Assembly: GCF_006345805.1 (NCBI RefSeq)
Contig: NC_043004.1
Coordinates: 31,744,001-31,808,000, forward strand
Length of the DNA stretch: 64,000 nt
Direction of reading: 5' to 3'
Source: Octopus sinensis
Taxonomy: Eukaryota
Shown here: positions 1 through 64,000 of the stretch, one piece after another
Position numbering within the stretch: position 1 is the stretch's first letter
Layout: every line of letters starts with the position of its first letter
Translations under genes and position numbers: made by a program
Notes under the pieces: model-generated
Told to the model about the DNA's origin: nothing
The model's input: the letters and a program-made list of their open reading frames with translations, nothing else
The model's database searches: none

Positions 1-794
1 TCATATATGTGTTTCCTTGGTTCTGCTGCTCCACATACATAAAAAGCATGGATATTTGGTGTATCCACTTTGTTGCCCCAAGAGCATATTGACCTTCTTA
101 AAGTTCACACATATCACCCACTGATGATTGGTGAGGTGTATCTTAAAATCTAGACACAACAGCCAAAAAAATGGATTCTATTTTCGGACTCAGAATATCA
201 AAAAACCTTCAAATCATGTAAAAATATCTGGACAACAAAATACCTGTTGGGTTGGGTTTTAAGAAGTATAGCCAAAATAAGTGTTATGTGTGTCACAAGG
301 TGTTGTTGCAAAAGCAAAAATCAAATCTCTCTTTGTATGTAAACATACATGTTTTTGTATCATACTACATGCTTTCACCACAAAAGGTGAACACAGAATA
401 GACAATATATTTATACACAAAAATGTCTTATGGTGATTCGTACTAACTGTTTTTCTATTTAATAACACACACTTGAACAGCTATAAACTGTTTCCAGTAT
501 TTTGCCATTTATTTTATATTGTTTTGGCTGGACAGTCTGCAGTTTTTCTGTTCCAGTTCTTTTAATACTACAGCTTGTTTGTTGACTTGAGCATTTGTTT
601 AGCATACTTGAATGTTTGGCTTCAGCTCTTTCTAATATGCTAAAACTTGAATAGCTGAAACATATATCAAAAGGTTTATGATTTCATAGGTTGTTTTCAT
701 ACCTCTAGATTGTATGGTCTTCAAATATTTGTTTACAATCTCGTTTACTGCCTCTAATTCTAATTTACTGGGTTCTTTACTTATATTAGTGGTG

Positions 795-797
795 TTG

Positions 798-831
<34 letters not shown>

Positions 832-1022
832 TGTATGTATGTATGTATGTATGTATGCATGCATGCATGCATGTATGTCTGTCTGTCTGTATGTATGTAT
901 GCGTGTGTGTATGTATGCATGTATGCAAGCATGCATATATATATATATACATGTACATATATATATATATATATGTGCATATATGTCTATATGCATGTAT
1001 GTATATGTATAAATATATATAC
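795..1022. repeat. Compound microsatellite (TATG)n/(TA)n/(CATG)n
   Basis: Directly visible. It explains the spurious MYVC/HTYI-repeat ORFs. Confidence 0.95.
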
Positions 1023-1331
1023 ATGTCTGTGTGTTTGTTTTATTGCCTCTTTACCTTGGATTCAGGCAATAGTAGTAAGCAAGTGTCACTGTCATGCAAA
1101 AGTTGTTCTTTATTTCCAGTCTGCCTTGTAAACATGAATGAGTACGGTAAAATATAGCTTGAAAATAGGTAAGGTTTGGTATCAGGAAGGGTATCCAGTC
1201 TTACAAAATGTGTCTGATCCATATGAGCATGGAAAAATGGATGTTTCATATACGTCTATATATATTTTTTTGTTTTTGCATTTGGTTTGCAACATTCTTT
1301 ATGTGAATTCTTGTGTTGAAGCCTATTCTAT

Positions 1332-1615
1332 TGTGTCTGGGGGGAGTCATTCTCTTTTAATGCCTTATTACTTAACACACTCACCAGCTTGATTTCCACT
1401 CATTTACTTATTTATTTTTTCTAAAATTTTCGTTGCGCCTTGCAACTTTTTCAATAGTCATTGACACTCAATAGTTGTTGAGTCAACAAATATTGAAAAG
1501 GTTGCAAGATTCAATGAAAATTTTAGGAAAAATAAATAAGTAAATGAGTGAAAATTGAACCGGTGAGTGCATTAAGTAATAAGGCACTAAAAGAGAATAA
1601 CTCTCCCCAGACACA
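1332..1615. mobile_element. Foldback (inverted-repeat) element with minimal HHR motifs near its axis, Penelope pLTR-like
   Basis: Arm tgtgtctgggggagtcattctctttt...ttgcaactttttcaata is the imperfect reverse complement of tattgaaaaggttgcaa...aaaagagaataactctccccagacaca. A diverged relative lies at ~14440-14600 and extends beyond the left arm. Confidence 0.75.
1421..1457 (-). ncRNA. Minimal type I hammerhead-like motif (U3:A8 core)
   Basis: Minus strand reads CTA-TTGAAAA-A-GTTGC-AAGGC-GCAAC-GAAA-ATTT-TAG. It has a 3-bp stem I, a perfect 5-bp stem II, a palindromic stem III and a UUU cleavage triplet. Confidence 0.5.
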
Positions 1616-1616
1616 G

Positions 1617-1619
<3 letters not shown>

Positions 1620-1675
<56 letters not shown>
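1620..1675. repeat. (TA)n microsatellite abutting the left end of the ribozyme array
   Basis: Directly visible. Confidence 0.95.
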
Positions 1676-1678
<3 letters not shown>

Positions 1679-1830
1679 TTATCGCCATACTAATATGGCA
1701 TTCTTATAAAAATAAGAAAAAAGCTGACCGCTTATTAGCTCCATGAGGCCATCGCCTTAAGTTAGCTATTTGATACACAATCTGTATCCATATAATCTTT
1801 GAACAAGGGAGGTCAGTCGCTCCACACTAC

Positions 1831-1890
1831 TTGGCCGGCAGCTACAGACGCGTTTCGGGGTATTGCCCCTTTTCAATGCAGCGTAGCCAA
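1831..1890 (-). ncRNA. Type I hammerhead ribozyme, monomer 1 (predicted cleavage between 1847 and 1846)
   Basis: Minus strand reads TTGGC-TAC-GCTGCA-TTGAAAA-GGGG-CAATA-CCCC-GAAA-CGCGTC^TGTAGC-TGCCG-GCCAA. Stem I is GCUGCA/UGUAGC, the core is UUGAAAA (U3:A8), stem II is 4 bp, stem III is the palindromic ACGCGU, and the triplet is GUC. Confidence 0.85.
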
Positions 1891-2193
1891 ACCAGTAGAT
1901 GTCGCTTCCGACAATCTCTGTTCAAAGGTTTTATTTACCTAGCTTCGGTGGAATACATCCACTTGTTTTCAATAATAGAAATATTAAAATTACTAAGTCT
2001 CTCTAAAAGAGAACAACGGCAGCGTTCCCGGAAAATATTAGTTATCGCCATACTAATATGGCATTCTTATAAAAATAAGAAAAAAGCTGACCGCTTATTA
2101 GCTCCATGAGGCCATCGCCTTAAGTTAGCTATTTGATACACAATCTGTATCCATATAACCTTTGAACAAGGGAGGTCAGTCGCTCCACACTAC

Positions 2194-2253
2194 TTGGCCG
2201 GCAGCTACAGACGCGTTTCGGGGTATTGCCCCTTTTCAATGCAGCGTAGCCAA
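2194..2253 (-). ncRNA. Type I hammerhead ribozyme, monomer 2 (cleavage 2210/2209)
   Basis: Identical to the motif at 1831-1890. Confidence 0.85.
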
Positions 2254-2555
2254 ACCAGTAGGTGTCGCTTCCGACAATCTCTGTTCAAAGGTTTTATTTA
2301 CCTAGCTTCGGTGGAATACATCCACTTGTTTTCAATAATAGAAATATTAAAATTACTAAGTCTCTCTAAAAGAGAACAACGGCAGCCTTCCGGAAAATAT
2401 TAGTTATCGCCATACTAATATGGCATTCTTATAAAAATAAGAAAAAAGCTGACCGCTTATTAGCTCCATGAGGCCATCGCCTTAAGTTAGCTATTTGATA
2501 CACAATCTGTATCCATATAACCTTTGAACAAGGGAGGTCAGTCGCTCCACACTAC

Positions 2556-2615
2556 TTGGCCGGCAGCTACAGACGCGTTTCGGGGTATTGCCCCTTTTCA
2601 ATGCAGCGTAGCCAA
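2556..2615 (-). ncRNA. Type I hammerhead ribozyme, monomer 3, immediately downstream of the Tx1 insertion (cleavage 2572/2571)
   Basis: Identical motif. It begins 2 nt after the TSD on the minus strand. Confidence 0.85.
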
Positions 2616-2617
2616 AC

Positions 2618-2634
2618 CAGTAGGTGTCGCTTCC
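2618..2634. repeat. 17-bp TSD cagtaggtgtcgcttcc (copy 1 of 3)
   Basis: The identical 17-mer occurs at 2618-2634, 7962-7978 and 13313-13329. Uninterrupted monomers have a single copy. Confidence 0.95.
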
Positions 2635-2853
2635 TAAATCTTTATTATGATTATAAAAATCTTACAGAGATAGTACATTACAATACAAAACATAATTACA
2701 AAAAGTTTACGTTGTTCGTTGATTATTGATTATGATACTAGACTTTACTTTTCTCCTTTTTTTTTAAAATTAAAAATGATTTTGGCCAGCTAGGTATATC
2801 ACAGTCAGGATTCTTACCCGACAGCCTAAGAGCCCAGAGACTATTTTCTCCCT

Positions 2854-5800
2854 TCATGATGACCAAGCAGGGTTACTCACACCCACCTTTTTTATCACAT
2901 CCTTCCATCGATTCACATACTTTTTCTGTGTCAGGTTCCTCTTCTCTAAATCCATCTTGCTCTTTAGATGGTATCTGAAGTATTTTAACATACCATATCC
3001 AGAGATAAAGGTTCCTGACACCAAACCTTCCAATCTAGTTCTCCACACACACTCTTTCAGTACTGCCACCGTACAGTGAAAACAAGCCTCACCTTCCTTT
3101 GAGAGTCCAGCTGGCGGTATCATCTTTATTATAGAACCAGCCGATAGCTGTACTCATCCCAGATGCGACAACACGTGTTCTACGTAACTTATTAAGCCTG
3201 ACAGCTCCTGACAATGTACAAAAGCGTGCTGGACGGTTTCATCGTCCAACCCACATCTTGGACATGTCGGTGGCACTGACATTCCATGCCTATATAACTT
3301 ATCGCGAACAGGTAGAGCATTCCTATAGCACTGCCAAGTCAGGGATTTTTGGTAATTGTCCAAATACCCCGGCTTGAAAGTCTTCTTAAACAGGTCGGAT
3401 AGTTGATCCTCATCGAACCCCAGAGCCCCTCTTAGGACGTCGTCATTTTTTGCCTCTACCATCCTTCTATAAAATGTCGAGGTGGTATTCCCGCAGCGGC
3501 TTTGCCTATCTTGTGGATCAGCCAGAGTGCCTGTCGGCACTCTTTCTGCCATAAAGTCAGGTTCCGTCTTTTAATGAAACCGGGTTTAAATCTCTCCATA
3601 GAGTCCGGTTGCGGGAAGAAATTATCTGCCAGCGGACTCCACACCTTATCACCTTCCAGGTGAAACAGAGATGTCTCAGTCTCAGCGCATGCCTGCGCAT
3701 CATTAACCAAGGCATCCCCAGCCCACCCTTTAGTGGTTCCTGGCAACACACGGAGCGCCTTACAAGTGGCTTTCCTCCCTTCCACAAAAAGCGGAAAAGG
3801 AGTCGATCCAACTTGCTTAGCCACAAATCGGGGCAAGGCACGACGACAGTCAGGCGATAGGTGATTACAGATGCTATAACACCTGTACCACCTCCGCCCT
3901 CCCTTTCAAGGAAAGATGCCTTCCGGACCACTCCCGAACTATGGCTTCTACCTTGGTCACTACCTCGCTCCAATTTTTCTCCGTCTGGGAGTCTGAACCA
4001 AACCAAACTCCAAGCAATTTAACAGGACCATCTGTCCAGTGTCCAACAACACTGGACGATATCGGCTTGTTCCTCCAGGTGCCGAGGCGCAAACCAGTGG
4101 ACTTGTCCTTGTTAACTTTTGCCCCAGCCACCGCTTCGTATCTTCGGAGAGCACCTTCTACACGAGTTAGTTGTGCTTCGTTGGACACGATGAAGGTGAC
4201 GTCATCCGCATACGCAGAAACAGACTTACTGCATCCGATTTCATTAGGATTGCATCTCACCGTCTCCAACTTCCGCAGCAATGGCTCAAGAGCCAAAACG
4301 TACAGGAGAGGGGACAAGGGACATCCTTGACGAACTGAACGCTTAATCGAAAACGGTTCCGTTAAGTAACCGTTTATCTGGACTGTGGACTTGATACCGC
4401 TGTACATAGCTGATATCCACCCGCGAAAGTCAGGACCTAGCCCAGCCGCTTCGAGAACCGTCGCCAGGTACTGATGATCTACCCTATCAAATGCTTTACT
4501 TTGGTCTAAATGGACCAATGCCCCTCCTTTGCCGGCTAATTGCCCAACCCTGTCTATAGTGTAGCGTAGAAGGTGAAGATTATCTTCGATCGACCTGCCT
4601 GGGATTGCACATGTCTGTGCCTTTCCGACAAGTTTTTCCATGACGACCTTCAACCTTTCTGCTAACACCTTGGCCAAAATCTTTAACTCTACATTAAGTA
4701 GAGTTATGGGCCTATAATTACTAATATTATCCCCCTTGCTCGGGTCTTTCTGGATCAGCGTCACAACTCCCCGGCTCACAGAACTGGGAATCCTCCCATT
4801 CTGTTGCCAGTTTGCGTAGACGCTTGCCAGTATGTCCCCGAACAAGTCCGGCATACAACAATAAAACTCATAGGGCAGACCATCCAGTCCCGGCGACTTT
4901 TCCCGGGCGCATTCAGCCAAAACCCTCTTACCTCCGCGGGAGTAATCGGTCCTTCACAGCGTTCCGCTCTGCTTGGCGAGAGCCGAGGCCCACCAGCTAG
5001 GAAGTTCTGTAAGTCCTCCCCTCGCTCCAGTGGATCGCCCTCCCCAAACAACCGAGCGAAATGCTGTTGAAAGACCTTCTGTATCTCCTCCTGTCCATAG
5101 ATTTTGCGTCCCTGTTCGTCAGTTAAAGACTTAATAGAGGACTTTTTGCCCTTCTGACTCTCCACACGACGTGCCCATCCGGCAACATTAATACCTTCTC
5201 GTTTCACTGCACGTAGCTTAGCTCTGACTCTACATCCTTCATGCTTGGCATTGAGGTGACGGTACAAGATCGTTCTCTCTGCTAACACTCTAGATGCACA
5301 GCCAGATCCCATTGCCTCGTCTAAGTTCTTAACTAAATCGCCCTCTATCTAAACTTAGCTGGTTGCTAAATCTAATGGACTCCAAACGGATGGCTCTTTT
5401 GAGGGCGATCCACCATCTATTATTAATGATGGTTCCACATAATGCCCTCTGGACTAATTCCATAATCCGGTTACGGAAAGCTTCACAAGCCAAAATAGAC
5501 TTGTTCATTTTCCAGTATCCGGGTCCCTGTCTATGGCATTTATCTACATGTACCTCACACGTCACTAATTTGTGATCCGTGTAAGGCACAATACAAAATT
5601 GTGGACAGCTAATGCTATTCCTATCTCGTTCTTTAACAAATACCCTATTATATACGATCTGCGTGAGCCGTCATTGTTACTCCACGTCCACTGTGGAATG
5701 CTCGGCTCATCCATTCGAAACCGATCTACTAGATTAAAGCTCGTCAGTAGACCCTTAAGGCAAGGATTCCCCCTTCTATCAGAGCCCCACACTATCTATC

Positions 5801-6241
5801 CGCGCATCGATGATAGTGTTGAAATCCCCTACCAATACTACCGTTTTAGACGTCACTAGAAAGTGCTCCAAGTTCCGATAAAAACCAGTCTGCCTACCCT
5901 CATTAGGAGCATAAACAGCTACCAACCTGAAGGACTGCTTACTTACATGAGTTACATCGAGGACAACCAGCCTACCTTCTGGGTCCATAAAGACAGTACT
6001 TACCTGTAAGTCCAAGTTCTTCCTGATAAGGACTGCCACGCCTGCACTTCCACTTCCTCCTCGGCTAGGAGAAATAAATTTCTCGTAACCATTGAGAAGA
6101 TGCGAGAACGCTTGGGTTCCTCTCATCTTGGACTCGGTGACAATGGCTACATCTATTCTGTGTGTCCTGAGGTCGTCCAGCAAGCAAGCCTGTTTCCATT
6201 TCGACCATTCCACACATTTATATACAGCCCAACTTAATCAT
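2854..6241 (-). pseudogene. Tx1 ORF2 (AP endonuclease + reverse transcriptase + C-terminal Zn motif), split by frameshifts
   Basis: Motifs: VLVGDFN (APE), KSPGLDGLP, NYRPITLLN, DQSKAFDRV, VRQGCPLSP, AYADDV and CPRCGLDDETVQHAFVHC, across ORFs 5779-6213, 5565-5792, 5329-5589, 4776-5312, 3874-4920, 3557-4006, 3456-3836, 3154-3552 and 2854-3123. Confidence 0.88.
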
Positions 6242-6265
6242 CGATGAATGAAGAAAGTTTGTTAC

Positions 6266-7746
6266 TTACGGTTGTGAGAGGGAGCATGGCAGCTTTTGTC
6301 TGCCTGCCTCCCCCACACTCTCCGTTGTTGCTGGGCATTTAACCGGCGTTGCCACCGGGCTCTGGGATGGAGTGGCTGCCGGGCTAATATTCAATTTTCC
6401 AGCTATCACCTCTTGTGTGACATCTTTAATCAGGTTGTCCCTCACGTGTAGTTGGAAGAGTCTCTCCTTCCATTCCTCCTCTCCAACCTTCGCATACCTC
6501 CAATCCGGGTTTTTTTCCGATGATTTGAAACATTTTATGTTTGGTTTCGCCTTTATGTACCAAACTACTCTCTCGTTTTTTGTGTTATAAGCAATGCACC
6601 TATCGGTTTTTTTGAATCCTTTTAAAGTTGGGGGCTGGGGTTTAATGAAATGCTGGCCTACAAAAGTAGTGCCAGCGGGGTGGGATTGGATAATTTTTTT
6701 TTGTTGTTCTTCTGCGTTTGTTTTTCTTTTTGTTTGGGGTGGGGAGTCCGGGGTATTGGATTTCTTCCTTTTTTGTTGGTTACAGTCGTATATTCCATTA
6801 CTTCCAGTTCTTTTCCATTTGATAAAAATTTTCCACCTCGTTTTCGTTTTCGCTTTGTTTTCCATTCATTTTCTTTTCCTCCTTTTGACTTTCATTTTGC
6901 TTTTTCCGGGTATTCTCTTTTGTTGTTGCTGTGATGTCTGCTTTGTTCTCCACAGCGGTTTGAATGGGGGCATTAACGGGTTTTTTCTTTTTGCACTCTG
7001 AGCGGACGTGACCCTTCTGCCCACATTTGAAACATCTGGGCCTACGTCCCTCCACCGATACCCGCGCAGTGTGTCCATCCCCCACGAAGACCCTGTCTGG
7101 CAAACTCTCCAGCGTTGCATTGTCAGCTTGAACGATCATTTCAAGCTGCTGACCTTTCCAAAATTTTGCCTCTTTCATCCTCATGTTTAAAATGTTTAAT
7201 TTCTCTTCTACGTCGAATGACCGCTGTTGCTGCCCACATTACATCGTAACCTGTTGGTATATCCTCTATTGTTATCTTAGCTGTTCTGCGCCCTAAGTAC
7301 GTGGGCAGCAACAGGATGTCTGCACTCTTCAACGTTTGAGTTGAAATTTCCTTCGCTATGCTAGCCGACTCGAAATGCGCTTCAATAGTAGCGCTTCTCA
7401 CTCCTCGGCCAACATAGCGAACCTTGTTCCAAATTGGTGCCATGCACCGTTCTACCAATTCATTTCTTACATCTGCAATCTTTTTTTCCTTAATATTATA
7501 TACCTTATAAATTACCGTCTTCTCACGGATTGCTTGTAAGGTGTCAGGGGGCGGTATTATTCTCGTTTCTTCTCCATTCCTTTGTATGAACTTTCTGAAC
7601 TTGAAGAGATCCTCCATTGTTACTTCCAGTTCTATAACATTGCCTCCAACGGCTTCCGAAAAACTTTGTTTCTCCTTTGTATCCTTTTGCTTTATAACTT
7701 CTCCCATCTCGGGAAAATCAGAATTTGACGTTAAGTCAAGATCCAT
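6266..7746 (-). pseudogene. Tx1 ORF1 (gag-like, CCHC zinc knuckle), frameshifted
   Basis: VSVEGRRPRCFKCGQKGHVRSEC in ORF 6798-7184. N-terminal part in 7141-7770 (first ATG at 7746), C-terminal part in 6266-6865. Confidence 0.85.
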
Positions 7747-7961
7747 AATAAAATGCAAGTGACTTGTCACAAGACAAGATAAAAATTAAATCCACACTGA
7801 ATTAAAGTTCATATATAAAAAGAAATTTTCTACCCCGAAGGGCGAAAATTACTTTGTTTCACAAGTTAATACTCCAAAAATTGTACGTGTAAATCCAGAA
7901 CAGAACGAACTAACATAACAGCTTACAGCGTAAAATAATCCGACGTAATCCAAGGAAAAAT

Positions 7962-7978
7962 CAGTAGGTGTCGCTTCC
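7962..7978. repeat. 17-bp TSD between the two tandem LINE copies (copy 2 of 3)
   Basis: ...caaggaaaaat-cagtaggtgtcgcttcc-taaatcttt... Confidence 0.95.
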
Positions 7979-8215
7979 TAAATCTTTATTATGATTATAA
8001 AAATCTTACAGAGATAGTACATTACAATACAAAACATAATTACAAAAAGTTTACGTTGTTCGTTTGATATTTACATATGTTGATTATTGATTATGATACT
8101 AGACTTTACTTTTCTCCTTTTTTTTTTTAAATTAAAAATGATTTTGGCCAGCTAGGTATATCACAGTCAGGATTCTTACCCGACAGCCTAAGAGCCCAGA
8201 GACTATTTTCTCCCT

Positions 8216-11200
8216 TCATGATGACCAAGCAGGGTTACTCACACCCACCTTTTTTATCACATCCTTCCATCGATTCACATACTTTTTCTGTGTCAGGTTC
8301 CTCTTCTCTAAATCCATCTTGCTCTTTAGATGGTATCTGAAGTATTTTAACATACCATATCCAGAGACAAAGGTTCCTGACACCAAACCTTCCAATCTAG
8401 TTCTCCACACACACTCTTTCAGTACTGCCACCGTACAGTGAAAACAAGCCTCACCTTCCCTTGAGAGTCCAGCTGGCGGTATCATCTTTATTATAGAACC
8501 AGCCGATAGCTGTACTCGTCCCAGATGCGACAACACGTATTCTACGTAACTTATTAAGCCTGACAGTTCCTGACAATGTACAAAAGCGTGCTGGACGGTT
8601 TCATCGTCCAACCCACATCTTGGACATGTCGGTGGCACTGACATTCCATGCCTATATAACTTATCGCGAACAGGTAGAGCATTCCTATAGCACTGCCAAG
8701 TCAGGGATTTTTGGTAATTGTCCAATACCCCGGCTTGAAAGTCTTCTTAAACAGGTCGGATAGTTGATCCTCATCGAACCCCAGAGCCCCTCTTAGGACG
8801 TCGTCATTTTTTGCCTCTACCATCCTTCTATAAAATGTCGAGGTGGTATTCCCGCAGCCGGCTTTGCCTATCTTGTGGATCAGCCAGAGTGCCTGTCGGC
8901 ACTCTTTCTGCCATAAAGTCAGGTTCCGTCTTTTAATGAAACCGGGTTTAAATCTCTCCATAGAGTCCGGTTGCGGGAAGAAATTATCTGCCAGCGGACT
9001 CCACACCTTATCACCTTCCAGGTGAAACCAGAGATGTCTCAGTCTCAGCGCATGCCTGCGCATCATTAACCAAGGCATCCCCAGCCCACCCTTTAGTGGT
9101 TCCTGGCAACACACGGAGCGCCTTACAAGTGGCTTTCCTCCCTTCCACAAAAAGCGGAAAAGGAGTCGATCCAACTTGCTTAGCCACAAATCGGGGCAAG
9201 GCACGACAGTCAGGCGATAGGTGATTACAGATGCTATAAACACCTGTACCACCTCCGCCCTCCTTTCAAGGAAAGATGCCTTCCGGACCACTCCCAACTA
9301 TGGCTTCTACCTTGGTCACTACCTCGCTCCAATTTTTCTCCGTCTGGGAGTCTGAACCAAACCAAACTCCAAGCAATTTAACAGGACCATCTGTCCAGTG
9401 TCCAACAACACTGGACGATATCGGCTTGTTCCTCCAGGTGCCGAGGCGCAAACCAGTGGACTTGTCCTTGTTAACTTTTGCCCCAGCCACCGCTTCGTAT
9501 CTTCGGAGAGCACCTTCTACACGAGTTAGTTGTGCTTCGTTGGACACGATGAAGGTGACGTCATCCGCATACGCAGAAACAGACTTACTGCATCCGATTT
9601 CATTAGGATTGCATCTCACCGTCTCCAACTTCCGCAGCAATGGCTCAAGAGCCAAAACGTACAGGAGAGGGGACAAGGGACATCCTTGACGAACTGAACG
9701 CTTAATCGAAAACGGTTCCGTTAAGTAACCGTTTATCTGGACTGTGGACTTGATACCGCTGTACATAGCTGATATCCACCCGCGAAAGTCAGGACCTAGC
9801 CCAGCCGCTTCGAGAACCGTCGCCAGGTACTGATGATCTACCCTATCAAATGCTTTACTTTGGTCTAAATGGACCAATGCCCCTCCTTTGCCGGCTAATT
9901 GCCCAACCCTGTCTATAGTGTAGCGTAGAAGGTGAAGATTATCTTCGATCGACCTGCCTGGGATTGCACATGTCTGTGCCTTTCCGACAAGTTTTTCCAT
10001 GACGACCTTCAACCTTTCTGCTAACACCTTGGCCAAAATCTTTAACTCTACATTAAGTAGAGTTATGGGCCTATAATTACTAATATTATCCCCCTTGCTC
10101 GGGTCTTTCTGGATCAGCGTCACAACTCCCCGGCTCACAGAACTGGGAATCCTCCCATTCTGTTGCCAGTTTGCGTAGACGCTTGCCAGTATGTCCCCGA
10201 ACAAGTCCGGCATACAACAATAAAACTCATAGGGCAGACCATCCAGTCCCGGCGACTTTTCCCGGGCGCATTCAGCCAAAACCCCTCTTACCTCCGCGGG
10301 AGTAATCGGTCCTTCACAGCGTTCCGCTCTGCTTGGCGAGAGCCGAGGCCCACCAGCTAGGAAGTTCTGTAAGTCCTCCCCTCGCTCCAGTGGATCGCCC
10401 TCCCCAAACAACCGAGCGAAATGCTGTTGAAAGACCTTCTGTATCTCCTCCTGTCCATAGATTTTGCGTCCCTGTTCGTCAGTTAAAGACTTAATAGAGG
10501 ACTTTTTGCCCTTCTGACTCTCCACACGACGTGCCCATCCGGCAACATTAATACCTTCTCGTTTCACTGCACGTAGCTTAGCTCTGACTCTACATCCTTC
10601 ATGCTTGGCATTGAGGTGACGGTACAAGATCGTTCTCTCTGCTAACACTCTAGATGCACAGCCAGATCCCATTGCCTCGTCTAAGTTCTTAACTAAATCG
10701 CCCTCTATTCTAGTCCTATCTAAACTTAGCTGGTTGCTAAATCTAATGGACTCCAAACGGATGGCTCTTTTGAGGGCGATCCACCATCTATTATTAATGA
10801 TGGTTCCACATAATGCCCTCTGGACTAATTCCATAATCCGGTTACGGAAAGCTTCACAAGCCAAAATAGACTTGTTCATTTTCCAGTATCCGGGTCCTGT
10901 CTATGGCATTTATCTACATGTACCTCACCGTCACTAATTTGTGATCCGTGTAAGGCACAATACAAAATTGTGGACAGCTAATGCTATTCCTATCTCGTTC
11001 TTTAACAAATACCTATCTATATACGATCTGCGTGAGCCGTCATTGTTACTTCCACTGTGGAATGCTCGGCTCATCCATTCGAAACCGATCTACTAGATTA
11101 AAGCTCGTCAGTAGACCCTTAAGGCAAGGATTCCCCCTTCTATCAGACGAGCCCACACTATCTATCCGCGCATCGATGATAGTGTTGAAATCCCCTACCA

Positions 11201-11603
11201 ATACTACCGTTTTAGACGTCACTAGAAAGTGCTCCAAGTTCCGATAAAAACCAGTCTGCCTACCCTCATTAGGAGCATAAACAGCTACCAACCTGAAGGA
11301 CTGCTTACTTACGTGAGTTACATCGAGGACAACCAGCCTACCTTCTGGGTCCATAAAGACAGTACTTACCTGTAAGTCCAAGTTCTTCCTGATAAGGACT
11401 GCCACGCCTGCACTTCCTCCTCGGCTAGGAGAAATAAATTTCTCGTAACCATTGAGAAGATGCGAGAACGCTTGGGTTCCTCTCATCTTGGACTCGGTGA
11501 CAATGGCTACATCTATTCTGTGTGTCCTGAGGTCGTCCAGCAAGCAAGCCTGTTTCCATTTCGACCCCATTCCACGCACATTTATACAGCCCAACTTAAT
11601 CAT
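8216..11603 (-). pseudogene. Tx1 ORF2, copy 2 (APE-RT), frameshifted
   Basis: Starts MIKLGCINVRG (11046-11603). Includes a 537-aa RT fragment (9266-10879) and C-terminal fragments 8701-9297 and 8216-8725. Confidence 0.88.
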
Positions 11604-11627
11604 CGATGAATGAAGAAAGTTTGTTAC

Positions 11628-13095
11628 TTACGGTTGTGAGAGGGAGCATGGCAGCTTTTGTTTGCCTGCTTCCCCCACATTCTCCGTTGTTGCTGGGCAT
11701 TTAACCGGCGTTGCCACCGGGCTCTGGGATGGAGTGGCTGCCGGGCTAATATTCAATTTTCCAGCTATCACCTCTTGTGTGACATCTTTAATCAGGTTGT
11801 CCCTCACGTGTAGTTGGAAGAGTCTCTCCTTCCATTCCTCCTCTCCAACCTTCGCATACCTCCAATCCGGGTTTTTTTCCGATGATTTGAAACATTTTAT
11901 GTTTGGTTTCGCCTTTATGTACCAAACTACTCTCTCGTTTTTTGTGTTATAAGCAATGCACCTATCGGTTTTTTTGAATCCTTTTAAAGTGGGGGCTGGG
12001 GTTAATGAAATGCTGGCCTACAAAAGTAGTGCCAGCGGGGTGGGATTGGATAATTTTTTTGTGTTGTTCTGCGTTTGTTTTTCTTTTGTGTTGGGGTGGG
12101 GAGTCCGGGGTATTGGATTTCTTCCTTTTGTTGGTTACAGTTGTATATTCCATTACTTCCAGTTCTTTTCCATTTGATAAAATATTTTCCACCTCGTTTT
12201 CGTTTTCGCTTTGTTTTCCATTCATTTTCTTTTCCTCCTTTTGACTTTCATTTTGCTTTTTCCGGGTATTCTCTTTTGTTGTGCTGTGATGTCTGCTTTG
12301 TTCTCCACAGCGGTTTGAATGGGGGCATTAACGGGTTTTTTCTTTTTGCACTCTGAGCGGACGTGACCCTTCTGCCCACATTTGAAACATCTGGGCCTAC
12401 GTCCCTCCACCGATACCCGCGCAGTGTGTCCATCCCCCACGAAGACCCTGTCTGGCAAACTCTCCAGCGTTGCATTGTCAGCTTGAACGATCATTTCAAG
12501 CTGCTGACCTTTCCAAAATTTTGCCTCTTTCATCCTCATGTTTAAAATGTTTAATTTCTCTTCTACGTCGAATACGACCGCTGTTGCTGCCCACATTACA
12601 TCGTAACCTGTTGGTATATCCTCTATTGTTATCTTAGCTGTTCTGCGCCCTAAGTACGTGGGCAGCAACAGGATGTCTGCACTCTTCAACGTTTGAGTTG
12701 AAATTCCTTGCTATGCTAGCCGACTCGAAATGCTTCACAATAGTAGCGCTTCTCACTCCTCGGCCACATAGCGAACCTTGTTCCAAATTGGTGCCATGCA
12801 CCGTTCTACCAATTCATTTCTTACATCTGCAATCTTTTTTTCCTTAATATTATATACCTTATAAATTACCGTCTTCTCACGGATTGCTTGTAAGGTGTCG
12901 GGGGCGGTTATTCTCGTTTCTTCTCCATTCCTTGTATGAACTTTCTGAACTTGAAGAGATCCTCCATTGTTACTTCCAGTTCTATAACATTGCCTCCAAC
13001 GGCTTCCGAAAAACTGTTTTCTCCTTTGTATCCTTTTGCTTTATAACTTCTCCCATCTCGGGAAAATCAAAATTTGACGTTAAGTCAAGATCCAT
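11628..13095 (-). pseudogene. Tx1 ORF1, copy 2, frameshifted
   Basis: CFKCGQKGHVRSEC in ORF 12222-12689; collinear with copy 1. Confidence 0.85.
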
Positions 13096-13312
13096 AATAA
13101 AATGCAAGTGACTTGTCACAAGAGACAAGATAAAAATTAAATCCACACTGAATTAAAGTTCATATATAAAAAGAAATTTTCTACCCCGAAGGGCGAAAAT
13201 TACTTTGTTTCACAAGTTAATACTCCAAAAATTGTACGTGTAAATCCAGAACAGAACGAACTAACATAACAGCTTACAGCGTAAAATAATCCGACGTAAT
13301 CCAAGGAAAAAT

Positions 13313-13329
13313 CAGTAGGTGTCGCTTCC
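13313..13329. repeat. 17-bp TSD (copy 3 of 3)
   Basis: It is followed by gacaatctctgttc, where the monomer resumes in register. Confidence 0.95.
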
Positions 13330-13613
13330 GACAATCTCTGTTCAAAGGTTTTATTTACCTAGCTTCGGTGGAATACATCCACTTGTTTTCAATAATAGAA
13401 ATATTAAAATTACTAAGTCTCTCTAAAAGAGAACAACGGCAGCGTTCCCGGAAAATATTAGTTATCGCCATACTAATATGGCATTCTTATAAAAATAAGA
13501 AAAAAGCTGACCGCTTATTAGCTCCATGAGGCCATCGCCTTAAGTTAGCTATTTGATACACAATCTGTATCCATATAACCTTTGAACAAGGGAGGTCAGT
13601 CGCTCCACACTAC

Positions 13614-13673
13614 TTGGCCGGCAGCTACAGACGCGTTTCGGGGTATTGCCCCTTTTCAATGCAGCGTAGCCAA
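13614..13673 (-). ncRNA. Type I hammerhead ribozyme, monomer upstream of the LINEs (cleavage 13630/13629)
   Basis: Identical motif to 1831-1890. Confidence 0.85.
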
Positions 13674-14383
13674 ACCAGTAGGTGTCGCTTCCGACAATCT
13701 CTGTTCAAAGGTTTTATTTACCTAGCTTCGGTGGAATACATCCACTTGTTTTCAATAATAGAAATATTAAAATTACTAAGTCTCTGTAAAAGAGAACAAC
13801 GGCAGCCTTCCCGGAAAATATTAGTTATCGCCATACTAATATGGCATTCTTATAAAAATAAGAAAAAAGCTGACCGCTTATTAGCTCCATGAGGCCATCG
13901 CCTTAAGTTAGCTATTTGATACACAATCTGTATCCATATATTCCAGTTAAATTTACAATTTAAAAATAGGATAAAATCTTTATAAGAAATTATCAAGTAG
14001 TTAGTATGAAAAACCGGAATATATTCAGTGCTGAATTTTATTCTGAATAAACACCTGTACCGAGATGCAATTGGAAAAGCTCACCTCTTACATAGACATT
14101 CAAGTGTGAACAATTCTATGTACTATGCTGGATACATTTGATGTTCGTCTGGTATGTTGGTTTTTTGTTCCTTTTTATGTGTCTTGATTATGCATGCATG
14201 ACGATTAAAAAGTGCATTTTATGAACTAATTATGAAATCATATGATCTGCAACTGAATCTGTTTTTAAAAGGCTTGCTTCGAGAGTTACATTCCCACACG
14301 TTCGGTAAAATGTGTTTATTATGGTAGTTTTGACTTTAAGAGTCCCTCCTAGTATGAGGCATTTATGTATAGTAATGCCCTTA

Positions 14384-14431
<48 letters not shown>

Positions 14432-15014
14432 TTCGTTTTGGTATGTAGTTTGCAAGATTCTTTATGTGAATTCATGTCTTAAAGCAAATTTTATAGTGTC
14501 TGGGGAGAGTCATATTGTACACCCACCAGTTCGATTTCTACTCATTTTTTATTTATACTTTTTCTCCCAAAATTCTTGTTACTTTTGCCACCTTGTCAAC
14601 CTTGTAATGACATTATTACCATTTTTAAACCCAGGAGAACACCTACTCCAGCTGGTTATTGATGCAATCTGCACCCAATGCATACTGCAAACAGGGAAGC
14701 TTGCAATATATATGTGACAACCGGTCACTGATTTTTCTACATATTGTGAGGTGGAACAAACTACTGCTATCTCTAGTGGATGGGTGTCTACCACTGAGGA
14801 TGAGCAGAAATAGCTCAAAACCAGACAGTCTGGTGGTCTTATCATCACTAGGAGATGGGGTGGGGTACACTCCCCTGCTTGAAATATATATCAGGTGTAG
14901 ATTTCATCAATAATCAACTGGAAGAAGTGTCCACGAAGAAGTTAAAAGCAGTAGTAATGTTGGTTCCTACAGAACAGCCATGTTGAAGTGGCGATAAACA
15001 TTACTTATATATAT

Positions 15015-16882
15015 CATCATCATCATCATCGTTTAACGTCTGCTTTCCATGCTAGCATGGGTTGGACAATTTGACTGAGACTGGCGAACCAGACGGCTGC
15101 ACCAGGCTCCAATTTTGATCTGGCAGAGTTTCTACAGCTGGATGCCCTTCCTAACGCCAACCTCACCAAGAGTGTAGTGGGTGCTTTTATGTGCCACTGG
15201 CACAAGGTCCAGTCAGGCGGTACTGGCAACGGCCACGCTCAAATGGTGTTTTTTACGAGCCACCTACACAGGAGCCAGTCCAGTGGCACTGGCAACGACC
15301 TCACTCGAATGTTTTTTCACATGCCACCAGCACAAGTGCCAGTAAGGCAATGCTGGCAACGATCATGCTTGGATGGTGCTCTTAGCACTCTACTAGCACA
15401 GATGCCAGTCATCAAATTTGATTTCGATTTCACTTGCCTCAACAGAGTTTAGTGTCCAATGAAGGAAAGGTACACATAAGTGGGCTGGTTACACCCGTGG
15501 CATAGGCCACGATGTTATGGTCTCACTTGGCTTGCCATGTCTTCTCAAGTACAGCATATTTCCAAAAGTCTCGATCACTAGTCATTGCCTTGGTGAGGCC
15601 TAATGTTCGAGGGTCATGCTTCACCACTTCATCTCAGGCCTTCCAGGGTCTACTTCTTCCACAGTTTCCCTCAACCGCTAGGGTGTGGCACTTTTTCACA
15701 CAGCTATCCCCATCCATTCTCGCCATACCAGCACATTCGTCCCTCTTGCACACCACATCTGATGCTTCTAAGGTCCAACTTTTCTCTCAAGGTACTTACA
15801 CTCTGTCGAGTATGCACACTGACATTACACATCCATCGGAGCATACTGGCTTCATTCCTTGCGAGCTTATGCATGTCCTCAGCAGTCACAGCCCATGTTT
15901 CACTGCAATGTAGCATGGCTGTTCGTACACATGCATCATACAGTCTACCTTTTACTCTGAGCGAGAGGCCTTTTGTCACCAGCAGAGGTAAGAGCTCTCT
16001 GAACTTTGCCCAGGCTATTCTTATTCTAGCAGCTACACTTTCAGCGCACCCTCCCTTGCTACTGACTTGGTCACCTAGGTAACGGAAGCTATTAACTGCT
16101 TCTAGTTTTTCTCCCTGGAATGTGGCGGAAGTTGTTCTCTGCACATTTTCAGTGTTATTTATTGCTCCTGAGCATCTGCCACACACAAAAACTATCTTCC
16201 CAGTTAACCTTCCTTTGATATCGCTGCACTTCTTATGTGTCCATAGCTTACACTGGGTACATTTTATAGAGTTTCTACCTATGCCTTTTCTATAGATTGA
16301 GCAGGGCCATCTACCTGAAGGGACTTGTGGTTTGCCTGCCTTCCTACTTATTAGGACTTTGGTTTTAGCTAGGTTGACTCTAAGGCCCTTCGATTCTAAT
16401 CCTTGTTTCCACACCTGAAACCTCTCCTCCAGTTCTGATAGTGACTCAGCAATTAGAGCAAGGTCATCAGCATATGGGAGCTCTCAGGGGATCCTATCTT
16501 GAATTCCTGTTATTGCCTGGAGCACTATGATAAATAGGAGGGGGCTGAGGACTGAACCTTGGTGGACCCCTACCTCTACCTGGAATTCTTCACTGTACTC
16601 GTTGCCAACCCTCACCTTACTGAAAGCATCCTTGTACATGGCTTGCTCAGCTCTCACTAACCATTCATCTATCCCTAGTTTTCTCATTGACCACTAGATA
16701 AGGGATTGGGGGACCCTATCAAAGGCTTTCTCCATGTCAACAAAAGCCAGGTACAGAGGCTTATCTTTGGCTATTTCTCCTGCAGCTGTCTTACCAGAAA
16801 TATAGCATCAGTGGTGCTTCTCCCTGGCATGAACCCAAACTGCATCTCATCTAAACTGACTCTCTCCCTAATTAGTTGTGCA
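15015..16882 (-). mobile_element. 5'-truncated RTE-clade LINE with a long 3'UTR and (GAT)n tail
   Basis: Motifs: QFGFMPGRSTTDAIFLVRQLQEK, GVHQGSVLSPLLFIIVL, FRYLG and RIRIAWAKFRELLPLL. The 3'UTR matches 41590-42185. Confidence 0.85.
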
Positions 16883-17760
16883 TATGGCGGTGAGGGTAGT
16901 AGTGCTGGTTTTTTGCCCAGTTTTTGGTTTTCTTGTGGTTGTTGTTGTTTTTCATGATCTTGTTGTTGCTGTTGTTGGGCACGTATTTTGTAAGTGTGTG
17001 TTGCTATCACAAATGTAGCAACAAGGCTTTCTGCCTTTGATGGCCACATGTAAACTTGAATCCTCTCTCAATTGGATTCGATGTGGAATTTTTTCGTAAA
17101 TCATTGAATTAATCTGAGCAAGAACTTTGATTTCTTGGCCAATCCAGTTTTGCTGGTCCATGACAGCGATTTCCAAAATATGGATTTTGTCCTCGATATC
17201 ATAGCAAATGGCGGACATGAGCTACTTTATTTCTATTTCAGGATGCACATTCTTTATTTTAATTTTTTTGACCCTACGGCCAAGGTATGTTGGGAATCAT
17301 CAATAAATTTTCAAATTGGAAGGACTTTGTGGAGAGGTCCTTGGCTCTTTCTTCACTATCGAATCAAACTTTGATCGTGGCAAATTTTTTCGATTTTTTC
17401 CGTGATGTCTTGTGGTGTTTGTAGTTGTATGCTGAGGTCATCATTTTTAACATTGCTTTACAGGCAAACAGTTCATCTTTGGAAAAGCACATGATTGTTT
17501 TCTTTAGCTTTAAAGCTGCGGCAAAATTGTTTCCGGTATCCATGTTGGTAGTGGTGGTAGCAGTGGTAGAGCCAGTGATTGTAGTAGCAGAAGCATTCCT
17601 GATTTCTAAGGCCTGTGTGTGTTCACATGCAACGGCTTTACTTTCAGCTTCCTTCACCTCTAGTATTGGTAGAGGCAGGAAGTCGGCCTCATCATTCCGC
17701 TGAGCCATATTTGTTTAGAAATATGGCAAGGAAATCGAAGAAAATGGAAATGGAAATAAG
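16883..17760 (-). mobile_element. Decayed Tx1-like ORF1 fragment (CCHC knuckle)
   Basis: VAIKGRKPCCYICDSNTHLQNTCP (16952-17218). ILEIAVMDQQNW resembles the ORF at 22046-22645. Confidence 0.65.
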
Positions 17761-17774
17761 TTTGAAACTGACCC

Positions 17775-17923
17775 AAATTGTAAATTTAACTGGAATATAT
17801 GGATACAGATTGTGTATCAAATAGCTAACTTAAGGCGATGGCCTCATGGAGCTAATAAGCGGTCAGCTTTTTTCTTATTTTTATAAGAATGCCATATTAG
17901 TATGGCGATAACTAATATTTTCC
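17775..17923 (+). repeat. Inverted 149-bp copy of the terminal part of the ribozyme array (matches 13813-13961); lacks the HHR
   Basis: Reverse complement of ggaaaatattagttatcgcc...ccatatattccagttaaatttacaattt. Confidence 0.9.
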
Positions 17924-18053
17924 CTTGAAAGTACACTCAAATGAAGGCTAGGTGCTTTACACACCTTGTGTGCAAAAATTGGAACAAAATGCGTGCAATA
18001 AAAGGTCAAAAAAAGGGATTACCTGCGGAGCCGATGCGACATCATGTCAGTCA

Positions 18054-18117
<64 letters not shown>

Positions 18118-18126
18118 ATAGATAGA
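18054..18126. repeat. (GATA)n microsatellite / LINE tail
   Basis: Directly visible. Confidence 0.9.
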
Positions 18127-18376
18127 TTGGCCACACGGGGCTGTACACAGAAGGGACAAAATACAAAGTAGGGCTTTTCTTTTTGGGAAGAAGTGAAGGG
18201 GAAAAAAGGGGAGGGTGAATTCCGATCAAAAGGGATCATGAAAAAAAAGTGAGGCCAATCAATAGAGATCGTGTATCACAGAAATGTCAATGTAAAAGGG
18301 GAAAACAGATTATGTTTGTCCGTGGATAGAAAAGCCTATGGAAAAGACCCCGGGGACCTTGGGCAATAGTGTCATA
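18119..18376 (-). mobile_element. 3' end of a second Tx1 family (ends in (TCTA)n)
   Basis: Closely similar to 23740-23990, which is contiguous with a Tx1 ORF2 fragment. Confidence 0.65.
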
Positions 18377-18379
18377 CTA

Positions 18380-21199
18380 AAAGAGGAATTACAACCGTGT
18401 TTCGTGGTCTGCTACCACAACAGCTCCTTTATAGGATCCAGTTAGCTCAAGACATCATCAGGAGGAACCACGTCCGGTTTCGGCCCCTACTCCTCTACCG
18501 TTTTGACGTGGCGCCCCCACCCTTCTTTCGGAGGTGTCTTCAGCTCTGGTGTTGGGTGCATGTCTTCTTTCTTCTGTTCCCTGGCCTCTTCGCTTTTTCT
18601 AAACGACCGTCACCTGACAGGTAGTCCCAGCAAGTTGTCACGTGACACTGTCTCACCTTAACTAACTAGTGAAGGCGCGTAGTTTTAGCCCGCACTTTTT
18701 CTAAACGACCGTCACCTGTCAGTCAGCTGGTCTCACCTAATGATGTTATTTCCCGTCGGCATGTTTATGACTTTCAAGCCATTTTCGGTCTTCCCGCTTC
18801 AGCCATATATAGAAGCTGGCTTTTTCGACCGCCTCCTGTACTCTCCTTATTAGTTTACGCAGCTCGGGGCTAGAAAAAACAAATCTTCTTTTGAAAAGCG
18901 TTGTCATTTTTTTTTCAATGAAGCCTCTAGCCCCCACTGCCAGGTGATAATATTCGACATTCCATCCCTGTTCTCTGCATTCTTCGATTAGCTTTTCATA
19001 CCTCTTCTCCTTTTGTTCCTCTGCATTGCCGATGTTCTCTTCCCAAGGTACTGTCAGTTCTAGTAAAATTCCCATTCTCCGGTCTCTGTTCCAAAGAACT
19101 AAATCCGATCTTTTTGTTGTTTTTATTAGTGGAAATATTACTTGTCTTTCCAAGTCCGTGGCCACCTCCCAGTATCCCTTCAATCTTTCGTCTATCTCGT
19201 ATACTTTACTTGTAGGCCTGGTTTTATAACCTTTTCCCTCTTTGTGGAAGTATACTCTCCTGCGCTTTCTACTTTTGGGTATTCTCCCCTATTGTACCTC
19301 TCAATCTTATTCTTGAGTGCTGCGCTTATGACGCCGAGGACTTGATTATGCCGCCATGTATATCTTTCAATTGCTAGTCTGCAACCTGACAGAACATGTC
19401 TAACCGTCGCTTTCTCTCCGCATCTCCCTTCGTCGGTTGTTTTTATGTTCCACCGGACTAAGTTCGCCGGTGAGGGTAGAACGTCGAAGGTAGGCTTGAT
19501 CAGGAAGGATGTTCTTGCTTGTTCCCAAGCCCAAAGTTCCTTCCCTGATATTCTGCGGTTGATCACATATTCCTCCCATCTCAGGCACTGTCCCTGTTGA
19601 CTGCATTGCACCAAATGTACATTTCGCCTTTATTCTTCCTCCTTTCTCACTTCGTATACCACTGCCTCTTTCATCTCTTTTTCTCTTGCAAAATGGCCTG
19701 AAGTTTTGCGATGCTAGGCCGGTTCTAGCTTCTTGCGTCGCTCCGACTATATCTGCGTGCCTTAATTTTCTGATCGCCCTGTTTACTGCCTCTTCCGCCT
19801 TCCATTTCCTCCCTGTTCGTACCTTTGGAGGGTTTTCCTGGATGCTCTGATCTTTTGAGTACCTTAGCATCATTACTGTCCTTGCCTTTCCTGCCTTATA
19901 TTCTTCGGCGATTGATGTTATTGGTAGTTGCAGCACGGGTTTTCCATATAGTGCAGTTGTATTCAGTGGTTTCGGCAGACCAAGCCATTTTCTGATAAAC
20001 ACACTGCATCTTTGCTCCATCTTTTCTACTATACTCGAGGCTATTTCGTACATTTGCAATGACCACATAATTCTTGGGTATAGCCCAAATTGCAGTATCT
20101 AACATTTGAATTTTCCCAGCAGCGTTGTTCTGTCAATTGCCTTTAATCCTTGTTCTACTAACTCGTGCGTTTCTTTCCCTTGCTTCTTATCATTTAATAA
20201 ATCTCTATACCATCTGCCGAGACTCTTTACTGGTTGTTCTTTCACCGTTGGTATGTCTTCACTTCCTATCCTAAATTTCACTTCTTCTTGCCTTCCTTTC
20301 ACGAAAGCCACGCTTCGAGATTTTTTGGCTTTGAATTTCATCCTTGCCCATCCTATCAGTTCGTCCAACCGCTCTAACGTTCCCTCTGCTGCTTCTCTAC
20401 TTTCCGATAATATAGTTACATCGTCCATAAAAGCCCTTAATGGTGTCTTTGTAACAGCTTTCTCACAGTTTGTAGATCTGAGTAGCATTTCCATGACTAG
20501 CACGAATAAGATGACTGATATCGTGCATCCGGCTGCAATACCTATTTAAAGCCGTTGCCACTCCGTTGTGAACTTACCTGCTGTAAATTTCATCCTCAGG
20601 TTGTCGTAGTACGACATGAGCATTCGTTGAACATCTTTTGGAATCCAAAAGACGTCCATCGCTGTTTTTATTATTGCGTGCGGAACAGATCCATAGGCAT
20701 TGGCAAGATCTAGCCAAACAATATACAGGTTTGTCTTCTTTTGTTTTGCACAGGTGATGGCTTCCCAGATGGAAAATGCGTGTTCTATGCACCCAGGGAT
20801 TCCTGCTTTTTGAATCGCTTCATTAACGTATCCGTTATGCTGTACGAATCTTATAATTCGTCTAGCAATTATTCCAAACATGATTTTCCCGTCTGTATTT
20901 AGTAGTGAAATCGGTCTAAATTGGCCTAGTGCTTTTGCCTCTTTTTCTTTAGGTAGATAGATACCTTCGGCTATACACCATCGCTCCGCTACATCTTTCT
21001 TCTTCCACATTTCTCTTATCAGTGCAAACAGCTGCAAACGTAATTTTGGGCAATATTTGTATACCTTGTAGCTCACTCCATCGTTCCCTGGTGCACTTTT
21101 TGCTCTTGCTTTCCTTATGAATTCATCCATTTCTTTCCGTTTGATGTCGCTCAAATCAAATGGTACTCTTGGTTCAGGTGGTTTCTTCAGTCCGTGCAT
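18380..21199 (-). mobile_element. 5'-truncated Hero-like (R2 group) non-LTR retrotransposon with RT and restriction-like endonuclease; frameshifted
   Basis: Motifs: KARAKSAPGNDGVSYKVYK, FRPISLLN, WLDLANAYGSVPH, FMDDVT, degenerate knuckle RCGEKATVRHVLSGC, RYTWRHNQVL, and RLE KRSDLVLW...LELTVPWEEN...KEKRY. The 3' boundary is approximate. Confidence 0.82.
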
Positions 21200-23400
21200 C
21201 TAGGACGACCAGTTTACCCTCCGGGTATACGAATATTTTTTACTTCGAGATCCAGACTCTTGCGAAAAAGTACCGCGGTGCCACAGACAGGGAGAAAAAT
21301 ATATGTTAAATTGTCCGCCAAACATGGACTTTAGGGCCTGTGGATTATGGAGTCTGGTCTTATGGCTATGATTTCTAACTTGTGTGACTTTATGTCATTT
21401 AAGAGGTACCCTTGTTTTCAAGGGGACACCAAGCCACGCGCATTCACTCGACCAATCTTGATCATAATCCTAGTGAATTAAAACACAAACGAAAGGAACA
21501 GAGGGTTACTTACTGCTCGAAAGTTTTTGCTTTCTCCTCATTTGGTTTGTCGTCGAGGAGATCCCAATACAGTTTCTTCGTGAGGTACTTTTGGCATTTA
21601 CCAACCGCACTGGGGAAAATGCCTTTTAGCGTGTGCTGTAGACTTCGGGAGATGTGTAGTATTTTGATGTGCTCCGGTGGTGTTGTGTATGGGTGGTTGT
21701 TTGTTTTTATGTCATCTTTTGTTAAGTTTGTTTTTGATTTGCTGTGTTCCATCAAATTTGTGTTTTTAGTGTCTATAGCTGTGCGCATGTTTGCTGTATA
21801 TATTTTTGTGGTGGTGGTGTTGCTGTTGTTTGTGGTAGCTTTCGAAATGTCTTCGGGGGATCATATCCCTCTGCTTTGTTCACGTTTGCATTTGGTTTGG
21901 TTCTTTTTTCTCCTTTTCCTCCTTCCTTTTCTGGCTATTTGCCATTCCTCACTGCTTTCGTCTTCCGACGAAATTTCTGAGGAATCAGAAGTGAGTAGGG
22001 GCATGTTGTAAGCTCCTATGTATGTTTGTGTAAGTGGTTGTGTTGTTATTTTCGTTGGTGTTGGTTGTTGGCTGTGTGTATATGGTGTGTGCGGTATAGG
22101 GGATGGGGAATCAGTTTTTGTATTATTTTTTGTTTTTCTGTTCCTTTAGTTCTTGCTGTTGTTGGTGGTGTTGGTATTTTATTAGGTGTTGTATTATTTT
22201 CGATTGTTGATGGATTTGCTTGGTGTGCTTCTGTGTTGATGGTGGTGTGAGTAGTAGTACTTTTTTCTCGGTGTGTTTTGGTTGTGGTGGTGGTTGTTGT
22301 TGCTTTTGTTGTGCGGCGGTTGGACACTTCTTTTTCAAATGTGTTTCGCTGCCGCACAGATAGCAACGTGGTCGCCTGCCCTCCACCACTACATAGAGTT
22401 TGTAGCCTTCTAGCAGTTCTATAGTGGTGGGTATCTTTTTCTGTTGTTGTTTCTTCCATTTGAAGGAGTAATTGAATTGATTTTCCCACCCAGTTTTGCT
22501 GTTCAAGAAGAGCGATTTCGAGAATGTTTGTCTCTGCCGTTTCAAAGCAGATGACAGAGACTAACCATTGTGTTTCTACTTCAGGTGTCACACTTTTTAT
22601 TGTAACTTTCGTCACCCTTTGGCCTAAATAAGTTAATATCATCACTAAGTCATCTGTATGCAGATCTAATGTGGAAAATCGTTTTGCTAGATTTTCATTG
22701 TGGAAACGTACTTGGACTGTGCCAAATTTATGATACCAATTGACGTATTCCTTGTGAGCCCAAACAGGGCGAAGACATTTTTTAATTTTTTGCTGCGGTG
22801 CACTTTCAGTCGTCTTGTCTTCTTGTTGATAGCTTTGTATATGATTGTTTTTCTTTTTTTGTGTGTGTGCGTGTTTTCCATGATGTGTTGTAGAATGTGG
22901 AGAGGTAAATTATCTCCTTCTTTGGTTAGAAGTGCCTTTCTGTTGTTTATTTATTGTGCAGTGAATTTTATGATTGTTCTTTTGTTTTATCGCTTCTGCG
23001 AAGTTTGTTTTGTCTTTGGTGGTGGTGGTGGTGGTGGTGGTGGTGTTGGTAGCAGAGGTATTAGTTGTAGCATTGAAGTCGTAGTAGTAGTAGTAGTATT
23101 GGTGTTGGCGGTGCTGTCTTCGGTGGGTGGCTTTGTGCTAATTTCGTTGTTAATAGTGGTGGTACTGGCATTCATGCTTGCGTCTGTATTCATTTGTTTT
23201 AAAATCCCTTCCCCCGTCTTTCTTTCATTGACATGTGGTGTAAAGAGTGGGGGAAATTTAAGTTAATGTCTTTGGTGGCGGTAATGGTCTTGCGGCATTA
23301 GCTTTGCTGTTGGTGGTGGGGATGGTGGTGGTATTGGTGGTGACAGCGGTGTTCAAGCTGTGAGGTTTATCAGCTAATGACAGCAGTGGTGCCTCGCTAG
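21197..23400 (-). mobile_element. 5' part of a second Tx1 family: decayed ORF1 plus the start of ORF2 (APE), cut off by the Hero element
   Basis: ORF1 shows ILTYLGQRVTKVTI and VVEGRRPRCYLCGSETHLKKKCP. ORF2 from the ATG at 21465 reads MIKIGRVNARG...LLNDIKSHKLEII...VLFRKSLDLEVK...PEGKLVVLD, homologous to MIKLGCINVRG...VLIRKNLDLQV...PEGRLVVLD. The 5' end is approximate. Confidence 0.72.
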
Positions 23401-23655
23401 CGTTCCACATGACTTGTGCACTGGCCACGTGGTTTCCAGTCGCTATTTTCAAAATGAAAAATGGCTAAAATGAAACCACGAAAGTTTTGAAACTTTTGGA
23501 AATTTCGCCCACACGGGCGAAATTCTACGTAAATATTTCTCAGGTTTTTCAGTGAATGATCTTGCACAACTTTTAAAAACAAAATATTTCACAATAAAGA
23601 GTTTTAAACATGTAAAAATGGCCAACTTACGTGGAGCCCATTTGACTAGCGTCCG

Positions 23656-23701
<46 letters not shown>

Positions 23702-23719
23702 TGAAAGAGAGAGAGAGAG

Positions 23720-24256
23720 ATAGGTAAATAGATTTCTTTATTGGCCACGCAGGGCTGAACACAGAAGGGACAAAATACAAAGTAGGGCTTTTCTTTTTGG
23801 GAAGAAGAGAAGAGGAAAAAGGGGGGGGGAATTCCGATCAAAAGGGATCGTGAAAAAAAAGTGGGGCCAATCAACAGGGATCGTGTATCACAGAAATGTC
23901 AATGTAAAAGAGGAAAACAGATTATGTTTGTCCGTGGATAGAAAAGCCAACGGAAAAGACCACGGGAACTTTGAACAATAGTGTCATGCAAAAAGAAAAC
24001 ACATCACAGTAAGTGGCTCTCTTTTTTCCTTTTTCGCTTGAGAGCAACACAACACTCGCGGTGCCATTCACCCTTCCTCGGCCACTTTTTGATCCACGAC
24101 TGCAGTTCGGTCATGGAGACGAGCTGTGGGAAAGCGCGCCTCACAAACAGTGGCCACACCTGTTCACCGTTGTCTTTGTAGAGCCAGAGATGTCGCAGTC
24201 TCAGCGCATGTCTGCACATCATCAACCATGGCATGCCCAGCCCTCCTTTTAACGGG
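23720..24256 (-). mobile_element. Internally deleted Tx1 3' fragment flanked by duplicated (GA)n-containing sequence
   Basis: MPWLMMCRHALRLRHLW (24004-24234) is homologous to ORF2 of 2635-7961. The 3' end reads AATAAAGAAATCTAT. gagcccatttgactag.gtccga(GA)n occurs on both sides. Confidence 0.72.
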
Positions 24257-24276
24257 TTGAGCCCATTTGACTAGTG

Positions 24277-24331
<55 letters not shown>

Positions 24332-24772
24332 TAAATAGATAGATATGAATTTTCAACTAAGACATTACATGCATATCTGATTTTTCTAATACTTCAATTC
24401 TGTGTATATACATATCTTTATCTGATTACTGACATTTATTAATGAGTTCTCTAATTATTTTATGCCACTTTCTGTCATTAATCATATTGTCTGCATTTTT
24501 TGATAACATTGGCATGCTATTAACCTAATATTACGTTATGCAACTTGAAAAATAATCCCACATATCTTAGCACTCACAACTATTATGTAAGTACTCTTTT
24601 GTAATAAGGTCTAGTTATCTGAAACCTGCAATGTTGATCTACTTAGAGTGTCTAACAAGTCACATTCTCCAGTTTAGAAGTTGAGATAAATACAAGTAAT
24701 CGTCATTTACAGACAGAACAAGGTACACTTTCAGAGTGGGTGTTATTTCTCCTTCTGGTTGGTATAATTACT

Positions 24773-24785
24773 TCTCGCTCTCTCG

Positions 24786-24865
<80 letters not shown>

Positions 24866-24890
24866 ATCCATCTATCTATCTATCTATCTC
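24773..24890. repeat. (CT)n/(CTAT)n microsatellite
   Basis: Directly visible. Confidence 0.9.
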
Positions 24891-25251
24891 TGCTTATTGA
24901 TGTTATATATTCTCATTTTGAATGATTTTGTTCATATTAATGTCATCTAATTATTTTCTTGTTTACGCTAATTTCTCCCTCTTGACTGAGACAAAAATGA
25001 GTGATAACCTTTGTCTTCTACAAAATAACTGCACACACACAACAGGCTATTTTCAGTTTCTATCTACAAAATCCACTCAAAAGGCTTTGATTGGCCTGGA
25101 GTTGTATCAGAAGATACCAGGATGCCATGCCATGCCATGCCATATATACATATATATGTAGAATGTTGAAAAGGAACACACGAGTTGATATGTATAAGGA
25201 AAATAAGTCAAAGTAGAAAATGCTAAAGTAATTTTATCATGAAAAACATTT

Positions 25252-25289
25252 TAGTACTAGTTTCAGTCACTGAGACTTCTTCAACTCTA
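25252..25289 (-). ncRNA. Degenerate minimal hammerhead-like motif
   Basis: Minus strand reads AG-TTGAAGA-AGTC-TCAGT-GACT-GAAA-CTAG-TA-CT. Stem II is good but stem I is only 2 bp. Confidence 0.35.
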
Positions 25290-25413
25290 AGTATGGAAAA
25301 AAAAAATTAAATTGTGGAAAAATGAAATGAAAAGTTTTTAAAACAAAATATTTCCATAGTATTCAAATACAAGGGGCATTTTCCTTGTTTCTGCCTGTCT
25401 CTGTCTCTCTTTT

Positions 25414-25464
<51 letters not shown>

Positions 25465-26065
25465 TGAGTACATAACCATTAAAATAATTAAATCAGTGAC
25501 TAGCATATAAAAACCACCATATCGGTAAAATTAATTTTTAAGTATATAATTATAAAAATATTATAATTAAGGGTGCTGGAGGGCCAATGTCAATATACTA
25601 GAAGTAGATGTCAAATGTCTACAAACCACTCTAAGTTTGTTCTCTTTTTAACACAAGGCTGAATGTGAGGGAATGGACAAGAGTTATAAAATTTTGGATA
25701 ACTCTATATCTTATGATTTCGTGTTTTGTAATAAAACTTACTTTACTTTTCAGTAGAAGTACATTGACAATATATAAGTGAGAAATACAGATACATGCTG
25801 ATAAATTTCTGCGTACAGATAGCAATATATACATGCATTTCCCGTGCATATATTATATTTAATTGTCCATCACAGCCATGTGGTTAATGCCAGAAACAGT
25901 GCTGGTTGAATATGCTGGTTGGCAGATTGATGCCTGAGGGTCACATCAAGTGATTTCTAGTTGCAGCAGCCTGAACTACAACGGGCTTGCCCCACAGAGT
26001 ACATTTTTGGTTACTTTTGGGTACCCCTCATGTGTGTGTGTGTGTGTATTTATATTCTCTTTTTC

Positions 26066-26273
26066 TTTTTTTTACTTATTTCAGTCATTTGACTGCAGCC
26101 ATGCTGTAGCACCACCTTTAGTCAAACAAATCGACCCCAGGACTTATTCTTTGTAAGCCTAGTACTTATCCAATCAGTCTCTTTTGCCAAACTGCTAAGT
26201 TACAATGACATAAACACACCAACATCAGTTGTCAAGTGATAGTGGGAGGACAAACACAGATACACAAACATAT

Positions 26274-26337
<64 letters not shown>

Positions 26338-26443
26338 ATATATATATATATACAAATGGCTTCTTTCAGTTTCTGTCTATCAAATCCACTCACAAGGTTT
26401 TGGTCGGGCTGAGGCTTTTGTAGAAAACACTTGCCCAAGTTGC
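26066..26443 (-). mobile_element. tRNA-derived SINE copy (same family as 55873-56263), 5' head decayed
   Basis: Reverse-complement similarity to 55873-56263, including the central (TA)n tract. Confidence 0.7.
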
Positions 26444-27046
26444 TACAATATAAATGTAAGTGTATGTATGTTTAGCCCCAAATGGCTCTGAAACGGTGCA
26501 TCCTTGGGAAAAATGAATTTGATTTTTTAAATATGTGTCCCAAAGAGAAGGTTGTCCATAAAATGTAATAAAAGGATACAATTTGCTACAAGTAATTCAG
26601 CACCACATTTAGTAGATGTTTAAGCAATGAGTTCATGGATGGTTAAGGGGTGGATTTGGTGCTGAAGAAGGAACAAAAACTCTTGAATTATGCTTTTACA
26701 CCCATTGCTTATTTTTCTGTTTTAGATTTATTCGGATATAAAATGTCATAATAAATCAGTACTGGCTATAATTTCGACAGAAAATCTGTAGGGATAACCT
26801 TAAAAAAATGATTTAATAACTCTGCTAATATGGTAAGTCACAGTATTGACTTATAAAGTGTTTAATATACTTTGTAGTATATTATGATTGCATAACAAAA
26901 TTGATTAAAATACCACATCATTTCATACCTTTATGTGGAGTCTAGATGTGGCTTGAAACAGATAACCCCTATTTGTATGTATTTCAGAATTACGGAGATG
27001 TACTTGCATAGCGAGTGACTTGATCTGAGATCGTGTGCTGGAATGA

Positions 27047-27319
27047 AAACAATTGCAGCGTGGAAGGTGTTTATAAGCCATTTAAGAAACGCACAAAACC
27101 GTTAGATTCACTTCAACATTTAAATTTAATTTGTCAAAATGTTTTTGGCACTTTGAGACTGCGATCTATTCACTGAGCACAGAATTTTGTCAGTGAACAG
27201 GTCGCAGTCTCAAAGTGACGAAAATATTTTGACAAATTAAATTTAAATGTTGAAGTGAATCTAACGTTTTTGTGCGTTTCTTAAATGGCTTATAAACACC
27301 TTTCACGCTGCAATTGTTT
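27047..27319. mobile_element. Near-perfect foldback (~135-bp arms) with hammerhead motifs at the axis, Penelope inverted pLTR-like
   Basis: aaacaattgcagcgtggaaggtgtttataagcc... is the reverse complement of ...ggcttataaacacctttcacgctgcaattgttt. Confidence 0.85.
27186..27236 (+). ncRNA. Minimal type I hammerhead with a G3:C8 core
   Basis: TTTGTCA-GTGAACA-G-GTCGC-AGTCTCAAA-GTGAC-GAAA-ATATTT-TGACAAA. It has a 7-bp stem I, a 5-bp stem II, a palindromic AAATATTT stem III and a UUU triplet. Confidence 0.6.
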
Positions 27320-27590
27320 ATGTATTTCAATTACTTATGTAATGAACAACTCGGTTAATAAATAAGGCTCTGGTATGGATTATGTTCACATATAGAGAGA
27401 GACACCAATATTCAAGGATAAAGTGCTTATTACAATCTAGAAACTCTGAAAACAGTCCAAACACCAAATCACAGTTTCAAGTGATTAATAATGATCCCAA
27501 CATTTTTGTTACAAAAACTAAGTAGATGAGTGGATGAGGGAAACTCCAAAGTGTGTTGTTGTTTTACGGTAGATGTGATGAATATTTATC

Positions 27591-27900
27591 ATCATCATCA
27601 TCATCATCATTGTTTAACGTCCACCTTCCATGCTGATATGGATTGATGGTTTGACAGGAGCTGGCCAAGCAGGTACCTGCACCAGACCTCTGTGTCTGTT
27701 TTGGCAGGGGTTTTATGGCTGGATATCCTTCCTAACACCAACCACTCAGCAGGGTGGACTGAGTGCTTTTTACGTGGCACAAGCACAGGCAAGGTCAGTT
27801 TTGGCAAGGTTTTTACAGCTGGATGCTCTTCCAAGCACCAACCACTTTACATTGTGGACTGGATACTTTTTATGTGGCACCAGCACTGACAGGCTCACCA
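27591..27900 (-). mobile_element. Short 3' fragment of the RTE family ((GAT)n tail)
   Basis: catcatcat...tttaacgtcc...ggatatccttcctaacaccaacc, as at the 3' end of 15015-16882. Confidence 0.7.
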
Positions 27901-28757
27901 AGTAACTTGCAAGACAAAGATCCTTTGAAAGGGGAGGGGACATTGGAGGAGGTGATCTTGTGTCAGATGATGAAAGGTGATAGTGAAACAGAGACAGAAA
28001 CAGGTGTCTTACTGTAGAGGCAGTACATATGGTTACCTGGCTAAGGAAAGAGAGAGAGAGATCAGGAATGAGGACAGAAACAGATGTAAATTAGATACAT
28101 AGTTACCCAGCCTGAGGGAAGAGCAGAAGGAGTGAGTGGAAAACAGCAAGAGAGCAGGAGAGATATGGTGGCAGAGTACTAGGCATACTCACAAGGGATG
28201 GGAATCAGAATATAAATGGGATGGTCGAGTAAAAGAAGTGAGAGAGAGAGAGAGAGATGGTGTCAAGTGCCAGGGCATACTCTTGAGGTACAGAGGTAAT
28301 AATATAAGTGGCAGGACACTGCCAAAGCAGCATGAGTAGAGACTGGGGGAGAGGAATGTAGTGACTAGTAAAATCCTGGGTATATAGAGAGAGTGAGGGG
28401 ATGCTGCCTGATAGCAATGATACAGTGCACAAGGCCACGAGGACAGGATTATGGAGTGAGAAGTAAGCATAGTGCTTGAAAGAAAAGATGTGAGGAAAAG
28501 AAGAGATGCAGTTTGGTTTGTTGGGGTAGGGTATATGAAAAGTTTTCTTGTTACATGCTTCTGGTGATATGAGGTTCTTGAGTAAACACACCCATATCAG
28601 AATACGAACAAAACAACAAACACTAAGAAATATACATTACTTTAACTAAAGCATTTTTTCTAAACTTTAGACTTGCAAATGTGTACATATCATTTTCTTA
28701 TCATTTAGAGTAAATGTCAAGACAACCGTAGACATATTTGTACTAGCTTTGGCTAAC

Positions 28758-28847
<90 letters not shown>

Positions 28848-29438
28848 CATGGTCACATTTTATAAATGTGACCATGAATAAGGTATTATATGATAGCAAA
28901 TTAGCACACATTTACAACTGGTGTTCTGTATGAGTGCTTGAATTATTGAATTACCACTACATTCTACTGGCCCTGTTTTGACCATATCTCCTCCTTCATC
29001 AAGGACAGTTATCTCAACTCATACCTCTCTGAAGTCCACACTCAACAATTCTATGTAGTTCTCACGCTCATACCACATTATTAATGTTGCAAGTACAAAA
29101 ACTGGAACTTTTGCAATCAATCCTCCACTCTGCATCCATTAAGTTCATCTTTTGTGCACAAATATGGCAGACTCTCCTAACACCCCTGGTTTCTTTCTCA
29201 CCTCCTATTTCAGCACCTACCAAACCGTTTCTGTATCTGTCTGGTTGTGTGATAGATGTAACATCTCTACAGTTGCCTTAAAGAGAAGAAATAACATCCT
29301 GGATTAGTTGTCAATTTTGGAAAAATTATTTAATGAGAATATACAGATAGCATGCTGTAATTCTATTCTGTCCAAGCTGATACTTTTCTTTGAAGAAAAA
29401 ATTACTATTTTAAAAGAAATTGAATATACATATCTCTG

Positions 29439-29529
<91 letters not shown>

Positions 29530-29772
29530 TGGAAAAGTTGTAGCAAAAGATGTTAAGGTAGCAGATGAAATAGGCATGTGGGTGACTTCAAAGTAAAGCA
29601 ATGTAAAAACATTCGGTTGTAGTTTAAATAATTTATTTAAATAACACTTGAATTTTCTTGTTGAATAAACCAAATATTTCACTATATCACATTACCAACT
29701 ACTTCAAGCTGGCAAAGAAATTAACAGAATAAATAATGTGTTGACATGATAGGGTAGAACTGGATATGTTTC

Positions 29773-30290
29773 GTGTCTGTGCATGCAAAGGTCATTCAGT
29801 GGTGTCTGTTTTGTGTCTGTGCATGCAAAGGTCATTCAGTGGTGTCTGTTTTGTGTCTGTGCATGCAAAGGTCATTCAGTGGTGTCTGTTTTGTGTCTGT
29901 GCATGCAAAGGTCATTCAGTGGTGTCTGTTTTGTGTCTGTGCATGCAAAGGTCATTCAGTGGTGTCTGTTTTGTGTCTGTGCATGCAAAGGTCATTCAGT
30001 GGTGTCTGTTTTGTGTCTGTGCATGCAAAAGTCATTCAGTGGTGTCTGTTTTGTGTCTGTGCATGCAAAGGTCATTCAGTGGTGTCTGTTTTGTGTCTGT
30101 GCATGCAAAGGTCATTCAGTGGTGTCTGTTTTGTGTCTGTGCATGCAAAGGTCATTCAGTGGTGTCTGTTTTGTGTCTGTGCATGCAAAGGTCATTCAGT
30201 GGTGTCTGTTTTGTGTCTGTGCATGCAAAAGTCATTCAGTGGTGTCTGTTTTGTGTCTGTGCATGCAAAAGTCATTCAGTGGTGTCTGTT
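29773..30290. repeat. 40-bp minisatellite, 13 copies (gcatgcaaaggtcattcagtggtgtctgttttgtgtctgt)
   Basis: Exact 40-nt period from 29781 to 30261. Confidence 0.95.
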
Positions 30291-30382
30291 TATGTTCTGT
30301 GACTGCAACTGTCGTTCATATTGAATATCTGAATCTGTGCTGCCTGTTTAACTGATAAAGTTACTGGCTGGCTATCTCATGG

Positions 30383-30468
<86 letters not shown>

Positions 30469-31053
30469 CATGGTCACATTTTATAAATGTGACCATGAAT
30501 AAGGTATTATATGATAGCAAATTAGCACACATTTACAACTGGTGTTCTGTATGAGTGCTTGAATTATTGAATTACCACTACATTCTACTGGCCCTGTTTT
30601 GACCATATCTCCTCCTTCATCAAGGACAGTTATCTCAACTCATACCTCTCTGAAGTCCACACTCAACAATTCTATGTAGTTCTCACGCTCATACCACATT
30701 ATTAATGTTGCAAGTACAAAAACTGGAACTTTTGCAATCAATCCTCCACTCTGCATCCATTAAGTTCATCTTTTGTGCACAAATATGGCAGACTCTCCTA
30801 ACACCCCTGGTTTCTTTCTCACCTCCTATTTCAGCACCTACCAAACCGTTTCTGTATCTGTCAGGTTGTGTGATAGATGTAACATCTCTACAGTTGCCTT
30901 AAAGAGAAGAAATAACATCCGGGATTAGTTGTCAATTTTGAAAAAATTATTTAATGAGAATATACAGATAGCATGCTGTAATTCTATTCTGTCCAAGCTG
31001 ATACTTTTCTTTGAAGAAAAAATTACTATTTTAAAAGAAATTGAATATACATA

Positions 31054-31124
<71 letters not shown>

Positions 31125-31375
31125 TGTGAGTAATGGAAAAGTTGTAGCAAAAGATGTTAAGGTAGCAGATGAAATAGGCATGTGGGTGACTTCAAAGTAA
31201 AGCAATGTAAAAACATTCGGTTGTAGTTTAAATAATTTATTTAAATAACACTTGAATTTTCTTGTTGAATAAACCAAATATTTCACTATATCACATTACC
31301 ACTACTTCAAGCTGGCAAAGAAATTAACAGAATAAATAATGTGTTGACATGATAGGGTAGAACTGGATATGTTTC

Positions 31376-31573
31376 GTGTCTGTGCATGCAAAGGTCATTC
31401 AGTGGTGTCTGTTTTGTGTCTGTGCATGCAAAGGTCATTCAGTGGTGTCTGTTTTGTGTCTGTGCATGCAAAGGTCATTCAGTGGTGTCTGTTTTGTGTC
31501 TGTGCATGCAAAAGTCATTCAGTGGTGTCTGTTTTGTGTCTGTGCATGCAAAAGTCATTCAGTGGTGTCTGTT
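31376..31573. repeat. Same 40-bp minisatellite, 5 copies
   Basis: gcatgc at 31384, 31424, 31464, 31504 and 31544. Confidence 0.95.
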
Positions 31574-31665
31574 TATGTTCTGTGACTGCAACTGTCGTTC
31601 ATATTGAATATCTGAATCTGTGCTGCCTGTTTAACTGATAAAGTTACTGGCTGGCTATCTCATGG

Positions 31666-31732
<67 letters not shown>

Positions 31733-34713
31733 TGTCTCTGACTGTCCGTCCCTTGATGAATTGCTGAATTTATGATGGTCATGACAGCTAGAAGGACAGA
31801 TATACCACAGGAGAAATTCCTACCTATGTCGATTGGCTCCTGTCCAGTTGAACCTTAACTGACATGGATGGGACTTAAGGTTGAAGGGAAACAATCCATC
31901 ATTTTTTGACAGGACAAAGAAATTTCTTTCGCACCTGTTTGGTCAGTGATGGATCAGACAAGTGAGAATCCTTAAATTTGGTTTCGAATCTCAGCTCAGA
32001 AAAAGGAAGTTTTAGCTTTTACATATGTATATATGCATATATACTATCTATCTCCATGTGTATGTATGTATGTATGTATGTATGTGTGTATATATATATA
32101 TATATATACAAACACACACACACACACATTTATAAATCTGTGAGATATATATATTCATGCCACCTGACCAATCTGGCATAGCGAAGTGACTAATTGTAAC
32201 CATCTTCCTACATATCTCTGTCTGTCTTTCTCAAACTACAAAACTTCTACTAAACTCTGTTGTTTACTCCCTACCTGAGTCATCACTCTGTGTCATAATT
32301 GATGAAGTATTCCATCTGTCTCTTTGCCATTTTCACAGTTGTGAAGCACAGCTGTCTCACTACTATGTAGCAAAGTGCTCTATGTATTTCTCTCTTCTCA
32401 TGAATTGTAACTTTCCTGTCAGACTCTTCTATTGTATCATGTACTGTCTGTACTTTCTTCATCTCACATTCTATTCAAAGCAGTGCCCCAGCATGGCTGC
32501 AGTCTAATGACTGAAACCGGTAAAATATATAAACTTATCATGTTCATCTTTTGAAAGAAGAAAATAGATTTTATTAGCAGAATAGTTAGAATGTTGGAAA
32601 ATATTTTGTACAATTTACATACAGCCATTTACGTTCTGAGTTTAAATCTCGCCTAAGTCAACTTGCCCTTCTTCTTTCTGGGGTTAATAGAATAAGTACC
32701 AGAGAGGTACTAGGGTCCACTTAATCAACTTTACTCACCTCCAGATATGTGGCTCTTTACTAACTTAGAAAACCAAGTGATATTTATTTTCGCAATTCTC
32801 ATCTCTCACAAAATTATAGACAGTACAGTTAAAATAAGTGTTAAAGGTAAAAAAAATTTCCAACAATAAACCTTTTTAAGAAAAATTTACGGGACGTTAT
32901 ATTGTATCAAATAACCTGCATCTAATGTTGTTTTGTAGTTTTGCAATCCAAGGGAATGAACTCTGTTTCTATTTCATAAACTTGTTGAAAATAAGTTTTT
33001 TTTTAAAAACATTTTCACTTATGCTTTATATTTAAAAATATATTAAAATATTTTTCCTGCTTTGCTATTCCTTTCGTTCGAGTATCTGGTAAAATACTTT
33101 GTGGCATTTAGTAACAAATATTTACATTGTTCCACATTAACTTTGTAACGTGGGTAACAAACTGCTGTGCTGAAATTTATGGAAAACTATTCAAAATGAA
33201 TAAAGTTATGATTCGGTATTTTTCATGCACTCCTAAAGTTAATGTCATGACTTTCAATGATTAGGCATGGATTTAATTAAATTATCAACAACAGGCAGTT
33301 CCATGTTTATCCACTCTACAGTCAATACTTCATTCAGCTCTGTAATTACAATACGTCAAGTATACATCAATTAACGAACATATCAACAGTTCGAGACTTT
33401 CTGTTTGCCATGTAAAACCCAGAGGAAAAGGGTGCCACGTCTTCCCCAAAAAGTTCACACTCTGTAAGTATAGGTGCATGAAAAAGCTGCAAAGTTAGCA
33501 GAGTTACGTCCCTTAAAAGAAAGCTACTTGTAAATGCTGATCGTTTTATTGAAGACTAACTTAATAGCCGCGCTCCGTGCAGATTTTTAAGTTAACTCTG
33601 GCAGAGGGCTAATTGGCCCCGCGGCCCAAAACTATAGAGAGCTAAATAGCATGACTATAATACGTCTATAATGGCTATATGCCCAGATGGTGTTTGATCA
33701 GAGGTTAAAGACGGATGAAAATTAATTCTGTAATGCAATCATTCTATTGTTCCAGTCCCAAGTTGAATTCCAACCATTGGCCAATTTGTCTCAGAGTTCT
33801 TATCTTGACGCAAAATTAACGGAGGGAATGTCATTTATCTCTCCTTGATTCCTGACGTCATCGGACAAAAGCCAACTAAGACGGTTTGAATCAGCCAAGC
33901 TTGACCAGCTAGAAATAGCAACCCAAATGCTTTTAAATCAGATCCCAATGCTGGATGTTCAAGAACCAAATGAAGAGCAGATTTTCAATTTCGGGATCAT
34001 CCTGATTCCAGAAAGGTATATGTCTATGTAGAGCAAATGTAGAGTGAGATACTGGGGTCCCAGACGGACAGACAGAATTTTGCTTTTATTATTATAGATG
34101 TGAAAACAATTGCATTTAATATTTAATCATTGATTAAAGCAATGAGCTGGCATAATCATTTGCATGCTGGGCAAAATGCTTTGTAGCAGTTCATCAGTCT
34201 TTACCTTCTAGATTCAAGTCCATAGAGGTCGGCTTTGCCTGTAATCGTTTCAGGGTCAATAAAATAAGTACCAGTTGAGCACTGGGGTGGGTGTAATCAT
34301 CTTACCCTACTCCCGAAATTTTAGTTATTGATTAAGGTGGCAAGCTGATAGAACCATTAGCATTCCGGGCAGAATGTTCAGTGGCAATTCATCTGTCTTT
34401 ACATTATGAATTCAAATGCTACTGGGATCAATGTAATCGACCTACACCTCCTAAAATTGCTGGCCTTGTGCTAAATTTTGAAACCAATATTTAATTGTTG
34501 ACTTATCCCTCCTTGCCATAGATTGCTGGCCTTGTACCAATGCTAGAAATTATTTAATTGAACATTAATACTTCGCTTCTTTCTTTTAATGAGTTTATAG
34601 GAGACTGAGGAAGTTGACAAAGGTTGTTGAAGAAGTTTCCAGGACGTGAATTTAACAGACATAAAGGTTTGTATCTCTCTCTCTCTCTCTATCTCTCTCT
34701 ATCTATCTATCTA

Positions 34714-34776
<63 letters not shown>

Positions 34777-34899
34777 CCTCTCTTGGTTACTACTGTGTAT
34801 TTGGTGTCGCTAAAGACTATCGAGATGGTTGAATGGACCTGACCATTTAACTTCAATGAAAATGTACTAACTTTAAAAATAGAAACAATTCCAGTCCTT

Positions 34900-36940
34900 C
34901 CAAAATTCTTTGACAGTCAGATCCCTTCTGTCATTCAGACTACTAAAACCAGGTTTTTGCCAACGGAACAAAATTATTTATTTTCGCTTTTTGATATTTA
35001 ATGTTTATTGTTACGTTGTTCGATTTTTGGAATATCCGTCCCACATAAGTTGGAATTTCTCCCTTTTGGCCAGAATATTTCATTGCTTCATCTATTGTAT
35101 TCAAATTCATGCATGCAGCCACAACACACACGTTTTTTTTTTTATATATAATATCTTTTGAACTTTTGAAATATTGGGAGTTGCAGCCAAACAGAAAAGA
35201 TCCCAAAGAAGTTATCAAATGATCGTGAATTACCCTTACCATTGTATTTTTCATATTGCTATGTTTTGCATTTAGCTTGATGTGCATAGCTGTTTAGCTA
35301 AAGGTTTGCTGCATCAAACTCTGCAATTATAGTCAGTACCTATCATGATGCATGTATTGATTTTCTCCTATTTTACAGCTTGTTTTGCACGTACATGCTT
35401 CTGCGACCTCGTTTTGCTTCGTATCTGCCCTGGATCACTACAACGGATTTATTTATTGACTGATCATCTGATGAGTGAGTTATGTAGTGAATCCTGACGG
35501 TCAAGCAGGAAAGCAAAACGAAAAAGGGATTTAACAAGAGTAACCTCCCTCGACCTTCTCTAAAATTCTCGAACATTCTAGAAGCTTCCAATTTACTTCT
35601 AGATGATGTGGCAGTCAGGGACCTCCGGTTCATCCCTTTTATATGCACTATAGTGCATTTCACTTGGTTTCGTTATGTTTTCTGTCCTATTATATTGTTT
35701 TTCAATTTATTGTTAGTACTATTTCTAACAATCTGGAAAAATGATCTAGGTTCACTTCGAGATCTAGACCGTTTGTTTTTTGCTTAGTTCCTTATAGGTA
35801 ATGTTTGTTGAGATCTTGAGAATGAACTCGGCAATCTTTTGTCTCTAGTAGACCTTTCCGTCCATTTCCGTAAAAAATTTTTTTTTTTTTTACATATGGG
35901 CTTGCGGGAACTTTTGAAGTAATGAGAGCGAAAGAGACTAAGAGAAAGCGATTTTATGACGAGGGAAGTTCTTTTGAAGTTACCGTGCATGTGAAGCATT
36001 GATGTACATGTGTGTGTGTGTTTGATGGGGTGTGGGAGACAGACAGTATGTTGTGTAAGTGAAGTGCTTCTGTTAGTGTGTGTGAAGAGACAGAGTAATG
36101 TGTGAAAGAAAGAGATAACTGAAATTTTTTACTCGGTGTATGTGTATATGTATGTATATTACTTCAAAAGTTCCCGCAAGCCCATATGTAAAAAAAAAAA
36201 AAATTTTTACGGAAATCGACGGAAAGGTCTACTAGAGACGAAAGATCGCCATGAACTCCTTCCAGTTTTTCTATCAACCCTAATGGTTTGATCCAACGAA
36301 TATCTGTTTTGTTTGTGCTTTTTTGTGCATGTTATGTGCATGAGGGTGTTCTTGTAATAGTAACGAAAAGTTCTTACCGTAGTTAGTGTTAGATTTTGTT
36401 GCCACGTGTCCTAGCATCTGTTGCGTTGACGAGGTTGTTTCTTTTTAATTCTATTTCTCAGTTTTGTAGAGTCTTTACCGTAATTTGCAGCATATTTATT
36501 GAGAAATAATTGTTTCCACTGCCATAACCGTCTAGATCTGTTTTCTTCTTTTGAGATGTTCCTGATCCAAAGTTCTCACATTTTTTCGGCTATAATGCCA
36601 GCCATCAGCTTTGATATTTCATTAACAATTCAATCATCAATAACTTCTCTTTGTAATGAGATTGTTTACATAGGATAATGGAGATGTCGGTCCTGAATTT
36701 TGTCATAGTGAGCTCCCATCGAAATTTTGTTTCCTTCTCTGGTTCGCCTACAATTTCCTTAATTGGATACTTACGAGGGAGTATGGGTGCAGCTACTGAA
36801 ATCCATTTAGAATGAACGTCAGCATATTTTTCACATTTATATACCTTCCAACTTTTGATGATCGAATGTATATATATATATTCTATTGGTGTCTTTTGTC
36901 GAACCGCTACGTTAAGCGGACGCAAACACATCAACACCGG
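34900..36940 (-). pseudogene. Possible decayed piggyBac-type transposase, interrupted by a MITE
   Basis: QSINKSVVVIQGR...SMYVQNK (35373-35663) resembles the piggyBac SIDESMVxFxGR...YxPNKP motif. Flanking ORFs are only weakly suggestive. Confidence 0.4.
35830..36250. mobile_element. MITE with ~95-bp TIRs beginning GG and an 8-bp TSD (ATGAACTC); Merlin-like by TSD and terminus
   Basis: TIRs ggcaatcttttgtctctagtagacctttccg / cggaaaggtctactagagacgaaagatcgcc. atgaactc lies at 35822-35829 and 36251-36258. Confidence 0.8.
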
Positions 36941-38365
36941 TTGTCAAGCAGTAATAGGTAGAAAACAAAGACAGACAGACACACACACACACACATATAC
37001 TAGCTAGTGTACCCGGTAATTCCTGGGGAAAAAGACGTTCTATTGAAACGCCTTATTACTCTGATATAAGAAAGCAGTTTCGTTATAACTGCCATAAAAG
37101 GTGTATTTTCCGTCGCGCAAAAGTACGCCTCTGATTATTATTTTATTCAGATGGACACCCATAGCTATTTGATATTTAAAAACTAGTTATATAGAAACCT
37201 CTTTCAAAATTTCTTTTCTTTTTCACACATTAACTTGTGTAGGTTGAACTATGTAAAATATTAGAGAAAGAAACTTTGCTCTTTTCTTGAAAAGCATACC
37301 AATACATATATCTAAAGAAAAAATACTATTATGACCCCCAATTTTCTATTTTGTGGCATTGATCTCCCAAAATCTTATATAAACCCTCAGGGGCCATATG
37401 GATCCTGGTTAAGAATCACTGATGTAGATAAAGTGATAGTGGTTCTTTTTAATCCAAGGTTGAGCAGCCAACCAAGAATCATGTTAACCTGTCTTCTTTG
37501 GGACTTCTCAACTTCTGCACTTATTGTCTTATGCTTCTCTATCTATGACCATATTTTGGTGGAAATACATGGAAATTTCTGTTCGAAATTATACAATCGA
37601 ATTATGACAGCTGAAATACTATTGGCTAACAATTAGGCTGTGATCACCTAATGTTCATTACTGAGCTGATGTGATTTTGAATCTAAGCCTCGTTACAGCA
37701 GAAACTGATGTCTATGATGTGGAAGTCATGTCATAGAATCCCAGTTGGGCGACAAAGGAGCAGATATACGTTGACATCATGGAATATTCCTTCTGTACCA
37801 GATTAAAAAGAAACTACAGGTCCTCAATTAACATCTAATTGTGGGGCACTGTTGCAACTCTATTGCGAGACATAACATAGACTTTGAAGGAAAGCATTAC
37901 GACATCATTCTGAAGGAAAACATTATGACATCGCATGGAGATACTAGAAAAGTGCTAACCGCACTTCAACAGTTGTAGGAGGTGTGAACTCTGCTTGGCT
38001 GAGAAAAAAATATAGTGAAGAGCCCCTTCATACAGGTGCCTACCAAAACGTTTTTCTCCCTTTTTTCCAAAGACAATTTTTTTCTTTTTTGTTCCACTCC
38101 CAGTGGATGTCAGGGATAAATCATTCACGTAAGTTGGAATTTCTCTGTTTTGACAGGGATTTTTCAGATTATTTTTTATGGTACTCTTGGAAAGGATGGG
38201 GGACATCCTTTTAGAAAGACATAAACTTTTTTTGTAATTGAAAGCTGATTGAAAAAATCATGGATTGATTTTGGTCGATTTTGTGAATGCGTGGGAAAAA
38301 TGTTTTTGAACAAACGTTCTTTTGTAAAGGAAATAGTAAAGGAAATAGTAAACAGTTTGTTTTGC

Positions 38366-38595
38366 AAGGCGGCGAGCTGGCAGAAACGTTAGCATGCCGG
38401 GCGAAATGCATAGCCGTATTTCGTCTGCCGTTACGTTCTAAGTTCAAATTCCGCCAAGGTCGACTTTGCCTTTCATCCTTTCGGGGTCGATAAATTAAGT
38501 ACCAGTTACGCACTGGGGTCGATGTAATCGACTTAATCCATTTGTCTGTCGTTGTTTGTACCTTCTGTGTTTAGCCCCCTGTGGGTAAAGAAATA
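38366..38595 (+). mobile_element. SINE with a Deu/Nin-like central domain; other copies at ~34143-34500, ~55298-55510, 56424-56657 and 58705-58843 (-)
   Basis: ggcgagctggcagaaacgttagc...gttcaaattccgcc...gcctttcatcctttcggggtcgataaattaagtaccag recurs across the window. Confidence 0.7.
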
Positions 38596-38639
38596 AGTTT
38601 GTTTTGTAACACAACATTAAATATAAATAGTTCTGGATA

Positions 38640-40470
38640 ATTTTGTGGCTAATGTACTGTTCTACAACTTCTTGTGATATAAGGTTTAGAGGTATGTTGT
38701 GTTTGCGGTGCATGTGGTGGTGTTGGTGTAGGAATGAATGTGCGTGGTATGTCAGGTTCTGGAATGAGATTTTCTGAGAAAGCCTTTTTTATTCTGTAGA
38801 TGGATATTGTTTCTTTTCGACCATTAACGTCGACTATGAAGGTTTTTTGTGAGTGCAACAGTACACGATAAGGTCCAGAATAAAGTGATGTAAGAGGTCC
38901 TTTAACGGAATCGTTCCGAATAAAAACTTGTGTCTACTCAAAGATGTCTGATGGGACGGCAAAAAAAAAAATGAATTGGTCTGTGGCGATAGCAGCCAAA
39001 TCGATGTGTGCAGGAGACGAAAGTGAACACACAGGAAGTCTGGATAATGCAACAGCAGTTATGTTTGCAGATCCGGCTATAGGACGAATGTTGCAGGTAT
39101 ATTGCGAGATTAAATCCAAGTGTTTGTATGTCCTCGGCGAGTATTTATCAGACCTGGATTGAAGAGCGAATGTAAGGGGTTTATGATCTGTGAATACTAT
39201 GAACTCCCGACCTTCCAGAAGCCACAAGTGTCTCACAGCAAGATAAACAGCTAAGAGCTCTCTGTCAAAAGTACTGAAACGCTGTTCTGCTAGCTTGAGT
39301 TGACGTGAGAAAAAGACAAGCGGTTGAGATTTCTGGTTGATGATGTGCTAAAACGGTGCCAACAGCGATCGTGGACACGTCGACAGTTAGGGATAGCTTC
39401 GCGTTTACAGCAGGATGTGCGAGAAAGGAAACTTTAGCTAATTCAGACTTTACGGAGTCGAAAGCTTGCATGACGTCAACAGAATGGGAAATAAATGAGT
39501 CTTTCTTCTTTGTGGATTTCAGAATTTGTATAAGAGGAAACAACTTGTCCCCCAAAAGTGACGTACTTGTCTCAATGAAGTAGGGGGAGCAATTTTCTGA
39601 ATAGCATCCATTTTAGAAAACAGGTGGGTCAGTTGTTGTAATAAAATGTTGAGTCGAGTGGAGTGTCTGGGTAGGCTTAAATGAGAGATCTGCTAACTCA
39701 GGAAACGAGGCAAGAAGAGTATGGAACTTGTTACTGGCAGAGGCTACAAAAAATGGTGGGCTGAGGATAGCAGCGGTAGATTCACATGCAGACGTAGATA
39801 AAGATGAGGTAGTATCCATAAGTCTGTTTCTTGACATCTACCAAGAGTGAATAGTGGTGTAAGAAGTCCTCCCCGAGGATAGGATGAGGCAGGTCGGTGG
39901 TGACAAAAATCCATTTAAAATCTTGACGCAAGGCAAGGTCTAGAGTTAAAGATATCAGACCGTAGGTTTTGATGGGAGACTGGTTCACCGCGTATAAGGA
40001 AATACTGGATAACTGTAATGACAAAATACTGCAACTAGATCCTGTATCGACCATGAACGACCTGTTTGAGACTAGGTCCCTAATGAAGAAAGCACAATTA
40101 GCTGAAAAGTTGTGAGAGAGGTCTGATGTGTACCTAGGCTCTCTAGATTCAGTTTTCCGACACTTTAAAAGCACAAGGCTTGTTACAATGACGTGCCTTG
40201 TCGTGAAAACGTGCGTGATACCAGCACACCGAAGAATTGTTGGTTGAAAAACTGCTACGTTGTCGAGAAAAGAAAGAACGGCTTCGCGAACACCGTCTAA
40301 CATGACAGAATTGAGCTATTTGGTGCGTTAAACCATCGATAGCCTTCAACATGGTGTCTCCATTTTTATTATCAGGTTGTTGTTGAGAAGACGATCAAGC
40401 AATAACCGAATCAGCCGCAATGGACCTATGAGAGAATTCTATTATCTTATCTGCAGATGATTTTAATTAA
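38640..40470 (-). mobile_element. Internally deleted Ty3/Gypsy (CsRn1-like) relic: gag C-terminus, protease, RNase H and integrase C-terminus
   Basis: CWYHARFHDKARHCNKPC; FMVDTGSSCSIL; LTVDVSTIAVGTVL; FTDHKPLTFAL; ETISIYRIKKAF. No LTRs were recognised. Confidence 0.8.
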
Positions 40471-40884
40471 CAGAATTTCTTCGATAAGTTATATTTTTGA
40501 TTTTTAGAAATATTGTTGAATTTTTATTGTTAAAACACGTATTCTTTAATATTTATTTGTTAATTATTATAAGTTAAGATACGTAAATTTATTTTATTTT
40601 ATTGTTATTATTCTTACTATTATGTTAGACCTGATGAGTGACAATATTTTTTTAATAATATTAGTTTTAGATCGATTTTATTTTATTATTATTTTCGATT
40701 TGAAGATATAAACATGAAACACGCGTAGTCTATTTACTATTTATTTATTGTTTATGTACTTTATTGATTTTTAGAATAATGGTTTTTATAGTATATTTAA
40801 TTTTTTCTATATGGTGTGAATAACGTCTTTCATTATTGAATTTGCTTAATAGAGGTTTTTCTCTAAATTATATACATATGTTTG

Positions 40885-40934
<50 letters not shown>

Positions 40935-40936
40935 GG

Positions 40937-42181
40937 TTTTGTATGTGGCAGATGCTCAGGAACAATAAACACTGAAAATGTGCAGAGAACAACTTCTGTC
41001 ACATTCCAGGGAGAAAAACTACAAGTAGTTGACAGCTTCTGTTACCTAGGTGACCAAGTCATAGCGGAGGTGGTGAATGTGTAGCTGCTAGAATAAGAAT
41101 AGCCTGGGTAAAGTTCAGAGAACTCCTACCTCTGCTGGTGACAAAGGGCCTCTCGCTCAGAGTAAAAGGTAGACTGTATGACGCATGTGTACGAACAGCC
41201 ATGCTACATCACAGTGAAACATGGTCTGTGACTGCTGAGGACATGCGTAAGCTTGCAAGGAATGAAGCGAGTATGCTCCACTGGATGTGTAATGCGAGTG
41301 TGCATACACAACAGAGTGTAAAAGTTGGACCTAAGAAGCATCAGATGTGGTGTGCAAGAGAGACGACTGTGCTGGTATGGTCATGTGGTGAGAATGGATG
41401 AAGATAGCTGTGTGAAAAAGTGTTACACCCTAGCGGCTGAGGGAACCTGTGGAAGAGGTAGACCCAGGAAGACCTGGAATGGAGTGGTGAAGCACGACCT
41501 TCGAACATTAGGCCTCACCGTGGCAATGACTAGTGACCGAGACCTTTGGAAATATGCTGTGCTTGAGAAGACACAGCAAGCCAAGTGAGACCATAACCCG
41601 TGGCCTATGCCAGTGGTGTAACAAACCCACTTATGTGTACCTTTCTTTCATTGGACACAAAACTCTGCTTGCGAAGACCTGTTCAGGCAAGTGAAATCGA
41701 AATCAAATTCGCTGACATGGCCAATGACAGCACCGCCTGACTGGCATCCGTGCTAGTGGAACGTCAAGAGCACCATCCGAGAGTCATCGTTACCAGGGCC
41801 ACATACTGGCTCCTGTACCGGTGGCACGTAAAAAGCACCATTCGAGCGTGATCATTACCAGCATCGCCTTACTGGTACGTGCGCCAGTGGCACATAAAAA
41901 ACAACATTTGAGTGAGGTCATTGCCAGTGCCGCTGGACTGGCTCCTGTGTAGGTGGCACGTAAAAAACACCATTTGAGCATTGCCAGTACCACCTGACTG
42001 GTCCTTGCGCCAGTAGCACGTAAAAGCACCCACTACACTCTCGGAGTGGTTGGCGTTAGGAAGGGCATCCAGCTGTAGAAACTCTGCCAGATCAGATTGG
42101 AGCCTGGTGCAGTCATCTGACTCGCCAGTCCTCAATCAAACCATCGAACCCATGCCAGCATGGAAAGCGGACGTTAAACGA

Positions 42182-42185
<4 letters not shown>
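40937..42185 (+). mobile_element. 5'-truncated RTE LINE (RT C-terminus + 3'UTR), same family as 15015-16882
   Basis: TKGLSLRVKGRLYDACVRTAML and GRGRPRKTW; shares the 3'UTR and GAT tail. Confidence 0.85.
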
Positions 42186-42245
<60 letters not shown>

Positions 42246-42261
42246 AATATATATATATATG

Positions 42262-42450
42262 ATCATCATCATCATTTAACGTCTGTTCTCCATACTAGCA
42301 TGTGTTGGACGGTTCAACTGGGGTCTGGGAAACCAGGAGGCTGCACCAGGCTCCAGTCTGATCTAGCAGACTTTCTACAGCTGGATGCCCTTCCTAACAC
42401 CAACCACTCCGTGAGTGTAGTGGGTACTTTTTACGTGCCACCGGCGCAGG
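42262..42450 (-). mobile_element. RTE-family 3' fragment, inverted relative to 40937-42185 across a (TA)n tract
   Basis: catcatcatcatttaacgtc...ggatgcccttcctaacaccaacc. Confidence 0.7.
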
Positions 42451-43178
42451 TATCACAGGTACAATTTCCATTTGATTTTTTTGATGTTGATGTACTTGAC
42501 TCAATAGGTCTCCTCAAGCACAGCAGGTCGCCCTACGATCCAAGGTTAACACAGCAGGCCGTCCTGTGATCCAAAGTACTTTGGAAGGGCCGGGGCTTAT
42601 ATGTGAAGCTGGGGCAGGAAACAGCCATGAACTCACGTTATCTGCCAGGTCTTCGCAGTCACAGAATATCTTCAGAGGTCTCGGTCTTTCGTCATTGCCT
42701 CCGTGAGGCCCAACGTTCGAAGGTCATATATATATATATATATATATATGGATATATATGTGTGTTTATACATGTGCATATATATATATGTGTGTGTGTG
42801 TGTGTATGCACGTATTTATATTTATAGCTTAGCCTTATGAACTTTCTAAACTCTCTGACGAAGCCTAGAGAAACACCCAAGCACCTCAATTTCATCTACT
42901 AATTACTTCAGTCCACTGGAAGGATAAAAGTAGAATGAGGTATTATTGCCTCTTGGCTGAAACAGCTGTAAGTTATCTTCCCAATTTCTATTGCTCTATG
43001 TTATATTTTAATAATTACTGGTATTTTTATATTTCAATTATTATTTATGTAAAGCATAAGATGTTAAACATGTATGTATATTGTTATAATTGTCTTTTTT
43101 TTAAAATAAATAAATAGACATAATATAAGGTCTATAAGTTGATCCCTTTCATTTTCTATTGCTATATATATTATATAT

Positions 43179-43230
<52 letters not shown>

Positions 43231-43281
43231 GTTGTGTGTGTGTGTGGGTTGTGTGGTGTGTGTGTGTGTGTGTGTGTTATG

Positions 43282-43325
<44 letters not shown>

Positions 43326-43366
43326 ATATATATATTATATATATATATAATATATATATATATTAT

Positions 43367-43436
<70 letters not shown>

Positions 43437-43606
43437 AATTGAGATAGGTGTTGTTAATGCAACCCTCCATGGGATAACATATATCCAATATACTGCTAGT
43501 GAAGTACCCAACAAAGTTAATACATAAATGTTAAGGATTGCGATGCAATCAATTCATTTACTATATTATATGGACAAAGGTAAAATTATTTACCACAAAT
43601 TACTAA

Positions 43607-44087
43607 TACAAGATAAGAAAATGGAGAAATACATCTAAATCAAATATCAATTACCAGATAATACTCAATCACATACTTTATTCACCACATAAGAGACTGT
43701 AGGGTTAAACATTAAAAAGCAGAACAAATCAGTGTACATAAAGGAATGTACATAAACAAGTGTACATAAAAGAGTAATGTTGTATAATAAGTAGAATATA
43801 TATAAAAAAGAGAATATAAATATAAGTAAATATAAATATAAGTATAGATTACATCTATATTTATATTTACTTATATTTATATTCTCTTTTTTATATATAT
43901 TCTACTTATTATACAACATTACTCTTTTATGTACACTTGTTTATGTACATTCCTTTATGTACACTGATTGTTCTGCTTTTTTATGTTTACCCTACAGTCT
44001 CTTATGTGGTGAATAAAGTATGTGATTGAGTATTATCTGGTAATTGATATTTGATTTAGATGTATTTCTCCATTTTCTTATCTTGTA
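43607..44087. repeat. Long near-perfect palindrome (~240-bp arms, 3-nt loop at ~43851)
   Basis: tacaagataagaaaatggag...tatagat-tac-atctata...ctccattttcttatcttgta. Confidence 0.9.
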
Positions 44088-44121
44088 TATATATATATAT
44101 AACATATATATATATATATAT

Positions 44122-44165
<44 letters not shown>

Positions 44166-44182
44166 TATATGTATATATATGG

Positions 44183-44222
<40 letters not shown>

Positions 44223-44983
44223 ATATATATATTGTGAGTGTGTGTAACTACCTGTCTGTGTCTGTGTTTGTACCCTCACCATTGCTTCACAACCAATGTT
44301 ACTATGTTTACGTTCCCATAACTTAGTGGTTCAGCAAAAGACACTGACAGAATAAGTATTAGGCTTACAAGAAATAAATCCTGTGGTCGATTTTTTCAAC
44401 CAAAAGTAGTGCTCCAGCATGGCCGTAGTCACATGACAGAAACAAGTAAAACAATAAAAAACTATGCCATTTTAATCCCGAGCAAGGCTGGGTATCTCTA
44501 CTAGTATATATATATGTATATGTATTCTCAGTTTCTCTTCCTTTCTCTTGCTCTCTCCTTCTGACTTGGTAACCATGTACCTTCTCCACAGCAAGACACC
44601 TGTTCCTCTCCCTCTGTCACACTCTAACATCTCATCACCTCCAATGCCCCTCCTCTCAAAGGATCTTTATTTTCCAAGTTACTTGGTGACCCCGCCAATC
44701 CTTGTGTCACATAAAAAAGCATCCAGTCCACACTGTAAACTGGTTGGCACTTTCAAGGGCATCCAGCTGCAAAAACCATGTCAAAACAGGCAGTGAATTT
44801 TGGTGCAGTTTTCTACCCAGCCAAGTTCTGTCAAACTGTCCAACCGTTGCCAGCATGGAAAACTAATGTTAAATGATGATGAGGACGACAACAATGATGA
44901 CGACTATGATGATGATGATGATATGTATTTATGACTCTTTTATGAAATATTGTATTTTCACAGAGATTCCATAGAGTTACAAC

Positions 44984-45149
44984 ATGTCAGAAGTTTACTA
45001 CAAAGATTCTGCTGGATTTCAATTACTCAACTATGATTACAATGGATTTTTGCTACCTTCATTTCCAAATATTCAAGAAAATATGGACAGACTTCCAGAT
45101 ATGCCAATAAGAGATGATGATGTTTTACTTCAAGGCTATTTTAAAGCAG
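44984..45149 (+). CDS. Sulfotransferase coding exon 1
   Basis: MSEVYYKD...[14 protein letters not shown]; donor gtaggt at 45150. Confidence 0.88.
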
Positions 45150-48100
45150 GTAGGTATTTTTTTTATCAGTAAGGACATCCCACAATCATACATGTTTCTC
45201 TCTTAGTTCAATTGTCTCTGCTATTATCTTAGCTCTCAGATCACATTTTCAATATTTTTCTAATGCTTCATCTTCTGAGTTTTTTTCCATGATCTCCTTT
45301 CAACAACTGATAAACACACCTTGAATTCAAATGGATTTTATCCTCATTAACATCATCAACTGTAACAAACCTTACCTAAATTCAAAATGAAATTTATTCA
45401 CATTTAGTTAATATCTAATGTATTTATTTTTTGTATTTCATCTAAGTATTGTTACAGATATGAATTAATGTAGGTTTAGTTGTTACCTCTAAGAGGGATT
45501 TTCTTTAATTCTGGATGACTTATTTGTTGCTTATGTATCCTCACTTGTTCACATTGGGAGTTTCTGGTCTGGCTGATGTAATTTTCCTTACAGTCAGGGC
45601 AGGTTATACAATATGCGAGATTTTCTGTTTTGTTTCTTTTTTTTATATAGAATATGTAATTTGTAATCCTAATATTTGATAATTTTATGAAGATGTCCAA
45701 GAATGGTAGTCCTTTGCTGCTAGCTTCCATTATAAATTTAACTCTTTTATTTTGTTGTAGTCTCTGAGTTTTCTATTTGTTCTGTATCTTCCCTTTCATC
45801 TTCCTCCATCTCCTTTTATGCATATTAATCCTTCAGCATTGCCTCAGGAAATTTTAGACATTTTATATCTCTATAGACAAGATATCTACATTGCTTCTGA
45901 CTGATTTTTCTATCATCACTATATTTCACTGTACCCTACCAAAATCCTGTATTCCTAAACATACATACATACGTACACACACGTGCACAAACACACACAC
46001 ACACACACACACGCACGCACGCACGCACGCGCACACACACACACACACACACATGCACACACACACACGCACACACATACGCACACACACAGATTTAGTA
46101 GTGCTCAAATGATTCAAACTTAAACTCTAATGTCTTTACAGGAGATTAATTCTACAGGGTAAAGAATTGCTATAACAGGGATCAAGTTGAGCAGATACAG
46201 AGGCAATTGCCTCCACATCTGCTCAACTTGATCCCTGTTATAGTCATTCTTTATCCTGTGGAATTGATCTCCTGTAAAGACACCAGAGTTTAAGTTTGAA
46301 TCATTTGAGCACTACTAAGTGTCTTCTATAATGAGAATCCCTGGATCTCACTTGTTGACTTTACATATACACACATGCATACATACATACATGGTGATTG
46401 TTCCCTTTTCAGAAATGACCGCTGTCTCTTTGTGCTTCCTCATTGTCAACAGTGTTTCTGACTTGCTAGCCATGACCTCTCATTTGACTCTTCAGTTCCA
46501 TTGCAGAGAGCATTGATGACAGACAAAAGTTGTAACATACTGCTTTCTGTTTAATCATATTTGTATGCATGTTTGAGTGACTTTGTTGTAAACACTTTGA
46601 TACCATAAACAATGGCTTGTCCATCTTTCATTTTATAGATGTGCGTGTGTGTGTGCGTGCGTGTGTGTGTGCATGTGTGCACATGTGGGTGGGTGTGTGA
46701 GAAGCGGGATGTATCTCTGCGTTTATATCTCTGCTTCTCAGAGAATTACTGATCTCTCATTCATTTTCACTGTCTGCCACTAAATCACTGATTTTTACCT
46801 TCAAAGATGAGTGAAGTAAGAAATAGGTAAGGATTAGCAACAGGAAGGGCATCCAGTTGTAAAACATCGCCACAATAGCATACTTATGTGATCCATGTGA
46901 GAGTGGAAACACAGACATAACAATGAAAAAGAATACATACATACAATGTGTGTGTGTGTGTGTATTTATATATGTACATATATCTATGTATGTACATATA
47001 TTTATGTATGTAAACTGTTCGTCGGACAGTTTTATTTAGTATGGAACAAAAATAAGTTTATAAGCAAACATATACAATTAGTTTAATGGATACACATTGG
47101 AAAATGGTTTTCTTTCATTGCTCCTTTCAATTAACGGTTTTTACAATGACCGGTTGCATGCAATGAACAAATTTTGGTATAAAATCATCTTATTATAAAA
47201 TCGAAGAAAACCTTAAATCAAAAGAATGACAGAGTCAAAATACCCAGGATAAATAATTATTTGTAAAATATTAATCAATTAATATATTAAAAGTTATATC
47301 CATTTAAAAAATCAGGCAAAATGCTTGATTGGAGGCCTAACTTTCTGAGTTCTTTTATAGGACTTAGAAAAACTGAAGGATAGCTACAATAAGTGTGAGA
47401 ATCTGAGAGAGGAATATGTTGAATAAAATCATAATTTCCTAATACTCCTGTATTTCATTTTACCCAAACCCAAGAACTTTCCACCACCCCCTTGTATGAT
47501 TTGATGTTCATCCTTGATATTTCAATCTTTCCAACATAGGTTGCCACTGGATGTGGGAAATTGCTGGAATGTTAGTTAATGGTTCTGCTGAATATAACCC
47601 AGATAGCAAATTGACTGCAATGATAGAATGTGCAAGCCGCGACCAACTAGACCAGCTTCCATCACCCAGAGTTCTAAACAACCACCTGTTCTTGCATCAT
47701 TTACCTAGAGAGATATTTACCAAAAAACCTAAAATGATTTTCATGACACGCAACCCTCGTGATATTGCTGCCTCTGCCTACTACCATACATTTCAGCTTA
47801 AGAAACTATATGAATATGATGGAGATTGGAATGGCTTCTTTGAATTGTTTTTTGAAGGGAAAGGTGAGTATAATGTTTTGTTCAGTCATTTTAAAAATTT
47901 TTTCTGAAGATAAGTTTATTTCGCAAATCATCATCATCACCACCACAACTACCACTCTCATCATTATCATCTCATTGTCATTTATATCACTTACTGTAGA
48001 TTTCTGTCCTTCATTTAGGATAAGCTGACAAATTATCTTAGTTATCTTTAACATACACTTGTGACACAACACTTTATTTTTAGCTCTATCAACGGCTGGA

Positions 48101-51100
48101 AATTCATCCATCAACCTAGATAGGGTTATAGCAATGTCACTGTTACACACACACGCATACACACACAATTACATGCACACATATTCACACACATATTTAC
48201 ACGGAAATAAATAAGAGTACAATAAAACACAATACTTAAAACTAAAATTGAAGAAATATTGAAAGATTTTCTGGTTAATTTGAGTTAAGTACTACACCCA
48301 TTCACATAACCATTTCTCAAATTGTATTTGAGTGCAACCAAATATGCAAATAAGCATTTGATGCTGAAAGACAACAATTTCTTGAGAGCATTGCTTTTTT
48401 AGTTTGAAATGATGTCTAAATTTTAATTTTACTAGAAAATTTTTCTTTTGCATCTGGTTTCAGTTCTGAATTTAATTATATTTTTGTCATTTAATCCCTT
48501 CAGTGAGTTGTGGTATCGCTGATGTGTAATTTGGATGTATAACTATTTGATTTTCAAAGAACAAGGAATTCTAGTTTATCTTCATCTACATTTTCTTGAG
48601 GAGAGATTTCATAGCTGTTTAGAAAAAATTGTTTCTCCTCACGTGTTTTTATTGTTTTACGTCAAAACCATTTTACAATTTTTTTCTCCTTTTTCTCTTC
48701 ATATTTTCATCTGTAATTATTTCTTCCTCATCACATGATGAAGATGCTGTATGACATGTTGGTAACATCAAAGGATGAGGTATTTGTTCATCTGTTTTTG
48801 TTCCTCTATTTTTTACACTGTTGCTGCTGATTTCCGTTATTTATGATGTCCTCTTTTTGTTTTTGCTTAGTCTTCTTCACAGTTCTTCAGAGCTTTTTAC
48901 TCTAACAATTATATAACTAGGCTTTCTACCCTGTATCATTAATATCACACCCTTTGTCTCAGCACCTTCTACTGGACGTAGCTCTGCTATGTTTCTGTGA
49001 CTTTCAAGGAACATTAGGACTTGCAAATTAATTTTGATGTCCCCTGACAACATCTTTCCTTTGTTGGCTGATTCTGACCACTTGTCCTTACTGCAATACA
49101 AAATCATGGCTAGCCATGGATCTAAGTTGTTTCCATTGTCTCTTATTGAGACTCTTGTATTTGTTTGACCTATATACTCTGGCATAAATGTATAATCAGA
49201 GGTATGTTTTTTTTAAATTTAAGCCTGTGTTTTGGCTGTGCTTTTAGGTTTAAATGCACCACAAAAGTGCCATAGCTTTTATTTATTATTATTTTTTTTT
49301 CAGTTGAGAGAATTTCTCCTGAAGAGCTTGTTGTACTGTTTAATGTGAAAACTCAAGTTTTCTTTCATCCTTTTTGTAGGCAGCGATATCTATTGTTTGC
49401 CTCTAATATCTCCTTGATTTTATTCCATCGGAATAAATTGCTGCTGGTTTTTACAAAATTCTCCCACCTACAACATCAATAATTTTCTTTTATTATTTAT
49501 TGCTATGTTGGAATCATTGTAACAATACTTTTTTTGCTTTCACTTGTCTTTTCTATCTTGGAGCAATAGTGCTATCTGGAAGGGCTCCACACTTCTCCAA
49601 TTTCATTTGTATTGTAGATGACATAATGGTTGTAGATCCTTTGAATTTCTGATAATGCAATAGAAAAGAAAAGAAACCAAAGCCATGACATGCAGGTGAA
49701 TACAATCTGGTTGCATATACCATGATTTTGCTAATTGTTTTAGGTGCCTAACTAATCATGAGAAGACATAGACTCCTTCACAGTCCTCTCACCCTTGGCT
49801 CAGTAGAACATCCAGGACGGGACAGCTGGAGGGATGACTCATTTTAAGCTGAATAAACTGGAGCAACGTGAAATGAAATGCTTTGCTCAAGGATATAGTG
49901 TGCTACCCATTCCAGGAATCAAACTTACAACTTTATGTTCATGAGCCCAACACTCTAATCACCAGGCCACAACTGCGCTTCCCAACACATTTAGATTTGA
50001 ATTTTTTTATCTCATAATGAAGCTTCTTGAATGTGTTAGTTTACAACTGGACAGCTATTCACTCAATAGTTAAACTCTTCTCTGGTTATATGTATTATTA
50101 TGTCTTTGATTTTCTCTAACAGAATCAGTTCAGATAATGGAATGTCTCTGGACCTAACGTTGGTGAATTGTTATGATTATACTCTCCGCCTTTATGCCAG
50201 CTTCTTTTCCAAATATTTACCTTTTCTCTTTTGATTTACATTACATTGATCTGTTGTTATAATTTCTTCTTTCTTTGAGGTCAGACTGGATATTTAGGAT
50301 TGAAAACATCCCAAATTCTTTGTCACCCTTGCCTTCGATATTTTCTGGTCTAGTAGGGTAACTGCTTTATACTGGTTAGCAATTAACAAGTCAATGATTT
50401 TTCTATCTTCTCTCTAAGTCAGTTATAAATGAATGTGATTTTAATGTCAATCCACACACCTTATACATGCCAAAGAATGACATGTAAGGTTACTCAGTCT
50501 TAGGAATGTTAAATTCATTTCTCTATAGAACAATAACTCTATATAAATACATAATTTACATATGTTCCACCCAATCCAATCTATTTCTTAAATGATATGT
50601 ATTAGTGTTAAAGATGTTTGGCTTATCTCTTTTGATATGCTTCAATTCTTTTAACTGTTCTTCAATTATCAACGGCTAAAACAGATTCATGTCTCAATGA
50701 TTGTCATGTTATGTTACTATTTATTCCATAAAACACCATCTATATATTCATAATGTAATTATGTTCCACCCATTCTAAGATATTTTGATATATGGACTTT
50801 GATTCAAGTTCATATGTCAATTAAATACATTGAAATAGTAAAAATATAATTATCCACTCTACAGTTAAAATGGATTTGGATCCAATGTTTCTATGCAGAG
50901 CTGGTCTTCTAAAGAATGGGTGGCAGGTGGTGATACAACTGCTATTTATAGTGGTCACTTGTGATGTAATTGGACTCCTACCAGATGAATCAGCAATTGC
51001 AGACCTAACTGTGGTATGCTACTGGGGAAGATGGACCAATGGGTATCATTGTTGGCTAAAATGAAATGAAAAGAAGAAAGTTTTTTTAGAGAATAGCATT

Positions 51101-52621
51101 AGTCTTCTCCAGTCCATAAGTTGGACACCTTTATGTCAGCAATTCCAAGAGAGGCATCTTCCACTCAATTCCATTTAATATTGAAAAAAATAAAACCCTC
51201 CTTCAATTTCTAGGTATAAACAAAAAAGGATGTGGAGAAAAGCATCCATTACACTCTTTGAGTGGTTGGTGTTAGGAAGGGCACCCAGCCATAGAAACCA
51301 TGTTAAATCAGATGGGACCTGGTGCAGCTCTCCAGCTTACCAGTTTCAGTCAAAACCATTTAACCCATGGAAAGCAGACACTAAATAATAATGAATATTC
51401 ATGAAAATAAAGCTAATTTTTAAATGCATTGTTAGTGAGACTGATATAAACTTTAAAAGTGCTAACAATGGTAAGATTACACTTATAAAGGACATTCTTA
51501 GTTAAACAATTAGAATCGAGTGAGTATAGACTAGATACCCATTACAATTGTAGTTCAATGTGGGAGGATTATTAACAGAGTAAAGTTTAAACAAGTTTGA
51601 AGATGTAATGTTATTTATAAAGTGAAAGGAGCAGAATGAGTCAGTTTAACTTTCTTTTTTAATTATTTTTAAAGGTACATGGGTATAAATGCTCAAAGAG
51701 AAATCCTTTTTTTTTTTTAGGTTAGAAAAGAAAAATGTTGGCAAGAAACAGACTGAAAGAAGAATTATCCCAACACAGTCTATGCTATCTTTTGTTCTAT
51801 CAATTTTAAAACCATATTGAAATTTTTCACAATATACACTATGAGCTACAGCATTGTAACAATAGTGAGAATGATCTTTTAAAAACTCATTTTAAAATAT
51901 GAAATGATAATTATTGATAACACATTTAGAGAGATTAGAAATTCATTAGGTTTATTATTTTTGTAATATAAACCATTATAAAGGCTGAGTGTCAAATTCA
52001 GGAAATTTAATTGATCCTGTCAATTGTGGTAGGTTCTGGTTTATTTGTTTTAATCTTTAGTTAATGCATCAAAGACAAATGGATGGTATGATTCTTTATC
52101 AAGATGGTACAAATTAACTGTCTTATTTGATTGTATATGAATAGCCTTAGAATTCTCTATATTTTTGGTCTTGCTGTGTAGATCTTGGGGAAAAGAACTG
52201 TTTCCCTCCAAACTTAATGTTTAATGAAGTCAGTGACTTTCTGTAATGAACTTGTCAGTTTGGAATGACAATAGTCTTCATGGAAATATCTAAATATTGT
52301 TTCTGCATAGTTGAGACATAGACAAAAGGACACAATTATAATCCATTCACTCAAGAAAAGGAGAGAATGAATTATAATGACTGGTTCATGAATTATATCT
52401 GAGAGGAGAGTGACTAAAACAAAAGAGCAATATTAGAAAGAGTTGACATATTGGTAAAGCAAAGTCAGTTTATATAGAATAGGAATAAAGGGTTGATAAA
52501 ATTTAAAAAGAAGAGGCAAAATATAAAGACAGATACAGGCACAGATAATATATTCATACAGAAACAGATTAACTTGTACACTAACAGACAAATACACAGA
52601 AATATATACACAGAAATATAG

Positions 52622-52683
<62 letters not shown>

Positions 52684-54724
52684 ACATACACACAAAAGTA
52701 CATCTGACTCAATATATACACAATTTGATGAATACATGAATATCCTCACACATAAATGAATAAGTACACATCTAGTCACACTCACTGAAAATCTATGTTG
52801 CATTGTTTCAGTGAATTACGGTAGCTGGTTTGAATATATGCTCCAGTGGGAGAAGGACATTAATGACCATCCTGAACTACCCATTTTGATAGTTAAATAT
52901 GAAGACCTCAAAAAGGTGAAATATCTTTTGTTTACTAAAAGCTGAAATTTATTTTGCTGTTTCATGGTGTGTATGTATCTTTTTACAATTTATATGTTAA
53001 AACTGTACTAAAATAGTTACTTTGCTGATATTTCATAGTGTTTGTATGTGTAATGTTTTTTTTTTATATTTACTTTAGGATCCAGTTGGCAATGTAGCTA
53101 AAGTGGCTGAGTTTTTAGGCCTTCCTAAAAATGACCAACTTTTTAAAGATATTGCTGACAAATGTACTTTTGGCAAAATGAAGGCAGCAAAATATTCTCA
53201 GCTTGAATTCCTTCGAACACCGACAAAAACATTGTTTCGTAAAGGTACAATCTTTGCTTTATATTTTCACTAGATTTATTATCATCATCATCATTTTAGC
53301 ATTTCTTTTTCCATGCTTGTGTAGGTTAAATGGAATTTATTGAGATAAGGTTTTCAACAGTCATATGCCCTTTCTATCAACAGTCTTCACCTGTTTCCAA
53401 GCAAATAATATTTCCCCATAGCCAGACATGTTTTTCATAGAAAACTGGAAGCAAACAACATTACTTGTCTGATATTGATGCTTGTTTACAATCAACATGT
53501 GATGTCTAGAAAATGTGTTATACTCTCTGTGCTAACTAAATCTCTCAGTAAGAACGAGACAAAATTAAAATGGACAAATCACAGCCTAACAGAACTAAAC
53601 ATCAGATCAAATGCCTTGGGTTATTTGCTGGAGCTCTCTAAATTCTGTGTTCAAATCCTAACATAGCCTACTCAGGTAGTAGAATTAATCCACTAGCCAG
53701 TCTAACACCATCACGAGGCACCTTGGGTCAGTCACTTTAGAAGATTCCACTCGGGTGTAAGTATTCAGTCAAGTTTTCCAGTTTGAGGACAGCTTCTTCC
53801 TTCTTTCCTCCAAGCTTCAGACTTTAGCTTTAGAGAGCTGCAGCAAATAACCCAAGGCATTTGATCTGATGTTTAGTTTTGTTAGGCTGTGATTTGTCCA
53901 TTTTAATTTTGTCTTGTTCTTACTGAGAGATTTAGGTAGTACAGAGGGTATAACACATTTTAGCATTCAGATTACTCTGCCAAATGCAATGCTTATTTAT
54001 TCACATTGTTTTGAATTTATCCTGCATTATCTCATAACTTTGAGAGTTTGGTGATGTGATTGTTTATTTTTAGAAAGACATTGTAGGGTAGGTGTGAAAG
54101 GCCAGATTTGGCCAGTCTGAACATAAAACAGGTAGAATATTTGGGCCAGACATGGCCAGTTTAAGTTCTACAGCATTAACGGTACTGCTTCCCCTCTTGG
54201 ATTGATTGAAACCCTATAGAAGCCTGTTGGGCAGATTGTGCCTTTAATTCAAAGGTAGTTTTGTCACAATGCTCACATTGATTTCAGCCAGAGAATTACA
54301 CTAATGGTACTCATGTCTGTGGAATACTCAGCCACTTACATTTCAGCAGACATGTAATTCACTTGATCAAACAACTGAATCCTCATCATAAAAACTAATG
54401 GAGAATCACCAGTCCATCCATCCATCCATTCAGCCATCCATCCATTCAGCCATCCATCCATCCAACCAACCAACCTTTTGGTATTGACCATATTACAGTA
54501 TTTAATATTACTCTGATTGGCAACTGAGTTCATATTAGAGAAGGTGTATAAAAGACAGTTTCTACTTATTATAGACATGAAATTCTTACAGTTAAAGTCT
54601 CTTGTATTTTACAGGTGTTGTTGGTGACTGGAAGAATTGGTTCACAGTTTCTCAGAATGAGAGGTTCCAAGTGGAATGTGACAAATTTGACAAGCAGTCT
54701 ACGTTGTTTAGTACAAAGTACTAA
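44984..54724 (+). CDS. SULT: Cytosolic (SULT1-like) PAPS-dependent sulfotransferase, 5 coding exons, 870 nt, 289 aa: join(44984..45149,47540..47863,52812..52915,53079..53244,54615..54724)
   Basis: All introns are GT-AG with consistent phases (1,1,0,1). Motifs: GYFKAGCHW (5'-PSB loop), PSPRVLNNH (catalytic His), RNPRDIAAS (3'-PB), [18 protein letters not shown] and [13 protein letters not shown]. An acceptor at 44961-44963 implies an upstream 5'UTR exon. Confidence 0.92.
45300..45760 (-). mobile_element. Penelope-like element relic (RT thumb + GIY-YIG endonuclease, internally deleted) in intron 1
   Basis: [10 protein letters not shown] followed by [20 protein letters not shown]...RIH (45476-45730). 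Confidence 0.65.
46095..46318. repeat. Palindrome (~110-bp arms) in SULT intron 1
   Basis: ttagtagtgctcaaatgattcaaac...gaggcaattgcctc...gtttgaatcatttgagcactactaa. Confidence 0.9.
47540..47863 (+). CDS. Sulfotransferase coding exon 2
   Basis: Acceptor tag at 47537-47539; GCHWMWEI...FFELFFEGK; donor gtgagt at 47864. Confidence 0.92.
52812..52915 (+). CDS. Sulfotransferase coding exon 3
   Basis: [15 protein letters not shown]...VKYEDLKK; donor gtgaaa at 52916. Confidence 0.9.
53079..53244 (+). CDS. Sulfotransferase coding exon 4
   Basis: [14 protein letters not shown]...CTFGKMK...LFRK/G; donor gtacaa at 53245. Confidence 0.9.
53525..53946. mobile_element. MITE-like element with ~118-bp inverted arms in SULT intron 4
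   Basis: ctctgtgctaactaaatctctcagtaagaac...gagctctctaaa pairs with tttagagagctgc...gttcttactgagagatttaggtagtacagag. Confidence 0.8.
54615..54724 (+). CDS. Sulfotransferase coding exon 5 (terminal)
   Basis: [18 protein letters not shown]...STKY*; TAA at 54722-54724. Confidence 0.92.
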
Positions 54725-55872
54725 ATATCACTTTAGTATTGTTATGAGTTTCTCATAAACACCTTTATATTGCATGTGTTAATATGTTTAATATCTTTAC
54801 TGACATCTCAAAAATCGCTTCATTACTATATATATTGAAAATATTTTAAAATTCTTAGTTTAATGATGATGATGATGATGGTAGTGGTGGTGGTGGTGGT
54901 GATTGTGGTGATGATGATGTGCTTATTGTATACAGAGCTCAGATACACTACAACTTATCAGAGAAGGATAAAAAAGGAGGCAAAAAGCAACAATAAGTCA
55001 AGTAAAGAAAGACATCAATGACAAGCAAAAGTGTATGCATAACACACAGAGTAAAACTCAAGAAGACAGATAAGTAAACAGCAAAAGAGTCGTAAAGAGG
55101 AACGGGTTTATAGGCATGTCAGGAGTAGTGCAGGGGAAATTCGGGAAGAATGGAGTTTTTGAAGAATGCAATGTCCTGACAGCAAACAACTGCTACAAGG
55201 CGTTTATTAAACACTTTTGAATTTGAAAAAAAAATGTTAATGGAAAAGATAATTAAGAACAAACTCTTATATTTCTTTTATATCTCATGTGATATAAAGG
55301 TGATGAGCTGGCAGAATTGTTGCCTCACTGGGAAAATGCTTACTGACATTTCTTCAGACTTTCCATTCTGAGTTCAAATGCCATTAGCGTTGAGTTTGCT
55401 TTTCATCATTTTGAGGCCTATAAAATAAGTACCAGTTGAGCATTGTGGTTGATGTAATTGACTTGCACCCTCCTCCACAATTGCTGGCCTTGTATTAAAA
55501 ATCTGAAACCAATATGTTTAATATCTTCATTGATATTTAATAATTACTTACTTCCTATATATCTAGAACATATTTTAATATTCACCATTTCAAATTGTTA
55601 GGTTTTTATGTTATATCAGAGAAGAGTCACTTAAGAATAAATAAGCTCTTCTACTCACATCCCATTTATTTCTTGAGTTGTCACCATTTTTCTCAAACTA
55701 CCATGCTGGCTTGGGTTAGTTGAGTTGTTGCAATCCAAGACAGTTCTTCTCTGCTCAATCCAGGAAGAGGAGGAGGAAAACAGTGACAACAGCAGTGGTG
55801 GCAGCAATAATGATGACAATGATGATACTAATGTAGATGATGTAATGAAATGTTTAATTTATTTCTTGAGAT

Positions 55873-56263
55873 AGGAGTGGCTGGGTGGTAAGTAGCTTGC
55901 CTTACGAACCACATGGTTCCGGGTTCAGTCCCACTGCGTGGCACCTTGGGCAAGTATCTTCTACTATAGCTTCAGGCCGACCAAAGCCTTGTGAGTTGAT
56001 TTGATAGACAGAAACTGAAAGAAGCCCATCGTATATATGTATATATATATGTGTGTGTTTGTGTGTCTGTGTTTGTACCCCCAACATCGCTTGACAACCG
56101 ATGCTGGTGTGTTTACTTCTCCGTAACTTAGCAGTTCGGCAAAAGAGACCGATAGAAAAAGTACTAGGCTTACAAAGCATAAGTCCTGGAATCGATTTGC
56201 TTGACTAAAGCCGGTGCTCCAGTATGGCCACAGTCAAATAACTGAAACCAGTAAAATAGTAAA
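55873..56263 (+). mobile_element. tRNA-derived SINE, near full length; other copies at ~44230-44460 and ~57205-57435
   Basis: A-box-like ggagtggctgggtgg and B-box-like ggttcagtccc, then ggcaccttgggcaag and a central (TA/TG)n tract. Confidence 0.75.
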
Positions 56264-57069
56264 CTATAAGTAGATCAGTGACAAATTGATGTAGTCAACC
56301 TTTAATATTTTAATGGCAATTTCAAAATATTGATTAGATATGCTAGATCCAGGCTTACCACTGACTGCTATCAATGGTATTTACTGTGAAGTAAATTGTT
56401 TCAGAACAAATAATGATAATAAAAGGTGGCGAGCTGGCAGAAACGTTAGCACGTCGGGCAAAATGCGTAGCCGTATTTCGTCTGCCGTTACATTCTGAGT
56501 TCAAATTCCGCTGAGGTCGACTTTGCCTTTCATCCTTTCGGGGTCGATTAAATAAGTACCAGTTATGCACTGGGGTCAATATAATCGACTTAATCCGTTT
56601 GTCTGTCCTTGTTTGTCCTCTCTGTGTTTGGCCCCTTGTGGGTAGTAAAGAAATAGGTATTTACTGTGAAGTAATGCTATTGTTGTAATATCATCATTTA
56701 ATGTCCACCCTCCCAATAAATAAATAAAAATATTGGATTCTCGTAAGTACAATAAATAAATGCCCTTAGACAAGAATATTTTGTAATAATACAAAATATC
56801 AAATTATAATGACACTCTCGCCTCAAATATATATTTAGAACTAAACTGAAGCATTTTCTTTACAATCTATTAACAAGAAATTATGGAGTGGGTATTTTTA
56901 AAGATATGTATTTTTTACTGACATATTTGAAGAATTTATATTTTATATGATATTGTCTTTGAAAACATTTCAGACAAATAATGATAATAAAAGTAATTGA
57001 TGATGATGGTGATGATGATGATGATGATGATGATGATGACGACGACAATGACAATGATGATGACGATGA

Positions 57070-57101
<32 letters not shown>

Positions 57102-57637
57102 TATTATTATTGTATTAACTATAAACTTTTCATTAGAAAACTTATAATCTGCAACTTTAGATATGAAATACACACAAATACGTGTGCGTGTGTATGTGTG
57201 TGTGTAGGTGCAGGCATGACGGTGTGGTAAGAAGTTTGCCTTTCAACTACATGGTCCTGGTTTCAGTCCTACTGCATGGCACCTTGGGCAACTGCCTTCT
57301 GCTATAGCCTCAGGTTGATCAAAGCCTTGTGAATGGATTTGGTAGGCAGAAACAAGTACTGGGTTCGATTTGTTCAACTTAAATTCTTCAAGGCTGTACG
57401 TCAGCATGGCCATAGTCTAATGACTGAAACGAGAAAAAGGCAAAAAAAAAAATAATACATACATACATATGTGTGTGTGTATATATATATATGTAGGAAG
57501 CATCTATGATCGCTGTGTATATCAGAAATAGCAGCTAAATCTTCCTCAAACCAGACCTCTCGGTCTTATATAGGGACAGGACACAGATAATGCAATCCTT
57601 TAATAATCCCCAATATCTCTAAAAAGGTAAGATTATC

Positions 57638-57682
<45 letters not shown>

Positions 57683-57683
57683 G

Positions 57684-57715
<32 letters not shown>

Positions 57716-57994
57716 TTATATATGTATAATTATATATACCCACATATATATATATTGTTTCAATGATAGTCATTAATTTGTAATCAATCATAAAATTTTA
57801 GAATTGAAAAATAAAAAAATTTCAATCATGTCTCATTGACATTATGTGTTGTTTATTTTATCTTTATATTTGTGAACTTGAGTTTTCTTTCCTAACAAAT
57901 CTTTCCTGCATTCTTTCTGTGGTGTTTAATTATGTTTATGTAGTGACCTTATTTCTCTCTGTGTGAGGGCATGCATTTGTGTGTGTGTACATAT

Positions 57995-58440
57995 ATATAA
58001 AGTTAACCCAAACATGAAAACACAAAGAGAAAACACAACAACGCGAGGACGTGGAACAAATATAGTATTATTGGACGCTCAGGAAGGAAGGGAAGGAGGG
58101 TTTAACGTTTCAAGCGGAGCTCTTCGTCGGAAACATAGGAGAAGGAAAGATCCAGAGAAGGGAAGACAGAGGAAAAAAAATCGCCAACGGTACACACGCG
58201 GTCACATTTTGAATGACCGGAAGGGAATGGGTGAAGAAAAGTTCTTTCAAAGACAGGAGAGTGCAGGAGGAGGTATGTGTGTGTAAGTGTGGATATGTGC
58301 GTGCGCGAAGGTCTGCATGTGCGTGTATGTGTGCAATGATAACACGTGTATGCGTGTGTGTGTGGTTGTGGTTGTTAATCTTTACATGTTGTAGGGCTTA
58401 GTATTGTTTAAGGTCAAGGAAGAAGGAATTGGGAGTGGCT
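57995..58440 (-). mobile_element. Probable Penelope pLTR-like relic containing a minimal hammerhead
   Basis: Contains the HHR motif at 58100-58134. Boundaries are approximate. Confidence 0.45.
58100..58134 (-). ncRNA. Minimal hammerhead-like motif (C3:G8 with U4C)
   Basis: Minus strand reads GTTT-CCGACGA-A-GAGC-TCC-GCTT-GAAA-CGTT-AAAC. Stem I is GUUU/AAAC, stem III is the palindromic AACGTT, and the triplet is GUU. Confidence 0.5.
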
Positions 58441-60589
58441 CTTTTTGTCTCTACCCAAGTCAGTAGTAGGTACTACTAGTTTGAAGTATGTGTGTGCATG
58501 TATGTATATGTATCGTGTGTGTGTGTGTTATATATTAGAAGAAATGAGGTACTAAGAAATCTGGATGGTTTTATATTTACAGATATTTATTAGTAGGTTA
58601 CATGTTTTTATAAATCATAAGTCATATATCATATATTAGTACTTTCATCCACTCTAGAGTGGAAGAAAGCGCTAATATATGATATATGATATATATATAT
58701 ATAACTGTTACTTAATTTATCGACCCCAAAGGGATGAAAGGCAAAGTCGACCTCGGCGGAATTTGAACTCAAAACATAACAGCAGACGAAATACCACTAA
58801 GCATTTCGCCCGGCATGCTAACGTTTCTGCCAGCTTGCCACCATGTGTTAATGATTCTGCTAGCTCACAGCCTTTAACAACAACAACAATAGCTGTGACT
58901 CATGAAGTTATATTTATCTTGAAATAATTCTGCTTGTCATTAAGTTACTTAGCCTGTTGGTAATGCTTTCATGTGATTAGAGAAAAGAGGGAGAAAGAAG
59001 AGGGAGAGAGAAAAAGAGGATAAGGCAAAGAATGAGGCAGAAAGAGAGAAAGAAAAAGAGGGAGAGAGAAAGGATGGGGATGACATATGGTAGGGAGAAC
59101 ATAATATTTATTACATGGCTAAAATAGTTAGATGAAAATAGTGATATAGAGGAGAGTTAGGAATATAATTTTAGCAGAGGAGTGATGTTCTGATTGTGAG
59201 ATTAAAGAGAGATAGAGAGAGGGGGGGTGTCGATGGTGAGTGCCATTCACTTCAGAAAGAAACCAGTTTCCCATTCGCCTGTCATATACAATGACTATCA
59301 ATAAATCACAAAGGCAGACATTTGATAAAGTAGGATTGGTCTAACCTGAGCCTGTATTCGGCCATGGTCAGCAACATGCTGCATTCTCAAGAGCTCACAA
59401 ATTATCTGATGTGAGGGTTAAATTTATCAACACCAACAAACAAAGGAAAAGAAGAGGGAAAACTTACATCAAGAACATAGTCTGCAAAGAAGTATTGGAT
59501 TGAAAGATGGATGCAAACTGAAATGTGTATTGGATCCAATCCCTTGCCATGGCTTATAAGTTATTGATGATGTGGTTTACAAAGTATGCCATGTTGCATT
59601 AAATTTTTACCCCTGTGAAATTGTGATCCCTATATTTTACATATAAAATAATTTTTTTTACTATAATTTTTTGTTTTCTAGATATGAAATTATGACCATG
59701 TAAATTTTAAAATGTAATTTTTCTGTTTGTGTGAAAAATAGGAAAATAAGAGTGAATATCTATTTTATGAATGCTGTGCATTAAGTCTATAAAATTGTGC
59801 ATAAAATATATAAAGTATATATATATAAAGTGCATTAAGTAATCATCGTATTCCTGTTTCTTTCACTTTTCAATGAGTAGCAGATGAACAACTATCTTTT
59901 GATACAGACACAACACAGGCTACACTTTCAAACTTTTTGGATAGTTTTCAGAATTAACCCAATAGGTTTACTATCAATTCCGTGAAATATTCATGGGTCC
60001 CACTAGTAATAACAATATTTTAGTAATAATTCCAGGTTTAAAACATACAAAAAATATAGGTATAATTAAAGAAGATTTACAAGTTTATTTAGAAAATATA
60101 ACAATTCATATTCATAACTGAATCTACTGTAGTTTCTGAATTGATTCTACAATGAGAATATAGATATCTCATATCTTCACCAAACAAATTTTAAGAGAAC
60201 TCAGTACAGTATTATTGAGTTCTCTATAAAAGTGAAGATATGTGAAATATAACTTCTTTTTTTTTAGCAAATACTGCTACAGGAATACAAGTCATCAAAT
60301 TTCAATCAGACAGCACAAACAAAACGTGATGAATCCAGTGGAAGAAGTTCCTCAATATAGAGTAAAGAGCAATTTGTGGAATATCTCTTTCATACATGGT
60401 TGGAGTACTCAAGAAATATGTTCACTACTGCAATTAGTTTACTTGTATTTCAGCAATCACTAAAGGAATTAAACTTTAAAAAGACAAAAATAGAAATAAA
60501 CAATCCTGAGGTATTTCTCAGTTCATATAAGACTTTTGTAAATGCTGCTCATAAAAGCTGACATAAAATTTCTGTCTTCTTAATATTAG

Positions 60590-60975
60590 TGAGTGCCAGT
60601 GGCACGTAAAAAGCACCATCTGAACGTGGCCAATGCAAGTGCCACCTTGGCTGGCTTCTGTGCCAGTGGCACATAAAAAGCACCATCTGAACGTGGCCGA
60701 TGCCAGCGCCACCTTGACTGGCTTCTGTGCCGGTGGCACGTAAAATGCACCAACCGATCGTGGCCACTGCCAGATTCCCCTGGCACCTGTGCCGGTGGAA
60801 TGTAAAAAGCACCCACTACACTCATGGAGTGGTTGGCGTTAGGAAGTGCTCACAGCTGTAGAAACACTGCCAGATCAGACTCGAGCCTGGTGCAGCCCCC
60901 TGGCTCCCCAGACCCCGGTCGAACCGTCCAACCCGTGCTAGCATGGAAAACGGACGTTAAACGATGATGATGATC
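60590..60975 (+). mobile_element. RTE-family 3'UTR fragment with ~60-67-bp subrepeats and (GAT)n tail; further fragments at ~44690-44920, ~51245-51390 and ~61870-62060
   Basis: gtggcacgtaaaaagcacc is repeated, followed by gttggcgttaggaag...acgttaaacgatgatg. Confidence 0.75.
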
Positions 60976-63407
60976 ATCATCATGATCATGATCATGAAAT
61001 TGATCAGGTAATACCATTCTTTTACACAAGATTCCATTACTTGCATACTTACAATTTGCATGAACTAAAAGAAATATAAAAAGTAACCCTTTATTATGTC
61101 AGGAACCATGAATTATGAAAAGTAACCTTTTACTATGTCAAAAACCACAAAACTTGCCAAGAACTGTTATCAAATACATGTTTCCCCTATATGAGTGTTT
61201 CTGTGCACATGTTTTACAACTATGAAAGAGATTAAAAAATGGGCATAACTACACACTTTATTGCTTCATAACTTCCAGAAAAATGTATACTTTTTAATGA
61301 AACTTTCAACAAATAATCACTTAGTTTGTGTAGATTGAGTGTATGTAAAGCTTTGTTGCAAAAACTTTTTCTGAGGAGAGGAGCTTTGGAAAATTCACAT
61401 GACCCAACATTTTCCCCCTCATAACTTTCAAGAAAGTGGGTATTTTTTTAATGAAATTTTATACAAATACCTTTCAAACGGTGTAGATTACAATTACAAA
61501 GAAATCTGTAGGCAAAATTTGGGGGGGGGAGGGCGTGGTGGTGGTGGTGGTGGTGGGAGGGGTTCTGGATAGTAGAGTTTCATATCAGATGGCCCATATA
61601 AGTTGAAATTTCTCTGTTTTGATAGGGATTTTTTCCAATTTTTTTTCTGCACACTCATCAGAATGATGGGAGGCATCTTTTCACAAAAAAATGAAAAAAA
61701 GTTTGAAAATTTATGCTTTTTTTTCACTCCAGCCCAGTCCGGACTGGTCTTAGCCAATTTTTTTTTTCACTACACTCTTAAAACCTTTGAGAGAAACTTT
61801 TGTGAATGGAATTGGTAGATGGAAACTGAAAGAATTTCATTGTATATACATATCATCCTCACCATCATCATCGTCATCATCATCTTTTAACATCCATTTA
61901 CCATACTGGCATGGATTGGATGGTTTGACAGGTGTTGGCCAGCTGGAGAGCAGCCCAGGCTCCATTTGTCTGTTTTGGAATGGTTTCTATGACTGGCTGC
62001 CCTTCCTAATGCCAACCGGAGTGTACTGGGTGCTTTTATGTGGAAATGGCACTTTATATAGCACCAGCATGGGCACTTTTTTTACATGGCTCCAGCATGG
62101 GTGCTTTTGTACATACATATATATGTGTGTGTATGTCTGTGTTTGTTCCCCACTACTGTTTGACAAATGGTGTTGGTTTCTTCATAGCATTAGCAATCTG
62201 GCATAAGAGATATGTAATGGCAGATATTGGTTAGTAAACAATATTAAAAAATGTTGGAGTCAGCTGGAATGACGATAAAGATTTGTTGTTGTTTTGACGG
62301 CAAATTGTAAGAAGTGGAAGATGAACAATGCATGAGTTTTAAGGAAATATTTATTTACCGTTACGTTACAAATATCGTGCCTCGACGGGCAAGTTATGAT
62401 AAATCCAAAAGTATGCGAAGTAAAGTTTGTGTTTGTGTCCTCTTCATTGTTTAGTAGTAGTAATTACTGAGAGAGATAGAATGATGTTGTAAGAGAACAG
62501 AATTAGGACTAGAGAGAATTGTAGGGTGTTGTCTCGCAGCTGCTGGCAGTAAATTTCATTTCTCTCGCTGACCATTATATTTAGTAGAGGTATTCCTTGT
62601 GATCATGATTCTAGCAGTCCGTTCCCTAACTAATTGAGTTGTCACGATGTGACGAACTTGGTTGAGTAGTCACCGGCTGGTGACTAACTGGTTTTTGCTT
62701 TGGGTATGCTTGCTTATATAACTATCCAGAAGGATAGATATATCATTGAGAACAATATATTTAGTTGGTGATCTTGTTATCTCTATTCTAGCTTTTGGTG
62801 AAGTAGAAGAGGTTAGAAAGGGTCAAGTGGTGAAGACATTATTTTGGCCTGGAAAATGTAAAACTGCTGTCAGAGAAAAACCATTGTTCCACCGTGGGAA
62901 CAGTTCTGTTGCAGCGTTAATTTAAATTTGGCAGTGGTGGATCGAATCCACTTCATGCATGCAAGATCCAATACAGATATGTTTTAGTGAAATTTTATAT
63001 AAAAATACCTTTCAAATGGCATAGATTACGATTATAATGAAATTTGTGGGGAAAAATTTTCCGAGGGGGTGAGGAGAGGACTTTCGAAGAGATGGAAATT
63101 CTTAAATTATTTTTTTGCTTGAGTGTAATGGGAAAAAGCTTTTAAAAAATTTTTCCGACTCGTTTATATTTTGTTTGAGTAATAGAAAAAGGTTTTAAAA
63201 AAGAACCCATGTATCATGGTGAGAGAAACAAATTCATAAATACGGTGTTGAATATGGTTTCACTATGGGGAAAAAAGGTAAGGGCAATTTAGTTGTTGTT
63301 AGCACATCTCCACCGTTGGGATCTTTTTTAAAAACTTTTTTGCTATTACTCAAACGAAAAATAAATTAATCTAATTTGGCGATCTTTCGGCTTCACTCGC
63401 AATAATG

Positions 63408-63795
63408 TAAACATTGAATTCGGTCATTTCCGTGGTCACATGTTGTCTTGTCAATTATCAGTTGGAAAGAGAAAGCTAATGGGTCGTGCGTGCGTGCGTG
63501 CTTGTTCCTATGTGTGTGTGTGTGCTTGTTTGTTTGTGCGTGCGTATGTGTGTGCATGTTTGTTCCTCTGTGTGTTATTTCTACATTCCACAACATATTA
63601 ATACAAAAAAAAAAAAACAGAACAGAGGAACAAGCACGCACAAACAAGAACAAACACACACACAAACAAGAATAAGCACGCGCACACACACACACAGAGG
63701 AACAAGCACGCACGCACAACCCATTAGCTTTCTCTTCCCAACTGACAATTGACAAGACAACATGTGGTCACGGAAATGACCGAATTTAATGTTTA
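63408..63795. mobile_element. MITE-like foldback with long inverted arms
   Basis: taaacattgaattcggtcatttccgtggtcacatgttgtcttgtcaatt... pairs with ...aattgacaagacaacatgtggtcacggaaatgaccgaatttaatgttta. Confidence 0.8.
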
Positions 63796-63858
63796 TTTTA
63801 TTTCGGGTTAAAACGAACGGTCACCTCTAATTTTTTTTTCAAACTAATTAGAGGTGAC

Positions 63859-64000
63859 GGCAATCTTTCGTCTCTAGTAGACCTTTCCGTCGATTTCCGT
63901 AAAAATATATTTTTTTTTTTACATATGGGCTTGCGGGAACTTTTGAAGTAATGAGAGCGAAAGAGACTAAGAGAAAGCGATTGTATAACGAGGGAAATTC
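63859..64000. mobile_element. Second copy of the 35830-36250 MITE, truncated by the window edge
   Basis: ggcaatctttcgtctctagtagacctttccg...catatgggcttgcgggaacttttgaagtaatgagagcg matches 35830-35975. Confidence 0.85.

What the first reader, a model, noticed from the sequence alone, without database searches (positions are those of the whole stretch)
2618..13329. Tx1 LINE apparently targets a hammerhead-ribozyme repeat: two full-length copies at one nucleotide position
Seen: two ~5.33-kb Tx1 elements lie head-to-tail in the same orientation as the ribozyme. They are separated and flanked by three identical 17-bp TSDs (sense GGAAGCGACACCTACTG), which end 2 nt before the HHR stem-I extension, and the monomer resumes in exact register. 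Known: Tx1-clade APE elements are often sequence-specific for multicopy targets (snRNA, tRNA or 5S genes, microsatellites, other transposons), and repeated insertion at one site gives this element-TSD-element pattern. Inference: this family is a site-specific parasite of a ribozyme-bearing retrozyme or pLTR repeat. I do not know of that target class for Tx1, but I cannot check the literature here.
Basis: partly seen in the sequence, partly recalled or inferred. Interest (0 to 1): 0.9.

Follow-up and report, generated by a model that had tools for sequence, protein, structure and literature searches.

The report
LINE pair inside a ribozyme repeat
Two full-length copies of an L1/Tx1-type jumping gene sit head-to-tail at exactly the same 17-base site inside a small tandem repeat carrying a hammerhead-like self-cleaving RNA motif, which suggests, but from one locus does not prove, that this element family specifically targets that repeat.

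Summary
On the minus strand, two LINE copies (2635-7961, 5327 bp; 7979-13312, 5334 bp) with identical ends lie head-to-tail. Three exact copies of GGAAGCGACACCTACTG separate and flank them, inside one monomer of a 363-bp tandem array that resumes in exact register.

The element has a CCHC ORF1 and an APE-RT-zf-RVT ORF2. Its best solved relative is human L1 ORF2p, so it belongs to the L1/Tx1 group. Tx1 clade membership is likely but was not formally tested.

Rfam finds no hammerhead. However, each monomer fits the metazoan type I hammerhead architecture with the published U3-A8 core covariant, and no shuffle of the window produced such a motif. The monomer also has non-LTR-retrozyme traits.

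A genome-wide census of this family's flanks was impossible. Support for site-specific reinsertion is indirect: in another assembly, two distinct subfamilies of a related LINE sit head-to-tail at one shared target.

Tx1 elements are already known to target satellites and other transposons, so this is probably a new member of a known kind. The idea that it exploits the hammerhead is speculative.

The parts
1676..2634 (-). Part of the 363-bp tandem array lying 3' of the LINE pair in sense orientation (about 2.65 monomers). It abuts (AT)29 at 1619-1675.
   Evidence: TRF period 363, 99% matches; monomer comparison about 0.3% divergence; GC 41%
13313..13961 (-). Part of the same array lying 5' of the LINE pair in sense orientation (about 1.7 monomers, 13313-13940), plus a 21-bp non-monomer tail (13941-13961)
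2618..2634 (-). Target-site duplication copy 3 (3' of LINE copy A), followed by the intact hammerhead-like motif
7962..7978 (-). Target-site duplication copy 2, the only sequence between the two LINE copies
13313..13329 (-). Target-site duplication copy 1 (5' of LINE copy B)
2635..7961 (-). LINE copy A, 5327 bp with full-length ends. ORF2 is broken by at least 5 frameshifts. APE about 5785-6204, RT about 3889-5013, C-terminal region about 2896-3477.
7979..13312 (-). LINE copy B, 5334 bp with full-length ends. ORF2 is broken by at least 3 frameshifts.
12222..12689 (-). Copy B ORF1 piece with a CCHC zinc knuckle
   Evidence: Pfam zf-CCHC E=1.7e-5
11046..11603 (-). Copy B apurinic-like endonuclease piece
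   Evidence: Pfam Exo_endo_phos E=2.6e-10; best PDB match L1 endonuclease, 6.5e-8
9266..10879 (-). Copy B reverse transcriptase piece (537 aa open)
   Evidence: Pfam RVT_1 E=3.9e-33; human L1 ORF2p 6e-42 against R2 7e-24
8216..8725 (-). Copy B C-terminal zinc-binding piece
   Evidence: Pfam zf-RVT E=1.5e-10
2566..2607 (-). Hammerhead-like motif nearest the LINE 3' end: GCUGCA|UUGAAAA|GGGG-CAAUA-CCCC|GAAA|CGCG|U|C^UGUAGC. The predicted cut lies between 2572 and 2571, 46 nt after the TSD.
   Evidence: descriptor hit, 0 hits in 200 shuffles; fold
2204..2245 (-). Hammerhead-like motif, second copy
1841..1882 (-). Hammerhead-like motif, third copy
13624..13665 (-). Hammerhead-like motif upstream of the LINE pair. 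The predicted cut is 317 nt before the 5' end of copy B.
17775..17923 (+). Inverted solo copy of the array's 5' edge (21-bp tail plus 128 bp of monomer), 100% identical

Best explanation
Shown: a 363-bp tandem repeat with the traits of an animal non-LTR retrozyme carries a type I hammerhead-like motif with a U3-A8 core. One of its monomers was hit by an L1/Tx1-group LINE (ORF1 with a CCHC knuckle; ORF2 with APE, RT and zf-RVT). Inferred: the element's endonuclease recognises this monomer and nicks the two strands 17 bp apart. The bottom strand is nicked between ...GATTGTC and GGAAGCG..., and the top strand after ...CTACTG. A second, independent insertion then reused the same site next to the first copy, giving element-TSD-element-TSD flanked by the target. 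Also inferred: because AATAAA lies only 6 nt before the element's 3' end, its mRNA probably ends inside the downstream target sequence. That target-derived tag could pair with the nicked target DNA and start reverse transcription exactly at the element's last base. This would explain the precise junctions without poly(A). Insertion in the sense orientation of a repeat that is transcribed in other animals would also give the element a free promoter.
For: Structure. Domains and group. The two copies are genuinely different, with 28 clean substitutions and 30 indels, including a 17-bp and an 11-bp indel that are not slippage products. The flanking monomers differ by only about 0.3%. Unequal exchange between the much longer 363-bp monomers would leave whole monomers between the copies, not 17 bp (reasoning). 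Relatives: in ENA assembly ERZ21867824, two subfamilies only 77% identical lie head-to-tail in two loci, in different orders, next to the same upstream and downstream target sequence. Duplication cannot produce that. A 52%-identical relative forms a pure tandem array. The Argonauta relative has a 16-bp TSD, so stagger lengths of 16-17 bp recur in this lineage. AATAAA lies 4-7 nt before the 3' end in the window element and in all relatives examined. Target-specific Tx1 families, including satellite and transposon targets, are documented in PMC4494074. L1-group LINEs in molluscs and octopus are classed Tx1/L1-Tx1 (PMC10294476, PMC13282606).
Against: There is only one locus and no other copy of this family, so genome-wide specificity is untested. 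Three intact copies of the 17-mer in the same array are unoccupied, while the reused site had one flank replaced by LINE sequence. The nearest named relative, in Argonauta, sits in an unrelated site. Both copies are frameshifted, and their differences are unusually rich in indels, which may partly be assembly error. Tx1 clade membership is not established by phylogeny.
Confidence: 0.55

Rival explanations
1. There was a single insertion, site-specific or not. The element plus one TSD was then duplicated, either by a recombination or replication-slippage event that used the two 17-bp TSDs as the only direct repeats flanking the element, or by a template switch between two target-tagged RNAs within one integration event.
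For: The ends and the TSDs are identical in both copies. The copies are 98-99% identical. Only one of four sites in the array is occupied.
Against: 17 bp is very short for homologous exchange when 363-bp repeats flank the element on both sides, and exchange between those would leave whole monomers between the copies. The copies differ about 3-4 times more than the surrounding monomers do. Relatives show head-to-tail pairs of different subfamilies, which duplication cannot produce.
Confidence: 0.22
2. The tandem is an assembly artefact. A single, possibly heterozygous, insertion was written twice because the assembler looped through the repeated 17-mer or placed both haplotypes in series.
For: The differences between the copies are unusually indel-rich, about 1 indel per substitution, and many are at short runs or repeats, as in poorly polished long-read consensus. 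Both ORF sets are frameshifted.
Against: The internal junction (3' end, 17-mer, 5' end) is exact and could only come from reads that contain it. There is no gap or N. The 17-bp and 11-bp indels are not error-like. Tandem arrays of related LINEs occur in two other independent assemblies.
Confidence: 0.08
3. The repeat is an ordinary satellite or transposon fragment without ribozyme activity. The hammerhead resemblance is then fortuitous or a dead relic, and the LINE simply targets, or happened to land in, a repeat.
For: No Rfam hammerhead model matches, even at E<=10 on a 105-nt stretch. The four copies are identical, so there is no covariation evidence. U3-A8 and minimal PLE-type hammerheads cleave poorly in vitro (PMC4209133).
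Against: All core positions, the 6-bp helix I, the 4-bp helix II with G10.1-C11.1, the 1-bp helix III with a palindromic CGCG loop and a GUC cleavage triplet are present. There were 0 hits in 200 shuffles of 64 kb and 0 in about 88 kb of other loci. The U3-A8 covariant is documented in about 1300 Schistosoma motifs (PMC4209133). The monomer cut from site to site folds with z=-6.9, has 41% GC and is 363 bp long, as described for retrozymes (PMC7229834).
Confidence: 0.2

Closest known systems
Tx1L in Tx1D (Xenopus laevis) and other target-specific Tx1-clade LINEs (Keno/U2 snRNA, Mutsu/5S, Kibi and Koshi/microsatellites, Tx1-Mar/Mariner, satellite-targeting families)
   Same: An APE-type LINE of the L1/Tx1 group with two ORFs, inserted precisely at one sequence inside another multicopy repeat. 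Ends are full-length and precise, and there is no poly(A) at the junction. Other transposons and satellites are known targets (PMC4494074, PMC1950540). From memory, Tx1L sits in the internal tandem repeats of Tx1D (Garrett et al. 1989).
   Different: The target here is a hammerhead-bearing retrozyme-like repeat, for which I found no report. Clade membership and genome-wide specificity are not demonstrated here.
R2 and other LINEs processed from co-transcripts by self-cleaving ribozymes (HDV-like in R2 and L1Tc, twister variants in Schistosoma)
   Same: A site-specific LINE in a tandem, transcribed target in sense orientation. A ribozyme lies near the element's end, and target-derived RNA tags could guide priming (PMC3774820, PMC8501958).
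   Different: In those cases the ribozyme belongs to the LINE and sits at its 5' end. Here the ribozyme belongs to the target and lies 63 nt downstream and 317 nt upstream of the LINE pair. R2 uses a restriction-like endonuclease, not APE. No processing is shown here.
Animal non-LTR retrozymes and PLE pLTR hammerhead repeats
   Same: For the target repeat: a 363-bp tandem monomer with GC below 45% and a type I hammerhead architecture, including a 1-bp helix III with a palindromic loop. The monomer RNA is strongly self-paired. The array is a partial tandem with a short tail, has an inverted partial copy nearby and lies next to (TA)n (PMC7229834, PMC4209133, PMC8557442, bioRxiv 10.64898/2026.07.22.740005).
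   Different: The core is the rare U3-A8 variant and is not recognised by Rfam. There is no Penelope-like ORF in the window, and no expression or cleavage data.

Membership tests
L1/Tx1 group of APE-type non-LTR retrotransposons | ORF2 with an N-terminal APE endonuclease followed by an RT whose closest relatives are L1-group RTs | tested here: met
   Pfam Exo_endo_phos, RVT_1 and zf-RVT in that order. Best PDB matches are human L1 ORF2p (6e-42, against R2 7e-24) and L1-EN.
Tx1 clade (as opposed to L1 proper) | The RT domain groups with Tx1 reference elements in a phylogeny (RTclass1/Repbase) | not testable with these tools
   No Tx1 reference sequences could be obtained, and database hits carry no informative names. 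Indirect evidence: tree-based surveys class mollusc L1-group LINEs as Tx1, and octopus libraries list L1-Tx1 only (PMC10294476, PMC13282606).
Tx1 clade (target-specific members) | Most genomic copies are flanked by the same target sequence at the same position | tested here: inconclusive
   Two insertions at one position in the window. No further copies of the family were reachable. Relatives at 45% identity meet the criterion at four 3' junctions in two loci. The Argonauta relative is in a different site.
Hammerhead ribozyme, type I | Conserved core (C3/U3 U4 G5 A6 N7 G8/A8 A9 ... G12 A13 A14) and an H17 cleavage site between three helices, with helix I open | tested here: met
   UUGAAAA ... 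GAAA ... GUC, with 6-bp helix I, 4-bp helix II (G10.1-C11.1) and 1-bp helix III plus a CGCG loop. U3-A8 is a documented natural covariant (PMC4209133).
Hammerhead ribozyme, type I | Match to the curated Rfam covariance models | tested here: not met
   No hit at gathering score or at E<=10, even on a 105-nt stretch.
Hammerhead ribozyme, type I | Self-cleavage at the predicted site | not testable with these tools
   Needs in vitro transcription of monomer and dimer constructs.
Animal non-LTR retrozyme | Short (150-450 bp) tandem repeats of low GC, each with a type I hammerhead | tested here: met
   363 bp, about 4.3 copies, GC 41%, one motif per monomer; criteria from PMC7229834.
Animal non-LTR retrozyme | Expressed as highly self-paired circular RNA | tested here: inconclusive
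   Self-pairing is supported: MFE -126.4 against -88.6 for shuffles, z=-6.9. Expression and circularity are not testable here.

The most novel reading that the evidence does not exclude
The LINE family is a dedicated parasite of a hammerhead retrozyme, which is itself a non-autonomous parasite of Penelope-like elements. It would use the retrozyme for more than a safe landing site. Sense-oriented co-transcription from the retrozyme array, plus cleavage by the flanking hammerheads 317 nt upstream and 63 nt downstream, would release a LINE RNA with target-derived tags at both ends. Those tags would guide precise priming and 5' joining. The ribozyme would then be supplied by the target rather than by the LINE.
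Probability: 0.15. Interest if true: 0.8.

Novelty: new member of a known kind. Interest (0 to 1): 0.5.

Why it matters
If the family-wide specificity holds, this adds a ribozyme-bearing retrozyme to the list of safe-harbour targets used by Tx1-type LINEs. It would be a case of one retroelement specialising on another element's non-autonomous parasite. It would also provide a natural APE endonuclease with a long, defined recognition site, which is of interest for targeted-insertion tools. Finally, it would give a testable system for whether a target-encoded hammerhead can process a LINE co-transcript, as LINE-encoded HDV-like ribozymes do for R2. If specificity does not hold, this is an ordinary nested-repeat locus.

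Tried and rejected
1. Rfam scans found no hammerhead or any other relevant family. I scanned the window at gathering score, 1.1 kb and 105 nt of the monomer at E<=10, and the relatives' loci. The canonical CUGANGA...GAAA pattern is also absent from the monomer.

2. Protein searches for near-identical copies of the LINE, to obtain more junctions, failed. The best RT hit is 61% identical. The C-terminal piece found nothing.

3. A metagenome scan with the element's 3'-terminal 21-mer gave 23 loci. All were AT-rich chance matches with no further homology.

4. Cluster look-ups gave no names that could assign the Tx1 clade.

5. I looked for sequence shared between the LINE and the monomer, as in a SINE-like partnership. 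Only 10-nt chance matches were found.

6. I looked for a TSD or an enclosing element around the whole array. The similar sequences at 1248-1454 and 14408-14599 are only 70% identical copies of a dispersed repeat.

7. Rolling-circle copying of a LINE-containing circular retrozyme RNA was rejected. It would leave a whole monomer between the LINE copies, not 17 bp.

8. The Tx1L endonuclease paper (PMC85248) is not held in the library.
Full report
**1. What is in the sequence**

A 363-bp tandem array occupies window 1672-2641 (2.7 copies, 99% matches) and continues at 13313-13940. Between the two halves, on the minus strand, lie two copies of one element:
- Copy A: 2635-7961, 5327 bp.
- Copy B: 7979-13312, 5334 bp.

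The two copies have identical 5' ends (ATTTTTCCTTGGATTACG) and identical 3' ends (...CATAATAAAGATTTA).

The 17-mer GGAAGCGACACCTACTG (minus strand) occurs exactly at 2618-2634, 7962-7978 and 13313-13329. It also occurs at the same register of the uninterrupted monomers, at 2256 and 13676 (exact) and at 1893 (one mismatch). Chance expectation is 0.02 matches. The bases next to the junctions do not extend the repeat, so the duplication is exactly 17 bp. Removing the elements and two copies of the 17-mer restores a perfect monomer.

**2. What the element is**

The open pieces of copy B give these Pfam matches, in this order:
- a CCHC zinc knuckle in ORF1 (12222-12689);
- an apurinic-like endonuclease (11046-11603);
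- a reverse transcriptase (9266-10879);
- a zf-RVT domain (8216-8725).

The best solved relatives are human L1 ORF2p for the RT (6e-42, against 7e-24 for R2) and the L1 endonuclease for the APE piece. It is therefore an APE-type LINE of the L1/Tx1 group.

I could not obtain Tx1 reference sequences, so Tx1 clade membership is not tested. It is likely, because tree-based surveys of molluscs find Tx1 as the L1-group clade, and octopus repeat libraries list only L1-Tx1 (PMC10294476, PMC13282606). The best database relatives are cephalopod proteins: Argonauta hians at 55-63% identity and Acanthosepion. The window is therefore probably cephalopod.

Both copies are frameshifted at different places. 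They differ by 28 clean substitutions and 30 indels. Many indels are at short runs, which may be consensus error. A 17-bp and an 11-bp indel are not error-like. The flanking monomers differ by only about 0.3%.

**3. Is the target a hammerhead repeat?**

Rfam says no at every threshold, and the canonical CUGANGA core is absent. Read on the minus strand, however, each monomer contains:

GCUGCA | UUGAAAA | GGGG-CAAUA-CCCC | GAAA | CGCG | U | C^UGUAGC

This is a type I hammerhead with these features:
- a 6-bp helix I;
- a 4-bp helix II with G10.1-C11.1;
- a one-base-pair helix III capped by a palindromic tetraloop;
- a GUC cleavage triplet;
- a core in which C3-G8 is replaced by U3-A8.

Cervera and de la Pena (PMC4209133) describe this helix architecture as the metazoan norm. 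They report U3-A8 as a natural covariant in about 1300 Schistosoma PLE motifs.

A descriptor that encodes these features hit only the four monomer sites (1841-1882, 2204-2245, 2566-2607, 13624-13665). It gave no hit in 200 dinucleotide shuffles of the window. A laxer version gave nothing in about 88 kb of related loci.

The monomer RNA, cut from predicted site to predicted site, folds at -126.4 kcal/mol against -88.6 +/- 5.5 for shuffles (z=-6.9). Its GC content is 41%. The size, tandem arrangement, GC content and self-pairing match animal non-LTR retrozymes (PMC7229834).

The array also shows traits described for insertions made by Penelope-like elements (PMC8557442):
- it abuts an (AT)29 tract;
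- it carries a 21-bp tail at one end;
- it has a 100% identical inverted partial copy, including the tail, at 17775-17923.

I rate the hammerhead reading at about 0.8. Activity is untested, and such minimal variants cleave poorly in vitro.

**4. Is the family site-specific?**

No protein at 90% identity or more exists in the searched collection. A metagenome scan with the 3' end returned only AT-rich chance matches.

The evidence is indirect:

(a) Two insertions share one nucleotide position and one stagger length.

(b) The only alternative routes are a duplication through the 17-bp repeats or an assembly loop. Exchange between the much longer 363-bp repeats would leave whole monomers between the copies. 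The internal junction is exact.

(c) The lineage behaves this way elsewhere. In ENA assembly ERZ21867824, two subfamilies (X and Y, 77% nucleotide identity, about 45% amino-acid identity to the window RT) lie head-to-tail in two loci, in different orders. They are always next to the same upstream sequence (...CCAATCACAATCC...CCATAAATAGCTC...) and the same downstream sequence (GCCTTGCTAAAGACGTTGC...GTGTGTTTCGTATTTCAACA). X and Y also carry 35-60 nt of target-like sequence at their 5' ends. Different subfamilies in tandem cannot arise by duplication.

(d) A 52%-identical relative forms a pure tandem array with a 7.55-kb period.

(e) The Argonauta relative has a 16-bp TSD.

Evidence against:
- The Argonauta copy sits in an unrelated AT-rich site with no hammerhead.
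- None of the relatives' targets contains a hammerhead.
- Three intact 17-mers in the window array are empty.

**5. Mechanism**

Shown: the 17-bp staggered duplication, the sense orientation relative to the hammerhead, the precise ends without poly(A), and AATAAA 4-7 nt before the 3' end in the window element and in all relatives.

Inferred:
- The APE domain nicks the bottom strand at ...GTCGCTTCC^GACAATC... (plus strand).
- The mRNA ends in the downstream target, and that tag pairs with the nicked DNA, so reverse transcription starts at the element's last base.
- The top strand is cut 17 bp away.
- A later insertion reused the site next to the first copy.

Speculative: the hammerheads 317 nt upstream and 63 nt downstream process a retrozyme-LINE co-transcript, by analogy with R2 (PMC3774820). 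The conserved AATAAA offers a simpler route to the 3' end, which weakens the need for the ribozyme.

**6. Comparison and novelty**

Target-specific Tx1 families are known for snRNA, 5S and tRNA genes, microsatellites, satellites, and DNA and LTR transposons (PMC4494074). Tx1L itself sits in another transposon (PMC1950540). I found no paper that links Tx1 elements with hammerhead or retrozyme targets.

The finding is best filed as a probable new member of a known kind: a Tx1-like, target-specific LINE with a new target. It carries a low-probability but interesting extension, exploitation of a target-encoded ribozyme.

Confidence in the main explanation is 0.55. Interest is 0.5.

Noticed in passing
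window 17775-17923 (+), compared with 13813-13961: A 149-bp piece is 100% identical to the array's sense-5' edge (21-bp non-monomer tail plus 128 bp of monomer). It lies inverted 3.8 kb away. The array and this solo piece start at the same monomer position and stop at nearly the same one, which suggests a mobile unit with defined ends (a PLE-style partial tandem) or a local inverted duplication.
   Followed up: partly
L027 7147-20915 and L028 388-21502 (ENA ERZ21867824): Two LINE subfamilies, 77% identical to each other and about 45% amino-acid identity to the window RT, lie head-to-tail at one shared target. The target has a CCAAT/TATA-like upstream flank. The elements carry 35-60 nt of target-like sequence at their 5' ends. 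The target has no Rfam match, so its identity is unknown.
   Followed up: partly
L003 1-18444 (ENA ERZ26052130, ctg11195c): The contig is a pure head-to-tail array of a related LINE (52% identity) with a 7.55-kb period. Adjacent units are 93.7% identical and alternate units are 100% identical. The contig name suggests it was assembled as a circle.
   Followed up: partly
window 16424-17296, 20027-22663, 23926-24261 (minus strand): Degraded pieces of other APE-type LINEs (25-30% amino-acid identity to the element studied; RVT_1 at 20546-21199). One 68-bp stretch at 24184-24251 is 88% identical to copy B. The region is rich in transposons.
   Followed up: partly
window 1320-1618 and 14430-14600: A near-perfect ~300-bp palindrome (MITE-like) lies just left of the (AT)29 tract. 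A 70%-identical partial copy of the same dispersed repeat lies right of the array, next to another (AT)22 tract.
   Followed up: partly
window 29767-30308 and 31370-31591: Two arrays of a 40-bp tandem repeat (13.6 and 5.6 copies, 96-98% matches). Each is flanked by long (TG)n and (TC)n microsatellites, so a larger ~1.6-kb unit appears to be duplicated.
   Followed up: no
window 15192-15343, 41728-42025, 60593-60773: Tandem repeats of 66-67 bp with a related consensus (...GCCAGTGGCACGTAAAAAGCACC...) recur at three places. They are probably part of an abundant SINE-like family.
   Followed up: no
window 15704-16414 (minus strand): A 236-aa ORF with a weak PHD-finger match (E=7e-4, below Pfam's cut-off).
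   Followed up: no
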